The notes below the pieces were generated by a model. The model was given only the letters and a program-made list of their open reading frames with translations, was not told the origin of the DNA and made no database searches. Source: an uncultured Planctomycetota bacterium (GTDB taxonomy: Bacteria; Planctomycetota; Planctomycetia; Isosphaerales; Isosphaeraceae). From it: DNA of 64,000 bases. The stretch covers positions 128,001 through 192,000 of the forward strand of contig CAWJTV010000003.1 of assembly GCA_963845755.1 (NCBI GenBank), read 5' to 3'. The stretch's first letter is position 1, and the number at the start of each line of letters is the position of its first letter. This document shows, one piece after another, positions 1-64,000 of this stretch. The position numbers and the translations under genes were made by a program.

Positions 1-169
1 CCTCGACGAGCCGACCCTGAACCTGCTCGACCGCTCCGAGCATGTACCACGCGTGGGCAACCGCCGGGCTATGCTGGACGATCGTCCGATAGAGCCGTTC
101 GGCTCGAACCAGGTCGCCGGCCTGAAAGGCGTCCCACGCGGCCGAGAGCACATCATTGATCGTTTCCAT
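1..169 (-). CDS. N-terminus of a TPR-repeat protein, running off the window edge
   Basis: My translation from ATG 169: METINDVLSAAWDAFQAGDLVRAERLYRTIVQHSPAVAHAWYMLGAVEQVQGRLVE, a typical TPR helix pattern. Not in the supplied ORF track. Confidence 0.75.
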   Translation of the reverse strand, partial: METINDVLSAAWDAFQAGDLVRAERLYRTIVQHSPAVAHAWYMLGAVEQVQGRLVE

Positions 170-491
170 GAAGTCTTGGTCCCGAGTCATCGCACGGCGC
201 CGGATTCTCGACGCCATGTCGCGAGGTTGCTCGTCTCGACGACTGATCCTGCATCCGGAGTTCGACCTCGATTCCCTACCCGTGACTTTACGGATTTCCT
301 GGGCGGGAACCATGCGAAATCTGGTAAACTCAAGTCCAGAGTCCATACGGTTTCCAGGGTCGATGCTGGTCTGTGTGATTGCATAATCCAAATGTGCGGT
401 TCGGTCCGACAGGAGACCCTCGCCCGGTCGGATGGAATTCGCTGAGCGGACTCGTCGGTTACGAGCACGAGGGCCTAACGAAGTGGTGAAT

Positions 492-507
492 TGGCACATC
501 TGTTGCT
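492..507 (+). promoter_or_regulatory. Sigma-54 (-24/-12) promoter
   Basis: TGGCAC-ATCTG-TTGCT matches the TGGCAC-N5-TTGCW consensus, about 170 bp upstream of the ligase start. Confidence 0.7.
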
Positions 508-673
508 AGTCACTGGTAACGCGACTGATGGCCGTGCTCGTCAGAGGCGGCCCGATCAGGCTGTCCGGTGGCGTGCGAGGCCGCCGGACCAGAGAGGTGG
601 GCATGGTCCTTGAGGAAGTGGGGGCCGCTCAGTCACTTCGTCGAGAGCACCCGGGACGCGAAAAGAGACACGG

Positions 674-1946
674 ATGAGATGGGATCCCCGTTTCCACGGC
701 AATGGCTGGCCGACGCTCGGCGTGGAGGTCGAGCTGCAACTGGTTGAACGCCAGGTCGCTGGCGTTGCGGAGCGCCATCGCCGAGGTCCTTGCCGAGCTA
801 CCCCCCGAGTTGCACGATTCGGTCAAACCCGAGTTCATGCAGTGTTATGTGGAGATCAACACGGGTGTTTGCCGGACGGTCGACGAGGTCGAGGCCGATC
901 TGACCCGGAAGATCCGGGCGGTCGAGTGGGCGGCCGATCGGCGCGGGGTCCGGCTGTTCTGGGCGGCGACCCACCCGTTCTCGCGCTGGCGGGACCAGCA
1001 GATCACACCCGACGAGCGGTACTACAAGCTGGCCGATTGGCTCCAGGAGACCGTGGTGCGTCCCGTGACGTTCGGGCTGCACGTCCACGTGGGGGTCGAT
1101 TCGGGCGACAAGGCCATCCGGGTCGCACATCGGATTCAGCGGCACTTGCCGGTGCTGCTGGCCATGTCGGCGAATAGCCCGTTCTGGCATGGGAGGATTA
1201 CCGGCCATCACGCCCACCGCATCGAGGTCCTGGAGGGATTCCCGACGGGCGGACTGATGCCGGCGCTGGGGTCGTGGGCCGAGTACCTCGATCTCGTCGC
1301 CCAGATGACCGAAGCGGGGTTCATCGACTCGCACCGGGAGCTGTGGTGGGACGTGCGGCCCAACGCCGAGCACGGCACGATCGAAGTCCGCATCTGCGAC
1401 ATGCCGGCCGACCTGCCCGACGTCCTGGGGCTCACCGCGATGATCCAGTGCCTGGTCCGCTGGCTCTCCGACGAGGTCAACCGCGGGACGACCGTGCCGG
1501 AGCCCCACCCGCTGATGGTCCGCCAGAACCGATGGCGGGCCTGCCGATTCGGCCTGGGAGCGGAACTGGTCAACCCCAACACGATGGAGTCGCTCCCCGC
1601 GCACCGCATCGCCGAAGAGCTGATTCGTCGACTTCGAAGGCTGTCCGGATTCCTGGGCTGCCGACGGCACCTCGACCACGCCCTCGACATGACGGCGAGC
1701 CCGACCGGCTCGCAACGTCAGATCGCGCTCTATGAGGAGGTTGGCGATCTCGCCGAGGTGGTTCGCCGGCTGACCCTGCGGAGCCGGCTCTCGGCGGGCC
1801 ACGGTGAGTGGTCCCCCTCCGAGCCATTGGCCGGATTCAGCGGGAAAGTGGGAGGCTGGCTCGCCGCGCCCTGTTCGACCGCCGTTGCCCCCAAGCGTGC
1901 CGATGATTTGAATACCGGGATGCTCGAGCCGATCGGCCGCGAGTGA
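674..1946 (+). CDS. ybdK: YbdK-family carboxylate-amine ligase (GCS2 glutamate-cysteine ligase-like), frameshift near 745
   Basis: PTLGVEVELQLV in the 674 frame continues into the 702 frame, with EINTGVC, FGLHVHVG, SANSPFW, WWDVRP and GTIEVRICD motifs. Confidence 0.88.
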
Positions 1947-1952
1947 GCCGCT

Positions 1953-4088
1953 TCATGGCAAGATTCGCATGCCGACCGCGGTGTTCAGCGCGAGCGTGCT
2001 CCGCCGATGCTTGACCAGCGCCATGACGCATCCGCGATCGACGAATATAAATTTTTGCATGGCACTCAAGACTGCGTCGAGTCCGATCTCGCCAGCCTGG
2101 TAGCGGCGTAGCGCCGCGTCGCGATGCTGCGAGGCGGCCTGCATTTCTTTCTCCAGCGCGGCCGGTTCCACGAGAGTCGCGCGGCACTCCCGATAGCATC
2201 GCTCGACCCGCGACCTGATCTGTCTCTCTGCCGTGGCGAGCTGGAGTTGCGATTGCCGCACGTTGATCTTGGCCCGCTCAGTCCCACCCTGGTTTCGGTT
2301 GTAGATCGGCAGCGGGACGGTCACGCCCAGAGCCCAGGACGTCGCGCCCTTGACGCCATTCGGGCTGTTGTCCTGGAATGTATAGGGTTGGTAGAGGGTG
2401 TACACATCGGAACCGGCGAGCCGTTTTGTCTCCTCGTTCAAATCGGCTTGTGCCCGCTGCAGGCCGAGGCGCAACGCGACGAGGTCCGAACGTGACTCCA
2501 GGGCGAGCCGGATCAGATCGTCGAGGGGAGGAATCGACCGCACCGGGGGTAACTCCTCGACTTTGTAGAGGTACAGTACCTTTTCATCAGGAATCTCGAT
2601 GAGCAAGCCGAGGCGGTGCCAGATTCGATACAAGGTCTCTTGCGTCATGAGGAACTGTGTCTTGGACTCCTCGTAAGCCGATTTGGTGGAGGTGAGGTCT
2701 TCCCGCGATCCGGTTCCCTGACTCAACCGGGTTTCGGTCGCTCTGACGACCCGTCCCCAGGTCTTGCGGTTCTCTCGGGCTTGCTGGGCCTTTTCCTGGG
2801 CCGCCTGAAGGTCAACGAATACCGTGCAAAGGCTGTCGATCTGCTCGCAAATGCTGTCCTGCAACTGGGCCTCGGCGACCGTCCTGGCCGCCGTCTCCGA
2901 TCGCGGGCGGGTCCGCCGCTTGAAGGAGACGTCCGGGGGATAGCTGATGTTGGTGTCGAACTGAGGTCTGGCGCGGAAGTTAGCCGCGAGGACATCGGCA
3001 CGCGCCATCGGGATCTCCAGGCGACCCGGCGCGACAGAGAGGTTCTTCTTGATCAAGAGGTCGATCGCGGTTTCCAGGGTCATCACGCTGGCGGGATGCG
3101 CCTTCTCGGGAATTGCAAGGGCATCACGCTTGTCTCCGAGAAGTTTCAACTCGAGATCCTCGGCCTCTGGTGCCGATGGCCGACCCTCGGAGATGCGAGC
3201 CGCGCCGATCTTGTCGTCAGGGTCCTTGGCGGCCAATGCGATGCCTCCGGCCGCGGCGAGCCCAAGCGTTGCGACCACCACCGCGCCGACCATCCATCGG
3301 GTCACGAGCATCATCGTCAGGACTCCTTCCATCAGCTCGGCGACGGCCGCCGAGATGCCCAGCGAGCTCACCCCACCCGGAGTGAGCGTCCTCGCGGAAC
3401 GGATCGTCGCGGAGATCAAGGCGGGCGGCACCCCGATCGCGTGGAGCTGCGACTCCGATGCCTCTCGAGGTCTCGCCGGCGCGACTCCGGTCTTGCGGGA
3501 TAGCCGTATTCGAAGGAGGCCGCGTGCTTTGGCCAGCCGTCCCCGAATCGTGCCTTCCGACACCCGCAGCAGCCGGGCCGCCGACCGGTAAGTCATCTCC
3601 TCGAGGTAGCAGAGGACCACCGGGCGCCGCAGGGACTCCGGCAGGCCATCGATCTCCTCGCGGAGGGCCGACGTGATGTCGTGCCGATCCTCGCAATCGC
3701 CGTCCAACCGACCGGCAAACTGCTGCTCGTGCCGTCGCCTTCGCGCTGCGGCGACGCGCGCCTTCCGCGCGACGCGCAGGGCGACCCCGTACAACCAGGA
3801 GCCCAGCGCTTCCGGATGTCCGATCGATCCCGAACCCGCGCGATGGGCCAGGATCAGGAAGGTCGCCTGGAAGGCGTCCTCGGCGTCGTTCGGGTCGGCC
3901 AGGACGCGGCGGCAGGCCCTCAGGACCGAAGGCCCATGGCGCATGACCAGGGCCTCGAATGCCTCTTCGCGGTCATCGCGCCGCGCGAAGAGGTCCAGCA
4001 GTTCGGCGTCCGTCTTGTGGCCGATCGCCCCGCGGGTGAAGAGTGTCCCGAGCTGCCGAAGTCCCCTGCCCGATTGAACGCCCACCAT
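1953..4088 (-). CDS. ECF sigma-70 factor fused via a TM segment to a TolC/outer-membrane efflux-like domain
   Basis: N-terminal TDAELLDLF..AFEALVMRHGP..DAEDAFQATF and a region-4 HTH, then a hydrophobic helix, then a C-terminal OEP-like region (WALGVTVPLPIYNRNQG, YQAGEIGLDAVL). Confidence 0.8.
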   Translation of the reverse strand: MVGVQSGRGLRQLGTLFTRGAIGHKTDAELLDLFARRDDREEAFEALVMRHGPSVLRACRRVLADPNDAEDAFQATFLILAHRAGSGSIGHPEALGSWLYGVALRVARKARVAAARRRRHEQQFAGRLDGDCEDRHDITSALREEIDGLPESLRRPVVLCYLEEMTYRSAARLLRVSEGTIRGRLAKARGLLRIRLSRKTGVAPARPREASESQLHAIGVPPALISATIRSARTLTPGGVSSLGISAAVAELMEGVLTMMLVTRWMVGAVVVATLGLAAAGGIALAAKDPDDKIGAARISEGRPSAPEAEDLELKLLGDKRDALAIPEKAHPASVMTLETAIDLLIKKNLSVAPGRLEIPMARADVLAANFRARPQFDTNISYPPDVSFKRRTRPRSETAARTVAEAQLQDSICEQIDSLCTVFVDLQAAQEKAQQARENRKTWGRVVRATETRLSQGTGSREDLTSTKSAYEESKTQFLMTQETLYRIWHRLGLLIEIPDEKVLYLYKVEELPPVRSIPPLDDLIRLALESRSDLVALRLGLQRAQADLNEETKRLAGSDVYTLYQPYTFQDNSPNGVKGATSWALGVTVPLPIYNRNQGGTERAKINVRQSQLQLATAERQIRSRVERCYRECRATLVEPAALEKEMQAASQHRDAALRRYQAGEIGLDAVLSAMQKFIFVDRGCVMALVKHRRSTLALNTAVGMRILP

Positions 4089-4191
4089 GGCTTTCGCTCC
4101 CCCGCGTCGACGTCCGTTCCTCCTCTACTGCCCGGCCGAGGGTGGATCCTCATGATTATCTCCGGAGATTCCGGAATCTGCTGGAGGCAAC

Positions 4192-4219
4192 AAAAAACCC
4201 CGGCTCGAATTCCGGGGTT
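4192..4219 (-). terminator. Rho-independent terminator after the ferredoxin gene
   Basis: Stem AACCCCGG/CCGGGGTT followed by a T run on the minus strand. Confidence 0.7.
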
Positions 4220-4285
4220 GCGTTCCGAGTTGACCTCCGCCCTAGTCGGGATGGCTCGGCTGGCCGTTGCCGGGCTCCGCGGCCC

Positions 4286-4591
4286 TCACTTCTTCTTCCG
4301 GGTCTTGTCGCACGATTCGGCTTCCAGGGCGTCCTTCTTCTCGTTGATCACCGGGCAGAGGGGCGACTGCTCGGCGTTGAGCGCCGTGAAGTCCTTCCAT
4401 TCGTCGGGCAAGTTGTCTTCGTGGAAGATCGCCTCGACGGGACACTCGGGGACGCACGCCTCGCAGTCGATGCACTCGTCGGGGTGGATGTAGAGCATCT
4501 GAGCCCCTTCGTAGAAACAGTCGACCGGGCATACGACCACGCAATCAGTGTACTTGCAGTCGAAGCAGGGCTCGGCGACGATGTGAGCCAT
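4286..4591 (-). CDS. fdxA: 7Fe/8Fe ferredoxin (FdxA type)
   Basis: [50 protein letters not shown]. Confidence 0.92.
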
Positions 4592-4760
4592 TCGCGACTC
4601 CTTAAGTCTGGCCGGTATGGGACAACAGGACAAGAACCCCAATCCTGCGGTCGGGAGACCGCGGCACTCCGAAGGTATCTCGCCGGAGATCTAGCCATCT
4701 TAGAGGCCGCCCACGGGGCGGTCAAGGTCCCGCCCCGGCGACCCATTTCGACCCGAAAGG

Positions 4761-5399
4761 CTACGAACTCTTGGCCTTCCGCCGAGCGCTCTTGATGATG
4801 ATCGTCTTGACGGGAACGTCCTTCATTCTCCGGCCATTGGCATCCGGACGTACGCCGGTTTCCACGTTCGCGATGTTGTTGACCACATCCATCCCGCCGA
4901 TCACCTTGCCGAAGACCGCATAGCCCCCCCTGAAGTCGTCGAGCTTGCGGTTGTCGCCATGATTGATGAAGAACTGGCAGGTCGCGGAGTTCGGATCATC
5001 CGTGCGTGCCATGGCGATCGTGCCTGGGGCGTTGCTCAGGCCGTTACTCGACTCGTTCACGATCGGCGCACGCTTGCCCTCTTCCTTCTCGCTCAACTTC
5101 GCGTCGAGCCCGCCGCCCTGGATCATGAACCCGCGGATCACGCGATGGAACGTCAAGTTGTCGTAAAACTTTTCGTTGACATACTTCAGGAAGTTCTCGA
5201 CGGTCTTCGGCGCTTTCTCCGGGTCGAGTTGGATCGTGATCTCGCCCATGCTGGTGTCGAGGACCACCACGGGATGCTTGTCGTCGGCCTGGGCGGCCGC
5301 CGAGCCGGCAGCCAGGTTCAAGCCCACCGAGAAGCCGAGGACCCAGATGATGACAATCGCGCTGTTTCTCAAGATTCGTCCCACTGTCATGGCTGACAA
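4761..5399 (-). CDS. Cyclophilin-type peptidyl-prolyl isomerase with signal peptide
   Basis: APKTVENFLKYV, FHRVIRGFMIQGGG, GTIAMART and SATCQFFIN motifs. Confidence 0.93.
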   Translation of the reverse strand: MSAMTVGRILRNSAIVIIWVLGFSVGLNLAAGSAAAQADDKHPVVVLDTSMGEITIQLDPEKAPKTVENFLKYVNEKFYDNLTFHRVIRGFMIQGGGLDAKLSEKEEGKRAPIVNESSNGLSNAPGTIAMARTDDPNSATCQFFINHGDNRKLDDFRGGYAVFGKVIGGMDVVNNIANVETGVRPDANGRRMKDVPVKTIIIKSARRKAKSS

Positions 5400-5635
5400 T
5401 CGCTCCCCAAAGAGACACTCTGCATCCGTCGTTGATCCCGCTTTTCAACCGTCCGGATCAGGGCGACTCTAACAAACTCAGCGTGGGGCTGTCGAGCAGT
5501 ACGCAGTAGGCCGTGAAGATCTCGGATATCGGAATTCCGGACTGGGTTCGGGTCCCCTGAGTCCCACGGTAAAGTCTCTGGTAGCCGCATTCATGGACTG
5601 CCGACTGCCTACTATCGACTCCCTACTGCTCCGGG

Positions 5636-8600
5636 CTAATTCGCGCGGACACCTCCGCCGAGACTCTGGACGAGGTGTTCCGCCTCGTGGGCCATGGTGG
5701 GGCTGAGGCGTTCGCGCGCAGCAGGGCCTTGTTCAGGTGCACTTTCGCCTTGGTGGCGCGGCTGGAGTCGGCTGCGAGCAGCCTTCCGAAGTGGAAATTG
5801 AGGGTCGGGTTTTCCGGGGACTTCTTCAGGCCATCGAGGTAGGACTGTTCGGCGTCGAGGGTCTGTCCGATCGATTCCTGGATGGTACCGAGGGTATCGA
5901 AGAACTCGCCGGGTAGGTCGGTCGGGGCGACGTGTTTTTGCAGGTTGGTGGCGAGCTCGAGGGCTTCCTGGCTCCGTTCGAGGTAGGTGTGGAGGATCCA
6001 CGCCTTGTTGTTGGCGGCCTCGATCGAGCCGGGCTGGACCTTGAGCACGCGGTCGTATTCCTGGACGGCACTCTTGAAGGTATCGCGGGCGACGGTGCGG
6101 TCGGAATGGCTCTCGGCGATGGCGAGCAGGAGGTCGCCGAGGTTGAGATGGGCGGCGGGGGTATCGAGCTTGTCCGCGGCCTGCCGGGCCAGGGGGAGGG
6201 CCAGTTCGAGCTGGCCGGCCCTGTGGAAACCGATGGCCAGTGCGAGGATCATGCGGCCCTTGTCATCGCGGCGACTGACGTCGTCGGCGATGCGGCGGGC
6301 CTCGGCCAGGTCGGCCGCAACGGGGGCCTGATCCCCGGGCCGCCGCTCCGCCAGCAGTTGGACGAGCTGGCCGGCCGCGACTCCGTCAGCCGGGTTGGCC
6401 TGAAGGTCGGCCTTCAGCACGGCGATCGCGGCGGCGCGATCCCCCTTCGAACCGTCGGTCGCCGTCGCGCCCCGTTTCGGCTTCAGGTAGATCTCGGCCA
6501 GCGTTTGGTAGGCCTCGGCGAACGTGGGATTGTCCTTGATGACCTGCTCGAGCCGGGCGATGGCTTCCCTCGCCGGGACTCGTTCTCGCTGGAGGTCGCG
6601 CCGGACTCGGTCATGGCGCGGGCCCAGAGCAACAGGGCATCGGGCCGGTTCTTCTCGTTGTCCAACACGAGGGTGGCCTGGCGGAGCGCCTCCTCGGGCT
6701 GGTCGTTCTTGAGCTGGGTCTGCCCGAGCAGGATCCGGAGTTCGAGCTGGCGGCGGGGCTCGCGCTCGCGATCGAGGGCCTCGGTATAAGCCTCGGCGAC
6801 CTCGCGAAGCATATTCCGCGCGTTGAAGAGCCGGGCTCGGAAGAGCGGTCCCAGGGTCGAAGTGTTGGCCAGCTCATCGATCTCGTGGGTGAGGGCCATG
6901 GCCCGGGTGAAGTCGCCGTCCCGCGCCGCCATGTCGCATTCGGCCTGGAGGAAGGCCAGCGCCTTGGGATAACGGCTGCGGAATTCGCGGATCATGGCCA
7001 CCGCCCGATCATTGAGCTGCCTCTGGCGGTCGGATTGGTTCCGAGCGCCGGCCTCGGCGGCCTTCAGCGACACGATCTGGACCAGCGCCGCCGCCAGGTT
7101 CGACTCGTCCGGGAACTCCTGATGGAGCTCGGTGAGGAGCTGTTCGGCCCGGTCGTACTGCCTTTGTTCGCGGCACTTCTCGACCAGAAGGCGGCGGAAT
7201 GGCCCCTTGGGATCCGCCTTGGCCTTGTCCTCGACGAACTCCAGCGCGCCCTTCGGATCGCCGGCGGCGCCCAGGGCGAGATACTTGGCCTGGACCAGCT
7301 CGTAGGCCGTCGGCTGCGCTTCCAGGCCGGTATCGAGGACTTTCAGCGCGCGCTTCAAGGCATCGGTGGCCGGCGGGGTCTCGTTCTCGACGGCAGCCAA
7401 CATCAGGTAGAAGACCGCCGGTGGCTTCTCCTTGGGATTCTGGAGCGTCACCTCGATCGCCTTGCGGAGGATGGCCGCGGCCTGGGCGTGCTCCTTGGCG
7501 CGCAGGAGGATCAAGGATCGCGTGACAACGGCGGACGGGTTGGCCGGCTGGACGCGAAGGACATAGTCGATCTGGGCCAGGGCGGCATCGAGCTCCCCCT
7601 GCTGGCGGTAGTAATTGGCGCCTCTGACGCGCTCCTCAGCGGTGGGCGGCTGCTTGGGATCATTGAGGATCGCGGCGATCTCGCGCTTGGCCAGCGTCCA
7701 TTGCCCCTTGTTGACATAAGCCGAGATCAGCATCCAGCGGTCGCGTCGGCAGAGCGTGCCGGTCTGGCTGCTCTTCTTGAGCTCTTCGAATCGGCGAATG
7801 GCCGCGTCGAAGTCGCGGGATTGGAACGAGAGGTTCGCCAGGGCCGACTGGGCCGCGGACAGGAGCGTGATGCCCGTGTCGACCTCCTTGACCGGCTTGT
7901 CGCGGACGATCTCCTCGAGGGCCTGGGTGGCCTCGGCGACGGAGCCGTTGCGACCGACGAGCTGGGCTTTCTGGAGCTGGACAATCTTGTTCTCGGGGTC
8001 TTTCTTCAGGGCTTCGTTGAAGTGTTCGAGGGCCTCGCCGGCCTTGCCCCGCTTGATCGCGATCTGGGCGTCGATGATGTCGGAGACCGCGGCCTCCTTC
8101 CATCGCGTCCGGATCTGGGCGACGACCGTCGCGGCTTCGTCGAGCCGGTCTTGATCCAGTTCGAGGCTCGCGAGCTGGACCAGCGGTTCGGAGCTGTCGG
8201 ACCGATCCGCGATCCCGCGAAGCAGCTCGCGGGCCTTGTCCAGGTTCTTGAGTTCTTCGGACTGGATCTGGGCACGCAGGATCACGAGCTTGACGCGGTC
8301 GGGCTGGTCGCGGAGGAACGCTTCGAGGACTTGATCGGCTTCCTGGGGCTTCTTGTCCTTGACCTTCAGGGAGGCCTCCAGACCAGCAAGTTCGGCGCTT
8401 CGCGGATACTTCGAACGCGCCGTGCGGAGAAGCTCCTTGGCCTCGGGCTTCTTCCCGGTCTCCTGGAGGATCAGGATGGCCAGTTGCTCGGCGGCTTCTC
8501 CCCCTTTGCCCTGGGCGCGCAACGGCTGGAGCCGCGCCATGGCCTGATCGTATCGGCCCAACTGGACGTCGATCTGGGCCAGCCGGATGATGGCCGAGGG

Positions 8601-10329
8601 CGTCGTGGCCTGTCCTGCGGCCACGGCCTTGTCGAACTCCTCGACGGCTTTCTTCAGGTCTTCCGGACTCCGCCGTGCCTGATAGAGCTCGCCCTGGAGA
8701 AGGTGGAGCGTCCCCTCCATCTCGCGCGGGAGGTTGCCCTGGTCAACCTGCTGGAGCAGCGAGCGAACGATGGGCTCGGCCTCCTCGGGATAGCCGGCCT
8801 GGAGGATCGTCCAGGCGGCCCACAACTGGTACTGCGGTTCGAGGCTGCCCAGGCGCACGGCGTTCTGGAGGTACTGGCGGCCGAGGTTCGGCTCCTGGGC
8901 CAGGACCAGCGCCACGCCATAACGCGCCTGGGCCTCGGCGAGGTTGGGTAGTGCGGTCGCTGCGGCCTTGAGGTGGACCAGGGCACTGGCACGGAACTTC
9001 GACAGTGCGGACGGCTCCGTCGGAGCGGCTGCACCGGACTCCGCCGCCTCACGGGCCATGCCCGAGCGGTCGAGATCGATCGAGCCGGCGAACAGGTGAC
9101 CGAGCGCCTTGGAACGGCGGCTCCTGACCATTCAGGAGCGCCTGAATGTGCGGTTCGGCCTTGGTGAATCGCTCGGCGTCCTCGACACGAGCCAGGATCA
9201 TTTCTGTGGCCACCGTGTGCAGTCCCAGCACCAATTGAGGGCCGGTTCGACGCGGCCCCTGGGCCTGGGCGGTCTTCAACGCCCGGTCGATGACCTCCAG
9301 GCAGCGATCTGCCTGCCGGCGGAACCGAAGGTGCTCGGCATAGGACAGGTAGGTCTGAAGGTCGGGCTGCCGGCCCTCGGCGAGGGCCTGCTGGAATACC
9401 GAGTCCAGATCGACCTCGATCGCAGCAACCAGTTTCTCGACCGCCTTCTGACCGTCGGGCGGGAGCTTCGCCGACTGGGCCGTGAGTGCCTTCTGGGTTT
9501 GCTCCAGCAGGATCTGAAGCCGGGCCACCCGTGTCGGCGGCATCTCCTCGGGCTTGCCCAGCCCCTTGACCTGCTCCAGGAGCCGGGCCACCTGGCCGGA
9601 GAGCTGCGGCCATCGGCGTTCACTCCGGATCTCGAGCGCCGTGAGCCGGAGCTGGGCAAACCGGTCAACCGGATCCGGATCGGCGGCCAACGTCGTCGCA
9701 CCCGCCTCGGCGAAGGTCGCGCTGCGCGCCGCATCGTCCCCGGTCAGGTCGGCCAGCCTGGCGCGGATCCACAACCGACTCACGGGCGAAGCCTTGACCT
9801 TGTTCAGGACGTCGAGATGCCGTTTGATCTCCGGGACATTGGGAGTGTGCTCCTCGAGGGCCTCCGCGGCCAGGATGTAGTGCGCCTCGGCGTCCTCCGG
9901 CTCGACGGTCAAGAGTTCCTTGGCCCAATAGACCGAGTCCAGCGGCAGGTCCTGAGCCATCGCGTCCTGGAGGAGTGCCTTACGAGGCCCCTTCAGGGCC
10001 TTGCCGAACTTGACCGCATTGACCAGGTTCCCAAGCCATTCGCCACGCAGCACGGCGTGCTTCTCGGCGGGAGCATTCTGGGCCCATTCGCGGTAGAGGC
10101 CAGCGAACTCCTCATAGATCTGGCGCTCCGGCCATCGATCTGGAGTGCTTGCTTGTAATGAATCTCGGCATCCTCGAAGCGGCCGGCATCGCGGGCGGCC
10201 CGCGCGAGCTTCAAGGTACCCTGAGAGGAGCCGCGGGGCCAGCGTCATGATGATGGCGAAGACACCCACCAGGGCCACGACCACGAACAGCCCCGAAAGG
10301 ATCAGCAAAGGTTTCCAGCGAACGGTCAT
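5636..10329 (-). CDS. Very large membrane-anchored TPR protein, split by several frameshifts
   Basis: N-terminal TM (MTVRWKPLLILSGLFVVVALVG). TPR-like helices continue across ORFs 9049-10425, 6483-9131 and 5623-6420. Confidence 0.75.
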
Positions 10330-10704
10330 CGGGCGTTCCTCCTTTGGCTCGAGACGCCGTACCGCGCGACGTGGCAGCCCAACCGCGGCAGTGACCTTCC
10401 GGGGCACGGCGCGGACCATCGGCATGCGGTGTTGGAAATCCAGGGGGAATGAGCATCACGGCGCCTGGCGGCGCCATGAGACAATGGGGTGCGCGGCGCA
10501 GTCCATCTTGCAAGGATCGGCGAGTCGCCGTCCCGGACCGGTTCGCGGGGGCCTGATTCAAGAGGGGCGATCCCATCTGCCCTGATACCTCAACGAGGTC
10601 GCAATCCATTGCCGTTTGATCCCGGCATCGGGCAGGCGACAGAATAGAGATTCTCCGCCCCGGCATCAAGCGGAGTTTTCCACCTTTCGCCTCTACGCCT
10701 CTAC

Positions 10705-12444
10705 GGGTGGAAGACGCGGTTCGCGCGGCGTTCGATCCCTGGTAAGCTGTCAAGGTGAGTTTCCCAGATTGTCTATCACCCGAAGTCCAAGGAGGGACCT
10801 CCGATGCCTTTCCAGAAGTCACCATCGATGGATCGAGACGGCGTCGAGCGGCTCGCCGAAGGGTGGGGGAAAGTCGTGGCCCGGCGCGTCCACGATGAGG
10901 TCGGGCCCGAGTTGGATCTCGACGCCGACGACATCGAGCAGATGGCCATCACCGCCGCCCGCGCCGTCGCTCGGGGCACCATCGCCGATCTGCTGGAGCG
11001 GAAGGCCGCGCTGCTGGGGCCCGAGCAACCCTGCCCGACGTGTCAGCGGCCTTGCGCCGTACAGCGCGAGCCGCGGGCCATCGACTTCTGGGGCGGCGCG
11101 GTCACCTACGCCGAGCCCCAGTGCCACTGCCCGGCCTGCCGCCGGGATTTTTTTCCCTCAGCGCCCGGCGCTACGGCTGACGTCCCATGACTACAGCCCC
11201 TCGGTAGTCCGCAAGATCGTCCGTTCCGCCACCCGCGAGCCCTCCTTCCGCGAGGCAGCCGAGGCCGTCGCCGAATTGGCCGAGGTGGACATCAGCGGCC
11301 GGCAACTCGACCGCATCGCCCGCGAACTCGGCGAGCAGTTGCGGTCCCAGCGGGATGAGCAGGTGGACCGCTTCCAGGCCGGCACGCTCGAGCCGCGCGT
11401 CGCGACACGGCCAGCCCTGGCGGTCGTCGAGGTCGATGGCGGCCGGCTCCAGATCCGCGGCGCGGGCCAGGGGCCGGGAGCCCACCAGGCCGCCTGGCAC
11501 GAGGACAAGATCGCGATCCTGGCGACGATGGCCCCTGTCGTCTCCGAGTGCGACCCCGAGCCGGAATTGCCCGCCTGTTTCCGCGATCGGGCCTACGTCG
11601 AGAAGGTCATCGGGGCCATCGGCGGGACCGGACCGATGGGCCCGCCGGCCCCCGAGATCCAGGAGCCCGCCGTGCTGCCGATCCCGGCCGTCGCCGAGGC
11701 CGCCGAGCCGCGCGGTACGCCGGAGCTATCGGTGCGCACCTACGTGGCCACGACCGCCCCGGTCGATCGCTTCGGGCCGATGGTCGCCGCCGAGGCCCGA
11801 CGGCGGAACTTCGCCGCGGCCGCCGCCCGGGCGTTCTTGGGGGACGGCTCGGCCTGGATCTGGGGGCTGCACCGCCGCTCTTTCCCGACCTTCGTGGCGA
11901 TCGTCGACTTCCTCCACGCCCTGGCCCACCTCTTCACGGCGGCCCGGGTCATGGTCGCCGACACCGAGGGCCGCTGGGAGTCATTCCAGGCCTGGGCGGA
12001 GGCCTGCTGGAACGGGCGGGTCGATCGGGTGATCGCGGAGCTTCGCACCTGGTGTGATACCCAGATCGCCTTGTGCGGGTGCCCGCTGGAAAGGCTAGCC
12101 GACGACGACCCCCGGAGGATCGTCGCGCGGGTGCTGGGCTACCTGGAAGACAACCGGGAGCGGATGGACTATCCGCGCTATCGTCGCGAGGGCCTCCCGT
12201 GGACGACCAGCCACGTGGAGTCGACGGTGAAGATATTCAACCGCCGGGTGAAGGGGTCGGAGAAGTTCTGGAGCGAGGCCGGTGCCGAAGCGATCCTCCA
12301 ACTCCGTGCGGCCTTCCTTTCCGAAGATGGCCGCCTGGACCGCCACCTCAAGGAGCGGCCCAGCAGCCCGTTCCGCAGCTACAAAGCCAGGAAGACTGGG
12401 GAAGCCGCGTAACTCGTCAGAAAAACGAACCGCGTCTTCCACCC
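10705..12444 (+). mobile_element. ISKra4-like insertion sequence (1740 bp)
   Basis: Perfect 19-bp TIR GGGTGGAAGACGCGGTTCG (10705-10723 / 12426-12444) and 8-bp TSD GCCTCTAC (10697-10704 / 12445-12452). Confidence 0.9.
10804..12412 (+). CDS. ISKra4-like DDE transposase, two ORFs joined by a probable -1 frameshift
   Basis: ORF1 has CPTC..CPAC and ends RRDFFPS. The T7-CCC run at 11148-11157 links it to ORF2 (FFPQRP..VEVDGG..FLGDGSAWIW..DFLHA..MDYPRYR..SHVES). Confidence 0.8.
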
Positions 12445-12538
12445 GCCTCTACGCCTCCACCTCTTCATCGTTCCGAAGGGATGCGCGGGACCTCTCCCGA
12501 TGATCGATCGGATCCTCGCCTCGGCGATTCGGCGACTT

Positions 12539-13476
12539 GAGACCCTAAAAAAACCCAGTAATCGGCCCGTCAATTGCTCTCAATCTTGAGAGGAGTCCAC
12601 TACCCCTTTGGCCTGTCGGAAAGGGTCTCATCATGGCCAAGCCTTTGCTCCCGGACAAACTCTGGGACTTGATCCAACCCCTGATCCCGCCTCATCCCCC
12701 TGGGCCCAAAGGCGGACGTCCCCCGCTGGACGATCGCAAAGTCCTCACCGGGATCATCTTCATCCTCAAGACCGGCCTGCCTTGGGAGGACTTGCCCCAG
12801 GAGATGGGCTGTGGCTGCGGCATGACCGGTTGGAATCGCTTGCGCGACTGGCAGGCCGCCGGCATCTGGGACCAGATCCACCCGATCTTGTTGGCCCACC
12901 TCCGTCAGGCCGACGGGATCGACTTCGAGCGGTTCATCGTGGACACGGGTCACGTCCGCGCCGTGGGTGGGGGTGAAGAAACCGGCCCCAGCCCCGTCGA
13001 TCGCTCGAAATTGGGGAGCAAACACGCCATCGTCACCGACGGCCAAGGCGTGCCCTTGGTCACCGATACGATCCCGGCGAACACGCCGGATGCCAACTTG
13101 ACCGTGCCGTTGGTGGATGCCGTTCCCCCCATCGCCGGCCAGCCGGGCCACCCCCGCCAACGACCGGACCATGCGATGGGCGACCGGGGTTTTGACGACG
13201 AAGAGCAACGGCAGGAGTTGCGCGACCGGGGGATCGACCCGGAGTTGGCCAAGCGGCGGACGCCCCACGGGAGTGGCCTGGGTGTGTATCGCTGGGTGGT
13301 TGAGCGAACCCTCAGTTGGTTTCACCAGTTTCGCCGCCTGCGTGTGCGTTATGATCGTCGCGGTGACATCCACCAAGGGCTCAGCAATCTGGCCCAGATC
13401 CTCATCACGTTCCGGTTCCTTGAGCGGTACGGGGTAACTTAGAGTACACCGATTGGCTGGGTTCATTTAGGCGCTC
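12539..13476 (+). mobile_element. IS5-family insertion sequence
   Basis: Imperfect TIRs GAGACCCTAAAAAAACCCAG and GAGCGCCTAAATGAACCCAG (16/20). The right flank is TTA, the stop codon of the next gene. The left flank is CTT, so a TSD is not cleanly seen. Confidence 0.75.
12633..13442 (+). CDS. IS5-family transposase
   Basis: LWDLIQPLIP..GGRP..DDRKVLTGIIFILKTG..W; DTGHV, GDRGFD and RWVVERTLSWF DDE motifs. Confidence 0.92.
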   Translation: MAKPLLPDKLWDLIQPLIPPHPPGPKGGRPPLDDRKVLTGIIFILKTGLPWEDLPQEMGCGCGMTGWNRLRDWQAAGIWDQIHPILLAHLRQADGIDFERFIVDTGHVRAVGGGEETGPSPVDRSKLGSKHAIVTDGQGVPLVTDTIPANTPDANLTVPLVDAVPPIAGQPGHPRQRPDHAMGDRGFDDEEQRQELRDRGIDPELAKRRTPHGSGLGVYRWVVERTLSWFHQFRRLRVRYDRRGDIHQGLSNLAQILITFRFLERYGVT

Positions 13477-14400
13477 TTAGGACTCCTCGGAAGCCAGCAA
13501 CTCATCCCAGGTGGCAACCTCCGTGAGGCGATCGCTGAGCTGAAGAAGTCGCTCCCGGTCGGTCATTGCCATGATCGCGACGGCGACCCGTTCATCGGGC
13601 GTGCCGAGCGTTTTTTGGCCGATGCGGAGCAAGGTCTCCGCGATTCCTTTGGTCTCGCCCAGGGCTTCGCCCTTGGCGATGCCCTGGGCCTCGCCCTTGG
13701 CGATACCTTCGGCGAGGATGTCCTGATAGACCCACGAGTCCTCGATTCCCCGAATTCCCAAGATCATGGTTGCCACCCCCCGAATCAGCGCCTCAACTTG
13801 CTCGCGTGGATAACGCGATCCCATCAAGATCGTGGTGGATGCCCACAGGATCTTCCGCAGCTCAACGGGTGCTTCCTGATTGAGCCGCTCCGCGACCACC
13901 GTCAGGACCTCCGGCAACCGATCGGGAGCCACGTTCGAGACCGGGGCCAGCGGCAAGATCGGCAAACCGGCCATCAGGAGTTTCTCCGGCGATTCGAGCC
14001 AGACCCGGACGACATCATACCGGAACCAGAGTTTCCTGCCTCGGCCGGGAAACGTTGTCTCGAAGATCCCGGTCAGCTCGGGCCCGTCGGCCGCGGGCCG
14101 GATCAGCACCAGGACGCTCCACACCGGCACCTGATGTCGTCGCTCCAGGATCGTATTATACCAATGACACTGCTCGGGCTGCGCCAGGTTGCGTCCGGAG
14201 AGGAACTCGGCGTGGACGATCAACGGCTCCTTGCCATCAACCCGCACGACCTTGTCGGCCTCGGCGGTGATCGTCGAGACGTTCGAATCGACAACCTTGA
14301 CCAAGGTAGGATCGGGGACGGGGATGCCGAGGAACTCGAGCCAGGCGGCCGGCTCCAGCTCGAATAGCTCGCGCATCGTTGCATCGAACGGCTTGGACAT
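13477..14400 (-). CDS. Rpn/YhgA-like PD-(D/E)XK nuclease (putative transposase family)
   Basis: MSKPFDATMRELFE..EADKVVRV..HAEF; C-terminal IEDSWVYQDILAEGIAKGEAQGIAKGEALG repeats. Confidence 0.72.
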   Translation of the reverse strand: MSKPFDATMRELFELEPAAWLEFLGIPVPDPTLVKVVDSNVSTITAEADKVVRVDGKEPLIVHAEFLSGRNLAQPEQCHWYNTILERRHQVPVWSVLVLIRPAADGPELTGIFETTFPGRGRKLWFRYDVVRVWLESPEKLLMAGLPILPLAPVSNVAPDRLPEVLTVVAERLNQEAPVELRKILWASTTILMGSRYPREQVEALIRGVATMILGIRGIEDSWVYQDILAEGIAKGEAQGIAKGEALGETKGIAETLLRIGQKTLGTPDERVAVAIMAMTDRERLLQLSDRLTEVATWDELLASEES

Positions 14401-14456
14401 CGCCGGAAGTTTCTCGGAGATTCGTGCGAGATGAACGTTCTGGTGCGACCCGTTCC

Positions 14457-15477
14457 TCAGCGGCTGGCCGTGCCCGACTTGGTATCGGTGGCGGCCAGGA
14501 AGGCCTGACGATGGCTGGGGTCGGGGAACCAGAACCGGCGGCCGTCGCGGGAGACTTCGTATTTCGGGTCGCCGCGCACCAGGAGGCCGGTCGCGCTCAG
14601 GCAATGCGAGCAGAACCCTTGTTCGGCCACGTCGACCATCGCATAACGTTCGGCGTCCTTGAGGAACTGGCGGCGAGCTTCCTCGGTAGAGCAGAGGTAC
14701 AGGCGGCCCTGATAGAGCACACCCCACCTGGGATTTCCCGCGCGGACAGCCCCGCGATCCACCCGGGCGACCGGGCAATCCCCGTGGTTCACCGGGAGAT
14801 AGCGGTCGGGATCCTTGCGGAACAGGCTGCTCATGACCGCGCTGGCGAAGCGGTAGACCCGCCCTTCATGCTGGACCGTGTATTCGGTCTGTCCCGGGAC
14901 CAGCCGCCGGTCGGCGATCAGACTGACGGGGCAATATCCCGAGAGCGCAAACTGGACCTCCTTCTTCGGTTGGGCCGGTTCCGGACGCCCGACCTCCGCC
15001 TTGAGGGATCCCTCCCGCCCTCGCCACGTCGACACGACGTCGCTCAGCAGCGAGTCTAGCTCGTCGGGCCCGAGATAACCCTGGCGAACCGCCACGATCT
15101 CGCGGCTCGGTGACACGATGACCGTCGCCGGCAGTCCTGACAGATTGAAGGCCAACGCGAGTTGTTCGTGGACGTCCGATCGCAGTTTCAACGGCACGAA
15201 GGATTCGCGAGAATGCTGGATGATATCGGGGTCGGGGAACGCGTCGCGCTCCATGCGCGTGCAACTGGGACACCAGGGACCGGTGAACTGGATCCAGAGA
15301 AGCCGGTTGGCCGTCCTGGCTTCCTCGAGGGCCCCGGCATAATCGCCGCGCCACGAGATGGGTTCGGGTCGGCACCCGGGCCAAGCTCAGTCGGTCGGTG
15401 GCGCAGAGTACGGCAGCAGCGATGCCGAAAGCAACGGCGACGCGTTGGCGATGGTCGCGCGATGGGTGGAGAGTCAT
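14457..15477 (-). CDS. Secreted thioredoxin-like plus YHS-like domain protein, frameshift near the 5' end
   Basis: Signal peptide, then WRGDY..ALEEAR..FTGPWCPSC, then repeated GYCPVSL..YRFAS..F..DP.RY YHS-like units. Confidence 0.7.
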
Positions 15478-15629
15478 CGAGCATCTCCCTCGTTCGACGG
15501 CGAACACGTGTTGTTAGGATTGAAGGTGCGCGGCAGAACGCAGCGCACTCCATCCATGGAGATGCCACCCGGCAAGCTCGAGCGGGCCAGACCATTGGCG
15601 GTTGGGATCAAGGCGTCGATTTCAAGACT

Positions 15630-16565
15630 TCACATCGGCTCGCTCGAAGCCGCCTCTTCAGCCGAAAGTCGGGTCGAGCCGTCGGTCGCGGCATTGCGAT
15701 CCGACCTCTCCGCAACCCCGGCGCGACCGCTCCACGCGTCAGCCGCGGAGCCGTTACCCACCGGCACGCGGGATTCCAGGACCGACGCGGCGTTCATCGC
15801 AGCCGCCGGGGAGCCGCGCAACGCCACGGGCGGCTGCAATAACTCGCCCAGGAGCGCGATCTCGCGGAGCTTGGCCGGGGAGGCGAGCATCGTGCGCAGG
15901 TCGCTGCTGGTGAGGGTCGGTCTCGGTTTGTTCGTCGTGGCGTGAGGCAGGTTCGGGGTCGTCTGCTGGGTCAGCGGGGAGCCTAGAGGCGTGATCGGCG
16001 TCGATAGGGGAACGATCTCCAGCGTGCGGCCTTTCTTCGGACCGAGCGGCTGGCTGACCAGTCCAGTCAGCACCCGGGGCCGCTCCGACTCGATCGACTT
16101 GGGCGAGGCAGCCTGAGGGGCACGCCCGCGAGCGGCCGACCGGCGACTGGCCGTCGATCGCGCTGCTCGTGCCGTCGCTGCGGAAGACGGTGAGAACGAC
16201 GATGTCGATCCCTGGGAGGTCCGTGTTTCTGACTCGAGAATCACGATCCCTTCATCGGGACCACCCGACCGCCCGGCCTCCAGAGACCGCGCCTGAGCCG
16301 GAGGCGCGGCCCATCGAGCCGGTGCCGACCGCTCCGCCGCGGGCGCCGCCGGTCGAGACGCGCCCTGGGATCGCGACGATCCCGCCGGCTCGCCGCGGCC
16401 CACCAGGGGAGCACCCATCCCCGGGCGCGGCCCGCCGCCGGCTCCCGGAGCCCGACCCGGGCGCGGCGGCAGCGGCTGGGCATCTCGGTTCAAGAGGGAT
16501 GTCAGCGCCCAGATCGCCAGGAAGGTTAGCGGCACGATGAACTGGAGCAGGAGCTCGGTTTTCAT
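15630..16565 (-). CDS. Hypothetical membrane-anchored low-complexity protein downstream of floA
   Basis: N-terminal TM and C-terminal LREIALLGELLQPPVALR, reminiscent of YqfB-like partners of FloA. Confidence 0.55.
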   Translation of the reverse strand: MKTELLLQFIVPLTFLAIWALTSLLNRDAQPLPPRPGRAPGAGGGPRPGMGAPLVGRGEPAGSSRSQGASRPAAPAAERSAPARWAAPPAQARSLEAGRSGGPDEGIVILESETRTSQGSTSSFSPSSAATARAARSTASRRSAARGRAPQAASPKSIESERPRVLTGLVSQPLGPKKGRTLEIVPLSTPITPLGSPLTQQTTPNLPHATTNKPRPTLTSSDLRTMLASPAKLREIALLGELLQPPVALRGSPAAAMNAASVLESRVPVGNGSAADAWSGRAGVAERSDRNAATDGSTRLSAEEAASSEPM

Positions 16566-16707
16566 CTTCGTTTCGTCCTTAGTCCTTGGTCGTGGGTCAT
16601 GGGTCTAACCGCGATAGCCGTGAGAGACTTCGGGGGCGCGGGGCCTTGAGATGACTTCTGAGTCCGCTTGCGAACCGATGACTCATCATTAATGACCAAT
16701 GACTAAC

Positions 16708-17770
16708 CTAAGAAGGACTGTTCTCACGTCGTGAATTACCGGTACCGGCGATCGCGTTCCGCATCTCGGTATCCGCCTGGACGTTCCGGAGGTGATAATA
16801 GTCGCCGATCCCCAGGTTCCCCGAACGGAACGCTTCGGCGATGGCCAGGGGGACCTCGGCCTCGGCCTCGACGACCTTGGCGCGGTTCTCCTGGACCTGG
16901 GCCTGCATCTCCTGCTCCTTGGCAACGGCGAACGCGCGGGCGCTCTTCCGCCTTGGCACGGGCGACGCGGGTGTCGGCCTCGGCTTGCAGGGCCTGGAGA
17001 TTGGCCCCGATGTTGTCGCCGACATCGACGTCGGCGATGTCGATCGAAAGGATCTCATAAGCGGTGCCGGCGTCCAGCCCCTTCTCGAGGACCCGCTTGG
17101 AGATCGTGTCGGGCTTCTCGAGGACTTGCTCGTGCGTGTCCGCCGAACCGATGGCGTTGACGATCCCCTCGCCGACCCGCGCGATGATCGTCTCGTCGGT
17201 CGCGCCGCCGACCAGGCGATCGAGGTTGGTGCGGACGGTCACCTTCGCCTTGACCTTCAACTGGATGCCGTTCTTGGCGACGCCGTCGATGCTCTGCCGT
17301 CCGGAGCTGGGGTCGGGGCACGGGATGACCTTGGGATTGACGCTGGTCTGGACGGCCTCCAGGACGTTGCGCCCGGCGAGGTCGATCGCCGCGGCCCGCT
17401 TGTACGAGAGCGGGATGTCGGCCCGGTTGGCGGCGATCAGCGCCCGGACGACGTTCGGCACATTGCCGCCGGCCAGATAGTGGGCCTCCAGGGCCCGGGT
17501 GGTCATGCCGTCCTTCTCCGACAGGCCCGCCTGGTAGGCCATGATCTTCGAGCGGACGATGATGTTCGGATTCACCTTGCGGAACGACATCCCGACGAGC
17601 TCCAGGATGCTGATGCTGGCCGAAGTCATCTTCGCCTGGAGCCAGAGGTTGGCATACTTCGCCAGGAAGATGCAGAGGATGATCGCAAACAGCACCAGGA
17701 CGAAGATCAAGAACAGGACGTAGGTCGGCCAGTGGGAGGGGTTAAGCTCAGCAAGCAGCGTGGCGATCAT
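16708..17770 (-). CDS. floA: Flotillin-like protein FloA (YqfA), frameshift near 16940
   Basis: [49 protein letters not shown] and [19 protein letters not shown]. Confidence 0.92.
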
Positions 17771-18979
17771 GGTGAATCCTCGAAAAGGGTGACCGCGCCG
17801 GCGAGATCATCCGCCCCGAGAGCGGACGGAGGGTTAGCCCGCATCAAGTCCCTGAGGGTGCACGGGCCAGGCGGTCGGCGCGCCGCCACCTGTTCCAACC
17901 TCCCAGTGTAATCGAACGCTCGGCTTGATCGCCAACCCCTTCCCCGTTCGTGGCGCCGCCAAGGTGAGGGTCTCAAGAGTCGATGGAAAACGTTTCGCGT
18001 TCAGTTGATATGCATGATCGTCTTGACACAAGTTGCGACAGGGGTTTCCTCGGGGACGCGGGTGGCCGGGTTGCACCTTCGGCGATCACCAGGGCGAGTC
18101 GGTTTTTCTGGCCTTGAGGACGTGGTCTGGGCATGGCACGAACTGGCACTGGAAGACAACATTTCGACGGGCCTCCAGTGCCACGTTCGCGCTCCTGAGC
18201 CTCGGGGCACGGCGTTGACTCGGGGGCGCGTCAGCAAGCGGCGTTGATCCAGGGCACTCCAACGGCGATGATGGACGGTCCAGGCATACCGGCGTGGTGT
18301 CGTCGGGCCGACCGTACGACACGGATGATACTCAGTCAATCTCTCTATTAATCAGTATGCCGCAACTTCGAAATTTCGTTAATGCACCTACGGCGGATTC
18401 TGGCCGTTTCCTCGGCGCAACTCTCGGCCCAATTATGAGATAAAAAAAACGAAAAAAATTCTGAGGCGGGAGACTGCGCAGCCGAAGTCCACCATGAAAC
18501 CGGTCTTGTTTGACCATCCTGCTCGTATGGCGTCCGGCCGCTATTCTCGGCACTCGGCTCCTACGGGATAGGAGGGACGGCAGCCCGCTCCCGAGCGGAG
18601 GACGACGGCATCCTGGAGAGTTGGCTGAATGGATCGACATCGACTACTTTAGCAATGTCGTCGGAACCCGTTCACACCCTGCTCGACAGTTGTAAGACGC
18701 CTGTTTTCAAACATGAATTATAGTCAATAAGTGGGCTTTTCCCCAAAAAATCACAGCTTCGGAGCGTGGGAACGAGTGATAATCTCGGACAATCGTCAAC
18801 CGAGGCGTGAACGCGTACCCATCTCCTTCACTCTCTGAATTTTTCATGCATTTCGTGTATTTCGTGGTTGAACTCTTCCAGGGAGAAGGGTCAAGAGCTG
18901 TGAGGGGCCGGGTCGTTTTAGGCGCCCTCAGGATCGGCGGCGCCGCCGGTCGGTGTTGTCCCCGCGCCACGCGGCCGGG

Positions 18980-21220
18980 TCAAACCCGCTTGACGATCAC
19001 GCGCGTGCCCTGAACATCGACGACCTCGACGAGCGTGTCGGGCTCGACGTAGCCGCCGGATGCCATGACATCGATCTGGAGGTTGCCGAACCGGGCCTTC
19101 CCGGTGGGCCTCAGCGGGCAGGTGGTCCGCCCGGTCTCGCCGATCAGGAAGCTGAGCGACTCGTACCCTTCCACGACCGGCCGGCCCGCGGTCTCGTCGG
19201 TCTCGAAGCCGGTCCAGGGCTCCGGTTTGAGGATCAGGCGGTTGAACAGCGGCAGCGAGGGGAAGTATCGCGCCAGGACCGCGGCCCCGACTCCCACGAG
19301 CACGAGCATCCCGGTGACCTGCATGAGCGTGTATCCCAGCTCGCGGTACTCGTAGTCGTGCGTCGGCCAGATGAAGGTGTGGCTGGCCATCACGATGCTG
19401 CAGAGCATCAGCAGGATTCCGCTGATGCCGAAGATCCCCATCCCCGGGAACACGAACAGCTCCACGGCCAGACAGACCAGCCCGATGAGGAACAGGATGA
19501 TCTCCAACTGGTCCGCGGTCCCGCTGAGATAATGGCTCCAGAAGAACAGGAGGAAGGCCAGGGCCGAGATGATCCCGGGCAGTCCGACGCCGGGGAGCTT
19601 CAGCTCGATGACCATCATGAAGACTCCGAGGAACAGCAGGAGCCAGCTCACGACGGGCTTGGTCAGGAAGGCGACCAGCGCATCCACCCAGCCCGGCCCC
19701 TCCTTGTGGATCTCCATGCCCTGCAAACCATAGAGCACCTTCAGCTCTTCATCGTCGTTGACGACGCGTCCCAGGCCGTAGGAGGCGGCCTCATCGGCCT
19801 TGATGGTGAGGACGGTTCCGGGCTCCTTGCGGGTCTCGATCACCTGGTATCGGCCCGGTTCGTTCGCCAGATCGCTCCGCAGGACCAGGCGCATGGCGCC
19901 GGTCTTGGAATCCTTGGCCTCCAGGACCTCGGCGGCGGGATCGACCATCGCCCGCGCCACGGCCTCGGGATGCATCCGCAACCGAGCCCAGTGCTCGGCC
20001 TTGCCGGCCAATCCGGCCATCAGCTCCGGGCTGAGGTCGCGGAGCCGGCCATCCGATCCGCTGATGACATGGCGGACGTCGCCGATCTGCGAATTCTTCT
20101 TGAAGACGATGTCCCGGCACGCCAGCGGCAGCAGGGCGGCCAGGCCCACCGCGCGGTCCTCGATGTAGGCCACCGTCTTCATGTCCTTGATTCCGGCGAC
20201 CAGGTCGGCGAGGCTGTCGGTCACCGCGTCGTTTCCCCCGGGGCTGTTGATTTGCAGGATCAGCAGATTGGCCTTCTCCTGTCGCGCCTGGTCCACGCGC
20301 TTGGCGAGGTACGAGACCATGATGCTGTCCAGCGGACCTTCCAGGGGGATCCAGACGGGGAGGATCTTGTGCCCGAGGGTCGGGTCGTCGATGGCGGAAC
20401 GGCCGGAGATGTGGTAGATACTCGTCACCTCGTCCCGAGATTCCGCCGTCCGTTTGCAGAAGCCCTCGTCGAAAGCCCGCTTGGCCTCTAGCACGCCGCG
20501 CTGGCCACCCTCCCAGGCCGGTCGTTCCTCGATCACCTGGTGCGTCGTCTGGAAGGAGGGCAGGTTCTCGGCCAGGACGTAGTGCACGGTCTTATTGGCC
20601 GTGCGGACCAGCCGCAAGTCGGCGTCCCGATCGAGCATCCCCAGCAGCAGGTCGGGGTCGCGGGTCTTCCGTTTGGCCAGGAACCCGACCAACTCCCGGT
20701 AGGCGGGATCGGGCGCCTGGTCCTCCGGAGTGATCGGGCCCAGGGTTGCCGAGGACCCCATCACGATCTCGGTGCATGCGACCGCCGGCAGGACGGCGTA
20801 TCCCCGGAGCGGTTGCGGGATGTAGGCCACCGTCAGCTTCGCCCCGGCCAACTCCCGGGAGATCAGGTTGGCCAGGTCGTGAGAGACGCCGAACTCGCTG
20901 GTGCCCGGTGCCTTGTCGCCCGGCAGGAACTCGAAGACGAGGATCGGCCGCTTCCCCGCTTCGGCCGACGCGGAGGAATCGACCAGTTGCCGCGTCTGCG
21001 CACGGATCCGCGCGATCGTCTCGGACGTGATCGGCTCGACCACGGGGAAGAACTGGGCCGGGGTATCCTCGATGGCGGTGGGAGACGCGTCTTGAGCGAT
21101 CGCCGGCAGACCGATCGTATTGACGAGGAGTGTCAGCAGCAGCGACCACAACCTCTCGTGGTGACGCGGAGCGCGGGAGCGAATCATAGCAGTCGGACTC
21201 CCTCCGAGAGTCGGACGCAT
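18980..21220 (-). CDS. NfeD-family membrane-bound ClpP-class protease with OB domain
   Basis: Two ClpP-like regions (INSPGG), a TM bundle (ELKLPGVGLPG, ELFVFPGMGIFG) and C-terminal LIGETGRTTCPLRPTGKA..IDV. Confidence 0.85.
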   Translation of the reverse strand: MRPTLGGSPTAMIRSRAPRHHERLWSLLLTLLVNTIGLPAIAQDASPTAIEDTPAQFFPVVEPITSETIARIRAQTRQLVDSSASAEAGKRPILVFEFLPGDKAPGTSEFGVSHDLANLISRELAGAKLTVAYIPQPLRGYAVLPAVACTEIVMGSSATLGPITPEDQAPDPAYRELVGFLAKRKTRDPDLLLGMLDRDADLRLVRTANKTVHYVLAENLPSFQTTHQVIEERPAWEGGQRGVLEAKRAFDEGFCKRTAESRDEVTSIYHISGRSAIDDPTLGHKILPVWIPLEGPLDSIMVSYLAKRVDQARQEKANLLILQINSPGGNDAVTDSLADLVAGIKDMKTVAYIEDRAVGLAALLPLACRDIVFKKNSQIGDVRHVISGSDGRLRDLSPELMAGLAGKAEHWARLRMHPEAVARAMVDPAAEVLEAKDSKTGAMRLVLRSDLANEPGRYQVIETRKEPGTVLTIKADEAASYGLGRVVNDDEELKVLYGLQGMEIHKEGPGWVDALVAFLTKPVVSWLLLFLGVFMMVIELKLPGVGLPGIISALAFLLFFWSHYLSGTADQLEIILFLIGLVCLAVELFVFPGMGIFGISGILLMLCSIVMASHTFIWPTHDYEYRELGYTLMQVTGMLVLVGVGAAVLARYFPSLPLFNRLILKPEPWTGFETDETAGRPVVEGYESLSFLIGETGRTTCPLRPTGKARFGNLQIDVMASGGYVEPDTLVEVVDVQGTRVIVKRV

Positions 21221-21497
21221 CCGGGTCCTCGCCGTCGGCGGCGCAGCGGTCGGATCCGGCCATCGGATAGGGTCCGATACGACCGGTTGTGGCGACCCGC
21301 GCCGGTCCCAGCCAGTCGCCGTGCGCTCCGAACGCAGACACAGTCAATCGCGTGGCTCACCCGGGTGATTATAAGCGGATCACGGGGGTGGGTCAAACAC
21401 CCCAGGACGCACCGGCGCCGCCACCGTCGGCTTCCCGGGATCGTCCCACTGCCCTGTCCGGCTGCCTTGTGCCCGAACTCTCGACCAGACTTTCGCT

Positions 21498-22411
21498 TCA
21501 GCGTTGCCGAAACAGGCCCTTCGCCGGCTGAGCCGGCTGGGCGCCGACATTCGCCGACGGCTGTCCTGGCGCCTGAGGGTTCCGCTCCAGCTTATAGTCC
21601 TTCGCAGGGTGTCCCTGGAACCAGGCGTTCTTGACCTCGGCGTTCGGGACGACATGCTCGAACCGAAAGTCTTTGGTACTCTTGTTGTCGGGTGAGGTCA
21701 GGTAGATCCGGACCGGCAAGAGCCATTTCTTGTCCAGGACAATCTGGGCCGTCCGGAACTCCTCCTTATCCGCCGGAAGCTTGGGGCGGACCAGCACATA
21801 ATAGTATTGCTGGTCCTCTTTCACGAGCTTCATCTCGTAGCGCGCCTCGGCCTGTTGCGCCTTCATGTTGAAGAGGAATGGCAGGGGGCCTTCCTCGAGC
21901 GCCCGCTGACGCGATTCCTTGGCCAGCGGATAGACGAAGATCTGCTTGGTGGGGTGGAGATACTGCCAGACCTCTTTTTCGCCGCAGATGATGGTTTCGT
22001 GGGCCGTCGTGGATCGTTTCTTGGGATTCTTGGGATCCGCCACCGGGACCAACTTCCCCTTCGCATCGCGCATGGTCTTGATCTTCTTGAAGTCGAGTGC
22101 GCAAGCTGAGGGTTCTGGAAGATGGCCAGCCCCTCGTAATGAACCTCTTCATTCCAGTCTGGCAAACGATCGATGCGGTAGATCCAGACTTCGAGCGTCT
22201 TCAACTTGGCACTCTGACGCTCCCAGTCCTTGAGGAGCTTTTGCATCATGGCCGGATCCGGCGCCGCCTGGACCTGGCGGGCCGGGGCACCGGCTCCAGG
22301 CCGGGCCGCCGGGGCCCGATTGCCTGCACCGTCCTGGGGGAACGCCGTCGCGAGACTGCTCGCGGACACGGCGATGAGTGAGGACAACAAGATCCGTCTT
22401 GCTCGTGGCAT
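21498..22411 (-). CDS. Planctomycete secreted LolA-like (TIGR03009-type) protein, frameshift near 22100
   Basis: Signal peptide; LLKDWERQSAKLKTL; IICGEKEVWQY; ALEEGPLPFLFNMKA. Confidence 0.65.
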
Positions 22412-22699
22412 GGGCCACCTTCCTCCCTGCGAACGGCTCGAGCCCAGTGGGTACCCGCGATGTGCGGAGCACGGCCGGTTCCCTCTGACCGACTCCTGCG
22501 CGGACCCTACCATAGTTCGCTGATGGCTGCCAGTGCAGCCCAGAAACACCCTGTAGATAGGGACGAACAGGCGGACTGGGATGATTGGTGAAAATAGGCG
22601 ACATCCGGCTCTCGAGCCCGGACGCCGCCCATGCAACCATGCCACCTCGGACAGTTCGGACGCGATCCTGCTTCGTGTGCCGTGGTCCGCGGGGACCGT

Positions 22700-24621
22700 T
22701 CACCGCGGGATCGCGGTCTCGGGCATCATGAGCAGGACACCCTCGTGTTGGAGGAGTTGGAGGTGCTGGAGGGCCTCCTTGATCGCGGCGACTCGACGCG
22801 GGTCGAGGTGGCGGAGGTACGGCAGGGCCAGGTCCACCAGCGAGGCCGGCTCGCCCCGGTTCGGACGGAATGCGTGAACGGCGATCCCGGGCGCGTCGTC
22901 CTTGGCCCCTGACGCATCCTCGAGGAGTTGCTCGAGGAAGTTCTTGGGTGCGGGGACAATCCGGACGTCGTAGTCGGTGAGTTTCGCCTGTCCGGCGACA
23001 TGAGCGATTGCGTCGCTGAGGCCGCCGATCTTGTCGACCAGGCCGAGCTCCAGGGCCTGCCGGCCGGTGAAGACGCGGCCGCCGGCCAGTTCATCGAGCG
23101 GCTTCTTGAGGCGGCTACCTCGGATCGAGCCGGCACGTGGCCTTTGAACACCTCGTAGACGTCGTCCATCCACGCCTGGACCCGCTGGCGCTCCGAATTC
23201 GTGAACGGGTCGCCGGAGGTCAACAAGCCGGCGTTCTCGCCCCGCTTGTAGGACTTGAACGTCACGCCGACCTTCTTCCACATGGCGCTGGTGGCCAGCT
23301 TGCCGCCCACGACGCCGATCGAGGCGGTGATCGTGGACTCGTCGGCGAAGATGACGTCCGAGGCGCAGGCGACGTAGTAGCCGCCGCTTCCGGCGACGTC
23401 GCCCATGGAGACGATGAAGGGCTTCTTGGCCTTCACGCGCTTGGTGGCGTCGAGGATGATCTCGCTGGCGACGGCCGACCCGCCGGGAGAATTGACGCGC
23501 AGGACTACGGCCTTGATGGAGGGATCCCGGGCCGCGTCGTCGAGCGCCTTGCGGACCTTCATGGAAGTGGCCCCGACCTCACCGAAGAGCGACGCCTGGC
23601 CGCCGCCCAGGGTGATCGGTCCCTCGACATGGACGATACCGACGGCGTTCTTGCTGGGGCCCTTCTTCTGACCCTGACCGAGGAGCTCACCCCAGAGCTT
23701 GAACATCGCGAAGGGTGAGGAGAGGTCGAGCGTGGGCTGCTGCTTCTGGCCGTACTTCTTGTCGAAGACGACGTCCGCGCCGTATTTCGATTTCAACATC
23801 GCCTCGAAGTCCTGGCGGTGCTCGATGTCGTCGATGAGCCCAGCCGTCCGGGCTTTCTCGGCGGTGTAGGGTCCGCCGTCGATCCACTTGCGGACCTGCG
23901 CCACCTCGACGTTCCGTCCGCGCGCGATCAGGGCGAGGGACGTCTCGAAAGTGCTGTCGAGCAGCCAGTTCTGCATCGCCTCGGCCTCGGGACTCGGGCC
24001 GTCGCGGAGGAACATCTCCGCGGCGCTCTTGTACGACCCGCAGGTGAGGAACTCCGGCCGGACGCCGAGCTTGTCGAGCAGGCCGCGCAGGTAGGGCGCC
24101 TCGCCGAAGAGCCCGACGATCCACAAGTCGGCGGTCGGGACCACGCTGAGCCGCGAGGCGCCGGAGAGGAGCACGTATTCTCGCATCGACAGGGAGTCGG
24201 CGTGGGCGTAGATCTCCTTGCCCGCGGCCCGGACCTTGGCCATGGCCTGGCGCAGCTCCTCGGCCTGGGCCATCCCGACCGAGCCCCCTTCGTGCAGGAA
24301 CACCACGGCCTTGACGATCGGGTCCTCACCGGCTTTCTTGATCCGGTCGAGTAGCTCGCGGAGCGAGGTGCCGCCGATCGCGCCGAAGGAGAACGTCTCA
24401 TCGGGGGGCAGTTCCGAGACATCCCCCGCGAGGCGGAAGACCGCGATCTTCGGCTTGGGAGGAGCCGGCTTCGCAGCCTCCTTATCCCCCTTGGCGGGAG
24501 TTCCCTTCGCCTGGACCGCCGGCTCGTCCCCGCGCACCGGGACGACTGGCCACGCAGCCAGATTCCCCATCAGGCCCGCCATCATCGCGAGTCGAAACGC
24601 CTTCCCCCGTCGCATCGTCAT
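22700..24621 (-). CDS. sppA: Signal peptide peptidase SppA (67K type), frameshift near 23130
   Basis: GSYKSAAE, VLRVNSPGGSAVASE, SMGDVAGSGGYYVA, TASIGV and GRVFTGRQALELGLVDKIGG. Confidence 0.92.
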
Positions 24622-24720
24622 GATCCGCCTCCTGGACTTCGGAATCCCGTCGAGTTGAGTTCGCCGACCTCCTCATACGACCCGCCAGTATAACCGGCCG
24701 GCCCGCCGGTGGTTAATTGC

Positions 24721-24778
24721 TCTTAGCGTAAAGCTTCAGCGGCCCGCGCAGCGAGTCCGCTCCAACCGCAGGTTAAGC
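24721..24778 (-). repeat. attC 8 (terminal; degenerate R' GCTAAGA)
   Basis: R'' GCTTAAC..GGAGCGGACTCGCTGCGCGGGCCGCTGAAG..GCTAAGA. Confidence 0.8.
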
Positions 24779-24779
24779 G

Positions 24780-25226
24780 TCAGTCCATCTCATCCCAATA
24801 CACATGGACTACCTGCGAAGTCGGATCATAAGAGACGAACGCCTGCCCCTGCGTGAACCCAGCATGGAAAGCGCCCGACTCCAGGAAACCCGTCGGCGAA
24901 CCGGCGAGGGGCGTCCACCAAACCGGGGTCGGGCCATAGATGCCCGCCCCAGATACTCTCAATCCGAACTCGCCCGGCGTCAACTTCGTGAAAGTGGCAC
25001 CGAGCAGCCCATTGAGTTGCGGCTACAGTACCTGGAATTTGAGGTAGCAGGTCGAGGTGTCGGCGAAGGTCCGGCCATACGCCTGAAGGGCCCGTATCGA
25101 TGGCACCGGCTTGACACCCAAGGTTGCCTCGAAGACTTCGACGGGCGAGCCGTATTCCTCGGGGTCGCTGCAACCCGAGGGAATTAACGCAAGCCAGACG
25201 ATCACGGCCCTGGATATAGCCCTCAT
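24780..25226 (-). CDS. Cassette 8: putative lipoprotein, frameshift near 25020
   Basis: MRAISRAVIVWLALIPSGC lipobox-like start with GGAGG RBS; continues in ORF 24780-24983. Confidence 0.6.
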
Positions 25227-25252
25227 GGGATGGCCTCCCTGCTCTGTGAGCC

Positions 25253-25310
25253 GGCTAACGCCCAAATTCAGCGGCCCGCGCAGCGGGTCCGATGGATCGA
25301 CTTGTTAGGC
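25253..25310 (-). repeat. attC 7
   Basis: GCCTAAC..GGACCCGCTGCGCGGGCCGCTGA..GTTAGCC. Confidence 0.9.
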
Positions 25311-25320
25311 CTGATGCGGC

Positions 25321-25875
25321 CTATCTCCAGACCTCCCACCATTTCTTCTCGCGGCCACGCTTCTCAAGCCTCTCGTAAGGTTCGTCGGGCCCACCGGGGA
25401 TATCCTCGTCATGTCGAAAACCCGTGAGCACCTGCGCAACCTCGACAGGAACGTCGAAGATGTAGTCCGCATGGTCCTGGCCGAGCTGCTCGGCTGTCAA
25501 GCGGTCGCGGATCGGGGCGAACACCGGTGGGAGATCGCCGTCGGTCTCGAGATGCCCGTACCCTCGCTGCAGATCGTGCGTGATGGACCACACGCGCCTA
25601 CCGTCCTTCCAGCCGCTCGCCCTGCTGTACATGACGTGCTCTTCGACGAAGCACGTGACGACTTCTCCGCCCGAGGACAGTTCAGCCAGCGGCTGTGTCT
25701 CCTCGAGATCACAACGATTCGCGAGGACCAGATACCAGCCAGTCGGAAGATCGGCACCGAGCAGCGGGGATTCTGGGACCTCCTCGTGCCGGCCCGTCCC
25801 GCGGACTCCGAGCTCACTGCGTACGGTCGCCACGTCTTTGCCACGAATCGCCAGCCAGGACAAGGAGAACCCCAT
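25321..25875 (-). CDS. Cassette 7: hypothetical protein (184 aa)
   Basis: Single ORF filling the inter-attC space; ends KKWWEVWR. Confidence 0.75.
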   Translation of the reverse strand: MGFSLSWLAIRGKDVATVRSELGVRGTGRHEEVPESPLLGADLPTGWYLVLANRCDLEETQPLAELSSGGEVVTCFVEEHVMYSRASGWKDGRRVWSITHDLQRGYGHLETDGDLPPVFAPIRDRLTAEQLGQDHADYIFDVPVEVAQVLTGFRHDEDIPGGPDEPYERLEKRGREKKWWEVWR

Positions 25876-25899
25876 GGTGCACGCTGAACCGTACCCGCG

Positions 25900-25956
25900 G
25901 CCTAACGTAAAAGATCAGCCCCGCGCAGCGGGGTCCGCTGCATCGCCTCGTTAGAC
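25900..25956 (-). repeat. attC 6
   Basis: GTCTAAC..GATGCAGCGGAC..GGCTGATC..GTTAGGC. Confidence 0.9.
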
Positions 25957-26052
25957 TGGTACAACTGTTGACATCCGCTAGGTCCCGTTTTCCGACCGTT
26001 CAGCGCGGCCTTCCCGGGGCACGCTCCGCTTTGCTCCAGCCGCCCGTCGACA

Positions 26053-26634
26053 TCACTGATGGTCCTCTCTGACCGGGATTCCTTTCGCGGCGGCCCGTTC
26101 GAGAATCTCGCCGATGGCCTCCTGGAAGAGCGTACCGAGCTCGATGGTTTGGTCCTGCCCGCCCTTCCGCGTTACGTCGAGGTAGTGTTTTCGGCTTGAG
26201 CGGCGGCCGCTGCGCTCGACCTTGGAGTGGTAATGCAACGCGAGCACGTCGTCGAAGCGGAGCGACTGATTGTTCGATCCGGGCATCGCGCTCGAGCGCT
26301 CGAAGTGGTTCGAGTCGATGATGACGCGGTCTGTCCACATCATCGGAGCGGCGAGTATCGTGGCGATGGGTCCGACAATGAGCAAAGCGTAACCGAGTCG
26401 AGCAATCCGCTTGCGGAGGAACCAGCCAACCGGCGCGGCTACAACGCCGCCGACCGCAACGCCGAGCACAATCCATGTTTCGAATCCATATGTCGAAACA
26501 TCTCCGCGCACGGTCCTCTGGATGCAGCCTGCACACGCGAGGAGGATTGGGATGGCGACGAACCACCGCCTGCTCGGCGGCGGGGAAAACCGTATGGAAT
26601 CCACGTCTTGCCTCCTGACAAACCGGTGAAACAC
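26053..26634 (-). CDS. Cassette 6: hypothetical membrane protein (start uncertain)
   Basis: LLACAGC lipobox-like segment, two TM helices and a soluble tail. Confidence 0.65.
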   Translation of the reverse strand: MFHRFVRRQDVDSIRFSPPPSRRWFVAIPILLACAGCIQRTVRGDVSTYGFETWIVLGVAVGGVVAAPVGWFLRKRIARLGYALLIVGPIATILAAPMMWTDRVIIDSNHFERSSAMPGSNNQSLRFDDVLALHYHSKVERSGRRSSRKHYLDVTRKGGQDQTIELGTLFQEAIGEILERAAAKGIPVREDHQ

Positions 26635-26671
26635 TCGAACGTCGAATCGTAGACTGGGTCGCGACCCCGCC

Positions 26672-26732
26672 CCCTAACGCCCCAGATCAGCGGCCCGCCG
26701 ACAGGCGGGTCCGCTGCAACGCCGGGTTAGGC
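26672..26732 (-). repeat. attC 5
   Basis: GCCTAAC..TTGCAGCGGAC..GCCGCTGATC..GTTAGGG. Confidence 0.9.
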
Positions 26733-26957
26733 GGGCTTCTCCGGCAACACGCAGGCCAGCCGCCGAAGTTCCGCCTCACTGACGCGGAGGCCGTGGGGCG
26801 GGAGGCCGGACTCGCGGTTGACGACCCGGGCCTTTTCCAGCGCCACCTCGAGCGCCTCCGCTTCGCTTGCGGCGGTCACGGTCACGCTCCACAAGATGTC
26901 ACTGATGCCGAGGGCGCACCCGTTGATGTTTGTGAACCCCACCCAGAACTGGCCCAT
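26727..26957 (-). CDS. Cassette 5: small hypothetical protein (76 aa)
   Basis: GGAGG RBS; stop TAA lies in the attC R'' box. Confidence 0.65.
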   Translation of the reverse strand: MGQFWVGFTNINGCALGISDILWSVTVTAASEAEALEVALEKARVVNRESGLPPHGLRVSEAELRRLACVLPEKPA

Positions 26958-26973
26958 CGCATCGCCTCCCGCC

Positions 26974-27032
26974 GCCTAACGAAAAGTTCAGCGGCCCGCC
27001 GCAGGCGGACCCGCTGCAATGACGGGTTAGGC
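26974..27032 (-). repeat. attC 4
   Basis: GCCTAAC..TTGCAGCGGG..GCCGCTGAAC..GTTAGGC. Confidence 0.9.
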
Positions 27033-27341
27033 CGGATTCCCCTCAACAGCCCGGAACCGCAACACGAACTCACCGACCTGGAGCTCATCCCCATCCACGA
27101 GGCTGAACGGCAGGACGACCTCCCGACCATTCAGCCGCGTCTGGTATCCCCGCTTCAGCCGACAGCACTGCAGATAGCGACCCTGGCGAGGAATGAACAG
27201 CGCGTGGTGTTTGCCGACCGTCGGGCTGTGGAGGAAGACGGTACACGCACTACAGCGACCGAGGCTCACGAAGTCGTACTCACTCCGGAGCGGGAATACT
27301 CGCCCGGTGTTGTTCCCTCCGATGACCTCAAGCCACAGCAT
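27027..27341 (-). CDS. Cassette 4: FHA-domain protein (104 aa)
   Basis: LEVIGG..GRVFPL..LGR..C.V.L..PTVGKHHA..T.LNG..L.DGDELQVG; stop lies in R''. Confidence 0.75.
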   Translation of the reverse strand: MLWLEVIGGNNTGRVFPLRSEYDFVSLGRCSACTVFLHSPTVGKHHALFIPRQGRYLQCCRLKRGYQTRLNGREVVLPFSLVDGDELQVGEFVLRFRAVEGNPA

Positions 27342-27358
27342 AGCGACCACCTCGCTTG

Positions 27359-27418
27359 GCCTAACGAAAAAGCTCAGCGGCCCGCCGCAGGCGGGTCCGC
27401 TGGATCGACTTGTTAGCC
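27359..27418 (-). repeat. attC 3
   Basis: GGCTAAC..ATCCAGCGGAC..GCCGCTGAGC..GTTAGGC. Confidence 0.9.
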
Positions 27419-27831
27419 GCGCCCCTCTCTTTCGGTGTGCCGAAGATCTCGTAAAGGACGCGGTTGTCCAGTCGCCGCTCATCGTTCAGTTGCACGAATT
27501 CGGACCATGGCACCCGACGGCTGGGCGGGTGTCGCGGCTTATTCGAATCGTCGCCCCACCACCAGAGCAATGCGACCGATCCGACCGGGAAGATCGAGAG
27601 GAAGTAACCGACGAAGCGAAGCGGCACCAACCGAGCGGGGCCATCCTCACTCCCGTCAATCGATCCGCAACCGCAGCAACCGTTCGTTATGGAATAGTTC
27701 GGGAATTCGCCCACGCACCAGAGGGTGCCTTCTCCATTCGGAAGTCGGTACGCCGACTGGACCGGGAGTGCCAGGAAATCGGTGCCGGCGTCTTCTCTGA
27801 GCTTGACGGTAAGCTCTATGCAGTCGCACAT
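27361..27831 (-). CDS. Cassette 3: Cys-containing hypothetical protein (156 aa), directly after the intron 3' end
   Basis: ATG 27831 preceded by AGGA (MCDCIEL..NGCCGCG). The ORF reads through attC 3 to the TAG in R'. Confidence 0.6.
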   Translation of the reverse strand: MCDCIELTVKLREDAGTDFLALPVQSAYRLPNGEGTLWCVGEFPNYSITNGCCGCGSIDGSEDGPARLVPLRFVGYFLSIFPVGSVALLWWWGDDSNKPRHPPSRRVPWSEFVQLNDERRLDNRVLYEIFGTPKERGAANKSIQRTRLRRAAELFR

Positions 27832-27917
27832 ACGTCCTACGCCGGTCGGGTAAGGAGGTGAGGTTGCCCTCACCCCCTCCCCTCAGAACCGTACGTGCGC
27901 CTTGCGACGCATACGGC

Positions 27918-28924
27918 TCAAGCCTTCTCGAACGCCCCTCGCGGGACACAGCCCAGTCCGCCAGCCTTCCTCTTGCCGTGGATCTGCCGATGGCAGTGGG
28001 CGTGCAACAACTCCAAGTTGTCGTACGTCTCACCGCCGCCTCGATTGCGCCAGATCCGATGATGAATGTGCCAGGGTTCGTCTTCGGCCTGAAGAGGCTG
28101 CCCGCACATCACACATCGACCCCCTTGTCCCTTCCAGAGATACTCGATCCGGCCTCGACCTGCCAGGGTGTGCGTCAGCTTCCAGGCCGACCTCTCCTCC
28201 AGGTAGAGTTCCCACTCCGGATCGTAGGGGTTGGCCGCACTCCGGATCTTCCTCCACCGCAGGACCTTGACCCCGGCCGCTTTCATCAGCCGGATCCGTC
28301 GCGCCGAGCCCGTGCTGTCACGGATTGTGCCCGTGAAGACCCAGTCTCGGTGGCCCTCGCGCTGGAAGTATTTCCTCTTGATCCACTTCCAGTTCTTCTC
28401 GGGATGGCGTCGGCGACACCATCTCATCAGCTTCCGGAAGATCCGATCGTCCACCGCATGGAAGATGCGCTTACTGACCGCATAACGGTGGTACATGGTC
28501 CAGCCCTTGATCTGTTGATTCAGGCGCCGGATTAAGTCGCCCGCCGTCTTGCCGCCCGAGTCGTCGATCGTCGCCTGGATCTTGGCCAGGAACGTCTTGA
28601 TGCTCCGCTTCGATGGCTTGATCAAGACCTTGCCATTAGGGAAGCGTCGCACCGCCTGTCCCAGGAAATCGAAGCCGTCCTCAAGATGGGTGATCCTGGT
28701 CTTCTCGTGGGAGAGTTCGAGACCCCGCTTTCGTAAGAAGTGTTCCACGAGGGGCTGGACTTCACCTCGCAGGAGGACCCTTGATGTGCCGGTAATGATG
28801 AAGTCATCCGCATATCGGACCAGATGGACCTTGCCTCCCGCACGCCGTCGGCGTGTGTTGCTGAAGCGCCGCTCCAGCAACTCTTGCAACCCATCCAGGG
28901 CCCGGTTCGCCAGCGCGGGGGAGA
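27918..28924 (-). CDS. ltrA: Group II intron RT/maturase, C-terminal part (YADD, domain X, HNH endonuclease)
   Basis: SPALAN..LDGL, VRYADDFIIT, GLELSHEKT, GFDFLG, LNQQIKGW..YHR, ANPYDP and C..C..HIHH..NLELLHAHCHRQIH. Confidence 0.93.
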
Positions 28925-30946
28925 TCACGCCCCCAACAATGTTGCAAAACTGTCCCTGATCCCTGACTCTGTCATTTCCAGATCGCGGCTCCGACCGAAG
29001 TATGGGCAAGGATGGCAGCCCGGGCTCGATCCCCGTCCAAGGCAGGCTGACAGCCGCGGTCTTGGAGAGGATGAGTCAACATGATTACATCTCAACGGAG
29101 GTCAGCCCTGAGCCCTCCCGTCACCCGCCATTTCGAGTTCACCCGGTTTCAGGATGAGGTGATCGCGCTGGCATACCAGGCCTTGATCCCGGTCGTTTCT
29201 CGCCACCTGGAACGGTCGCGATCGCGATCTCACGACAACGAGCAGGCCACCACAACGATGCAGGGACTCCGATCAAAGGCCAGAGGAGCTTGACCAGCCA
29301 TGCTCAATCACGATCTCTGTGTGGGGACCTATGGCCGGGTCTCCGGGGACCAACAGTCCAAGGAGGACACGATCGCCAGCCAGCTTGAGGCGATCAGGCA
29401 GCGCGTCGCGAGCGACGGCTTGGTATGCTCCCCCGAGCTGTGCTTTGTGGACGATGGCTACACCGGGGATACCCTGGTCCGCCCGGGCCTCGAACGACTT
29501 CGGGACCAGGCCGCTGCTGGGACCATCGATCGCCTCTACATTCTCGATCCCGATCGACTTTCGCGCAAATATGCCTACCAGGTTTTGATACTCGAGGAAC
29601 TGGCCCGGTGCGGCGTTGAGGTCGTCTTCCTGCGCAATCCCCTGGGTCACGGACCCGAAGAGAACCTGCTTGTGCAGGTCCAGGGCATGATCGCTGAATA
29701 CGAGCGTGCCAAGATCATGGAGCGGTGTCGCCGAGGCAAGCAGTACGCCGCCCGCCACGGCTCGGTCAACGTGCTCAGCGGCGCGCCGTATGGCTACCGC
29801 TACATCGGCAAGCATGAGGGCGGCGGCGCGGCGCGTTATCAGGTCGTGGCCGACGAGGCGCGGATCGTGCGGAAGATCTTCGGGTGGGTCGGCCAGGAAC
29901 GATGCTCGATCGGTGAGGTTTGCCGACGTCTGCAACGCGACGGCGTCCCCACGCGGACGGGCAAATCGGCCTGGGACCGCTCGGTGATCTGGTCGTATCT
30001 CAGGAACCCTGCCTACAAGGGGACGGCCGGTTTCGGCAAGACACCACGCGGGCGCCCTCAAGCCGAAGCGGCTGCGCGCGCAACGCGGCCGTCCTGAGCA
30101 GCCCCGGCGTCCTGTCTCTCGGGTCGATACATCCACGCAAGAACAAATCTTCATCGATGTCCCCGGTTTGGTGAGCGAGGAACTCTTCGGGATGGTTCAA
30201 GCTCAAATCGAGGAGAACCGGCAACGCCGGCGCGAACGGCTCCGTGGCGACCGCTATCTCCTCCAGGGGTTAGTTGTCTGCAAACGGTGCGGCTACGGCT
30301 GCTACGGCAAGCCGGTGAGCCGGGCCTCGGCCAAGGGGAAGGTCCCCTACGCCTACTACCGCTGCACCGGCTCCGACGCCTATCGTTTCGGTGGCCAGCG
30401 ACTGTGTTGGAACAAGCAGGTCCGCACGGATGTCTTGGACGCCGCCGTCTGGGAAGATGTGCGTCATCTCTTGTCCGAGCCCGAACGGGTTCGAGTGGAG
30501 TACGAACGGCGGCTGCACGGGCCGGAGACAGGCCCAGACCGCGAGGTGAAGCATCTCAACAAATTGATTGCGAATCTAAAAAAGATGATCGCTCGATTGA
30601 TCGATGCCTACGGCGAGGGATTACTTAACAAGTCGGAGTTCGAGCCAAGGATCTTGGCAGCGCACGAGCGCCTGGCCAAACTGGAGGATGAGTGTCGGCA
30701 GCAGATTGACGAGGCCAACCAGGAAGCCGAACTGCGGCTGGTGATCGGCCAGTTGGAGGAGTTCGCGAGACGCGTTTCCCACGAGTTGCAAGAGCCGGAC
30801 TGGGCCACGCGACGGGCGATCGTTCGGGCTTTGGTGAAGAAGGTCGAGATCGACGAGCAGGAGGTCCGCATCGTGTATCGGATCAGTCCGTCCCCTTTTG
30901 AGGGAGGCCCCCAACAGGGTTCTTTGCAACATTGTTGGGGGCGTGA
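28925..30946 (+). mobile_element. Large-serine-recombinase element (2022 bp) interrupting the intron RT
   Basis: Perfect 24-bp inverted ends TCACGCCCCCAACAATGTTGCAAA (28925-28948 / 30923-30946), with GA at both junctions (28923-24 / 30945-46). Removing the element restores the RT. Confidence 0.92.
29081..29293 (+). CDS. Small hypothetical protein (70 aa) upstream of the recombinase
   Basis: GAGGA upstream of the ATG; ends 6 bp before the recombinase ATG and contains its RBS (GAGGAG). Confidence 0.6.
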   Translation: MITSQRRSALSPPVTRHFEFTRFQDEVIALAYQALIPVVSRHLERSRSRSHDNEQATTTMQGLRSKARGA

Positions 30947-31289
30947 CGATCCCCCCTTGAGGTGTGCCTTCCGTGGTGGCGAACAGGACGTGCTTCTCCA
31001 GGAACCCGGCCTTCAGCCACTTCCGGAGCACCTCCTTGTCCATGGGGATATGGTCGATCAACCAACGATGGCTGATCCGATCAAAGCAGGCTTTGATATC
31101 CCCCTCCAAGATCCAGCTCGGACCGGGCGGACCCCTGAGGATCTTGTGACACTCATCCAGGGCATCGGCACAGCAGCGTTCCAGTCGAAAGCCGTAGGAA
31201 TGGCCGTCGGCGAGGGACTCTGCGATGGGATCGAGGCCCAGCAGGTAGAGGGCCTGCATGGCTCGATCGGCCATGGTAGGAATCCCTAA
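29300..31289 (+). CDS. Large serine recombinase; frameshift near 30045; reads past the element end at 30946
   Basis: Catalytic YGRVS..Q, DDGYTG..RPGL, DRLSR; recombinase domain (APYGY); Zn ribbon LLQGLVVCKRCG..YYRC; coiled coil; RRAIVRALVKKVEI. Confidence 0.9.
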
Positions 31290-31660
31290 ACCACGTCGCT
31301 GGCCGTTGCTCTTGGGAATGTAAACCCTGCGGAGCGGTTGCGGCCGATAGCCGTGCCGACGCAGGGTGCTGAAGGCCGCCGACTTGACCTCCGGCGTGTT
31401 CCAGAGGATTCCGTCCACGCCGGGGGTCCGCGCACCCGAATTACTGACGACTCGCAAGATGGCCAGAGCCCGGCCACTGTACGAGTGGGTGAGCAGGTAG
31501 ACCAGGGCTTTGGCTTTGTTCCACCTGCCCTCCCGGACTGCCTTTACGATACGCGCTGGAGCCGACGGACCGTGCGCCAGACTTTCTTCCAGGAAATGGA
31601 ATTCCAGTCGGGCGCATGGCCGGGGACCGCACCAACAGGCGTTGCCGCCTGTGCCTTATC
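30947..31660 (-). CDS. ltrA: Group II intron RT/maturase, N-terminal part (start approximate; 1-bp frameshift near 31557)
   Basis: WNSISWKKV..VRRLQ/ARIVKA, TPGVDG, RRVYIPKSNG..RGLGIPTMADRAMQ, SYGFR, WILEGDIKACFD, WLKAG and GTPQGGIV. Confidence 0.92.
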
Positions 31661-32277
31661 TGCTTTGCCCCCTGAGTCAGTTGGCCGAGGTTCTCTCGTA
31701 ACGGAAGACCCGGGGGAAGTCGGCTCCCTTTCGGGCGGGGTGATGTCGCCTGTCGGCTCAACCCCTATCCGACCGGTTAGTGGCCGGCGTTCGCTTCCTC
31801 CCTCGTCCTGTACCCGCCGCCCCATGGGCTCCTCTTGCGAGTCGCCTACCCTCGCGGGGAGGACGACGGGCTTACCACGTTCCGACGATGTGCCAAGGTG
31901 GGGAGGGTCGCCGCTCTTCGCCGGTGGTACGGCATCTGCGCCGGGGAGTTAGGAGCCCCCGGACCTGACCACGTGCCCTTTTGGCCCAAGCGTGACAGCA
32001 TCTTCCGCTTGTTCTCAGTAACGACGTTTATCGCGGCTTCACTTTACGTTAACCCGTCCACCCGATCCTGGTCCCCGACCGCGTTGATGCTGGCAGTCGC
32101 GGCGTCGGCTGGCGCTCCGGCCGCCCTCCCGAGGGAGGAGGATACGTTGTGCCGGGGGCTTGGCACCCCTCCGTTGCCGGAGGCGCACTCCCCGGTGGGA
32201 TACTGCTGGCAGAACAGCAGGTGCTGTCGCCCTCTCCGAGGTCGCAGCACAGTCACATCGGCGACTTCGTGTCGCAC

Positions 32278-32335
32278 CCTAACGCCAAGATCAGCGGCCC
32301 GCCGCAGGCGGGTCCGCTGCATCGCATGGTTAGCC
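32278..32335 (-). repeat. attC 2 (intron target)
   Basis: GGCTAAC..GATGCAGCGGAC..GCCGCTGATC TTGGC GTTAGG|intron. Confidence 0.92.
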
Positions 32336-32716
32336 CACGCCACCCGATGGCGTCGATGTTGGCCGGCCTGAATTAAAGCGGGGCCATTCGTCTTCCGGGA
32401 GCAGGCTGTCGCCATCCTGCATACGGAACACACCCGGCCTTGACGCCGTCGGATTCCAGCCTCGACGCAGCCCTTCGAGTATCGCCAGGCGCACTACACA
32501 CGGCAGTATGAGGCGGTGCCCGGCTGACGTAAAGGCCCCGCCGCCAACAGGCACCCAATCGTCGTGGTACTCGAAGCCGACCCAGAGCAATTGCCTCCGG
32601 GAACCTTCCGGCCTCGCGATGAGGGCGATGAAGCCATCGTCGGGCGATACGCGATAGCGGTAGACCACTCCATCGATGGTGATGCGGCGTCGGCTATCCT
32701 TACGGGAACGTCCCAT
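32330..32716 (-). CDS. Cassette 2: hypothetical protein (128 aa)
   Basis: RRITIDGVVYRYRV..ILPCVVRLAILEGLRRGWNP; stop lies in R''. Confidence 0.7.
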   Translation of the reverse strand: MGRSRKDSRRRITIDGVVYRYRVSPDDGFIALIARPEGSRRQLLWVGFEYHDDWVPVGGGAFTSAGHRLILPCVVRLAILEGLRRGWNPTASRPGVFRMQDGDSLLPEDEWPRFNSGRPTSTPSGGVG

Positions 32717-32735
32717 CGGTGCCCTCGCCCTCGCC

Positions 32736-32793
32736 GGCTAACGCCCAAGATCAGCGGCCCGCGGAGCGGGTCCGCTGCATCGCTTTGTTAGAC
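32736..32793 (-). repeat. attC 1
   Basis: GTCTAAC..GATGCAGCGGAC..GCCGCTGATC..GTTAGCC. Confidence 0.92.
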
Positions 32794-32797
32794 AAAG

Positions 32798-33064
32798 CTA
32801 TCCCCTGAACGCGTTGCGTACGGCGACGATCCCGTAGATCCAGCCCCCGGCGACGAACGGTAGTGCGATGCCTTCGACGAACCAAGGCCACGGCCGCTTG
32901 GAGATCTTCTGGATCGACCAGAGCAAGGCTCCTCCGAGAACGAAGAACAGGCACGCCACCCGCAACTTCGTGGCCCACTGAGGATCACCGCGGTTCGCGT
33001 AGCGCGAGGCCAGCCCGACCGACCACGCGACCACGAATAGAGAAGATCGGGTAGCCGACCGCAT
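32798..33064 (-). CDS. Cassette 1: small membrane protein (88 aa)
   Basis: GGAGG RBS; 2-3 hydrophobic segments. Confidence 0.65.
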   Translation of the reverse strand: MRSATRSSLFVVAWSVGLASRYANRGDPQWATKLRVACLFFVLGGALLWSIQKISKRPWPWFVEGIALPFVAGGWIYGIVAVRNAFRG

Positions 33065-33084
33065 AGCGTCGCCTCCGCACTGCC

Positions 33085-33105
33085 GCCTAACCATTGTTTC
33101 GAAGC
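33085..33105 (-). other. attI site
   Basis: Lone core GAAACAATG-GTTAGGC with no attC hairpin, between intI and the first cassette. Confidence 0.75.
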
Positions 33106-33162
33106 CCACAGGGGCGTCTTTTTTTCCGCCCTCACGGGCGTATAATCCCGATCGTGAGATTG

Positions 33163-33191
33163 ATTATGATCGAGAAAGACTGCATTTGCAA
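33163..33191 (-). promoter_or_regulatory. Candidate cassette promoter Pc
   Basis: TTGCAA-17 bp-CATAAT pointing into attI. A TATAAT on the + strand (33141-33146) may serve intI. Confidence 0.55.
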
Positions 33192-33202
33192 CAAGAACGT
33201 CT

Positions 33203-34195
33203 ATGGATTATCCCGACCAAACGCGATCAGGAAAGACGCCCAGGTTGCTCGATCGAGTCCGCGAAGCCATCCGGAGATTGCATTACAGCATTCGCACGGA
33301 GACGGCCTACGTCCAGTGGATCAAGCGGTTCATCCTCTTTCATGGCAAGCGGCATCCTCTCGAGATGGGCGAACGCGAGGTCGAAGCCTTCCTCAGCCAT
33401 TTGGCGGTCGAGGGAAACGTCGCGGCCTCGACGCAGAATCAGGCGATGAGTGCCTTGCTGTTCCTCTACAAGATCGTGCTGGATCGCCCTCTGCGCGGTC
33501 GCATCGACGCCTTGAGGGCCAAGCGGCCGGAACGGCTCCCCGTCGTCCTCACACGTACCGAGGTCCGCGCGATCCTGGCCCAGCTCGATGGCGACAAGCA
33601 TCTCATGGCGAGCTTGTTGTACGGCTCCGGGCTGAGGCTGATGGAGTGCCTCCGCCTCAGGATCAAGGACGTCGATTTCGGGCAAAATCACATCCTCGTC
33701 CGTGACGGCAAGGGGCAGAAAGACCGGGTGACCCTCCTTCCCCGCTCGCTGATCGAACCGTTGAAGAGCCGGATTGCGATCGTCCGCCGTCTGCATGAAC
33801 GCGACCTTAGTGAGGGATTCGGCCGGGTCTATCTCCCGCACGCTCTGGCGGAGAAATACCCAAACGCCGATCGTGAGCCCGGCTGGCAATACCTGTTCCC
33901 CGCACCACAGCGATCGCTCGATCCTCGAACCGACATCCCGCGGCGACACCATCTGGCCGAGACCGCCTTGCAGAAGGCCATCCGTGGCGCCGTCCGCCGT
34001 GCCGGGATCGTCAAGCCGGCCAGTTGCCACACGTTTCGCCATAGCTTCGCCACACACTTGCTCGAGGCCGGTCAGGACATTCGCACGGTCCAGGTGCTTC
34101 TCGGTCACAAAGATGTCGCCACGACGATGATCTACACCCATGTCCTGAACCAAGGTCCCCTCGGCGTCCGCAGCCCCATCGACTTCCTCAACTAG
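33203..34195 (+). CDS. intI: Integron integrase
   Basis: [37 protein letters not shown], integron-specific insert ([24 protein letters not shown]), [12 protein letters not shown] and LLGH..TTMIYTH. Confidence 0.97.
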
Positions 34196-34225
34196 GAAAC
34201 GGTCCGAGACGCGGATCCGGGGTTT

Positions 34226-34285
34226 GTCGGGTGGGTGAAACCCACCAGAATCGGAACACTTCCTGGTGGGTTTCACCCACCCTAC
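34226..34285. repeat. REP-like inverted pair (GTAG type)
   Basis: GTCGGGTGGGTGAAACCCACCAG..CTGGTGGGTTTCACCCACCCTAC; same family as the copy at 38017-38031/39693-39747. Confidence 0.75.
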
Positions 34286-34913
34286 AAGATTCTCGGATCG
34301 TTTCTAAGCCGGCCGCGCGGTGAGAACCCCAACCCCCCCTTCGTGAGAGATGGTTGACGACGGATTCACGTCGTCCCGTGCCGCCGGCCCACACGCTGTG
34401 CCCCCTCGGAGAAAAACCGGCGGCTGGTTGACAGGAGGTTGGGCGATTATCATCTTGATCAATAAGACATATCAAATCTGGGCTTCAGGCCCAGGGAGAC
34501 ATCTCCGCGCAATCGTGTGGGTCGCCGTGGTCACCTCGGTGTTGTCGGCCTCGCTCCTGGCCGCCCGGGCGATGCAGGCCAAGCGGGATTACCGATTCGT
34601 GAACGTCGGCGGCTCGTCGAACCAGTGCCAGTGCACTCATCGGATCGAACGGTAAGGATGGCGATCAACGAAGAACCCCCATCGCCCTGCGGGTGAGCCG
34701 GGCGATGGGGGAACAAATGCCGTATCAAACAGACCTGGAATTGCCCGCTGCGACTCTTTGTCTTGCGGAACGGTAAGTCGAAGGTCTGACCCCGGCCTCA
34801 CCGCCAGGATGCCGAATTCAACGACGACCCTCAGCCCCGGCCGGCCGCGGTGGTCCTGGCCGCATCCCGATGCGCACGGCCGGATCTGACCCGGGCAATC
34901 ATCGGCATCACAG

Positions 34914-35393
34914 CTACATGCCCATGCTCATGCCCTTGAGTCCCGGCTTCGTCAGCTCGGCCGGAGTTGCGGTGCTGGACAGGTAATTGCTATCGCCGTT
35001 GTAGATGATCGTGAGCGGCATTTTCAGCACCATCTTGGGCTTGACGGTCAACATCGCCTCGCCGTTGGTGAGGGTCACGGTCCCGAGATTCCTTGTGGTT
35101 CCGGGCTTCATCTTGGCCATCGTCATCTTGCCCATCTTCATCTTGCCCGGCATCACCATCTCGAATGTCACCGTGCCGGTTGGTACGGCGCTGCCGGTGA
35201 GCGGTTTGACCGTCGCCATCATCTCGACCGACGTCAATTCATGCTTCTTGTTGTAGACCCCTTGATCCGTCACGATCACCTGAGAGGCGAACCTCGCGAC
35301 CGACATGGCGGTCGCTCCCGAGAGCAGGACGCGCCCCTCGAGGGGGTTGAGGACGGGCGAGAGGGATCGTGGGCGATGGATGCTTCGCGTGAT
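34914..35393 (-). CDS. Small exported Ig-like protein with LEPR-XLL-like leader and Met/Lys-rich loop (start uncertain)
   Basis: The frame upstream of ORF 34914-35306 reads ..SPVLNPLEGRVLLS; body has ATVKP..VPTGTVTF..LTNGEA.L..YNGDSNY. Confidence 0.55.
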   Translation of the reverse strand: MTRSIHRPRSLSPVLNPLEGRVLLSGATAMSVARFASQVIVTDQGVYNKKHELTSVEMMATVKPLTGSAVPTGTVTFEMVMPGKMKMGKMTMAKMKPGTTRNLGTVTLTNGEAMLTVKPKMVLKMPLTIIYNGDSNYLSSTATPAELTKPGLKGMSMGM

Positions 35394-35689
35394 CGAGAAA
35401 TCTCCACGAGGATCAACTGAAATCGCACTGTGTCATTGCGACTCCCAATTCAAACCGCTTGAACCGAGATTCTTGAGAGCATTTCGAAATGGGACATGCC
35501 ACGTCTGTTCGACGCAACGGGCGACTCAGAGTCGGACGTCTGATAGCGACTCGCGCGTCTGACCCTGCCTCGCCCGTTTTTCTTTCGACCTCTCCGGGCA
35601 CTCAAAGGCGACGGCTCGTTGCACTTGCGCTGGGCTTTGACTCGTTTCTGCACGGTCGTCAGGTCCGAGCCCTGGTGCCTTGGTATCCT

Positions 35690-36451
35690 TTATCCACACG
35701 ACCGGCCGGCGTGTTGCGCGAGAATCCCATTTTCCTGACGATTTCCCGGCCAACCTCCCTCGCCGTGGGAGAGACGAAGGGACGCCGACGTTTCGAACAG
35801 GTCGCGAAACTTCTGCTTCATGCGATGGAGTCGGAATCGCACCTGCTCGGGTGTCAGGCCCAGGGCGTCTGCGACCTCGGCACTGGTTCGGCCGTCGAAC
35901 AAGCGCTGAGTGAGCACCTGGAAATTGATCTCCGAGACCTGCGCGGAGAGTTCGCCGAGCACACGCTTCACCTGGGCCTGCCTCGCGAGACGCTCGCAGG
36001 CGGCGACCGGCCCGGGGCCGGGGTCCTCGAGAGCCGCCCCGTCCTCGATCAAGCCCGTGGAGAGGCGTCGGTGGCGCCGGAGCATGTTCAACGCCCGGTA
36101 CCGAGCCACGGTGATCAGCCAGGTCGAGAGGCGGCCGCGCCTCGGATCGTAGGGGAGATCCGCAAGGTGGGCGACGACCTCGCTCCAGACCTCCTGGAGG
36201 CAATCCTCGCGGTCGGCCTCCGGCAGACCCTATCGGCTGAGAAACCCCCGGATCCGAGGTGTGTAGAAGTCGTAGAAGTGATCCCATGCCTCGGCGAGCG
36301 TGGGAGGAGGATCGACGTTCCGGGAACGACACCCCAGATAGGCCTGGAGCTTGTTGCACAAAGCGACGTCCCCATCCGGAGGAGATGCCGGATGCGCCCC
36401 CAAACGACCCGGTTCACAGGTCGTGTCAGCGGATCCTTCACGCTGTGTCAT
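35690..36451 (-). pseudogene. ECF sigma factor with an in-frame TAG at 36230-36232
   Basis: AWDHFYDFYTPRIRGFLSR*GLPEADREDCLQEVW..RGRLSTWL..SAEVADALGLTPEQVR. Confidence 0.7.
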
Positions 36452-36760
36452 TGGGGTCTGCCTCCGTTGCAGGAGCTTGTGGGGATGCGTCCCAGAGGAT
36501 GACCGTGCCGTCGTGACTGGACGAGACGAGGCGTCGTCCGCCCAGCGCGGCAAAGAAGATCGCTTCGACCTGCGGCGGGCTGATCATGGCATCGCTCCCC
36601 TTCCCACTGGCTCTGTGAACAATGCGACGAATCCACGGCGAACCCCGCAATCGCTCCGTTACCTGACGAGCGCGGGCCGTCCACCGCATCGAATGTGGTC
36701 GGCGAAGTCCTCCGCCAGTTGATCGAGCCGGTCGTCTTGTCCCGAATCCGAGATCGACAT
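36438..36760 (-). pseudogene. Remnants of a Ser/Thr kinase-WD40 gene
   Basis: MSISDSGQDDRLDQLAEDFADHIR..* (36659-36760) parallels the kinase start at 47276, followed by a lone WD40 end (LVSSSHDGTVILWD). Confidence 0.6.
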
Positions 36761-36763
36761 CGT

Positions 36764-37414
36764 TCACGGTCCTTCCAGGCCACCCGGCATCGCGGCCAGG
36801 ATCGCCTTGAGCTTCTGGAGTGCCCGGATATAACGCTTGGCTCCGGCCTCCTCGGTGATGCCCAGCACGACTGCGGTCTCGGCTCGGGTGAGCTGCTCGA
36901 AGTGCCGCAGCGCCACGATCTCCCGATCGAGCGGTTCGAGCGAGTTGACCGCCTCCTGAATCTGGAGGATCTGCTCGGCCCGGATGACCGCATTGGAGGG
37001 AGTTGTCAGACGTCCCAGCAGCATCGCGGCCAGGGCCGCCGAGCTAACCTGGGGCAAAGGGTCGCGATAAAGCGAGACCTCCTGAGAGACGTCCCGCATC
37101 CGCGTCCCGAGGTGATGGCGGTGGATCGTCGCCAGCCGATCGCTGACGACCACGCGTAGCCAGAGAAACACCGGCAAGCTGGGATCGCTCAGATAGCTGT
37201 CCACCCGCTTCGCCAGGTCGAGGAAGCCGTCCTGAAGCACGTCGGAGGCATCAATCCGACCATGCAGTCGCGCGTCGATACGGAGCTCGACCATCCTGCG
37301 TAGGCGGTCGCGGTGCTGCTGGAACAGGTCGGCGAGCGCGCCGCGATCCCCGGCCCGAAGCCGATCGAGCAGGTGGACGGTTTCACTGGGTGGGTCGTTC
37401 CTGATCTTGCCCAT
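36764..37414 (-). CDS. Planctomycete ECF sigma factor (STK-associated type)
   Basis: LLDRLRAGDRGALADLFQQHRDRLRRMV..RIDASDVLQ..LRHFEQL..E.A.VLGI..RYIRAL. Confidence 0.9.
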   Translation of the reverse strand: MGKIRNDPPSETVHLLDRLRAGDRGALADLFQQHRDRLRRMVELRIDARLHGRIDASDVLQDGFLDLAKRVDSYLSDPSLPVFLWLRVVVSDRLATIHRHHLGTRMRDVSQEVSLYRDPLPQVSSAALAAMLLGRLTTPSNAVIRAEQILQIQEAVNSLEPLDREIVALRHFEQLTRAETAVVLGITEEAGAKRYIRALQKLKAILAAMPGGLEGP

Positions 37415-38031
37415 ACCTTAGGTCTGTGCGCCGCCGCAGGTTCGGGACAAGAAATATGGGATTCTCCCAGAATTATGATTTCAAAGTCGGGGGAAAACGA
37501 ACCCGAATCGTCCTTCGACGAACCGAACGAGGCGACCAACCGTCCGTCCGAAATCCCGATCATGGATCGGGTTACGCTTGACCGTCGCATACGAGCGAGT
37601 CGCGGTCGGCTTGACGGTCGAGGACATGGAGAGGCTTCGGCCGCGGACATCGCCGCGACTCACCACGAATCAAGGTTGACGCGCCGGCTCGCAGACCGCG
37701 CTTGCCGCGAGCCAGATGGCACGAGGTCAGAAGGCCATCGCCTTGGCTGGAGGGAGCTGACTGCGAGACGCCTCGGGTTGAAGACCCATGCGGCCGGTGG
37801 GACCCGAACCATGATTCATGATCCGGATTCGGGCTCCACGCGGCCTCGGCGCTGGCGATGCGCCGAGAGACCACTCGGGAAGAACCCAAGCGAGCCCACG
37901 GCGAGGAGTGACTGGGTAAGGAGAGCCACGATTTCTTCGCGAGACACGATCTTGATCCTGTGTCCAAGAACCGCATGATCCGGTAAAAAACTGTCCGAGA
38001 ACGGGGTCCGGCCTTTGTAGGGTGGGTGAAA

Positions 38032-39692
38032 GATCCACTACCCCTTCCAACATGCTGAGTTAATTATTATAACCTCTTTGGCTGGGATGGTTTTCGTTCC
38101 CGATCACGGAGGGCTACCTATGTCTCCCAGGCTGATTGATCTCGATGGGCCGACGAAGCGCTGCGGACGGACCTCCCAGCCGGTGGTGCCACCCCCGCGC
38201 CCCGCCGCCCGGCTGGATCTCCTCGACCCTGCCCCTCCACTCATCGCGGACCTCCCGGCCATCCTCAATCCCTGCATTCAGGAGTCCCCGGCCACCGTGA
38301 TGACCCGTATCACCCTGGATTGGCTCCTCCAGGGCACCCCCTTCGACCTCCTCTTCGAGCAGTCCGCCGAGGGCGAATACTGCCGCGAGTTTACCCTCGA
38401 GCACCTCGTGTTGGTCATGCTCGACGTCGTCTGTGGGTTCAACCCCTCCACCCGCTCGGCGTTCCTGGGGCGCCAGCTCCCACTGATCGCCTCGCTCTCG
38501 GCCTTCTACGGCAAGCTCAATCGCCTGAGCCCGGCCATCACCGCCGCGGTCGTCCGCCACACGGCGATCCGCTGCCGCGCCCTGATCGAAGGCGGCGGGG
38601 GCCTGCTGCCGGAGCCGATCCCCGGCTACTGCGCCCGCATCCTCGACGGCAACGTCCTGGCCGGGACCGACCATCGCCTGACCCCGACGCGGACCACCTG
38701 GTCGGCCTGTCTGCCCGGCAAGTCGCTGGCGATCTACGAGCCGGCCAGCGGCTTGATCACCGATCTGATCCTGGAGGAGAACGCCCACACCCAGGAGCGC
38801 AACCTGCTCAAGGAAGTCCCCGTCTCGGCCGGCGAGCTGTGGATCCTCGACCGCAACTTGTGCGTCCGCACCTTCTTGTTCCGCATCGCGCGAGCCGGCG
38901 GGTCCTTCCTGGCACGGCGGCACCAAACGACGTTGCCCTACGAACCAGCCGGGCCGCGGCAGTCGCGGGGGCGCTGCCCGACCGGCAAGGTCCACGAGCA
39001 GCCGATCCTCGTGGACGATCCCGAGACGCCCGGGGCGGCGCATCGCCTGCGGCTGATCATCCTGGAATTGGACGAGCCGACGCGGGAGGGGGAGACGGAG
39101 ATCATCCTGGTGACCAACCTGCCCGAGGATGTCTCGGCGATCGACTGCTGCGCCGCGTACCGGGGCCGCTGGGGGATCGAGGGCCATTTCCAGGTGCTGA
39201 CCGACCTGCTGAATTGCGAGATCCCCACGCTGGGCTACCCGCGCGCGGCACTGTTCGGCTTCGGGATGTCGGCCGTGGCCGGCAACGCCCTGGCGGTGCT
39301 CAAGGGCGGCCTGCGGGCGGAGCACGGCCGGGAGATGGCCGCAGAAGTGTCGAATCATGCCGTGGTCACCGAGGTGGCGCGGATCTACCCGGGGATGATG
39401 ACGGCGGTCCCGCCGCGACTGTGGCCGGAGCTGAGCGATCGCCCGGTGCAGGAGGTGGCGGATTTGCTCAACGAGTTGGCGGCTCGGATGTCGGTGGAGT
39501 GGATGCTCCGGGTACGACGCGGGCCGAAGAAGAAGAAACCGCATCGGAGCAAGGGGGACCGAAACCATCATTTGGCCACCAAGAAGCTACTGGACGAGGC
39601 CAAGGGGATGTGCCCGCCCAGAGCGGGGTGAGGCGCAACCCACATGGCATCAAGAGTTTGATTATAACGAGTTTGCATGTTGGAAGGGGTAG
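38032..39692 (+). mobile_element. IS4-family element inserted in a REP
   Basis: 18-bp IR CTACCCCTTCCAACATGC (38038-38055 / 39675-39692); 10-bp direct repeat GTGGGTGAAA (38022-38031 / 39693-39702). Confidence 0.82.
38120..39631 (+). CDS. IS4-family transposase
   Basis: RILDGN, WILDRN and the YREK-like signature YRGRWGIEGHFQ. Confidence 0.88.
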   Translation: MSPRLIDLDGPTKRCGRTSQPVVPPPRPAARLDLLDPAPPLIADLPAILNPCIQESPATVMTRITLDWLLQGTPFDLLFEQSAEGEYCREFTLEHLVLVMLDVVCGFNPSTRSAFLGRQLPLIASLSAFYGKLNRLSPAITAAVVRHTAIRCRALIEGGGGLLPEPIPGYCARILDGNVLAGTDHRLTPTRTTWSACLPGKSLAIYEPASGLITDLILEENAHTQERNLLKEVPVSAGELWILDRNLCVRTFLFRIARAGGSFLARRHQTTLPYEPAGPRQSRGRCPTGKVHEQPILVDDPETPGAAHRLRLIILELDEPTREGETEIILVTNLPEDVSAIDCCAAYRGRWGIEGHFQVLTDLLNCEIPTLGYPRAALFGFGMSAVAGNALAVLKGGLRAEHGREMAAEVSNHAVVTEVARIYPGMMTAVPPRLWPELSDRPVQEVADLLNELAARMSVEWMLRVRRGPKKKKPHRSKGDRNHHLATKKLLDEAKGMCPPRAG

Positions 39693-39873
39693 GTGGGTGA
39701 AACCCACCAAAAAGATGCTCGATCCTGGTGGGTTTCACCCACCCTACTCAGTTCTCGGATAGTCGTTAAGGGGATCTCGGGATTTCCGGCATCGCGGGGA
39801 CATTCGGAGCCAGCTCGGGGACAATCGCCCTTCGACGCCGGATCGGTCGCGCGAGCACCGAGCGAAAACCTCG

Positions 39874-40665
39874 TTACCCCAACGTGATCTTGTGGAACAA
39901 GTCGTCGGGAAGGTTCTTGCAGAGGATCTCGTCGATCTTCGAGGCGCGCGGCATGTAGATGAACGGCCGATACGGGAAAATCCGATCGTTGATCCACGGC
40001 GTCTTCCAGTCCGTGCAGGTCTTGACGAACTTCTCGGCGAAGCCGGCGTCCCTGGCCAGCGGATACATCGCCTCGACCTCCAGGCAGCCGTCCATGCAAA
40101 GGTCCACATACGACTGTACGATGGGATGCTCGGCGTTGACCATCTTCTTCGATTTGCTGGCGTAGAAGTAGTACTCCCCCGGCGGTGGTGCCGGGCTACC
40201 ATCCAGCATCGTGATGGCGGAACGGGGAAAAAGGGTTCGCGTGTAGTCGGACTCGCGCGCGTCGGTGGCGAGGAGCTCCTCGTCCGAGACGGGATAGATC
40301 ACGCCATTAGTCGTGGCGTTCTCGTTGACCACCGCACCGAGGTAGGTCGGGTTCAAGCTGAAGCTGGCGGCCTGGTAATACCAGCCGCGCGAGATGCCCT
40401 TGACGATCGCGGGCGACGCGGCGAAGGCCTTCGGCACGGTCCGCATGCGGCTCTCGATCTGGATGAGTGAGCCGTAGCCGAAGATGTACTTCTGGGTCGG
40501 GGGCGACTTGGGCGGTTCCTGCGCGGCCGCAGGAGCAACCACGGCGGTTACGGCGACGCTGGTCGTGCCCATGAGGGCCAATGCCGATCGACGGGTCAGC
40601 TTGCCGGGTGCGTCAGACACGATCAATGCTCCTTGCGGTCTCGGGTTGGGGAATGAGGATAGCAC
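39874..40665 (-). CDS. Gamma-glutamylcyclotransferase-family protein with Tat-like signal (start may be later)
   Basis: LTRRSALALMG; YIFGYGSLI, NGVIY, DARE..Y and PIVQSYVD. Confidence 0.75.
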   Translation of the reverse strand: MLSSFPNPRPQGALIVSDAPGKLTRRSALALMGTTSVAVTAVVAPAAAQEPPKSPPTQKYIFGYGSLIQIESRMRTVPKAFAASPAIVKGISRGWYYQAASFSLNPTYLGAVVNENATTNGVIYPVSDEELLATDARESDYTRTLFPRSAITMLDGSPAPPPGEYYFYASKSKKMVNAEHPIVQSYVDLCMDGCLEVEAMYPLARDAGFAEKFVKTCTDWKTPWINDRIFPYRPFIYMPRASKIDEILCKNLPDDLFHKITLG

Positions 40666-40674
40666 GACAGCGGG

Positions 40675-41246
40675 TTACGACTTTTCGTTGCGCCATCGCT
40701 GGATCGACTCGGCGTCGAGGCGCGCATCATGATCGTATTGTTCGTTCATGATCTTCTGTTTGTCCGGCGGGGCAAGATCGAAGAAACGGCGGATTGTCAA
40801 AGGTGGATCGGTTCGTTCCAGTTGACCATCGACGACGGCAGCCAGGTAGACGGTGCGATCGCCGGAGTCCATGCGCGATTCGACTCGGCAGTCGAACCAG
40901 GCCAGCGCCTCGGGCAGCAGCGGGCTTCCGGTCGCCCCGGTACGACACACCAGACCGGCAAACTTGTTGAACGTCGCGGCCGGACTGGAGTCCAAACCGC
41001 CACACCAGATCGAGCTGTGTCTCGCCGATCAGGTGCATGGCAAAGGCACCGCTGTCTTCGATCAACGCGTGGGTGTTGTGCCGTTTGTCGATCGTGATGA
41101 GCTGTCGGGGCATTTCACTCACGATCGATGCCTGAGCCACCGTCGTGGCGATCAGTCCGCCACGCCGGTCGCCGGCTGCCGCGGTCACCAGCCACAACGG
41201 CGGGTTCAGTTGAGCATAGACTTTCCCAATTCTGCGCGATGTCCAT
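40675..41246 (-). CDS. Flavin reductase-family protein (frameshifted)
   Basis: LWLVTAA..RGGLIAT..FGLQSGRD; TGSPLL.EALAWFDCRV..GDRTVYLA.V. Confidence 0.8.
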
Positions 41247-41683
41247 TATCGGCTCCAATCTCGCACGACTTTCAACGCTTCCGCCGCCAGGATGCCGCCC
41301 GTTAGCTCGACGTTGATGAATGCGGTTCGAATGAGGGCTTCCGAGGACGTGTGGATTTGCGGCTGGCCGACGTCGGTTAATTGTTGAATCGAGGCGCCGA
41401 AGACCACTCGAGAAACTCCGGCCCAGATGATCGCACCCGTGCACATCGGACAGGACTCGCTGGATGTGTAGAGCGTATACCCTTTCAATGACAAATCGGG
41501 AATCGCCTTGATCGCCGCTCGGATCACGTTGACTTCGGCATGCGCCGTCGGATCCCGATCGCGAGTTGTGGTATTGAATCCCCTGACGACGATCGCGCCA
41601 TCCTTGACGATGACCGCGCCGTAAGGCCAGTCACCCTTCTTCGATTCCTCGATGGCGATCTGCATAAACTCCGAGTCATTCAT
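41246..41683 (-). CDS. Zn-dependent nucleoside/nucleobase deaminase
   Basis: PYGAVIV, DPTAHAEV and ESCPMC. Confidence 0.88.
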   Translation of the reverse strand: MNDSEFMQIAIEESKKGDWPYGAVIVKDGAIVVRGFNTTTRDRDPTAHAEVNVIRAAIKAIPDLSLKGYTLYTSSESCPMCTGAIIWAGVSRVVFGASIQQLTDVGQPQIHTSSEALIRTAFINVELTGGILAAEALKVVRDWSR

Positions 41684-42060
41684 GCGATTCCTCGGTTCCC
41701 AGGTTGTCGGGCATTCGGTTCATCCAGGAGGGCGAACAGGGGCCATCACTCATCGTTGGGTCACGACCGTCGCTCTCCTCCATGGCTCAAGGTCTCGGTG
41801 CGAGATCATGTGGATCATTCTTTCGCCGTCAAGCATGGGGATGACATCCTGGGTCAAACCTCCCATCTTCTGGAAGTCGGGGTTATATTCCGAATCGCTC
41901 TGTGAACAATGCGACGAATCCACTACGAACCACTCAATCGCTCCGTCTCTTGACGACCCCGGGCCGTTCGCCGCACCGAATGCGGTCGGCGGAACGTCTT
42001 GAGTGCGCGAATGTAACACATTACTTCGGGACAGCAAACGAGGCCAGGCCTTGAGGCGGT

Positions 42061-45000
42061 TCATCTCAGCCTCGGATCCTGAAACGGATCGCTGGGAAAC
42101 TCGGCATCGAAGAGCACTGCCTCGGCCTCGCTGCGGAGGAGGGCCAGCTCCTGGAGGTCCCAGAAGGTTATCGACGAAGCGGGACGTAAAGTGCGGAGGC
42201 GTTCGAGCCACCGGCGGGCTTCGGCCAAGTTTCCCTTGCGGCGTGGGCCAGGGCCAGGTAGGCCCAATCGGTGGGGTAATCCTGGAACTTCGCCTCCGTC
42301 GCGGCGGCCGTTCCCTCGTTCAGTCGGGTGATCGCCTCATCGATCCGGCCGGCCCGGATGAGCAGCGCCGCCAATGCGTTCGGAAAGTAGTAAGGGCGAT
42401 AGATGGGGGGTGGCACGGGAACGTCGGCCCGCCGTTTCTCGAACCAGGCGATCGGGACGCGGTAATCGTCCAGGCCCTGGACGCCCAGGGCCAGGAGCGA
42501 CCCTGCAAGCGTCGCGTCCCAGGCAACAATCGGGTCCGGCCACTGGCGGCTCCAGGACCGCCGCGCAGGCCTCGCGGTAGCCGGCGCGGTCGCCCGCCCT
42601 CAGGCAGGCGATGCCCCAGGCCTGGGCCAGCTCCCGGCTGAGTGGACCGACCCGGCCGCAGCGTGCCAGCAGGTCCGCGGCCTCGGCCCAGCGGCCGGCG
42701 CGGCCCATCTCCTCGGCCCGGGGAATGACGATTCCCTGATCGGCTCCCAGCTCGAAGGCGCGGGTGAGCTCGGCCTGTCGGTCGGCCTCGCGGCCGAGCT
42801 TGCCGTAGACCGCCGCACGTTCTTCATGCAGCGTCCAGTCATCGGGCCGGGCGGCGATCAGGCGGTCGAGGTACCAGAGGGCCTCGACCCACCGCTCGGC
42901 TGTGGTGCATTCGCTGGCGCAGTGAGCCTGGAAGTCCAGGACCTGCTCCCGCGAGCCCAGCCGCTCGGCCTGCTGGTAATCGGCGGCGGACTTGTCGAAC
43001 TTGTCGGACAGGGACCACGCGCGGGCCCGGCGCGCGACCAGGAGCCAGTCGTCCGGCCCGGCGGCGATCAGGCGGTCGAGGTGCCAGATCGCCGCGAAGG
43101 CGTTGCCGTTCTGTTCGGCTTCGCGGATCATCGGCTCGTGCCAGGCGGGACCGTCATCGAGCTGCACGGCGGCGGGATCGAGGCGGCCGAGCTGCTCCAG
43201 CCGCTTGCGCCAGGCCGGGGCGTCGAGCCGCGAGATCGCCAGTCCCGACTCCATCCACAGGCCGGTCCGAGATTCGATTCGCAGGCCGATCCGGGCTTCG
43301 ATTCGCAGGGTCAAGTCGTCGAGGTTCGAGTCCTGGAGCGGCTCGGGAATGGGCCAGGTGCGGGATTCCCCGAACTCGTCGATCGCGGCGACAGTCCGGC
43401 CATCGGCCGTGAATACGACCTGATGAACAGCATGTCTCATGAATCGCGGCGGGCCGACCGGCTGCGCCGTGGCCAGGTCGCAGAGCCGGACCGCGCCGTC
43501 GTCGAATCCCGCGGCGACGAGACCGCCATCGCGGCGAAACGCCGCACAGATGGCCGGCGACGAAGCGGTCAGGAGCCTGGCGAGAACTTCTCCGGTCGCG
43601 GCATCGCGGAGCTTGACCGTGCCGTCCTTACCCAGTGTGAGGAAGGCACGACCGTCGGGATGGAATCCTCCGGTGACCTCGTCAACCATCGGCTCTCCGA
43701 GCACCTGCCCTTTGGTCGTGTCCCACAGGCGCGTCAAGCGATTGCTGCCACTCGCAAGCAGGGCTCGACCATCCGGCCGGAATTCGAGTCGGGTGACATA
43801 CTCCGTGCTGGGCAGTAGTTCTCCGAGGGGTTGACGCGTCCTGTTGTCCCAGAGCCGGGTACCAGTCTTGCCCTTCTCACTGGCGAGACCCACCGCGAGC
43901 ATCGTGCCGTCCGGACTGTAAGCCAGGCACAGGACCATTTCTCCTTGAGGAAGCGGCCGGCCGATTTCCTTGCCGGTTGAGGTATCCCAGAACCGGACGA
44001 GTCCATCGTAGTCGCCCACGGCCACGACCTTGCCGTCGGGCTGGAAAGCCAGTGCCGCGACCCAGTTGGTGTGCGGTATCGGCGGGAGCAAGAGCCGCCC
44101 CGTGCTCGCGTCCCAGAGTCGGAGCTCGCCTCCGTAGCGAGTCTCCGGATTACTCCCGGTCGCGAAACATCGGCCGTCGGGGCTGAAGGCGACCGCACGC
44201 ACGATCCAGCCGGGGTAGTGCGGCGCGGGCCTTCCGGAGGGGCGATCGGTTGCGGGATCCGATAGTCGGATCACTTCCTGTCCCCCCGCACCATCGGCCA
44301 GCGAGACGGCGATCTGGCCATCGGCCCGCAGTAAACCTGACCGGAAAGCATTGAACCCACGCCATCGGCGGTTGGCTACGCTCCCTGTCGGCGTTGCCTT
44401 CTTGTTGGTTCCTCCGTCGGCAAGCGGCTCCGCATCAACCGACACTTGCCACAACAGGGCGCTCTTGTCAAAGGTACTGCTAAGCACGGTACGACCGTCC
44501 GGATGCGAGGCGGTGAAAGCTCCAGCAAGAACCCTTGAGCCTCTCTCGCTCCCGGTGTCGGCATCACGAACGCAAGGCTTGAAGTCAATCTCTGACAGAA
44601 GACGATCACCCGCGGGTGTGTAAATGGCGCCATCGGGGACTGCCCCTGCCATGAGCGGACTGGTCGGTCTTCCGGTGGCAGGGTCCCAGAACTGTCCGAA
44701 GCCGGTACTCTTGGAGCCATCGCCGACGACTTCTGAGATTGACCCGAACAGTGACCTCCCATCGGGCCTAAAGACCAGGGTCCCCGGTGCTTGCAGGCCG
44801 GTTCGCCAGGATGCCTGCCGCCGTCCCGAGGGCAGGTCGTACACATCGACGTACGCCTCGCCATTCTCGAGACGGCCGGTGGCGAACTTCCCGCCGTCGG
44901 GAGCAACCGCCATCCATCCCTGGCCTCGCATCGGCTCTTCGCGCTGCCGGTCGGCCCCGAAGTCCAGTCGAATTAACCCATAGCTGTTTGACCCGTAATC

Positions 45001-47276
45001 GCGGTCCGCAAAGAGCGTGGACCCGTCAGGACTGAAGTGAATCGCCCTCCCCGGCTCTGCGGGTAAGTCCGCAGTCCTCCAGAGCACCCGCCGCGTAGGC
45101 AGGTCGACGGCCACCATGCGCCTCCAATTGTCCGCAATGCCGACGAGGACTTTGCCATCCGGTCGGAAGGCGAACGGAGCGAAGGCACCGGGCAACGAGG
45201 AGAGCTTTCGTCCCGAGGCGGTGTCCCAGAGGTCGATTGGTGTCGCGTTCGCACGATTATGAGGAACGTCACTCGTCGCAAATGATCTTCCGTCGGGGCT
45301 GAAGGCGAGGTGATTGCATGGACCGGTCTCGAAAATCCTGAGCGGCTTATGGACCTGCCCGAGCCACGCACCCAGGTTCCAGCGGACCGTCCGCCGGAAT
45401 TCCTCCGCGCCGTCCGGAGCGGTCTTGAGGGCCTCGAGCATCCAGAGCAAGCCCCGGTCGGCGTGGCCCTCCTGAGCCAGGGCGAATCCCTTGTCGAGCG
45501 TCAGGTCGGCGGACTGCTGCCGTGAATGGTCGCGCTCGAGGGTGGCCTGTCGCTCAGCCTTGACGGCGACATCTGAGCCTACGGCGATCTGAGCCTCCTG
45601 CGATGCTGCTTGGGCGAGACATCCGGCAAGGTTCCGGAAGTACGTCGCGGCCAGCATCGAGCCCACGGTCGTCGCGATCAAGACCGCCGTGAGCACCCCG
45701 CCCAGGACCGCGATCACCGGATTACGCCGGGCCCACCGCCAGTATCGCTCGGCCGAACTGACCTGGCGGGCCCGGATCGGCTCATCGGCGAGGAACCGAC
45801 GCGAGGTCTTCGCCCATCGCCTCGGCCGACTGGTACCGCGCCTTGGGGTCCTTCTCGATCGCCTTCAAGACGATCGTCTCCAGGTCCCGCGGAATCCGGG
45901 CATCGACGGCCCGGGGCCGCGGCGGCTCCTCGGTCTTGATCTGCTCGATCAGCTTGAGCCGGTCCGACGAGTCGAATCCCGAGCGGAGCGTGAGCAGCTC
46001 GTAGAGCGTCAACCCCAGCGCGTAGACGTCGGCCCGAGCATCCCCTTCGCCCCGGAACCGTTCGGGGGCCATGTAGCGGAGGGTGCCCAGGATGTCGCCG
46101 CTCTGGGTCAGGCCCTCGTCTTCCCCCTTGGCCAGGCCGAAATCGGCGATCCAGACCACGCCTTCGGTGTCCAGGAGCAAGTTCGACGGCTTGATGTCGC
46201 GGTGGACGATCCCGCGCGCGTGGGCGTAGGCGAGGCCCCCGGCGACCTGCCGGCCGATCTGAGCCAGGCTGCGGAAGAACGCGCGCCGGCCCGACTCGAC
46301 GGACGAGAGCTGGGTGCCGCCGGGCAGGATCGCCGAGCTGGACGACGGCGAGGCCGACGGTGACAAGGCGGGTGCGGGCGGATGCGCCGGTTTTGGGCCG
46401 GTTGCCTCGCCCGCGGTCGGCACTCCCGGTCTCGGTGCTCGTCAGTGCGAGGTCGAATTCGAGTGCGCGACTCCTTCCGGTCCCGGTCGGTGTCGCGACT
46501 CCGCCGGCGAGGGCCTTGGCCCGCATCGATGATGAGGCTCCCGCCAGCTCCGGGCCCCGGCCGCCAGGGTCGAACCGACCGGTCAGAATGGACTGCAACA
46601 CCGCGCTGACCTCGACCCCATCCGCGATTGTCGGGGCCTCGATGCCCTGGCCGGAGTGCCCACCGCGTTGCCGGGGCGACTGGCCCGGAGAGGCCGCCCT
46701 GATCTTGGGCTCGGATCCGGCCCGGTGGTCGCGGAGCCGCCGCAGCTCGGTCGATGACCAGGTCCAAGCCCTGGCCCTGGATGAACTGCATGGCGTAAAG
46801 CGGACATCCCCATCCTGGCCCACCTCGTAGACCGGCACGATGTTGGTGTGGTGCAGTCGGGCCGCGGCGCGGGCCTCGCGGCGGAACCGCTCCAGGACCA
46901 TCCGGTCGCCGGCCCTCTGCCGCGGCAGGACCTTCAGCGCCACGCGGCGGCCCAGCGAGATCTGCTCAGCCTCGTACACCACACCCATGCCGCCCCGGCC
47001 GATCGTGCGGAGGATCCGGTAGTCGCCGACCTGGCTCAAGGGTGGATTCGTGGCCCAGGATTCCCGGGTCTCCTTCTCCTCCTCGCCCTGCCGCAAATCG
47101 TCGGCCTGCTCCACCTTGACCATCGCCGGGAACAGCTCGCGGATCTCGTCGGCCAGCTCCGGGTAGCGATCGGTGTATTCCTTGAGTGCGGGGTGCTCAC
47201 CGTGCCGGAAGCGGTCGGCGAATTCCTCGGCCAGTCGATCGAGCAGGTCATACTGTTCCGATTCCGAGATCGACAT
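42061..47276 (-). CDS. Ser/Thr protein kinase with WD40 and TPR repeats, several frameshifts
   Basis: [30 protein letters not shown] and GTLRYMAPE; a TM segment; many AFSPDG..LWD repeats; C-terminal TPRs. Confidence 0.85.
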
Positions 47277-47474
47277 CGTTCACGAACCTTTCAGGCCACC
47301 CGGCCCCCGCCCGCTGAACACCGTGGGCGGCACGCCGCGTTGACGACGGCGAGGAAGCCGGTGCGGCGCGAGGACGGCATCTTTCGTCGGGCGGAGATGA
47401 GTCATCATCGTGGATCGTCCGGCACGGACTTCCTTGAGGCTCAGTGATTCAAGCGACTCTCACGCGGAGTCTCA

Positions 47475-47699
47475 GAGTCGGTTCCGAAAGGTGTCTGCTC
47501 GCCGTGACCACGGGCGTGAGCCCGTGGTTCGGACGGGGAACCTCCAACCTCGCACTGACGTGCCTGGTCACGACCGGTCGTGCCACTCCTTCCAGAACCA
47601 TTGGATAACTCCTTGCAAGCTGTTTCAAAACGGGGACTGGCTCCGAGTCTTCGAGGTGCCTGTCCCCCTTTTGAAACCACCTCTTAATGGAACAGACTC
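47475..47699. mobile_element. MITE-like insertion (225 bp)
   Basis: TIR GAGTC(G/T)GTTCC and TSD TCA (47472-74 / 47700-02). Absent from the paralogous region near 55663. Confidence 0.65.
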
Positions 47700-50600
47700 T
47701 CATTGGAGACGTATCGAGACCGAACGTCGTCGACGGATCTCTCTTCGGCCCAGCGTCCATCTCGTGCCCACTACCGCGGCTGACGCAACCATCGCAACCA
47801 GTGCTCGGGTCCGGTCCGGATCCTGGGCGTTGGCCAGATCGTCCCAGAATCCCCAACCTGGCCCATCGGCTTCCCGAACCGCACCCAGGTCCTCCAGCAC
47901 GGCATCGACGGCTCGGTCGGTGCCATCGGGCCTCTGGATGGATGATACACCCACCGACAAGAGCGGAGCGACCATCGCGGCCTCGGACGGCGTGGTGGGT
48001 TTGACCTGGGCCCCGGTCCGGTCCTTGGTTGTGGGTCGGGCCGGCGGCGGGTTGTCGGCCAGCCGCGGGTGGAACCGTCGCCTTTCGGCTCTCCGCAGCC
48101 GGCGATCGGCCGTCGACCTCCAGGATCACGGCGCGCGCCCGTTCCCAGGACCGCTCCAGGCCGATCACCAGCCGCTCCCACGCCGTCGCCCGCTCGACGG
48201 TCGCCGGTGATTCCTGCTCGGCCTCATCACTCGGCTCGTCTCCCGAACCGCTGGAGCTGTCGTTGGCCTGGGTCGATCCCCGGCCCTGGCCGGGTCCGGT
48301 CGAACCGCCCGTAGCCGACGCGCCGCCGCCGGACTCGAACTCGACCACCGAGACGGTCAGCAACGTGGCCGCCAGGTCCAGCGTCGTGCCCGTGAGGCTC
48401 AGGAGCTGCGACACCTGCTGCACCGAACCGCTCGTCGCCTGCGACAAGACGCCGGCCGAGGACCCCTCCGTGGGGGTGACAACCGCCGAGGGTACGCCGC
48501 CGACTTCCTCGAGGCCGCCGGGTTCTGCGCTCAGGTTGAAGGCCAGATTCGTGGCCGCCTCGTGACCGGCCGTGCTCACATAGAAACTGAGCAGACCGTC
48601 GGAGACCCCGCCGAAGCTCAGGGCGGTGGGGTTGGGCACCTCGGCGCTCGAGAGGGTCTGAGACAGGCTCAGCCCGCCCGGGCCGCCCGTCAGCAGCGCC
48701 AGGTGACCGTCGCTGTTGTTGCCCACCACCAGGTCGGTGAAACCATTACCGGTGAAGTCCCCTGCAAAGCCGGCTGTCGGCGAGTCGCCGCCGGTCGGGA
48801 AGCTCTGGGTCACTGGGTTGATCGAGCCGATATCGGAGATCAGCGTGCCATTGTTCGAGCCCGAGTTGAGCGTGGCCAATCCCTGGCCGAGCCCGTTGAA
48901 ATTGCCCAGGAACAGCGAGGACGGCGCCTGGCCGACGGCATACGTCTTGATCGCCGTCGTCTGGTCATTGAAGAACCCGCTGCCGACACCGGGGAAGACC
49001 TGGACGTTATTGGCCCCGCTGTTGGCCACGGCCAGGTCGGTCTGCGTGCCGCCCAGCAGGTGGCCCACGACCAGGGCGACCGGTCCGGCGTCGGTCTGGA
49101 CCCGTGCACCCGGAATCATCGTCCAGCTCGACCCGCTGCCCTGACCCAGGAGCACCGAGATATCGTTGGAGCCGGTGTCGGCGACCAGCAGGTCGGGCTG
49201 GCCGTTGAGGTCGGCAACCGTCAATCCGGTGGGGTCGGTGCCGACCGGGAAACCCTTGGTGCCGTTGACCGGCGGTCCGAACTGGCCGTTGCCCAGCTCG
49301 GGATAGACCAGCACGTTGTTGCCACCGCTGTTGGCGACGATCAGGTCGGGGATGAGGTACTTGCCGTCCTGATTCGGAATGAGGTCCGCCAGCAGAACGG
49401 CGCCCGGCGCGAGCACGCCGGTGGCCTGGTTGCCGAGGACCTGGGGACTGGTGGATCTCTGACTCGTCGAGCCGTAGACGACCGTGACCTGGTTGAGCGA
49501 CTGGTCGGCGAAGACGAAGTCCTTCACGCCGTTGCCGGTGAGGTCGGCGACGGCCAGGGCGATGGCCTGCTTCACCGGCTCGAAGGGCCGGAAGGTGCCG
49601 TCGCCGTTGCCGACGAGGATCAGCACGTCGCCATAGGCGTTGCCGACCAGGAGGTCGAGTTGGCCGTTGCCCAGGAGGTCGGCGACGGTCAGGCCGGTGG
49701 GATCGACGCCGGCATTGTCGGTCACCGGGGACGAGAAGCCGCCCTTGCCATTGCCCAGGTAAATGCTCACTCCATCGGCGGTGAGGACGGCCAGGTCATC
49801 GATGCCGTCGTCGTTGAAGTCGGCCACCCGGACCACCTGCGCGGGATTGCCCGTATAAAAGGTGACGGGATTGGCGAACCGTCCGTTCCCCAGTCCCGCG
49901 AGCACGCCGATGGTCTGCGTCCCCGAGTTGATCGTCACCAGGCCGGTCGAGCCGCCGGTGAGGAACGTTCCGGCCGCCACGGCCGAAGTCGCTTCGAGGC
50001 TCGTGACGACGGGTGAGCCGCCGGAGGTATCCACCGCGTAGAGGCCCGTCCCGGCGGGGTAGGGCTCGGGGGCCGCGAAGGACCCACCGCCCCGGTTGCG
50101 GAGGATGCTCACCTGTCCGGTCAGCGTGTTGGTGACGACCAGGTCGAGCACGCCGCTCCCCGTGGTGTTCGACCGCCTGGACGTCGGAGACGCCCAGGCC
50201 GACGGGTAGGATGAAGGCCGCCGTGAAAATCGGGGCGGCGAGCGTGCCCCTGGGGCCGACAAACCCGCTGTCGAACCAGCTACCGAGGTACACCGAAAGC
50301 GTACCGTCGCCGGCATTGCGGACGACCAGGTCGTCCAGGCCGTTGCCGTTGAGCTGGGCCGCGACGATCTGCGCCGGGAGCTGGCCGGTCGCGAGCGATC
50401 CGTCCAGCCGGACGAAACGGCCGTCGCGATAGGCGTAGAACGAGATGGCGTCGTCCTGGGCGTCGACGCTGGCGAGGACCGGTCCGACATTGGTGTCAGG
50501 CAGCCAGGCGATGTCGCGCGAGGGGTGATTCGGATTGACCGTGACCGGCGGCAGGAAGGAGCCGGGCTGGCCGGGGATGCCCTGGCGAGAGAGGATCTCC

Positions 50601-53600
50601 CCGGCGCCGTCGACGACCAGGACATCGTCGGTGCCATCGCCGGTGACGTCGGCCACCAGGGGCGTGGCATACGGAGTGGTGGCGAGCTGTCCGGGGCCCA
50701 CGAAGGTGCCGTCGCCGGTGCCCAGCAACACCGACACGCTGTTCGAGAGAGAGCTAGAGACGGCCAGGTCGAGCGGGCCGTCGCCGGTGAAGTCGCCCGC
50801 CACGAGATCCGTCGTGAGATCCCCGACCGCGTACGTGACTTGAGGCTGGAAGGTACCGTCGCCGTTGCCTAGCAACACCGAGACCGTGATGTTCGCGAGG
50901 CCGTTGTCGCCCTCGTTGAGGACGGCCAGGTCGAGGTGGCCGTCGCCGCTGAAGTCACCCGCCACTATGGAGTCAGGGAACGTCCCGACTGCGTAAGTGA
51001 CCTGGGGCTGGAACGTCCCGTCGCCGTTGCCCAGCAGCACTGACACCGTGTTGTCGCTGAAGTTGAGGACGGCCAGGTCGAGCCTGCCGTCGCCGGTGAA
51101 GTCCCCGACCGCCATATTCTGTGGTTGGCCTTCATTCACAAAGCCGAAGTTTCCGTTGGCGACCGTTTGCGCAGGCTGGAAGGTGCCGTCACCATTGCCG
51201 AGGAGCATCTGGATGCCCAGAGCGTCGGCCACGACGAGGTCGAGCTTGCCGTCGCCGGTGAAGTCACCCGTCGCGATGGCATTTAGGTGCGACCCCACCG
51301 CGTAGGTGACCTGGGGCTGGAACGTGCCGTCGCCGTTGCCCAGCAGCACCGAGACGGTACCGGCAAAGTCGGGGGATGTGCCGGCGTTGGCGACGGCCAG
51401 GTCGAGGATCCCATTCCCGGTGAAGTCACCCGCCACGATCGAGAACGGGCTCGTCCCGACCGCGTAGGTGACCTGGGGCTGGAACGTGCCGTCGCCGTTG
51501 CCCAGCAACACCGACACGGTGCTGCTGCCAGGGATCAGATTGAAGTTGCTATCGAAGGCGCCGTTGTTCACGACGGCCAGGTCGAGGTGGCCGTCGCCGT
51601 TGAAGTCACCCGCCACGATGGCGTCAGGGTCCGACCCGACCGCGTAGGTGACCTGGGGCTGGAACGTGCCGTCGCCGTTGCTTAGCAGCACCGACACCGT
51701 ATCGGAGACCTCGTTGACGACGGCCAGGTCGGTCCGCCCGTTGCCGGTGAAGTCACCCGCCGCGATCGCGCCCGGGCCCGTCCCGACCGCGTTCCCCGTT
51801 CCGGGCTCTGGTTGGAACGTGCCGTCGCCGTTGCCCGACAGGACGGTCACGTCGGATGGGGTACCTCCTAGACCTTCTTCCAGGACGGCCAGGTCGAGGT
51901 GGCCATCACCGCTGAAGTCACCCGCCGCAATGGCGCAGGCGTCCTCGTCCGACACGACCGCGTAGTTGACCTGGGGCTGGAACGTGCCGTCGCCGTTGCC
52001 CAGCAGGATGTGGACACCAGATGTCCCGCCCGTGACGGCGAGGTCGAGCCGGCCGTCACCCCGGAAGTCACCCGCCACGATGGCACTTGGGCTCGCCCCC
52101 ACCGCATAGGTGACCTGGGGCTGGAACGTCCCATCGCCGTTGCCCAGCAGCACCGACACCGTGCCGCCTCCAGTTCCATCGAGGTTTTCGTTGGCGACGG
52201 CCAGGTCGAGGTGGCCGTCGCCGGTGAAGTCACCCGCCACGATGGCGTCTGGGCCCGACCCGACCGCGTAAGTGACCTGGGGCTGGAACGTGCCGTCGCC
52301 GTTGCCCAGCAGCACAGAGACGTTATTACTGTTCTGATTGGCGACGGCCAGGTCGAGGATCCCGTTGCCGGTGAAGTCTCCCGCCACGATGCCGTCAGGG
52401 AACGTCCCGACTGCGTAAGTGACCGGGGGCTGGAACGTCCCGTCGCCGTTGCCCAGTAGCACCGATATCGTGTTGTCCCCTACGTTAGCGACGGCCAGGT
52501 CGAGCGGGCCGTCGCCGGTGAAGTCGCCGGCCACCAGAGCACCGTTGTTTAGCGGCGCAATGGTCTTCGCGGGCTGAAACGTCCCATCGCCGTTGCCCAG
52601 GAGGATCTGGGTGCCAGCCGCGGTCGAGACGACGAGGTCGGTCCGCCCGTCGCCGGTGAAGTCCCCCGCCACGATCGCGCCGGGAACGACCCGACCGCGT
52701 AAGTGACCTGGGGCTGGAACGTGCCGTCGCCGTTGCTTAGCAGCACCGACACTGTATCGGAGTCCTGGTTGGCGACGGCCAGGTCGATCCGGCCGTTGCC
52801 GGTGAAGTCTCCCGCTACGATGGCTACCGGTTGGTTCCCGACCGGCAAAGGCTGAAACGCGGCGGTGGTGGGCGCCACCGTCGTCGTCAAGGTGTAGGTG
52901 CCCGCGCCGCCGGTGCTGTCAACCTTCAGGAAGTAGGACCCACTCACGAGTTGCTGGGCGATCAGGTCCTCCGGATCGCTGGACGAGACGCCATCGCTCT
53001 GGACGAGGACCTGGCCTTGCGAGTCGAGCAGCGACAGTTGGGTCGTCAGGCCCTGGGGATCGACCTGCGCGACCAGGACCAGATCGCTGGTCGCGACGAA
53101 GGCGAATTGATCGACCGCCAGGCCGCGAACGGTGACGTTGGAGCCCGCGAGCGTCAGGCCGGCGGGGCCACCCGCCGGCGCGGCGCTCACCGCGATCCGC
53201 GGCGTTCCGGCAAAACCCGGCTGACTCGTACCGTCGACCAGCACGGAGGCCGTGATCGCAGGCAGGGGGGTCAGGGGTGCGATGGTCTGGACCCCGGCGC
53301 CGGGGATGGCGAAATCGATCGTAACCGTCAGGCCAGACACACGATTGGCGTCCAGGATCGCCTGGCGCAGCGAGCCGGGGCCGCTGTCGGCCGTCGTGTT
53401 GACCACGAAGACGCCGTCCGTGATCAGGAATTGCTCCGTCGGGACTGGCTGCGCGCCGAAGGACTGGGCACCGACAGTGAGGGTGGTCAAGACGTGCGCT
53501 CCCGCCGGCGGGTGGAAGATCAGGCCCTGGAGCGCCGCGTTGAGCGCCGCCAGCGGACCGCTGTACGACAGCGATCCGGTCCCATCGCCCGAGCCGGTCA

Positions 53601-55599
53601 GGCCGGCGGTATTCGACAAGGTCAGCGTCCCGTCGGAGACCGAAAGTGTCAGGCCCCAAACCGGGTTGGCCGGCTCGGCCTCGGGATCCTCGATCGCGAT
53701 CCCGTCGCCCGACTGGGTCGCCAAAGCGACCGACTGGTTGACCACCGCGCGAACGCTCAGAGACGGTGCCTGCAAAGTGCCCGGACGAAGGGCCGTGAGT
53801 TCCGAGGTGTTGCCCTGGGGATCGGTGGCTGTGGCCGTGATGATGGGCAGCCCGGCCGGTGCGGTGAACGGGACGGCGAAACTCACTTGCCCACTCGCGT
53901 TGGTCGTCACGTCCAGCGAGCCCAGGTCGTCCTGCGCCTCGCCCGAGCCTCCCGGTCCGTAGCCGGCGCTGGCGAAGAAATCGACGCGAAAGGTCGTGTC
54001 GGGCGTGCTGCCCCCCAGCCAACCCTCGGTCTGGCCGTCGGCGGTCAGTACGAAGACCGGGAAGTTCTGGAGGTTGTTGGGTCCCTGGCGCGGTGAAGTG
54101 CCATTGTCCGTCACCCCGTCGTCGCCGAGATCGATCGCTTGTCCTGTGTTGCCGAAGATGCGATTGCCCGTAATCGGGTCGCCGATGCAGAGGTCGCCTG
54201 CGTTGTTGCCGACCTCGACCCCCGGCCCACCGTTGTTGGTGATGAGGTTGCCCGCATCAGCAGCCACTCCACCGATCGTATTGCTGGACGAGTCAAATTC
54301 GATCTGGACGCCGCCCGACTGGTTGCCGAGGGCCAAGGTCCCCGTGAGGTCGGTGCCGATCTGATTCCCAACGACGACGTTGCCATTCGACCCGGAGGGC
54401 GCGACAAAAAACCCGGCGAAGCCGGAGATAGCGACACCGAACCCGCCGTTGCCGGAGATCACGTTCCCCTCGTCGGCAACAGCCGTTCCGCCAGTGGGGT
54501 TGACCCCGACCCAGTTGCCTGACGCGCCTCCCGCGATGGCAACACCGTCGCCCCCCCCACCAGGGATGGCCAGGGCAATCGTCCCGGTCGCGTCGGTCCC
54601 GATGAAATTGCCCGCGACCACGTTGCCGTCCGTGCCGGTGCCGGAGATCAAGACATCATCGATCATCCCACCATAGGGGGCATTGCCCCCCTCGATGACG
54701 TTCCGCTGACCGACGTCATCGACGCTGTTACCATCGGTCCCGATCCGGTTGCCGGAGGCGCCTCCATCGATCACGACTCCGCCCTCGACAGGCTGGGGGT
54801 AGTAGAAAAAAGGGGTCACGGTTCCGTTGTTGAGGGCGACATCCCCGGTGACACTCGTGCCGATGAAGTTGCCCGCGACGGCATTGCCATCCGTGCCCGC
54901 GCCGTCGATCCAGACGCCACCGTACCGGTTGCCTGAGATCAGGTTCCGCTCGGCCGCGTCGTTGATGCCGTCGCCATTGCTTCCGATGAGGTTGCCGCTG
55001 GCCCCCCCGTCGATTTCGACGCCGTAGTCGTTGGGCGCGGCCAGCGTGCCGGTCGGATCGGTCCCCAGGAAGTTGCCATCGATCCAATCGCCCGTGGCGC
55101 CGGTGCCCGAGAGGTGGACGCCGGCACCCTGGCTGAAATCATTGATGTCCAGGCCGCGGACGGTGACGTTCGGCGCCGCGATCAGAAGCCCGTCGCCGCT
55201 GCCGGCCTGGCTGCCGTTGAGCTCGATCAAGGGCGTGCCCGAATAGCCGGGTTGGGATTCGCCATCGATCAGCACGGGATTGGTGATCGTGGGGAGGGGG
55301 CTGAGAGGCGCGATCGTCGGCACGCCGGAACCGGAGATGTTGAAGTCGATGGTGTTGGTTGATCCCGTCGCGGTGTTGGAATCGAGGATCGCCTGGCGGA
55401 GCGAGCCGGGGCCGCTGTCGCCGGTGTTGCTCACCACGAAGCTGGACAGGAGGGTACGGTCCTCCATGACCTCCAGGCGGGGGCGGAGCCGGAAGAGCGT
55501 CGCGCTGAATCCAGCGGGAGATGAGCTTCGTCGACGACCGCCATGGCGCGGGCGACGCGCGAGGATGCCGGATTTCGGAGGGCGGAGAAGCGTGATCAT
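47700..55599 (-). CDS. Giant secreted FG-GAP/VCBS-repeat protein, copy 1 (frameshifts near 52680, 50170 and 48040)
   Basis: RPRLEVMEDRTLLS leader; VSNTGDSGPGSLRQAI and GNFIGTD beta-helix repeats; many AGDFTGDG.LDLAV..VSVLLGNGDGTF repeats. Confidence 0.85.
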
Positions 55600-55662
55600 C
55601 GGAGATCGTCCTGCTCGGGCTTCCTCAAGGCTCAATGACTCAAGCGACTCACGTGGGGAATC

Positions 55663-58600
55663 TCAGTGGAGATGGATCGCGACCGAACGTCGTCGACGGA
55701 TCGCTTTTCGGCCCAGCGTCCATCCCGCACCCACCACCACGGCTGACGCGACCACCGCAACCACTGGTCGGGTCCGGTCCGTATCCTGGGCCCTGGCCAG
55801 CTCGTCCCAGAATCCCCAACCCGGCCTATCGGCTTCCCGACCCGCACCCAGCTCCCCCAGCACGGTATCGATGACTCGGCCGGTGCCCTCGGGCCCCGGG
55901 ATGGATGATGCGACCACCGGCAAGAGGGGAGCGACGATCGCGGCCTCGGACGACGCCGCGGGCCTGGCCTGCGCCCCGGTCCGGTCCCTGGTCGTGGGAC
56001 GGGCGGGTGTCGGAACGGGCGGGGCGAGCGTTCGGCCAGTCGCGGGCGGCACCGTCGCCTTTCGGTTCTCCGCAGCCGGCGATCGGCCGTCGACCTCCAG
56101 GATCACGGCGCGCGCCCGTTCCCAGGACCGCTCCAGGCCGAGCACCAGCCGCTCCCACGCCGTCGCCCGCTCGACGATCGTTTGGGATACCCCGTCGTCT
56201 GGCTTGGCTTCATCGCTCGGCTCGTCTCCCGAATCGCTGGAGCTGTCGTTGGCCTGGCTCGATCCCTGGCCGGGTCCGGTCGAACCGCCCGCGCCCGACG
56301 TGCCGCCGCCGGACTCGATCTCGACCACCGAGACGCTCAGCAAGGTGGCCGCCAGGTCCAGCGTCGTGCCCGAGAGGCTCAGGAGCTGGGAGACCTGCTG
56401 CACCGAACCGCTGGTCGCCTGCGACAACACCCCGGCCGACGACCCCTCCGTGGGAGTGACAACCACCGAGGGTACGCCGCCCCCCGACTCGCCGCTTTCG
56501 GGGCCGCCGCTGAGGTTAAAGGTCAGATTCGTGGCCGCCTCGTGACCGGCCGTGCTCACATAGAAACTGAGCAGACCGTCGGAGACCCCGCCGAAGCTCA
56601 AGGCGGTCGGGTTGGGCACCTCGGCGCTCGAGAGGGTCTGAAACAGGCTCAGGCCACCCAGGCCGCCCGTCAGCAGCGCCAGGTGACCGTCGCCGTTGTT
56701 GCCTACCACCAGGTCGGTGAAGCCATTACCGGTGAAGTCCCCTGCAAAGCCGGTCGTTGGCGAGTCGCCGCCGGTCGGGAAGCTCTGGGTCACCGGGTTC
56801 GCGGAGCCGATCCCGGAGATCAGCGTGCCATCGTTCGAGCCGGAGTTGAGCGTGGCCAATCCCTGGCCGAGCCCGTTGAAATTGCCCAGGAACAGCGAGG
56901 ACGGCGCCTGGCCGACCGCATACGTCTTTGTGGGCTGGTCGTTGAAGAACCCGCTGCCGACGCCGGGGAAGACCTGGACGTTATTGGCCCCGCTATTGGC
57001 CACGGCCAGGTCGGGCTGCGTGTCGCCCAGCAGGTTGCCCACGGCCATCGCGACCGGTCCAGCGTCGGTCTGGACCCGTGGCCCCGGAAACATCGTCCAG
57101 CTCGACCCGCTCCCCTGACCTAGGAGCACCGAGACGTCATTGGAGCCGGTGTCGGCGACCAGCAGGTCGGGCTGACCATTCAGGTTGGCGACCGTCAGTC
57201 CGGTCGGGTCGGTGCCGACGGGGAAGCCCTTGGTGCCGCCCACCGGCGGTCCGAACTGGCCGTTGCCCAGGCCGGGGTAGACCAGGACATTGTTGCCGCC
57301 GCTATTGGCGACGATCAGGTCGGGAATGCCGTCGCCGTTCAGGTCCTTCAGGAGAACGGCTCCTGGCGCCAGCACGCCGGTGGTCTGGTTGCCGATGACC
57401 GCCGGGCTATTGTCGTCCTGGCTGGTGGTGCCATAGACGACCGAGACCTGGTTGAGCGACTGGTCGGCGAAGACGAAATCGGGGACGCCGTTGCCGGTGA
57501 GGTCGGCGACGGCCAGGGCGATGGCCTGTTTCACCGGCTCGAAGGTCCGGAAGGTGCCGTCGCCATTGCCGACCAGGATCAGGACGTCGCCATAGATGTT
57601 GCCGATCAGGAGGTCGAGCTTGCCGTTGCCCAGCAGGTCGGTGACGGTCAAGCCGGTGGGATCGGTGCCGGCATTGTAAGTGACTGGAGACGAGAAGCCG
57701 CCTTGGCCGTCGCCCAGGAAGATGCTCACGCCATCGGCGGTGAGGACGGCGAGGTCCGCGACGCCGCTGCCGGTGAAGTTGGCCATGCGGACCACCTCAG
57801 CGGGAGCCTGTGTCCGGATCGTAACGGGATTGGCGAAGCGACCTCGCCCCAGGCCCGCGAGCAAGTCGATCGTGTATGTGCCCGGGTTGATCGTCACCAG
57901 GCTGGGTGGAGCGCCGGGCGTGAGCGGCCCGGATGCCACGCCCGCCGTCGCATCCTCGCCGGCCGACTCGGGCATGCTCCCGGGTTCGATCACCGAGAAC
58001 CCGGTCCCGGCGCGATAGGGCTCGAGGGGCGCGAAGGCCCCACCGCCCAGGTTGCGGAGGAGGCTCACCTGGCCGGTTAGCTTGTTGGTGACGACGAGGT
58101 CGAGTACGCCGCTGCCCGTGGTATCGACTGCCTGGACGTCGGAGACACCCAGTCCGTCGGGGAGGATGAAAGCCGCCGTGAAAATGGGTGCAGCGAGCGT
58201 GCCGCTGGGGCCTACGAACCCGCTACGGAACCAGCTACCGAGGTACACCGAAACCGTACCGTCGCCGGCATTGCGGACGACCAGGTCGTCCAGGCCGTTG
58301 CCGTCGAGCTGGCCCGCGATGATCTGCGCCGGGAACTGGCCGGTCGGGAGCGACCCGCTCAGCCGGACGAATTGACCATCGCGGTAGGCGTAAAACGAGA
58401 TGGCGTCGTCCTGGGCGTCGACGCTGGCGAGTACAGGGCCTACAGAGGTGTCGGGCAGCCAGGCGATGTCGCGCGAGGGGTTACCGGGGTTGACCGTCAC
58501 GGGCGGCAGAAAGCTGCCGGGCTCGCCGGGGATGCCCTGGCGATAGAGGATGTTCCCGGCCGCGTCGACGACCAGGACATCGGCGGTGCCATCGCCATTG

Positions 58601-61600
58601 ACGTCGGCCACCAGGGGCGTGGCATGAGGGGTGGCGGCAAGCTCGTCGGCGTCGGTGAACGTCCCGTCGCCATTGCCCAGCAGCACCGACGCTGTGCGGG
58701 CTTGAAAGTAGACGACGGCCAGGTCGAGGTGGCCGTCGCCGTTGAAGTCGGCCGCCGTGATCGCGAACAAATAGTCATTATTGTTGTTGCCGAAGGTAAC
58801 CTCGGGCGCGAACGTGCCGTCGCCATGGCCCAGCAGCACCGATATGGGGTAGGCTTGCTCGATTCCGGGGGAAGAGGAGTAAACGAACTCGGTGAACAGG
58901 ACCAGGTCGAGATGGCCATCGCCGTTGAAGTCCCCTGCCACCATTCTGATCGCATTTTCGCTCAGGTTGTCGGTGACCTGGGGCGCGAACGTGCCGTCGC
59001 CATGGCCCAGCAGCACGCTCACGCTGCCCGGGCTCGAGAAGAATAAACCTTCATTGGCGACGGCCAGGTCGAGCCGCCCATCACCATTGAAGTCGCCCGC
59101 CACGATGGCGTCTGGGTCCGTCCCAACCGCATAGGTGACCTGGGGCGCGAAGGTGCCGTCGCTGTGGCTCAGCAGCACCGACACGCTGTTGTTGCCGTGG
59201 TTGGCGACGGCGAGGTCGGTCCGGCCGTCGCCGGTGAAGTCACCCGCCACGATCGCGTTTGGGCTCGTTCCCACCGCATAGGTGGCCTGGGGCGCGAAGA
59301 TGCCGTCGCCGTCGTTCAGCAGCACCGACACCGTGTTGTCGCCGTTGTTGATGAGGGCGAGGTCGGTCCGGCCGTCGCCGTTGAAGTCACCCGCCACGAT
59401 CCCGGCCGGAGACTTCCCCACCGCATAGGTGACCTGGGGCGCGAAGGTCCCATCGCCATTGCCCAGCAGCACCGACACGGTGTTGTCGGCGTAGTTGGCG
59501 ACGGCCAGATCGAGCCGCCCGTCGCCGTTGAAATCGCCCGCCACGATCCCGGCCGGAGACTCGCCGACCGCATAGGTGACCTGGGGTGCGAAGGTCCCAT
59601 CGCCATTGCCCAGCAGCACCGACACGGTGTTGTCGCCAAGGTTCACGACGGCCAGATCGAGCCGCCCGTCGCCGCTGAAATCGCCCGCCACGACCGTCCC
59701 CGGCGACGTCCCCACCGTATTCCCGGTCGGTCCGCCCAGCGGAAGGAAGGTGCCGTCGCCATAGCCGAGCAACAGGCTCACGCCGCTAATCCGCGGGCCG
59801 CCGAGCACGTAGCTAAGGGCGACGGCCAGATCGAGCCGCCCATCACCGTTGAAGTCGCCCGCCACGATTTCCGTCAGAGTGTGCCCCAGCGAGTATCTGA
59901 CCTCCGGCTGGAAGGTGCCGTCGCCGTTGCCCAGCAACACCGACACGAAGCCGTTGTAAGCGACGGCCAGGTCGATCCGCCCGTCGCCGATGAAGTCGCC
60001 CGCCACGAGCGCACCACTGTCTCCGTTCGCGACCGTCCTCGCAGGCAGGAATGTCCCGTCGCCGTGGCCCTGCAGGATCTGCACCCCGACGGAGTCGCTG
60101 ACAGCCAGGTCAACGTGGCCGTCGCCATTGAAATCCCCGGCCGCGATCGACACGGGTAGAATCCCGACCGCGTAGGTGACCTGGGGCGCGAAGGTGCCGT
60201 CGCCGTCGCCCAGCAGCACCGACACCGTGCTTGTCAGTGCTGCTGGGGAGGTCCAGTTGGCGACGGCCAGATCGAGCCGCCCGTCGCCGCTGAAATCGCC
60301 CGCCACGATGGCGTCCGGTCTCTGCCCGACCGCGTAGGTGACCTGGGGCGCGAAGGTGCCGTCGCCGTCGCCCAGCAGCACCGACACCGTGCCGGAGACA
60401 TAATTGGCGACGGCCAGGTCGAGGTGGCCGTCGCCGGTGAGATCGCCCGCCACGATCGCCCGCGGATTGCTCCCGACCGCGTAGTTGACCTGGGCCTTGA
60501 ACGTGCCGTCGCCATTGCCCATGAGCACCGACACCGTGTTGTCGCCGTCGTTGGCCACGGCCAGATCGAGCCGCCCATCACCGTTGAAGTCGCCTGCCAC
60601 GAGGGCCCATGGCTGCGACCCGACCGCGTAGTTGACCGGTGGCGCGAAGGTGCCGTCGCCGTTGCTCAACAGCACGGAGACGACATTGGTGCCATCGAAT
60701 TGGCTAGAGCTAGTGAAGGCCAGGTCGAGGTGGCCGTCGCCGGTGAAGTCTCCCGCGACGATGGATTCAATATCTACGGGGGATTGCCCCATCGCAAGGG
60801 GCTGGAGAGGGCTGGTCGCCGCCAAGGCCGTGGCCGTTAAACTGAACGTGCCCGCGCCGCCGAAGTGTTGCACCTCAAGCGAATACGTCCCCGCGGGGAC
60901 ATAGGTGTTGATCAGGTCGTCGCCGCCTGCGGCGGACAGGCCGTCGCTCTGCATCAGAACATTGCCGGTGGCATCCAGGAGTAACAGTTGCGTCGTCACA
61001 CCCTGGGCCTGGACCACCACAGTCAGGTCCTCGCCGATGATGGTCTCGAACCGGTAGGAATCGATCGAGCTGAGGGGGCCTGCTCCACTTCCGGAAAATG
61101 CCAGGGACGGGAGGGCCAGGACTTCCGGGATCGCCGAGGCACCGAAGCCGAAACCGCCGATCGCCACGCCGCGGACCGTGACCGCGGAGGCGATCGTCAG
61201 CGGGTCGGAGCCGGCGAGCGACTGGCCGCTCAGGTCGATCAACGGCGTGCCCGCGAAACCGGGCTGAGACGTGCCGTCGATGAGCACCGACGTGGTGGCG
61301 GCGGGAAGAGCCGAGGTCGGCGCGATCGTCTGGATGCCGGTGCCGGGGATGGCGAAGTCGATCGTGTTGGTCGCACCGAAGGCATTGTTGGAATCGATGA
61401 TCGCCTGGCGGAGCGAGCCGGGGCCGCTATCCGCCGTGTTGGTCACCAGGAACGAACCGTTGCTCAGGAGGACTTGCGAATCGACCGACGCGGCGCCGTC
61501 CGACCGGGCGTCGAGGCTGAGCGTGACATAGCCGTAGGAGACCGCGGGCGGTGTAAAGGTCATGCCGGCGAGCGCCGCGTCCAGCGCCGAGAGGGGGCCG

Positions 61601-64000
61601 CTGTAGGATAACGTATTCGTGCCGTTGCCCGATCCCGTCAGGCCGGCGATGTTCGACAAGGTCAAAGTCCCGGTCGTGACCGATAACGTCAGATCCCACG
61701 TCAGGTCAAACGGTCCGACATCGGGGTCATTCAAGGCGATCGCATCGCCGGACGCGGCCGAGAAGACGAACGGCTGGCCGGCGGTGAATCGAACATAGTT
61801 CGCGGGGACCTGAAAGACGCCCGGGCGAAGGGCCGAGACTTCCGAGGTGTTGCCGCCGGGATCGGTCGCCGTGGCGGTGATGATCGGCAGCCCGTCGGGC
61901 GCCGTGAAGGGGACCGCGAAACTCACCCCGCCCGTTGCGTCGGTCGTCACTTCGATCGAGCCCAGGTCGTCCTGCGCGTCACCCGAGCCCCCCGGCCCGT
62001 AGGCGGCGCTGGCGAAGAAGTCGAGTCGAAAGAGAGTGTCGGGTGTGCTCCCGCCCAGCCAGCCTTCGAGCTGGCCGTTGGAGGTCATGAATAAGATCGG
62101 GAAGTTCTGGAGGTTGTTCGGGCCCTGGCTCGGAGCGGAGGCGTTGTCCGTCACCCCGTCGTCGCCGAGGTCGATGGCCTGTCCGATGTTGGCGAAGATG
62201 CGGTTGTCCGTGATCGGGTTGCCGATGGAGAGGTCGCTGGCCGAGGTACCGACCACGACACCCGGCCCGCCGTTGTTGGTGATCAGGTTGCCCGCGACGG
62301 CGGAGGTCCCACCGATCGTATTGCCGGTGGATCCCTCCGCGATCACGATTCCGCCGGATTGGTTGGGCAGGGATACGGAACCGGTCACGTCGGTGCCGAT
62401 GAAATTGCCCGCCACCACGTTATCGGACGAGCCGCCGATCGCGACGCCCGCGTTATCATTGCCCGAGATGACGTTCCCCTGGCCGGCGGCATCGACGCTG
62501 ACGCCGTCGGTCCCAATCACGTTGCCGGAGGCGCCTGCGACGATCATCACGCCGCCGGCAGTCCCCGGGCCAGAGTAGTTATAGTAAGGGTAAGATCCGT
62601 TGTAAGGGTAGGCTCCGTTGGCCAGAGCGACATCCCCGGTGACCGTCGTGCCGATGAGATTGCCCGCGACGACATTGCCATCGGTGCCCTGGCCCTTGAT
62701 CAGGACGCCGACTCCGGAGTTGCCCGAGATCAGGTCTCGCTCGGCCGCATCGTTGATGCCGTCGCCATCGGTCCCGATCAGGTTGTCGCTGGCCCCCTCG
62801 TCGATCTCGACACCGAACTGGTTCGGTTCGGCCTGGGTGCCGGCGGGATCGGTCCCCAGGAAGTCACCGTAGATCCAATCGCCCGTGGCGCCCGAGCCCG
62901 TGAGGTGAATGCCGGCGCCCTGGCCGAAGCTGTCGATGTTCAGGCCCGCGACGGTGACGCCCGGGGAGGTGATCATCAGGCCGTCGCCGCCGCCGGCCTG
63001 GCTGCCGTTGAGCTCGATCAAAGGCGAGCCGGCGTAACCGGGTTGCGACGTGCCGTCGATCAGCACCGGGTTGGAGATCGCTGGCAAGGCCGAGAGTAAG
63101 AAGATCGTTTGCACGCCCGAGCCCGGGATATCGAAGTCGATCGTGTTGGTGGCGCCGGTGGCGCCGTTGGAATCGAGGATCGCCTGGCGGAGCGACCACG
63201 GGCCGCTGTCGGCCGTCGTGGTGACCACGAAGGGACCATAGGTGACGAACACCTGAGATTGGACCGGCGCCGCGCCCACGGACGTCGCATCCAGAGTGAG
63301 CGCGACGTCGAGAGCGGTGCCGGGGGGCGGTGTGTAAATCAACCCCTCGAGCCCCGCGTCGATCGCCGCGATCGAGCCCTGATACGATAACGACTCGGTG
63401 CCATCGCCCGAGCCGGCCAGGCCGGCGGTGGTCCCGAGAGTCAGCGTCCCGGCGGGGACCGACAGCGAGATGTTCCAGATCGCCACCAATGGCCCGGCAC
63501 TCGGGTCTTGCAGGGCGATCTCCTGGCCCGATGCGGCCGAGAAGTCCACCGACTGACCGGGGGCCGGGCGGATGGAGCTTGCGGCGATCGCCCAGACGCC
63601 CTGGCGCGGCCGAGACCTCGGAGGTGTTGCCAGCCGGATCGGTCGCCGTGGCCGTGATGTCCGGCAACCCGGCGGGCGCCGTGAAGGGGACTGCGAAGGT
63701 CACCTGTCCGGTCGCGTCGGTGGTCACATCAAACGACCCCAGGTCGTCCTGGGCCTCTCCCGACCCGTCGGAATTGTAGCCGGTGTTGGCGTAGATATCG
63801 ATGCGAAACGTCGTGTCGGGAGTGCTGCCCCCGAGCCAGCCCTGGAGCTGGCCATCGGCGGTGGCCACGATGATCGGGAAGTTCTGGAAATTGTTCGGGC
63901 CCTGGCTCGAAGAGGGGGCGTTGTACGTCACCCCGTCATCGCCGAGATCGATGGCCTGTCCGGTGTTGGCGAAGATGCTATTGGCTGTGATCGGGTTGCC
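55663..64000 (-). CDS. Giant secreted FG-GAP/VCBS-repeat protein, copy 2 (5' end outside the window; frameshift near 63590)
   Basis: 2628-aa ORF plus upstream ORF 62864-63931. Same architecture as copy 1, with a near-identical C-terminal third. Confidence 0.88.

Follow-up and report, generated by a model that had tools for sequence, protein, structure and literature searches.

A serine-recombinase element within a group II intron within an integron cassette: two putative site-specific parasites stacked on a planctomycete integron

The 64,000-nucleotide stretch of planctomycete DNA analysed here (the window) carries a cassette integron in which one cassette contains a group II intron, and this intron is in turn interrupted by a large-serine-recombinase (LSR) element. 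What had not been seen before is the nesting of all three. It is probably the mark left by two independent parasites, each of them site-specific, that have settled on an integron, since the target specificity found for both of them explains the nesting without invoking a function. The preliminary description had proposed the three-level nesting, and all its numbers were borne out to the base. It had also proposed that the arrangement leaves the occupied attC usable and may gate the downstream cassettes, and these proposals have fared less well in our study.

The outermost layer is a chromosomal integron of the sedentary kind, whose integrase is intact and whose eight cassettes lie on the minus strand. 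Its platform is made up of the following features.

33203..34195, plus strand: intI, the integron integrase gene (330 aa), divergent from the cassette array
33163..33191, minus strand: candidate Pc pointing into the array, TTGCAA-17-CATAAT, 9 of 12 consensus matches
33085..33091, minus strand: attI core GTTAGGC, read from the sequence, at which cassette 1 starts

The intI product was identified as an IntI-type tyrosine recombinase by TIGR02249 (485.2 bits against a cut-off of 265, profile positions 1-314 of 315), Phage_integrase and SAM_4 domains were found in it with Pfam, and tblastn showed no other full-length intI in the genome. The candidate Pc is the sole promoter-like match to the E. 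coli-type consensus in 27000-33400, where shuffled sequences average 1.0 such matches, and a match at this chance level is a weak lead to Pc. The nhmmer profile scan placed eight attC sites on the minus strand at 24.7-32.8 kb, spaced 302-772 bp apart save for a single step of 4918 bp over the intron. The R'' and R' boxes are paired in the predicted fold of six of the seven parsed attCs (the eighth was not parsed), and in the minimum-energy fold of attC1 the inner stem alone is paired. R-box pairing amounts to 7/7 in attC4 and 6/7 in attC1, 3, 5, 6 and 7, one of the attC6 pairs being a G-T wobble. The S49 peptidase gene adjoining the array is frameshifted in the assembly.

The second layer is a group II intron whose RT gene is split by the inner element.

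27845..32277, minus strand: group II intron with IIB RNA and a putative chloroplast-like IEP, 4433 bp with the inner element counted (Rfam RF02012 and RF00029)
27845..27921, minus strand: domains V and VI of the intron (RF00029 matched over the full model, 1-77, with 61.8 bits)
32159..32163, minus strand: candidate EBS2 CCAAG, pairing with CTTGG just 5' of R'
31948..31953, minus strand: EBS1 CCTAAC, pairing with IBS1 GTTAGG, which is the R' core
30947..31457, minus strand: 5' part of the split RT gene, with the RVT_N end, RVT_1 profile 1-127 and TIGR04416 positions 10-188
27918..28924, minus strand: 3' part of the split RT gene, with RVT_1 profile 121-204, maturase GIIM and HNH endonuclease (Pfam)

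Without the inner insert the intron measures 2411 bp. Its 5' end GTGCGAC (GTGCG at 32277-32273) and its 3' end CCCGAC are common to six sister copies, and the RF02012 model of group II D1-D4 matched the minus strand at 32071-32221 with 100.8 bits. The RVT_1 domain is split at about position 121-127 of the 205-position profile, and the intact sister IEP carries RVT_N, RVT_1 (profile 1-204), GIIM and HNH domains in full. When the intact sister IEP was compared with solved structures, 6me0_C, which we take to be from the T.el4h IIB intron structure, was found to be the best match with 602 bits, as against 105-136 bits for LtrA and the IIC RT chains. The intron is accordingly placed as probably chloroplast-like/IIB, with an endonuclease domain, the IEP class being read from this ranking against solved structures. 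A class C assignment was ruled out by the HNH domain together with the structure ranking; introns of classes C, D, E and F all lack the En domain (PMC4424553).

In the source genome, seven copies of the intron at 98% identity or more were found at six attC sites, one of which holds a tandem pair. The intron lies after GTTAGG at five of these sites and after GTTAGA at one, always before C, and at all six it occupies the top strand of R' (GTTAGG/C) in the sense of the cassettes. In a seventh attC of the source genome the same base is occupied by a relative of 77-79% identity, and in the sister genome a matching relative occupies this base of an attC. The cassette behind the intron copy at C41:27937 recurs intron-free at C18:79075 (100% over 396 nt), behind an attC ending in GTTAGA. 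In related introns that use other sites, EBS1 co-varies with the 5' exon (CATCGA with TCGATG, and GCTCAC with GTTAGC). These comparisons show a target specificity for the attC R' core, for which homing of the intron appears to be programmed. The pairing of EBS2 with CTTGG is probable, at a support below that of EBS1; it is indicated by complementarity alone, and the loop is absent from a relative targeting another site.

In the proposed mechanism, the intron RNA would reverse-splice into the cassette sense strand of an attC, after GTTAGG and before C, with EBS1 pairing with the R' core and EBS2 probably with the CTTGG just upstream. The attC hairpin survives because the intron lands outside the R''-R' stem. 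The intron would then become the 5' leader of the next cassette and be co-transcribed with it. Three of the sister copies have an unbroken 687-aa RT/maturase/HNH frame, their DNA identity to the intron of the window being 99.6-99.8%, and with maturase from these intact copies the intron RNA could still splice.

Group IIC-attC introns such as S.ma.I2 of Serratia marcescens resemble the window's intron in their attC-specific homing and in sitting in cassette arrays. They belong, however, to class C and have no En domain, whereas the intron described here is probably chloroplast-like/IIB and has an HNH domain. They read the hairpin of the attC bottom strand together with an IBS1 of 3-4 nt and insert at R'' (TTGT/T) in antisense, parting a gene from its attC, while the window's intron uses a 6-nt EBS1 together with EBS2, enters the top strand at R' (GTTAGG/C) in sense and leaves the hairpin whole. 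IIC-attC introns can alter downstream cassette expression (PMC3001079, PMC7923331). A closer counterpart, and the one published intron of this kind that was found, is UHB.I2, described by Sonbol and Siam (2021, PMC7923331) as a IIB1/CL1 intron of a soda-lake metagenome integron. It shares the IIB RNA, the putative CL-type IEP, the cassette orientation and the position directly 3' of an attC, but it is a single metagenomic copy with the unusual boundaries UUGCG..GU, and its flanking exons are unconserved per its authors. In contrast, the window's intron has seven copies at six attCs and related copies elsewhere, a base-exact position and an EBS1-IBS1 match to the R' core. IS1111-attC insertion sequences (ISPa21, ISPst6) are another attC-specialised family, as given in PMC3001079; these are DDE-type elements rather than retroelements, lie in antisense near the attC 5' end and make no base pairing to R'.

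The innermost layer is the LSR element, whose features are as follows.

28925..30946, plus strand: inner LSR element, 2022 bp, defined by the empty site in five uninterrupted intron copies, with a 2-nt boundary ambiguity
28925..28948, no strand assigned: left terminal inverted repeat, 24 nt, 100% complementary to 30923-30946
30923..30946, no strand assigned: right terminal inverted repeat, 24 nt, fully complementary to the left end
29081..29293, plus strand: small ORF (70 aa) 5' of the recombinase gene
29300..30946, plus strand: LSR gene, in two frames in the assembly (29300-30097, and 30168 onwards), with no stop within the element

The joined ends of the element form a 48-bp palindrome. TC is the only dinucleotide common to the empty site and both junctions, and the crossover dinucleotide is thus most simply read as TC on the intron strand, which is GA on the plus strand; the dyad axis of the joined-end palindrome is one base away from it, an offset that counts against the proposal. 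A crossover at the central AT of the palindrome was rejected, as the junctions that it predicts differ from those observed. The element would have integrated by conservative recombination at TC in the RT block-4 codons (PQGG-I-V|S-P).

The first ORF of the LSR gene carries Resolvase (PF00239, 94.8 bits) and Recombinase (PF07508, 45.1 bits) domains, the second carries Zn_ribbon_recom (PF13408, 42.7 bits), and the serine motif YGRVSGDQQ is present in the translation. Matches to NCBIfam equivalogs stayed below cut-off (XisF with 58 and 43 bits against 375, CcrB with 60 bits against 900). The 70-aa ORF gave no family in the Pfam search and is kept as a protein, at 51-80% identity, in 24 related loci. 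The tail of the recombinase is encoded at the left end of the element (28926-29081), where this frame has no stop and its protein sequence is kept in relatives whose identity falls as low as 38-58%; the other two frames contain stops. On this reading of the frames, the recombinase is complete only across the joined ends.

The genome holds six copies of the element, in at least four different RT genes and in both orientations; that of the window is 98-99.7% identical to four of the others and 94.9% to the fifth. In the assembly the LSR frame of the window is shifted at 30044, and all six copies carry different frameshifts, which may reflect either decay of the element or assembly indel errors. 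By hand reading, a short-read contig that is without one base at 30046 gives a continuous frame. A reading of the recombinase as a pseudogene was not adopted, given this contig and the indels elsewhere in the assembly.

The element of the window fits a wider family of about 2 kb with terminal inverted repeats, lying in the RT block-4 codons (PQG-x-x|SP) of a group II intron RT. Among 80 related loci from four phyla, the RT motif is split collinearly in 32 (17 one way round, 15 the other); its halves are non-collinear in 4, a single half is present in 13, and the motif is missing from 31. At the predicted element ends it was found in 83 of 144 windows, whereas control windows gave 1 of 133 and 0 of 158. 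The element-in-RT arrangement is also seen in finished genomes and on plasmid pWW53, where the split motif was found by a DNA motif scan, gene tables omitting pseudogenes. These comparisons show a family that appears to specialise in the RT block-4 motif of group II intron RT genes. The 31 of 80 related loci without an RT motif at their ends count against such a specialisation. A full-text literature search, covering sources other than subscription journals, gave no account of a serine-recombinase element targeting RT genes.

The clostridial elements Tn4451/Tn4453 (TnpX) and Tn5397 (TndX) also have an LSR as their sole mobility enzyme, excise as circles and use a GA (=TC) crossover. They measure 6-21 kb and carry resistance or conjugation genes, and long perfect inverted ends are to our knowledge absent from them. 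The window's element has the same LSR domain set and a putative TC/GA crossover in common with these. It differs in being only 2.0 kb long with nothing besides the 70-aa ORF and the recombinase, in its perfect 24-nt inverted ends, in a recombinase frame that runs across the joined ends and in having a single RT motif as target. Bacterial and organellar twintrons, where a group II intron is lodged within another, are also mobile elements homing into a mobile intron, and the function of the outer intron needs removal of the inner one (PMC4424553). Here, on the contrary, the inner element is a serine-recombinase DNA element that would be removed at the DNA and not the RNA level, and unlike in twintrons its place is the protein-coding loop of domain IV, so the ribozyme core is untouched.

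The two inner layers meet the integron at attC2 and cassette 3.

32277..32336, minus strand: attC2, R'' GGCTAAC ... R' GTTAGG plus the G of the intron (nhmmer E = 2.1e-14)
27365..32282, minus strand: cassette 3 in its present form, from the TT of attC2 R' to the G of attC3 R', 4918 bp
27361..27831, minus strand: cassette-3 ORF of 156 aa from the ORF list, with its stop inside attC3 R'
27359..27418, minus strand: attC3, R' GTTAGGC, with the G of R' at 27365 (nhmmer E = 6.2e-14)

The present length of cassette 3 is the sum of the 4433-bp intron and a remainder of 485 bp. The intron starts 5 nt past the G|TT crossover of attC2. The R' GTTAGG spans 32283-32278, and the first base of the intron, a G at 32277, makes it read GTTAGGG. 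That this equals the R' of attC5 was confirmed, as attC5 natively carries GTTAGGG; among 64 unoccupied attCs, a seventh R' base other than C occurs in 15 and the exact GTTAGGG in one, a census that may be biased since six of the eight seeds of the attC profile came from occupied attCs. The bottom strand of attC2 gives a predicted hairpin like those of its neighbours (-17.6 kcal/mol), with 5/7 R-box pairs counting the G of the intron. The hairpin still folds because the intron is outside the R''-R' stem, and this part of the claim that attC2 is left usable stands; with R-box pairing down to 5/7, usability itself is plausible. It is likewise plausible from the sequence that attC2 would still recombine and that the 4.9-kb unit could move as one cassette. 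Neither the source genome, in which no second or empty-site copy of cassette 3 was found, nor the same-genus sister genome, which matched its attC part only, gave a duplicate, and no sequence trace of IntI having moved any intron-bearing cassette was found. The product of the cassette-3 ORF gave no family in the Pfam search.

These features also lend themselves to a reading in which no mobility is operating, the intron copy being dead, attC2 weakened and the insert insulating or silencing the distal cassettes of a mostly silent array. Compared with the intact copies, the window's intron has lost single bases at two places, one near 31943 in the stem that carries EBS1 and one near 31557 within the IEP frame; if these deletions are real, this copy may be dead besides being interrupted. 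The shifted LSR frame, the reduced pairing of attC2 and the lack of a duplicate of cassette 3 in the source and sister genomes point the same way. On the other hand, the frameshift in the neighbouring S49 peptidase and the contig without the extra LSR base suggest that many of the indels may be assembly errors, and the 99.6-99.8% identity of the intron to intact copies and the 98-99.7% identity of the element to four of five others argue for very recent activity. This reading is possible but unlikely.

A regulatory reading follows the gating proposal of the preliminary description, in which Pc transcripts would reach cassettes 3-8 only upon splicing, which needs the maturase, which needs LSR excision, so that the recombinase would act as a master switch. 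The intron does run in the direction of the cassettes and is placed between the candidate Pc and cassettes 3-8, its own IEP gene is split, and an antisense IIC-attC intron has been found to hamper transcription from Pc (PMC3001079). If the element excised precisely at TC, the RT would be back in frame at the break, as had been proposed, but one further frameshift, the single-base deletion near 31557, remains in the assembled copy and excision alone would not mend it. The genome search for intact intron copies able to act in trans, suggested as a check, yielded the three copies with the 687-aa frame. These can supply maturase, which removes the dependence on excision of the inner element. Gating by splicing is also weak in its own right, as the intron sits in the 5' leader, 13 nt before the cassette-3 ATG (27831-27829), and not in the reading frame. 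An AGGA 5 nt ahead of this ATG lies with it within the 3' exon, hence no reading frame depends on splicing, and any effect on cassettes 3-8 would come from the length or structure of the transcript rather than from a broken frame. A terminator scan of the minus strand inside the intron found none with an E. coli-type consensus, which is weak either way. The target specificity of the parasites explains the nesting and recurs in unrelated contexts, and the regulatory reading is regarded as quite unlikely. Its extension to a working three-tier control chain is very unlikely on the sequence data; in such a chain the enzyme of each tier would act on the conserved functional heart of the next tier down (for the intron the R' core of attC, for the LSR element the block-4 codons of the RT), reversible insertion and excision of the LSR element would switch the RT between dead and live, splicing would condition the distal transcript, IntI would carry the 4.9-kb package and a recombinase made only from the circle would render the switch directional. 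That the nesting is a chimera of collapsed intron and element repeats is extremely improbable, for although the assembly (49 contigs, 14.3 Mb, 87.9% completeness, 3.3% contamination) holds many near-identical repeats and signs of indel errors, both junctions of each layer fall within a single contig of 228 kb and are flanked by unique cassettes, a second intron copy on another contig bears the element in the opposite orientation, and the element-in-RT arrangement is found in 32 of the 80 loci of other genomes, including finished genomes and pWW53.

Public reads touch the repeated parts of the nesting. Of the 20 matched runs, none contained half or more of the sampled words of the searched stretch (best 0.48), and the one RNA run contained a share of 0.05. 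Contigs of four soil-metagenome runs cover the repeated intron and element only, with depth zero at cassette 3 (27322-27743). One short-read soil-metagenome contig skips exactly 2022 bases (joint 28922>30945, with 2 shared letters); this can stem from sister introns that were never interrupted and is not evidence of excision. A skip of 459 bp in a metagenome contig (32278>32738) probably reflects a further copy of the intron following an attC of similar sequence.

Three mobility systems that serve as genome-engineering tools and are studied apart from one another, namely integrons, group II introns and serine recombinases, are found stacked here, with the two inner layers offering unusually clean natural targeting rules. 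Because the intron reads the attC core on the sense strand by RNA-DNA pairing, it would be transcribed with the cassettes; this sense transcription may explain its burst to seven copies, as against the transcriptionally silent antisense IIC-attC introns. The LSR recognises DNA encoding a nearly universal RT motif and can thus be considered a hyperparasite of retroelements, present in at least four phyla, and its family offers natural integrases whose target is defined and conserved and whose attachment site is palindromic throughout. Should attCs that bear such introns still recombine, introns together with their parasites could be carried by integrons to other arrays and other hosts.

The window, positions 128001-192000 of contig 3 in the source assembly (14.3 Mb in 49 contigs, 87.9% complete and 3.3% contaminated), was found to carry an integron, within which an intron and a recombinase element are nested. 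The following features are referred to below:

33203-34195, plus strand: integron integrase gene (intI), scoring 485 bits with TIGR02249 (cut-off 265)
33085-33091: attI core GTTAGGC; from here the minus-strand cassettes extend to the left, upstream of intI
29081-29293: 70-aa ORF of the inner element, with no Pfam family but conserved as a protein in 24 related loci

A profile built from the attC sites of this genome, with six intron-occupied and two unoccupied sites as seeds, gave 98 matches genome-wide including eight in the window, where the attC spacings are 460, 4918, 385, 302, 772, 646 and 530 bp. Apart from an FHA domain in cassette 4, no Pfam family is present in the cassette ORFs. Five further arrays with the same attC type were observed on contigs 39, 41, 18, 47 and 34 of this genome. 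Its sole full-length intI is the window's copy; contig 39 has a relative (55%) in two pieces, and no more than about 77 codons of the N-terminus remain at the array ends on contigs 41, 18 and 47. Some cassettes recur among the arrays of contigs 18, 39 and 41 (C18, C39, C41), where they are 97-100% identical but have other neighbours. One cassette (97.5-100% identical) is present at C41:27537-27936, C18:79075-79470 and C39:450208-450603, each time beside other cassettes, with an intron in front once and none twice. Such sharing fits with cassette shuffling, and it could also come from strain variants binned together. Comparison of the cassettes across the arrays of this genome gave no intron-bearing cassette at two places.

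The base by base reading of cassette 3 has shown that all the numbers of the preliminary description were correct. R' of attC2 is GTTAGG at 32283-32278, and the next base, G at 32277, is the start (GTGCGAC...) of a minus-strand group II intron, here called intron A, which ends at 27845 (...CCCGAC). The intron end is separated from the cassette-3 ATG (27831) by 13 nt, AGGA among them, and the R' G of attC3 is at 27365. From these boundaries, cassette 3 is 4918 bp long, made up of an intron of 4433 bp and a remainder of 485 bp. Rfam models for group II D1-D4 (100.8 bits) and D5/D6 (61.8 bits) matched on the same strand. The cassette-3 ORF itself passes through attC3 to a TAG stop within its R' (GTTAG, 27361-27365), a TAA within the R'' (27413-27415) being out of frame.

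It had also been claimed that the insertion leaves attC2 usable, and that R' of attC5 is naturally GTTAGGG; the latter was borne out. Intron A lies outside the R''-R' stem of attC2, and with the intron G as the seventh R' base the bottom strand is predicted to retain the usual hairpin fold (-17.6 kcal/mol), the parsed neighbouring attCs giving -11.9 to -20.1 kcal/mol. The census parsed 71 of the 98 profile matches (7 occupied, 64 unoccupied); in the unoccupied sites the base at this seventh position is mostly C (49 sites), otherwise G (7), T (4) or A (4), and one of them has the exact GTTAGGG. On the hairpin fold and this census, the base change in attC2 is within natural variation. The R box of attC2 is less favourable, with pairs at only 5 of 7 positions, compared to 6 in attC1, 3, 5, 6 and 7 (one attC6 pair being a G-T wobble) and all 7 in attC4. 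Recombination of attC2 is therefore considered plausible only.

The protein of intron A has RT, maturase and HNH endonuclease domains. Among solved structures, the intact sister intron-encoded protein matched 6me0_C best (602 bits), against 105-136 bits for LtrA and class C RTs; 6me0 is presumably the T.el4h IIB intron. Class C introns are all described as lacking an endonuclease domain of this kind (PMC4424553). By its endonuclease domain and the structure ranking, intron A is provisionally called chloroplast-like/IIB and not class C.

Seven copies of intron A at 98-100% identity were found in this genome; two contain the inner element and five are uninterrupted (2412-2415 bp). Between them they fill six attC sites, throughout in the cassette-sense orientation, and are inserted after GTTAGG (five sites) or GTTAGA (one site) and always before C. 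One of the six sites holds two introns in tandem, on contig 47 at 13544-20386 (loci L004, L007 and L010), arranged head to tail and directly abutting, without an intervening exon. Of the two, the upstream copy lacks an insert, and the downstream copy has the recombinase element in the orientation opposite to that in the window. This tandem fits with another homing event that used the GTTAGG|G of a resident intron's 5' junction as its target. The cassette behind the C41:27937 intron is also present intron-free at C18:79075 (100% over 396 nt), where the attC ends in GTTAGA, and the two loci form one before-and-after pair for the insertion. An intron relative (77-79%) lies at the same base of a seventh attC, and in G001, a genome of the same genus, a matching relative follows GTTAGC of an attC, again at the same base. 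G001 also has a truncated copy (89%) after GTTAGG of an attC-like site and a third copy, also 89%, outside any attC. At locus L106 (G001 contig 4, 232803-235961), an intron copy behind an attC-like site ends after about 158 nt and another attC directly follows. A sister intron family (76-81% identical) on contigs 13, 45, 38, 14, 43 and 24 of the source genome has a different, non-attC target ending ...CCGCACT(T/C)T(T/C)GA(T/A)G, which its EBS1 matches.

The D1 loop CCTAAC (31948-31953) of intron A is the exact complement of GTTAGG. In an 80% relative targeting ...TCGATG the corresponding loop is CATCGA, and the G001 copy that follows GTTAGC has GCTCAC, giving 5 of 6 pairs with a change of the first base that parallels the exon; the loop-exon pairing of the non-attC G001 copy is imperfect. 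Comparisons with three relatives thus support CCTAAC as the putative exon-binding site EBS1. Solely by complementarity, the loop CCAAG (32159-32163) is a candidate EBS2, which can pair with CTTGG located 1-2 bases upstream of R'. As judged from sequence, intron A is an attC specialist other than the known kind. The IIC-attC introns described in PMC3001079 and PMC7923331 are inserted in the bottom strand at R'' (TTGT/T) and in antisense, which is the reverse of intron A, and one of these, S.ma.I2, is reported there as untranscribed (PMC3001079). UHB.I2 resembles intron A in being a IIB1/CL1 intron in sense orientation just behind an attC, so that this kind of intron is already known from one published precedent; unlike intron A, UHB.I2 occurs as a single copy, and no conservation of its flanking exons was seen (PMC7923331). 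Due to its sense orientation intron A would be transcribed with the cassettes, and this co-transcription may be a possible cause of the burst to seven copies.

The RT gene of intron A is in turn split by a large serine recombinase (LSR) element. In uninterrupted sister introns the empty site reads ...GGGATCG|TCTCC..., coding for P-Q-G-G-I-V|S-P; at this point the window contains an additional 2022 bases (28925-30946). TC is the sole dinucleotide common to the empty site and both junctions, which points to a crossover at TC, or GA when read on the plus strand, without duplication and fits with a serine recombinase. The element ends are perfect 24-nt inverted repeats which would form a 48-bp perfect palindrome when joined; its axis is one base off TC, for which no explanation is offered. 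The recombinase has resolvase, recombinase and zinc-ribbon domains. As assembled, its gene is broken across two frames, and all six element copies in the genome have differing indels. A short-read metagenome contig has one base fewer at 30046, and on hand reading this change makes a continuous recombinase frame. The S49 peptidase gene adjoining the array (22700-24621, minus strand) is likewise split between frames, with profile positions 2-107 in one ORF and 111-153 in another, which suggests assembly indel errors and casts doubt on other frameshifts. Considering the short-read contig and the S49 gene, the frameshifts of the element copies may be assembly errors. Besides the recombinase break at about 30044, the window's intron shows apparent single-base losses at about 31557, in its protein frame, and at about 31943, in the stem beneath EBS1. 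The recombinase frame has no stop within the element; across the joined ends it runs for a further 52 codons via the left end, to a TGA overlapping the ATG of the 70-aa ORF. Conservation of this tail at the protein level extends to relatives with as little as 38-58% identity, and the other two frames have stops. Since the frame is open across the joined ends, the full-length enzyme would be encoded by the excised circle only.

Copies of the element in this genome lie twice in intron A, in opposite orientations, in an 80% intron A relative on contigs 16 and 24 (contig-end loci of the sister intron family) and in another RT gene on contig 22. At L005 (contig 6, 30437-35454) the element is flanked by N-terminal halves that belong to two different RT genes and point towards one another, which looks like two opposite-orientation copies that recombined and inverted the intervening DNA. 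A protein search with the recombinase gave 7731 matches; the 120 matches listed have 74-100% identity and lengths of 438-831 aa, a spread that would follow from translation running past the element into flanking DNA. In the best 80 loci, from named genomes, of 562 confirmed matches, RT block-4 halves at the predicted ends formed collinear splits in 32 (17 on the recombinase strand, 15 on the opposite one); both halves were non-collinear, as at L005, in four (L012, L017, L029 and L063), one half was present in 13 and none in 31. Of the 144 end windows, 83 contained the motif; among control windows it was present in 1 of the 133 shifted outwards by 500 nt and in none of the 158 shifted inwards by 500 nt. 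Records of the 32 collinear loci are titled Planctomycetota, Chloroflexota, Acidobacteriota and Pseudomonadota. The block-4 motif is split in plasmid pWW53 of Pseudomonas putida too; there, at L121 (NC_008275.1 76320-82672), both halves flank a recombinase relative (47%) on this TOL plasmid, and the gene table has recombinase fragments only. A second recombinase family with similar ends and about 66-67% DNA identity to the window element has at least six copies on contigs 11, 13, 18, 20 and 42 of the source genome. The sequence comparisons show the LSR element to be specialised for intron RT genes, and our literature search found no description of an RT-gene-targeting LSR element family.

The nesting seen in the preliminary description is confirmed overall, and its interpretation in part: the nesting and the intact hairpin stand, whereas the proposed chain, in which cassette expression depends on splicing, splicing on the maturase and the maturase on excision of the inner element, is weakened at two links. 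The genome search it had called for found three sister intron copies with intact 687-aa reading frames, which could supply the maturase in trans. Further, the intron interrupts the leader of cassette 3 and no reading frame, and AGGA and ATG are both in the 3' exon. A sequence scan of the minus strand found no terminator-like site inside the intron, and the one candidate promoter, at 33191-33163 and directed towards the array, is a match no better than chance. A milder effect on the cassettes through transcript length or structure is possible. The nesting is best read as two site-specific parasites stacked on the integron. No paper on the recombinase family was found, and what is new in this window is the attC intron and the RT-targeting LSR element together, stacked on an integron.

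Follow-up and report, generated by a model that had tools for sequence, protein, structure and literature searches.

The integron and the interrupted attC site

The sequence analysed, here called the window, is a stretch of 64,000 nt from an uncultured Planctomycetota bacterium (GCA_963845755.1 CAWJTV010000003.1:128001-192000). It holds a complete integron, in which the integrase gene intI (33203-34195, plus strand; TIGR02249, 485.2 bits against a cut-off of 265, with Phage_integrase and Phage_int_SAM_4 domains) diverges from an array of eight cassettes on the minus strand. A GTTAGGC core (33085-33091, minus strand) marks the boundary between attI and the first cassette, and a hidden Markov model (HMM) trained on the sites of the window itself recovered eight attC sites there and 97 across the genome. 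The second of these sites is interrupted by a group II intron, as the original prediction had it. The part of attC 2 left upstream serves as the 5' exon (32278-32335, minus strand; attC HMM E-value 9.8e-15) and comprises, on the same strand, the R'' box GGCTAAC (32329-32335), the intron-binding sequence IBS2 UCUUGG (32285-32290), and IBS1, which is identical to the R' sequence GTTAGG (32278-32283). Downstream of the intron lies the open reading frame of cassette 3 (27361-27831, minus strand; 156 aa), which belongs to no Pfam family.

The intron spans 27845-32277 on the minus strand (4433 nt, including a nested element). Rfam models recognize its domain I (RF02012, 32071-32221, minus strand; 100.8 bits, gathering score 34) and its domains V-VI (RF00029, 27845-27921, minus strand; 61.8 bits, gathering score 40). 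The molecule begins with GUGCGAC at 32277 and ends with CCCGAC at 27845, and these boundaries (GUGCG...GAC) satisfy the group II rule of a 5' GUGYG and a 3' AY. Both junctions can be read directly: the 5' junction (32278/32277) is ...GGCGTTAGG|GTGCGACACG and the 3' junction (27845/27844) is ...CCTTACCCGAC|CGGCGTAGG, so that the R' box of attC 2 is split as GTTAGG|C, exactly where the insertion had been placed. Domain V (27886-27919, minus strand) has the predicted length of 34 nt, with the AGC triad at positions 2-4, and is followed by domain VI and the 3' splice site (27845-27885, minus strand; ...CCUUACCCGAC), delimited by RF00029, the sequence and the aligned 3' ends of relatives. The span originally given (27845-32335) was correct at its lower end; the true 5' end is at 32277, and the 58 nt beyond it are the attC 2 exon.

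The attC sites fold into hairpins with z-scores of -1.8 to -3.5, and on the plus strand all six of the sites folded carry unpaired bases on the 3' arm. These bases are T and C here; in model attC sites they are G and T. The minus strand carries the cassette reading frames, one of which encodes an FHA domain. Since the intI/attI geometry, the cassette reading frames and the unpaired bases of the 3' arm on the plus strand agree, the sequence supports the earlier claim that the intron lies in the same sense as the cassette genes.

The intron-encoded protein and its nested element

The gene for the intron-encoded protein (IEP) is split in the window by a mobile element that the original prediction had left unremarked. 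Its N-terminal half (30943-31662, minus strand) encodes RVT_N and the start of RVT_1, as delimited by Pfam and TIGR04416 matches on 30621-31457 and by alignment to the intact sister copy P0001, and its C-terminal half (27918-28928, minus strand) encodes the end of RVT_1, the maturase domain GIIM and an HNH endonuclease, according to Pfam. TIGR04416 matches both halves, and the same four domains (RVT_N, RVT_1, GIIM and HNH) are all found by Pfam in P0001, in agreement with the HNH domain originally predicted. We know of no IEP of an IIC-attC intron that has an endonuclease domain.

The nested element (28929-30942, plus strand; 2014 bp) has inverted ends (GCCCCCAACAATGTTGCAA...) and carries a 70-aa reading frame (29081-29293) and a large serine recombinase gene with Resolvase (PF00239), Recombinase (PF07508) and Zn_ribbon_recom zinc ribbon (PF13408) domains. 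Here the gene occupies two frames (29300-30097 and 30168 onward). The element is present in six copies in the genome; the recombinase frame is broken in the window copy and the break points vary in the others. Among the papers listed by a literature search, none was relevant to serine-recombinase elements that target reverse transcriptase (RT) genes. To judge from the sequence, the window intron is no longer autonomous and cannot make its own protein. Its ribozyme parts are nevertheless present and nearly identical to those of the sister copies, three of which have open IEP frames, and it could therefore still be spliced or moved by the protein of a sister copy.

The IEP aligned with the RT of T.el4h over residues 10-557 with a score of 602.8 bits; four class C RT chains reached 136.6, 125.9, 108 and 106.3 bits, and LtrA reached 127.1 bits. 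In its description of T.el4h, PMC8643678 treats it as a IIB1 intron with a chloroplast-like 1 (CL1) RT. These comparisons support a predicted IIB1 structural type with a CL1-type protein, a class assigned by similarity to one solved reference. The same scores (at most 137 bits to class C RTs), together with the HNH domain, likewise support the prediction that the intron is not a member of class C.

Pairing of the intron with its exons

The pairing elements of domain I had to be sought by comparison. Folding of domain I, proposed earlier as a check on the three exon-binding sequences (EBS1 to EBS3), failed when only the window sequence was used: the fold of the first 428 nt was no better than those of shuffled sequences (z -0.95) and mispaired the EBS1 hairpin. 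Structure was therefore based on relatives, whose consensus fold supports both the EBS1 hairpin and an unpaired EBS2. In this RNAalifold consensus the hairpin at 31941-31962 (minus strand; CCGGGG-GCUCCUAACU-CCCCGG) shows compensatory changes at four of its seven pairs. Its loop motif CCUAAC (31948-31953) covaries with the exon: EBS1 pairs on average at 5.05 of six positions with its own exon and at 2.54 with other exons, and the match is perfect in 32/59 relatives against 27/3284 non-cognate combinations, counts for which, as for EBS2 below, exons were taken from the alignment without inserted columns, leaving a few strings one base short (e.g. that of L143) and only lowering own-exon scores. 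On these comparative grounds the CCUAAC loop is EBS1, as had been proposed, with predicted pairing to the R' core GUUAGG.

EBS2 was located by covariation with exon positions -13 to -8 in relatives. It reads CUGAG (intron positions 260-264; 32014-32018, minus strand), is unpaired in the consensus fold, and matches CUUGG in the 3' arm of attC through a helix with two G-U pairs. Pairing averaged 3.98 of five positions with the own exon and 2.95 with others, and was perfect in 22/59 against 190/3318 cases. The related fam3 has CCAAG, which is fully Watson-Crick to CUUGG; the EBS2 of fam1, the family of the window intron, is two transitions away from it with G-U pairing kept. The motif AAGAU (32000-32004, minus strand), earlier put forward as a candidate EBS2, is present at that position, but we rejected this role for it: AAGAT occurs in 37/59 relatives irrespective of the exon, and it is a conserved terminal-loop motif, carried by a hairpin that itself covaries (A2 columns 32-37/51-56 in the consensus fold). 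The real EBS2 lies 10 nt upstream of it.

The domain I column that covaried best with the first base of the 3' exon places EBS3 at a G (31916, minus strand; intron position 362), with 81% Watson-Crick pairs (n=37) and all four combinations (G-C, A-T, T-A, C-G) observed. Its partner IBS3 is the C at 27844 (minus strand), with which the 3' exon (cassette 3) starts; this C completes the R' box GTTAGG|C. This arrangement resembles that of IIB1 introns as PMC8643678 outlines it, in that EBS2 is unpaired and precedes the EBS1 hairpin by about 60 nt, and in that EBS3 reads the first 3'-exon base. The same outline gives IIB1 introns an additional EBS2a-IBS2a Watson-Crick pair, from which fam1 departs: by eye, and in a hand-picked register, we read G-C in fam2, A-U in L043 and G-C in fam3_C4, and the unpaired combinations U-U in fam1 and C-U in fam3_C41.

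Copies in the genome and choice of site

The genome contains seven copies of the intron at 98-100% identity and one 862-nt relative that lacks a reading frame. All eight lie in cassette sense and at the identical position in seven attC sites, six of them reading GTTAGG| and one GTTAGA|; at one of the sites two introns follow each other in direct tandem, unseparated by exon sequence. The occupied sites are distributed over three arrays with the same intI-side geometry, and the cassettes differ on both sides among sites. All seven are R' boxes of attC top strands. Against a genome-wide total of 940 GTTAGG motifs (37 on attC top strands, 29 on attC bottom strands and 874 elsewhere), this placement goes beyond chance.

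Insertion without targeting, at any GTTAGG-like site, with the attC copies surviving as harmless, might produce such a pattern: 874/940 of the motifs lie outside attC, which leaves room for selection to filter insertions, and the genome is gene-dense. We consider it very unlikely. The seven occupied sites all fall in R' boxes of the attC top strand and none in the 29 bottom-strand motifs or in other intergenic DNA, matches to IBS2 are enriched at occupied sites, the EBS2 of fam3 is perfect for the attC spacer, and relatives from other genomes repeat the pattern. The enrichment is seen among attC sites with GTTAG(G/A), where a full IBS2 (5/5) is present in 6/7 occupied and 13/40 unoccupied sites (Fisher one-sided p 0.013). 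Within the window, attI and attC 3-6 do offer GTTAGG on the minus strand, as originally noted, but they lack a full IBS2 (3-4 of 5 pairs), which fits the presence of the window's intron at attC 2 alone.

Spread by IntI, with copies moving as passengers of cassettes instead of by retrohoming, was suggested by the insertion point, which, to judge from cassette boundaries, falls within the next cassette, past the crossover G|TT, so that IntI could move intron and cassette together. IntI would keep the downstream cassette linked, however, and the sequences on the two sides of the insertion diverge among the seven occupied sites, starting with the base that follows the C. The tandem introns, too, are explained by retrohoming into an IBS1 that is retained, and not by cassette recombination. 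Spread in this manner is almost certainly not the origin of the copies.

Targeted retrohoming leaves one aspect of site choice to be accounted for. Sites with GTTAGG and a full IBS2 are occupied in 5/17 cases within attC and in 0/24 cases outside it (hypergeometric p about 0.008). Because the 24 matching sites outside attC are unoccupied, base pairing as scored is insufficient for the choice of site, and something further, be it protein contacts, the structure of the DNA or selection, must contribute. The two largest arrays (C39 and C18) also contain matching sites and have no intron.

Relatives in other genomes

Relatives with EBS1 CCUAAC were found at attC sites in a sister genome, in a metagenome-assembled genome (MAG) and in soil contigs. 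A survey for cases outside attC, as called for by the original prediction, yielded none that was clear among those with a readable exon. The original prediction survived every test that it had named as able to refute it. The RTs of the CCUAAC relatives cluster on the RT tree (SH-aLRT 89), in which L144 was assigned to the attC group by an attC match in its locus rather than by its insertion site. Among the sequencing runs listed for the window region there was no RNA run, and soil metagenome contigs contained small shares of it; four runs yielded short contigs of low depth in which no joint bridged the intron or the nested element, a result that bears neither way on splicing or empty sites. 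Where the EBS1 of a relative differs, its insertion site differs to match, as in fam2, where CAUCGA faces UCGAUG|A. The relative L084, with EBS1 CCGAAC, lies at an attC-like hairpin of 93 nt with GTTCGG; no clear attC was found for the CCGAAC relatives L131 and L068-L070. L089 and L085 follow another intron. With L084 as the only attC-like case, targeting of a second attC family through EBS1 CCGAAC is a lead.

The relatives bear on whether recognition instead depends on the hairpin of attC, or on its DNA in single-stranded form, in the manner of class C introns at terminators and attC bottom strands. A sequence that can form a hairpin lies immediately 5' of the intron, 24 matching sites outside attC go unused if pairing is all that counts, and, more speculatively, unwound DNA might tolerate the U-U combination at EBS2a/IBS2a. 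Close relatives with other EBS1 and EBS2 sequences nevertheless occupy matching sites with no attC HMM match or attC-like fold, a comparison that covered fam2 (by eye), L090 and L068 (by folding), and L034 and L068-L070 (by HMM scan); the lineage as such thus needs no hairpin. Furthermore, the intron has a 6-nt EBS1 and an EBS2, unlike class C introns as characterized in the relevant parts of PMC8643678 and PMC7923331. Recognition of the hairpin in place of base pairing is, consequently, highly improbable.

A model of insertion

The evidence favors retrohoming guided by base pairing. A mobile IIB1/CL1-type intron, whose protein combines RT, maturase, DNA-binding and HNH endonuclease parts, very probably entered attC 2 of the chromosomal integron by this route, reading the top strand of attC through EBS1, EBS2 and EBS3. 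The spacer on the 3' arm of attC would supply CUUGG as the partner of EBS2 (CUGAG), the R' core would supply GUUAGG for EBS1 (CCUAAC), and the C that ends the R' box would pair with the G of EBS3. These three pairings, all on the cassette-sense strand, would direct reverse splicing to GTTAGG|C, five bases past the IntI crossover G|TT. By analogy with the family, the HNH domain would then nick the opposite strand, priming cDNA synthesis. Because it lies in cassette sense, the intron could in principle be spliced from cassette transcripts, restoring the attC RNA, and IntI could carry it as the head of the next cassette.

A wider reading, for which we judge the chances to be even, is that a Planctomycetota lineage of endonuclease-bearing CL IIB1 introns has specialized on attC through EBS1, EBS2 and EBS3. 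Such introns would multiply in sense within arrays, remain spliceable, ride with cassettes moved by IntI, and track attC families by changes in EBS1 (CCUAAC with GTTAGG, and CCGAAC with GTTCGG in L084).

Relation to known introns and significance

Bacteria capture genes mainly through integrons, and discussion has credited group II introns in attC with shaping cassette arrays and even with creating cassettes. The IIC-attC introns, lying antisense, block cassette transcription. As portrayed in the pertinent sections of PMC3001079 and PMC7923331, these introns (e.g. S.ma.I2 of Serratia marcescens) are specific to attC, where they lie beside the conserved core in several integrons; they belong to class C, use a hairpin and an EBS1 of 3-4 bp with no EBS2, and insert in the bottom strand at R'' (TTGT/T), opposite to cassette transcription. 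The present intron resembles them in its specificity for attC (7/7 occupied sites). It differs in its CL1-like RT with HNH, its 6-nt EBS1 accompanied by EBS2 and EBS3, and its cassette-sense insertion at R' (GTTAGG|C) of the top strand.

The original prediction held that known attC introns are all of class IIC and in the bottom strand; this is out of date. Sonbol and Siam (2021, PMC7923331) described UHB.I2, a IIB1/CL1 intron on a soda-lake metagenome contig, located immediately after an attC in cassette orientation. Their passages on this intron present a single copy at a contig end, with no endonuclease domain, atypical boundaries (UUGCG..GU) and no EBS3 bulge found; they report flanking exons of relatives as unconserved and propose no programmed pairing with the attC core. 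The two introns share the IIB1/CL1 type, the sense orientation and the location at attC. The present case differs from that description in its eight introns at seven attC sites, its HNH domain, its canonical boundaries and an EBS1, EBS2 and EBS3 that match attC, a comparison that leaves aside the position of the UHB.I2 site relative to R'. A single case from 2012, cited in PMC7923331, also lies in cassette sense in the top strand of attC, but that intron is, in the terms of this citation, of class C. Compared with the IIB1/CL1 retrohoming models T.el4h (Th.e.I3) and EcI5, the protein of T.el4h aligns end to end with the present IEP, HNH included; the targets of those introns are ordinary genes or intergenic sites, whereas the EBS set of the present lineage fits a recombination site. 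An IIB1/CL1 intron beside attC is therefore already known (one, 2021), and what differs here is multi-copy, base-pairing-matched insertion into attC with an HNH domain.

The picture of attC introns has so far consisted of one class (IIC-attC) and the single reported IIB1 case. If the lineage is indeed specialized in this way, group II introns came to colonize integrons twice, on the second occasion by a mechanism other than that of class C. A multi-copy lineage that inserts in sense and is guided by base pairing would in principle be removable from the cassette transcript by splicing, and it would keep the IntI crossover point intact while joining the next cassette. It would also offer a natural IIB1 example in which the rules of target choice may be read straight from many insertion sites.

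The intron in its integron

A group II intron occupies 27845-32277 on the minus strand, an extent that follows from both boundary sequences taken together with the Rfam matches to domain I (32071-32221, minus strand; RF02012, 100.8 bits) and to domains V-VI (27845-27921, minus strand; RF00029, 61.8 bits). On this strand the 5' boundary falls at 32278/32277 (...GATCTTGGCGTTAGG|GTGCGACACG) and the 3' boundary at 27845/27844 (...CCTTACCCGAC|CGGCGTAGG), and the ligated exon junction expected in RNA if the window copy were spliced is ...GGCGTTAGG-CGGCGTAGG.... Splicing and mobility today, like the fate of an attC that bears an intron when IntI recombines it, are matters that we infer; no RNA run turned up, and reads placed on the region gave no joints. 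The original prediction, which ran from 27845 to 32335, had the lower limit right, while its upper limit takes in 58 nt of attC that are 5' exon; the 34-nt domain V with an AGC triad that it described lies at 27886-27919 (minus strand).

The integron integrase ORF is at 33203-34195 (plus strand), with a TIGR02249 score of 485.2 bits (cut-off 265). Leftward from it, the minus strand carries a GTTAGGC where attI borders the array (33085-33091) and then eight attC sites, each 57-61 nt long. Between these sites, which have the core GCAGCGGACCCGC...GCGGGCCGCTGA in common, lie short minus-strand ORFs, one of them with an FHA domain. The minus strand is identified as the cassette-sense (top) strand by the divergent orientation of intI relative to the cassette array, by the cassette ORFs, which start immediately past each R' and end at each R'', and by the plus strand, which when folded as DNA shows unpaired bases on its 3' arm in 6/6 attC sites folded. 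The bottom strand of an attC bears its unpaired bases on the 3' arm; in model sites these are G and T, unlike the T and C of the window sites. Consequently, the intron lies in cassette sense, as first proposed, and it interrupts R' at GTTAGG|C, which is five bases past the crossover point G|TT. A 517-aa ORF located 4 kb beyond intI (38078-39631, plus strand) gave a weak DDE transposase match (E 0.0018, under the Pfam cut-off).

Pairing of the intron with its exons

Relatives of the intron were gathered from 61 related genomes, 80 metagenome loci and 46 genome loci. The loop CCUAAC, proposed from the sequence as EBS1, is borne out by covariation: the loop matches the last six bases of its own exon at a mean of 5.05/6 positions versus 2.54 for the exons of other introns, and the match is perfect in 32 of 59 distinct intron-exon pairs versus 27 of 3284 non-cognate pairs. 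RNAalifold (28 sequences) predicts the hairpin that displays it, with both-side changes at 4/7 pairs, including the closing pair in 13 sequences. In family 2, a related family of the source genome (75-79% identical), the homologous loop reads CAUCGA and the sites read ...UCGAUG|A or ...UUGAUG|A.

The earlier EBS2 candidate, AAGAU, had to be abandoned. AAGAT is kept in 37/59 relatives irrespective of the exon, and a further hairpin that covaries holds it in its terminal loop; this marks a structural motif instead of an EBS2. Covariation with exon positions of about -13 to -8 is seen in the segment 10 nt upstream of AAGAU, with a score of 3.98/5 for its own exon versus 2.95 otherwise and perfect matches in 22/59 versus 190/3318. 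In family 2 it reads GUGCG and pairs with CGCAC; in other relatives it reads ACAAA, ACAGA, CCAAU, ACUGC and more, each with its own exon. Family 3, also related and resident in the source genome, has an EBS2 (CCAAG) that perfectly matches CUUGG of the attC spacer, and the segment of family 1, to which the window copy belongs, is CUGAG (32014-32018), two transitions away, which turn two Watson-Crick pairs into G-U.

When domain I was scanned for the column best paired with the first 3'-exon base, EBS3 was located at position 362 (81% Watson-Crick in 37 sequences, all four pair types). In family 1 the base is G (window 31916), which fits the C at the end of R', and in family 2, where the 3' exon begins with A, it is U. 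Taken together, the EBS1, EBS2 and EBS3 pairings imply that RNA reads all seven bases of R' along with part of the spacer. The EBS2a-IBS2a pair, described in PMC8643678 as a feature of IIB1 introns, would be U-U at that position in family 1.

Copies in the source genome and choice of site

The source genome (14.27 Mb, 49 contigs) holds seven family 1 copies of 98-100% identity: contig C47 has four, C41 has two, and the window copy makes the seventh. Each of the seven lies behind an attC ending in GTTAGG (GTTAGA in one), with different flanking cassettes on both sides at each site, and the base that follows is C except where one copy adjoins the next as a tandem pair. Truncated intI genes in the C47 and C41 arrays have the side and strand seen in the window. 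An ORF-less family 3 intron of 862 nt (C41:16110-16971; ~78% identical) sits at GTTAGG|C of a further attC, to which its EBS1 and EBS2 are both perfect Watson-Crick matches. Another family 3 relative, on C4 (near 41393), has an EBS1 changed to UCAGAC and is located at GUCUGA| outside attC. Family 2 is always found behind a conserved 17-20-nt target, ...CTC(C/T)CCGCACT(T/C)T(T/C)GATG|A, present at many places in this genome; its sites are C45:64868, C43:475, C38:1308, C24:7657, C14:90700 and C13:328696.

The tandem pair (C47:13544-20386) consists of two family 1 introns with zero exon bases between them, the upstream copy lying behind an attC GTTAGG and the downstream copy bearing a recombinase element (see below). 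Two metagenome contigs (L085 and L089) also have an intron 3' end that runs directly into an intron 5' end. Such tandems fit a second homing into an IBS1 left intact by the first insertion.

An HMM built from the window's own attC sites found 97 sites in the source genome. Of the 940 occurrences of GTTAGG on the two strands, 874 fall outside attC, 37 in top strands of attC and 29 in bottom strands, and 7/7 occupied sites are attC top-strand R' boxes; were GTTAGG hit at random, six attC top-strand hits would have a probability of ~4e-9, selection ignored. Among attC sites with GTTAG(G/A), the full five IBS2 pairs are available in 6/7 occupied versus 13/40 unoccupied sites (p 0.013). Sites attC 3-6 of the window form just 3 or 4 of the five, which is consistent with an intron at attC 2 only; GTTAGG is indeed offered by attI and attC 3-6, as suggested, but a full IBS2 is not.

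The two largest arrays, on C39 (31 attC hits) and C18 (15), have matching sites and zero introns. Thirteen unoccupied attC sites with complete IBS1 and IBS2 matches exist in the genome, mostly on C39, where intI is broken by internal stops; C18 holds an intI fragment. Outside attC, 0 of 24 sites with GTTAGG and five IBS2 pairs (under a loose pairing rule) are occupied, versus 5/17 such sites within attC (p ~0.008). Something beyond the scored pairing contributes to site choice; it may be contact between protein and the conserved CCGCTGA arm, or else DNA structure or selection.

Relatives in other genomes and metagenomes

The sister genome has a family-1-like fragment (89%) behind ...GTTAGG| within an attC array and a family 3 intron, with EBS2 ACCAAGA, behind ...TCTTGGTCGTTAGC|. 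A Planctomycetota MAG (locus L143, RT 91% identical) has the intron behind a full attC of the window's family, one that ends in GTTGGG and belongs to an array of like-oriented attC sites, and in two soil contigs (L091 and L066) an attC 3' arm and GTTAGG| stand in front of the intron. All five share EBS1 CCUAAC. The CCUAAC introns form a single group in an RT tree of 41 rows (SH-aLRT 89), in which row L144 owes its attC label to a nearby attC. This group is nested among introns of Planctomycetota and soil metagenomes, and the rest of the clade has other targets. The sister genome also holds an 89%-identical copy with EBS1 UUGCAC at the non-attC site GUGAAA|.

A sister set carries EBS1 CCGAAC. 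One member, L084, lies behind a 93-nt attC-like hairpin, GCCGAAC...GTTCGG| (-26.9 kcal/mol as DNA), ~96 nt ahead of the intron at locus position 327; the hairpin is unlike the window's attC family in sequence and the occupying intron is 92%-related, so that this may be a second attC family followed via a change of EBS1. No clear attC was found for the other EBS1 CCGAAC members.

The intron-encoded protein and a nested recombinase element

In the window copy, the protein gene is split into two minus-strand pieces, 30943-31662 (RVT_N and the start of RVT_1) and 27918-28928 (the remainder of RVT_1, maturase GIIM and HNH), by a 2014-bp element at 28929-30942 that the original prediction does not mention; this copy cannot encode its own protein. 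The protein of an uninterrupted sister copy (P0001, 574 residues) has RVT_N, RVT_1, GIIM and HNH, and the predicted HNH domain is thus seen in both. In a search of all solved structures, P0001 scored 602.8 bits with the T.el4h RT (E 6e-180, residues 10-557, HNH part covered), versus 136.6, 125.9, 108 and 106.3 bits with four class C RT chains and 127.1 bits with LtrA. T.el4h (Th.e.I3) is described in PMC8643678 as an IIB1 intron with a chloroplast-like 1 (CL1) RT. These scores and the HNH domain place the RT firmly outside class C, as originally claimed; CL1 is the best reading from the comparison with solved structures.

Among the seven family 1 copies, the protein frame is open in three and broken in two, and the remaining two contain the recombinase element; an intact copy lies at C41:22422-24834. 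Near-identical repeats of this genome (intron copies of 2412-2415 nt and copies of the element) differ chiefly by single-base indels at varying positions, so some frame breaks may be assembly errors, and they should not be called pseudogenes without a read check.

The 2.0-kb element has inverted ends, which when joined would form a palindrome; it contains a 70-aa ORF and a gene, on the plus strand in the window, for a large serine recombinase (Resolvase, Recombinase, zinc ribbon). Its other copies in the source genome are at C24:302-2267, C16:2863-4828, C47:14650-16614, C6:31962-33928 and C22:829-2798. Each of the six adjoins an RT gene, in either orientation and at the conserved motif GTPQGG(I/V)(I/V)|SP(A/L)LAN; the C6 copy has one flank into which the RT does not continue. 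Of ten element flanks examined in six other genomes of the family, nine have the RT motif, in differing RT genes. This looks like a mobile element specialising on reverse-transcriptase genes; a literature search found no element resembling it. In another genome (G022 C372:76-2099; loci L193 and L200), the element lies between two copies of one 45-nt RT-gene stretch, inverted, which may be an inversion product or a short-contig misassembly. The C6 copy presents a similar picture.

Comparison with published attC introns

Class C attC introns are reported to enter the bottom strand and to run against the direction in which cassettes are transcribed (PMC3001079); their site is R'', in TTGT/T (PMC7923331). 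The bottom-strand rule of the original prediction accords with the first of these reports. A top-strand attC intron of class C is cited in PMC7923331. That the characterised attC introns are class IIC, as had been stated, no longer holds: PMC7923331 describes UHB.I2, one IIB1/CL1 intron on a metagenome contig, in cassette orientation and immediately past attC, as being without an endonuclease domain, with atypical ends and with relatives whose exons are not conserved. Our full-text literature search yielded no further study of IIB introns at attC sites. Unlike UHB.I2, the intron of the window is present in many copies, its family encodes an endonuclease, and its EBS1, EBS2 and EBS3 match attC.

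Follow-up and report, generated by a model that had tools for sequence, protein, structure and literature searches.

In the clostridial transposons Tn4451/Tn4453 and Tn5397, which are 6-21 kb in length and carry cargo, the large serine recombinases (LSRs) TnpX and TndX, respectively, act at a GA crossover. For the integrases of phiC31 and Bxb1, a mismatched central dinucleotide blocks recombination, and the RDFs of phage serine integrases bind the C-terminal region of the integrase. IS1397 and IS110 insert in REP sequences, IS911 forms junction promoters, and mycobacteriophages display integration-dependent immunity. The TnpA of IS607, as described in two reports (PMC6188088, PMC4058570), has a DNA-binding domain N-terminal to its catalytic domain, and IS607 lacks terminal inverted repeats and shows little target specificity. 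The preprint by Durrant et al. gives DUF4368 as common in the TnpX/TndX-type 'multi-targeting' LSRs, where it is present in 63% of the clade. In passages of PMC4853749, serine recombinases are mentioned only for xisF.

The DNA considered here, referred to as the window, is a stretch of 64,000 nt from an uncultured Planctomycetota bacterium (Planctomycetia; Isosphaerales; Isosphaeraceae), corresponding to positions 128,001-192,000 of the forward strand of contig CAWJTV010000003.1 in assembly GCA_963845755.1. Taken together, the anatomy of one locus in the window, its exact empty sites, the target specificity and both orientations of its relatives across genomes, and the patterns at the junctions are best explained by an IS-like element which very probably uses an LSR as its transposase and parasitizes group II introns through a motif in the intron RT. 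The features of the locus, in window coordinates, are the following.

28925..30946, plus strand: mobile element in the limits given by the earlier note; 2022 bp, one of six copies in the genome
28926-30945, plus strand: element proper if the crossover is central, with one crossover dinucleotide per side
28925..28948, plus strand: left terminal inverted repeat, 24 nt, 100% complementary to 30923-30946
30923..30946, plus strand: right terminal inverted repeat, which also codes for the ...QHCWGR end of the recombinase frame
28924..28925, plus strand: left-junction crossover dinucleotide AT if the crossover is central (junction row of the window copy, own_C3; the empty site has AC on the plus strand)
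30946..30947, plus strand: right-junction crossover dinucleotide AC, the target's own (GT in the RT sense, from the Val codon GTC)
28926..29084, plus strand: left-end segment, a conserved tail of ~53 residues in the recombinase frame across the joined ends
29081..29293, plus strand: gene for a conserved 70-aa protein of no known family, kept in related loci
29300..30097, plus strand: N-terminal piece of the LSR (catalytic and recombinase domains), up to a frame break near 30044
29988..30946, plus strand: C-terminal piece of the LSR in the +1 frame (zinc ribbon and helical region)
27918..28924, minus strand: C-terminal half of the intron RT gene, (V)SPALAN..., YADD, maturase, HNH (RVT_1 126-204, GIIM, HNH)
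30947..31825, minus strand: N-terminal half of the intron RT gene, ending ...GTPQGGI (RVT_1 1-123)
32071..32221, minus strand: group II intron RNA, domains 1-4 region (RF02012, 100.8 bits)
27845..27921, minus strand: group II intron RNA, domains 5-6 (RF00029, 61.8 bits)

An earlier note, made from the sequence, had described a 2022-bp segment with perfect 24-bp inverted ends at 28925-28948 and 30923-30946 that carries only a 70-aa ORF and an LSR and lies antisense within an RT gene. This description is accurate in each part: the ends match throughout, the element carries two genes, and the RT halves are on the minus strand with the element genes on the plus strand. The element has the general properties of an insertion sequence, being short and multi-copy, with mobility genes only and terminal inverted repeats. 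The interrupted gene belongs to a group II intron, as an RT with a maturase domain and the ribozyme domains are found on the same strand, and the element splits this RT at PQGG|IVSP. The N-terminal half of the RT in the window has one more frame break near 31540. A promoter and terminator scan of 28800-31100 returned 0 sites.

The product of the longer gene is organized as an LSR, with an N-terminal resolvase-type catalytic domain that includes the nucleophilic serine, followed by a Recombinase domain and a zinc beta-ribbon. Resolvase (PF00239, 94.8 bits) and Recombinase domains are encoded in 29300-30097 of the window, and a Zn_ribbon_recom domain is encoded in the 30168-30920 piece. In the intact homologue P0003 (~550 aa), the catalytic domain occupies residues 10-154 (PF00239, 94.9 bits), PF07508 residues 185-306 (61.3 bits) and PF13408 residues 320-388 (41.1 bits); residues 400-510 of the recombinase are presumed to be helical. 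Ser15, which lies in a Y-x-R-V-S motif (YGRVSGDQQ in the window), is invariant in all 12 aligned homologues. Comparison of occupied and empty sites suggests a 2-bp crossover and no target duplication, the empty sites being equal to the flanks with two letters shared. Matches in the PDB are weak and are to the A118, phiC31 and SPbeta integrases. The recombinase scores far below the cut-offs of the XisF, CcrB and CcrC equivalog models (103 bits against 375, 83 against 900 and 59.9 against 900, respectively), of which XisF, the fdxN excision recombinase, is the best NCBIfam model. P0003 has no match to DUF4368 at E <= 0.1, so the marker of the TnpX/TndX clade is absent. Membership in the IS607 family was also considered and is ruled out by the N-terminal catalytic domain, the length of ~550 aa and the perfect 24-bp terminal repeats.

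The recombinase frame has no stop inside the element and exits through the right repeat. In the window the frame is broken, and the earlier note had placed a frameshift near 30045. The frameshift is indeed present in the window, but it is doubtful that it is a real mutation. It is probably an assembly error, since the extra base at 30044 is missing from the other five copies, a base at 30046 is absent from contigs of two public sequencing runs (X1 and X4), and rpoB in the same assembly is also split into two overlapping frames. All six copies in the assembly have broken recombinase frames, and the state of rpoB together with the short-read contigs suggests that these breaks, too, are assembly errors.

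The six copies of the element in the genome are 94.9-100% identical, which is consistent with a multi-copy element that was recently active. All six are flanked by the PQG motif of an RT; both orientations are represented, and no fewer than four different RT genes are involved. The window copy (C3) and the C47 copy are located in the same intron family in opposite orientations, while the C22 copy and both flanks of the C6 copy involve other RTs. The C16 and C24 copies are counted as one event since they are 99.8% identical over 5.1 kb. Deletion of the element was said in the earlier note to restore PQGGIVSPA, and five uninterrupted copies of the same intron (two on C41 and three on C47) match the restored sequence letter for letter; three of these five have a full open RT frame. 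Examination of 17 RT N-half ends showed 13 without interruption, 3 that are occupied and 1 truncated where its contig stops. A third RT family in the genome, which has PQGSVASP in five copies, is never occupied.

Searches of other genomes recovered 198 relatives, of which 80 were kept, 70 of them with clear inverted ends. A two-motif test asked for the N-motif and the SPxLAN motif on opposite sides of the element in the correct arrangement. RT halves were found on both sides in 45 of the 70 elements, compared with 1 of 3300 random control positions, and by tblastn an RT-half match was present in a flank at 58 of the 80 loci. The 45 elements come from 27 assemblies and at least seven phyla (counted by hand); one of these assemblies is the finished Singulisphaera acidiphila DSM 18658 genome. 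Recombinases that are only 42-47% identical occupy the same RT codon. Homologous recombinases are recurrently flanked by RT halves broken at PQG, a pattern for which the earlier note had proposed to test. Its suggestion of a hyperparasite, for which a conserved motif of a retroelement serves as attB, is strongly supported by the six of six copies at home and the 45 of 70 elsewhere. The 25 elements that fail the two-motif test include ~8 that are plainly not in an RT, 4 that form a subfamily with another recurrent site and 7 that have two like halves. In a quick tree, for which labels were assigned by hand and a family-2 recombinase with a stop in its frame was left out, the non-RT copies sit beside near-identical RT-targeted copies.

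Copy number in other genomes reaches about ten. Homologues number in the thousands, and the genome of the window also has a sister family that targets REP sequences. Many homologues are on contigs of ~2 kb, as is typical of a repeat, and run X3 yielded a 2026-nt contig that consists of the element alone. Matches in the plasmid collection number 53 records, all of them below 60% identity. A relative on pWW53 is a broken gene adjoining benA, and a search there for inverted repeats at least 10 nt long returned none. By these sequence comparisons the element is a member of a widespread family which inserts at the same RT motif in many bacterial phyla. No published description of this family was found in the literature searched.

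For the position of the crossover, the earlier note offered either GA or the AT/AC at the centre of the palindrome. It was right that GA (TC in the RT sense) is common to both junctions and the empty site in the window copy, and a TC/GA crossover was initially adopted here but was dropped once the junction dinucleotides were compared across the family. The 32 unique junction pairs include 15 with AT/AT and 2 with CT/CT, and 14 of the other 15 have AT at one junction and a different dinucleotide at the other. The bases adjoining the arms vary while the arms themselves (CACGCC...) do not, and attP and attB resemble each other in their inner arms. These comparisons favour the central AT of the palindrome over GA as the crossover. 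It is unlikely that the same element exchanges strands at GA, displaced by one base from the centre of the palindrome. In the window copy and the C47 copy, no dinucleotide other than GA/TC is common to the two junctions, the joined ends and the empty site, so that a GA crossover needs no mismatch in these two copies, and a contig that skips the element shows a 2-nt ambiguity. Across the family, however, the two positions outside CACGCC / GGCGTG vary with the target codon (AT, CT, GT, AC, GC, TT, AG), sometimes at both junctions (CT/CT twice), while the next base inward is constant in the 32 unique pairs. Targets with ATT in place of ATC involve no mismatch under the central model and do not fit the TC model, and a symmetric dimer would not be expected to cut a perfect palindrome away from its centre.

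With the central AT as the crossover, the life cycle of the element may be pictured as follows. The element would excise as a 2022-bp circle in which the joined ends form a perfectly palindromic attP, and would re-integrate by conservative site-specific recombination into the DNA that codes for the RT motif PQG(G/S/A)x(I/V/L)SP(L/A)LAN. Since this target is the coding motif of a group II intron RT, the element would parasitize another mobile element. Because AT is self-complementary, the element could enter in either orientation; 37 unique junction pairs comprise 12 scored '+', 14 scored '-', 5 in which the two sides show one and the same kind of RT motif, and 6 left unassigned. A target with another central dinucleotide (GT at this locus) would still be used, leaving AT at one junction and the dinucleotide of the target at the other. 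Such an apparently mismatch-tolerant crossover would be unusual, as the phiC31 and Bxb1 integrases are blocked by a mismatch. As integration occurs without duplication, excision would restore the RT frame. We read this restoration as a by-product of the chemistry rather than a regulated switch.

The empty junction was looked for as the earlier note had proposed, and a 151-nt contig from run X1 lacks precisely 2022 nt, the position of the gap being ambiguous by 2 nt. Because the genome holds five empty copies of the same intron, neither this contig nor reads of the empty junction can demonstrate excision. The circle junction, by contrast, did not turn up for this clade in the genome itself or in the fetched loci, and the contigs of four public runs had no joint leading back from one end of the element to the other, the parts without coverage being uninformative. 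Pattern matches to the joined ends in L025, L044, L047 and L056 were set aside as flanks that merely resemble the element end. A metagenome scan for joined ends gave two matches, neither of them from this clade. One, L101, is an unrelated hairpin between genes. The other, on contig L100, is a head-to-tail junction of a relative ~70% identical to Parafrankia elements, in which the recombinase frame crosses the junction, and represents a circle or a tandem form of this distant relative. The circle intermediate is thus a putative one.

The recombinase frame runs on across the joined ends for 53 conserved codons, and the stop of this tail, TGA, overlaps the start codon of the small ORF (ATGA). Since the frame continues across the joined ends, the full gene would exist only in the excised circle. 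Six proteins of ~601 aa (P0071, P0086 and four others) were considered as products of the circle form and rejected, as all six have tails encoded by the flank. The 70-aa gene is present in 46 of the 80 loci and ends 10 nt before the recombinase start. Its product has no match in Pfam or NCBIfam, and its best matches in the ESM Atlas (0.86-0.88) are unnamed and under the 0.9 level. A complex of the 70-aa protein with the recombinase was predicted with a score of 0.73, against 0.01 for the best control, and in the model the small protein binds the C-terminal region of the recombinase, its residues 11-38 being predicted to touch recombinase residues 378-404 and 488-534.

It is possible, as a tentative joint reading of these parts, that the element senses its own state through the split recombinase gene. 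In the chromosome the frame would end in whatever the flank encodes, whereas the circle would add the conserved 53-codon tail, and nearly the whole circle would be one closed coding loop. The full-length enzyme made from the circle, together with the 70-aa protein, which is predicted to bind beside the point where the tail is attached, may drive integration, and the tail-less enzyme made from the chromosome may drive or permit excision. Directionality would thereby be achieved without a classical phage-type switch. The roles suggested for the 70-aa protein and for the junction-encoded tail are deduced from these sequence features and the model. The same enzyme would tolerate mismatched central dinucleotides, giving it access to RT motifs with Ile, Val, Leu, Thr or Ala codons. 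Retrohoming might offer the composite a further way to reach new sites, since the element is inserted in intron domain IV and intact copies of the intron could provide the RT in trans.

Other explanations of the locus were weighed against a motif-targeting element. It is very unlikely that the insertion, or the pairing of its flanks, is an artefact of wrong joining at repeats in a metagenome assembly that was made from long reads and is prone to error. The assembly does contain indel errors, three of the six copies are within 3 kb of contig ends, and odd palindromic arrangements occur at C6, L044, L045, L051, L058, L062 and L085. No read or contig in the Logan contigs bridges either junction of the window locus; these contigs break at repeat edges, so the pairing of the two flanks comes from the assembly itself. 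The same junction structure, however, is present in 27 other assemblies, finished isolate genomes among them, and the interior, the ends and the empty site were all recovered in separately assembled contigs of public runs. Even if the contig had joined two intron copies, the insertion in the RT motif would remain. Passive spread, in which one chance insertion was followed by copying of the composite intron through retrohoming or duplication and no motif was recognized, would explain why C16 and C24 look like one composite that was copied, or assembled, twice, and why one MAG has identical flanks at several loci, with seven loci sharing one junction pair; an insert in domain IV could presumably be carried along if RT were supplied in trans. 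Such an origin is nevertheless very unlikely, as the close clade alone has 19 unique RT-type targets with divergent nucleotides and different junction residues (I, V, L, T, A), C3 and C47 lie in one intron family in opposite orientations, empty copies of identical introns exist and recombinases as divergent as those noted above occupy the same codon. At least two off-target sites (L031 and L032) also resemble the RT motif by eye.

The earlier note had further raised the possibility of a DNA-level on/off switch for intron splicing and mobility. Under such a scheme, an element domesticated by the intron or the host would toggle RT expression and intron mobility by reversible excision, after the pattern of the skin element in sigK and the heterocyst fdxN element. 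The exact restoration of the RT frame upon excision would suit such a role, and the nearest NCBIfam model is that of XisF, though the match is far under its cut-off. The suggestion did not hold up and is now highly improbable, because the element is multi-copy and present in both orientations, occupies many unrelated introns in at least seven phyla, has sporadic non-RT copies and is not linked to any developmental gene. Moreover, intact copies of the same intron coexist with the element, which makes a switch unnecessary.

If the interpretation of a parasitic, LSR-driven element is correct, this family would represent a class of bacterial insertion sequence that is new to the literature searched, with the size of an IS, terminal inverted repeats and a wide distribution among bacteria of soil and sediment. 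It would also be a case of one selfish element specialized on the catalytic motif of another, with a bearing on the control of group II introns and on the many intron RT genes that are annotated as broken. In annotated genomes, a 'recombinase family protein' between two RT pseudogene halves is recognizable as this element. Should bench work confirm them, the fully symmetric attP, the apparent tolerance of crossover mismatches and a recombinase whose gene is complete only in the circular form, and which possibly has a 70-aa partner, would be of interest for integrase tools.

Like Tn4451/Tn4453 and Tn5397, the element appears to rely on an LSR transposase, to form a circle on excision, to leave no duplication and to use a target that resembles its joined ends. 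It differs from these transposons in being 2.0 kb and free of cargo, in its perfect 24-bp terminal inverted repeats and its single conserved coding target, and in its crossover, for which the family-wide data favour the central AT over GA. Its recombinase also lacks the DUF4368 that is typical of the TnpX-type clade. With the phage serine integrases (phiC31, Bxb1, A118, SPbeta) it has in common the order of the catalytic, recombinase and zinc ribbon domains and the presumed helical region, a 2-bp crossover and the likeness of attP to attB in the inner arms, and the small partner is predicted by the model to sit at the C-terminal region, where RDFs bind. Unlike those integrases, the element is non-phage and multi-copy, has no cargo and appears to be mismatch-tolerant, and the recombinase gene itself spans attP. 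The attP predicted from the joined ends is a perfect 48-bp palindrome, and with a palindromic crossover as well, polarity would be lost. IS607 is likewise a serine-recombinase insertion sequence that makes no target duplication, but the element described here has an N-terminal catalytic domain, perfect terminal repeats and a highly specific target. The skin element (SpoIVCA, sigK) and the fdxN element (XisF) are LSR elements that split a gene which precise excision restores; those, however, are single-copy, developmentally regulated and host-serving, whereas this element is multi-copy, occurs across phyla and has as its 'host gene' another selfish element. Insertion into a repeated, harmless sequence is shared with IS1397 and IS110, and a gene or signal that is completed only by joined ends or by integration is shared with IS911 and mycobacteriophage immunity. 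Those systems use DDE or DEDD transposases or tyrosine integrases, whereas in the present element the repeated target is a protein-coding retroelement motif and the junction completes the reading frame of the recombinase itself.

The mobile element carries two genes, both on the plus strand, and its two flanks are halves of a single group II intron protein when read on the minus strand. Repeat, domain and ribozyme matches bear out the anatomy described in the earlier note, which had placed a 70-aa ORF and a large serine recombinase (LSR) between 24-nt repeats, within a split group II intron reverse transcriptase (RT).

Features of the element and of the intron that it interrupts (window coordinates)
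28925-30946: mobile element, 2022 bp, with a perfect 24-nt inverted repeat at both ends
28925-28948 and 30923-30946: terminal inverted repeats, 24 nt, perfect
29081-29293, plus strand: 70-aa ORF of no known family
29300-30097, plus strand: N-terminal piece of the LSR, with Resolvase and Recombinase domains, six bases downstream of the 70-aa ORF
30168-30920, plus strand: C-terminal piece of the LSR, with the recombinase zinc ribbon, in another frame than the N-terminal piece
One flank, minus strand: N-terminal half of the RT, RVT_1 positions 1-123, last residues ...GTPQGGI
Other flank, minus strand: C-terminal half of the RT, RVT_1 positions 126-204, maturase domain and HNH
32071-32221, same strand as the RT: group II intron RNA domains 1-4, 100.8 bits
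27845-27921, same strand as the RT: group II intron RNA domains 5-6, 61.8 bits

An integron integrase is encoded 1 kb from the intron (33203-34192, plus strand; TIGR02249, 485 bits against a cut-off of 265). A repeat that has GTTAG at its end, with a chance expectation of 0, occurs in three copies (26705-26730, 32308-32333 and 32766-32791) that border small ORFs and the 5' end of the intron. Given the nearby integrase and these repeats, the intron and its element seem to lie within an integron cassette array, a nesting at three levels.

The genome holding the window (14.3 Mb, 49 contigs) contains additional copies of the window's intron. Of 17 RT N-half ends examined in it, three enter the element, 13 are uninterrupted and one is cut by a contig end. 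Five uninterrupted intron copies, two on contig C41 and three on C47, are 100% identical to the window's RT halves and read PQGGIVSPALAN; their nucleotides are exactly those of the window minus 28925-30946, so that the empty site predicted from this deletion is matched nucleotide for nucleotide. The RT frame is fully open in three of these five copies. Insertion is conservative and occurs without target duplication. The empty junction that the earlier note proposed to seek in reads is found in a 151-nt contig of the public sequencing run X1, which skips exactly 2022 nt with an ambiguity of two letters, but it says nothing on excision because empty intron copies are present in the genome. A third RT family (GTPQGSVASPILANIYL), with five copies on C7, C34 (two), C36 and C42, is never occupied, yet its N-side arm, GGGAGCGTG, closely resembles that of the element.

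Six full copies of the element, 94.9-100% identical, are present in this genome, and the RT PQG motif adjoins all six. The window copy (contig C3) and the C47 copy lie in one intron family in opposite orientations. The copies on C16 and C24, in a second intron family (RT halves 87% and 77% identical), are 99.8% identical to each other across 5.1 kb and were therefore scored as a single event. The C22 copy interrupts a third RT between GTPQGSP and ISPLLAN, and the C6 copy has an RT N-half at each side, of two different kinds. Another multi-copy element of about 1.5 kb, with 10 blastn matches in the genome, occupies the same RT gene as the C24 and C16 copies (loci L002 and L003), about 20 codons upstream of the recombinase element (C24:2361-3880 and C16:1249-2769). 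The genome also holds six copies of a second element family with similar ends, CCCCAACAG... (C42, C11 twice, C18, C20 and C13; loci L007-L018), whose recombinase shows about 47-50% full-length identity. The site of this second family is a REP-like repeat rather than an RT gene, its crossover is apparently CC, and the reconstituted site is uninterrupted at seven places in the genome.

Relatives of the recombinase number in the thousands (7961 of 8000 scored candidates at E <= 0.001). The best 120 listed are 80-100% identical and 438-784 aa long; most measure 549-620 aa and have the full set of three LSR domains, and many of these 120 come from contigs about 2 kb long. When one genome per species was scanned, 198 relatives emerged, of which 80 loci were kept, and clear inverted ends 1.9-2.6 kb apart were located by script in 70 of the 80. 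It had been proposed that recombinase homologs might recurrently lie between RT halves broken at PQG. This arrangement, scored as P[QRE]G in one flank and a [ST]PxLAN-like motif in the other, placed as expected for a split RT, was found at 45 of the 70 loci versus 1 of 3300 random control positions within the same loci. A tblastn match to an RT half was present in a flank at 58 of the 80 loci, with the maturase region covered in 18 of those 58. By hand count from the locus table, the 45 loci come from 27 assemblies, among them the finished genomes of Singulisphaera acidiphila DSM 18658 (two copies) and Singulisphaera sp. PoT, as well as MAGs or drafts of Planctomycetota, Chloroflexota, Acidobacteriota, Nitrospirota, Thermodesulfobacteriota, Actinomycetota (three Parafrankia) and Pseudomonadota. 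Distant clades, which are 42-47% identical and have elements of about 2.2 kb, are inserted at the same codon. Relatives at 40-52% identity occur in 53 plasmid records. A broken relative with 52% identity adjoins benA on the Pseudomonas putida plasmid pWW53 (78913-80510), and neither inverted ends nor RT flanks are detectable at that locus.

About eight of the 25 loci that failed the split-RT test have plainly non-RT flanks (L031, L032, L043, L046, L057, L067, L075 and L082). Four others (L025, L047, L049 and L056) form a subfamily with slightly different ends, ATGACGCC..., found four times at one recurrent site outside the RT motif; that site repeats the terminal sequence of the element in one arm (GGGGGCGTC) and has no RT-like sequence in its other flank. 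Seven loci, namely L044, L045, L051, L058, L062, L085 and, by motif only, L074, have either two RT halves of one kind in inverted order or long palindromes in their flanks, and the remaining loci are cut by a contig end or match a single motif. Like halves in inverted order (two N or two C) are seen at the C6 copy (L005; C6:31936-33954), L044, L058, L062 and L085, as well as L045 and L051, with flanking palindromes of 253 nt in L058 and 124 nt in L085. Homologous recombination between copies in opposite orientations may have produced this arrangement by inversion, or the arrangement may be an artefact of assembly. A quick tree of 50 intact recombinases, with RT and non-RT labels assigned by hand, places non-RT copies next to near-identical RT-targeted ones (for example L031 with L030 and L041; L032 with L039), and the sites of L031 and L032 resemble the RT motif by eye. 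We read the non-RT copies as probable off-target insertions rather than lineages with a new target.

In whichever orientation, and across phyla, the elements strongly prefer a single RT coding motif, with occasional off-target insertions. This preference supports one of two readings put forward in the earlier note, that of a hyperparasite which uses a retroelement motif as its attB. The other reading, in which the element is an on/off switch for the intron, fails, since the element is multi-copy, is found in both orientations and in a breadth of hosts and introns, and has intact intron copies alongside it. For a hyperparasite, the RT motif would be among the most conserved DNA words on a repeated, horizontally mobile and dispensable sequence, and such a target could provide many safe landing sites across many hosts.

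The earlier note had proposed as crossover either GA (TC in the RT sense) or the AT/AC at the palindrome centre. GA is indeed the sole dinucleotide common to both junctions and the empty site of the window copy. Family-wide, however, the junctions favour the palindrome centre, one base further in. With junctions framed as xx+CACGCC ... GGCGTG+xx, the 32 unique junction pairs comprise 15 with AT/AT, two with CT/CT and 15 others, 14 of which have AT at one junction and a different dinucleotide (GT, AC, CT, TT, GC or AG) at the second. The variable dinucleotide tracks the target codon (ATC or ATT for Ile, CTC for Leu, GTC for Val, ACC for Thr, GCC for Ala), and the arm bases adjoining it are invariant. 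The window copy has AT at its left junction (28924-28925) and AC at its right (30946-30947), its empty site has AC, and the C47 junctions are the mirror image. A pair of LSR dimers would integrate the element at this central dinucleotide and tolerate a mismatch: staggered 2-nt exchange between an attP (the joined element ends) with AT and an attB without it, followed by one round of replication, would leave each daughter with one AT junction and one that has the dinucleotide of the target. Phage serine integrases are not known to complete recombination when the crossover dinucleotides differ, which weakens the case for a central AT; even so, the variation of the 32 pairs at the central dinucleotide, mostly with AT at one or both junctions, makes a GA crossover improbable. 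Among 37 unique junction pairs, 12 are in the "+" orientation, 14 in the "-" orientation, six are unassigned and five have like halves. A self-complementary AT in a fully symmetric attP abolishes polarity, which fits this even split.

Read by eye, the consensus built from the close clade's 19 unique RT-type targets has inner arms that resemble those of the element. The G-G-V/I codons on the N side read GGNGGNGTG, where the element has GGGGGCGTG, and on the C side CNCNCC corresponds to CACGCC. Both outer target arms contain a TTG(G/C)C-like word that lies 6-7 bases nearer the centre than the TTGCAA of the element arms. A shift of this sort in the motif for the zinc-ribbon domain lets serine integrases tell attB and attP apart.

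The recombinase frame has no stop within the element and crosses the right repeat (...QHCWGR) and continues in the flank, which gives database proteins unrelated C-terminal tails. Joining the ends in a script extends the frame into the left end by a tail of exactly 53 open codons in 37 of 41 close-clade elements, and the TGA that closes this tail shares bases with the ATG of the 70-aa gene (ATGA). The tail frame is free of stops in all 29 unique left ends, whereas stops interrupt the two alternative frames in 22 and 29 of them, and synonymous changes relative to the window are 170 of 471 in the tail frame versus 79 of 496 and 86 of 486 in the others. The tail is recognisably conserved (...APNNVAKxSLIPDSVISRxRLRPKYGQGW...). 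Across all clades, with a more general arm rule and a frame traceable in 41 elements, 39 read on for 18-70 codons (the exceptions are L046 and L048), and the distant clades have a common tail motif, NFEFE.... A natural head-to-tail junction is present at 701-724 of a 2.2-kb relative, about 70% identical to the Parafrankia elements, on a public metagenome contig (L100). There, the recombinase C-terminus and the right end are followed by two bases, the left end, a small ORF and the recombinase N-terminus; the recombinase frame crosses the junction and stops 4 nt ahead of the next ORF, and a 119-codon open frame precedes the recombinase start. This is direct evidence that a circular or tandem form exists in the wider family, though it was not seen for the window's clade. 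The element would excise as a circle, and full-length recombinase would be made from the circle only.

The frameshift reported near 30045 is present in the window, but it is doubtful as a real gene defect. Although the recombinase frame is broken in all six copies in the genome, the breaks lie in G+C runs at positions that differ by copy, and the window copy alone has an extra base at 30044. Contigs of runs X1 and X4 have one base fewer at 30046, and removal of one base near 30044-30046 joins the window's frames because these overlap at 29988-30097. The rpoB gene of the same genome (L019; C34:79347-83258) is split into two overlapping open frames of 692 and 678 codons, which points to single-base indel errors in the assembly, and the RT N-terminus has a single-base frame break at about 31540 on the minus strand, between ...WRTVRRLQR and RIVKAV..., that is absent from three sister copies (701-codon open frame). 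An assembly error is therefore the most likely source of the break in the window's recombinase. Intact homologues of 549-590 aa are common.

The 70-aa protein is encoded at 46 of the 80 loci, its ORF always ends 10 nt ahead of the recombinase start, and its conserved core is R-x-F-x-F-T-R-L-Q-x-Q-x-I-A-x-A-Y-x-x-L-x-P-V. Protein-family and structure-atlas searches found no family for it. Complex prediction with the recombinase gave a score of 0.73, the best of three controls being 0.01; 116 of 157 solved complexes attain the score mark, as do 2 of 215 mismatched pairs, counts that are only rough as own alignments were used. The runs had at least 76% of contacts in common and a partner pLDDT of at least 57. 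Predicted contacts join residues 11-38 of the 70-aa protein to residues 378-404 and 488-534 of the recombinase, a presumed helical region just ahead of the would-be start of the junction-encoded tail. The model supports binding of the 70-aa protein to the recombinase, and the protein may act as a partner resembling a directionality factor.

In the literature searched, by titles and abstract openings, no serine-recombinase element that targets intron RT genes is described. PMC4853749 has no bearing on such elements, and the main text of the LSR discovery preprint of Durrant et al. contains neither "reverse transcriptase" nor "intron", while its supplements might list such targets. The observation in the earlier note is confirmed, with its crossover and frameshift details corrected. 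Matches of the recombinase in the PDB are weak (E 1e-5 to 7e-4) and limited to the catalytic domain or the A118 DNA-binding region, and the protein falls far below the cut-offs of the XisF, CcrB and CcrC models. The element differs from IS607 in the domain order of its recombinase and in having terminal repeats. Its mechanism is closest to that of the clostridial LSR transposons (TnpX, TndX), although the DUF4368 feature of the TnpX-type clade is absent from its recombinase, and to that of phage serine integrases. The element is best read as an IS-sized LSR transposon with symmetric ends, a retroelement motif as its target and a recombinase gene split by the element's own ends.
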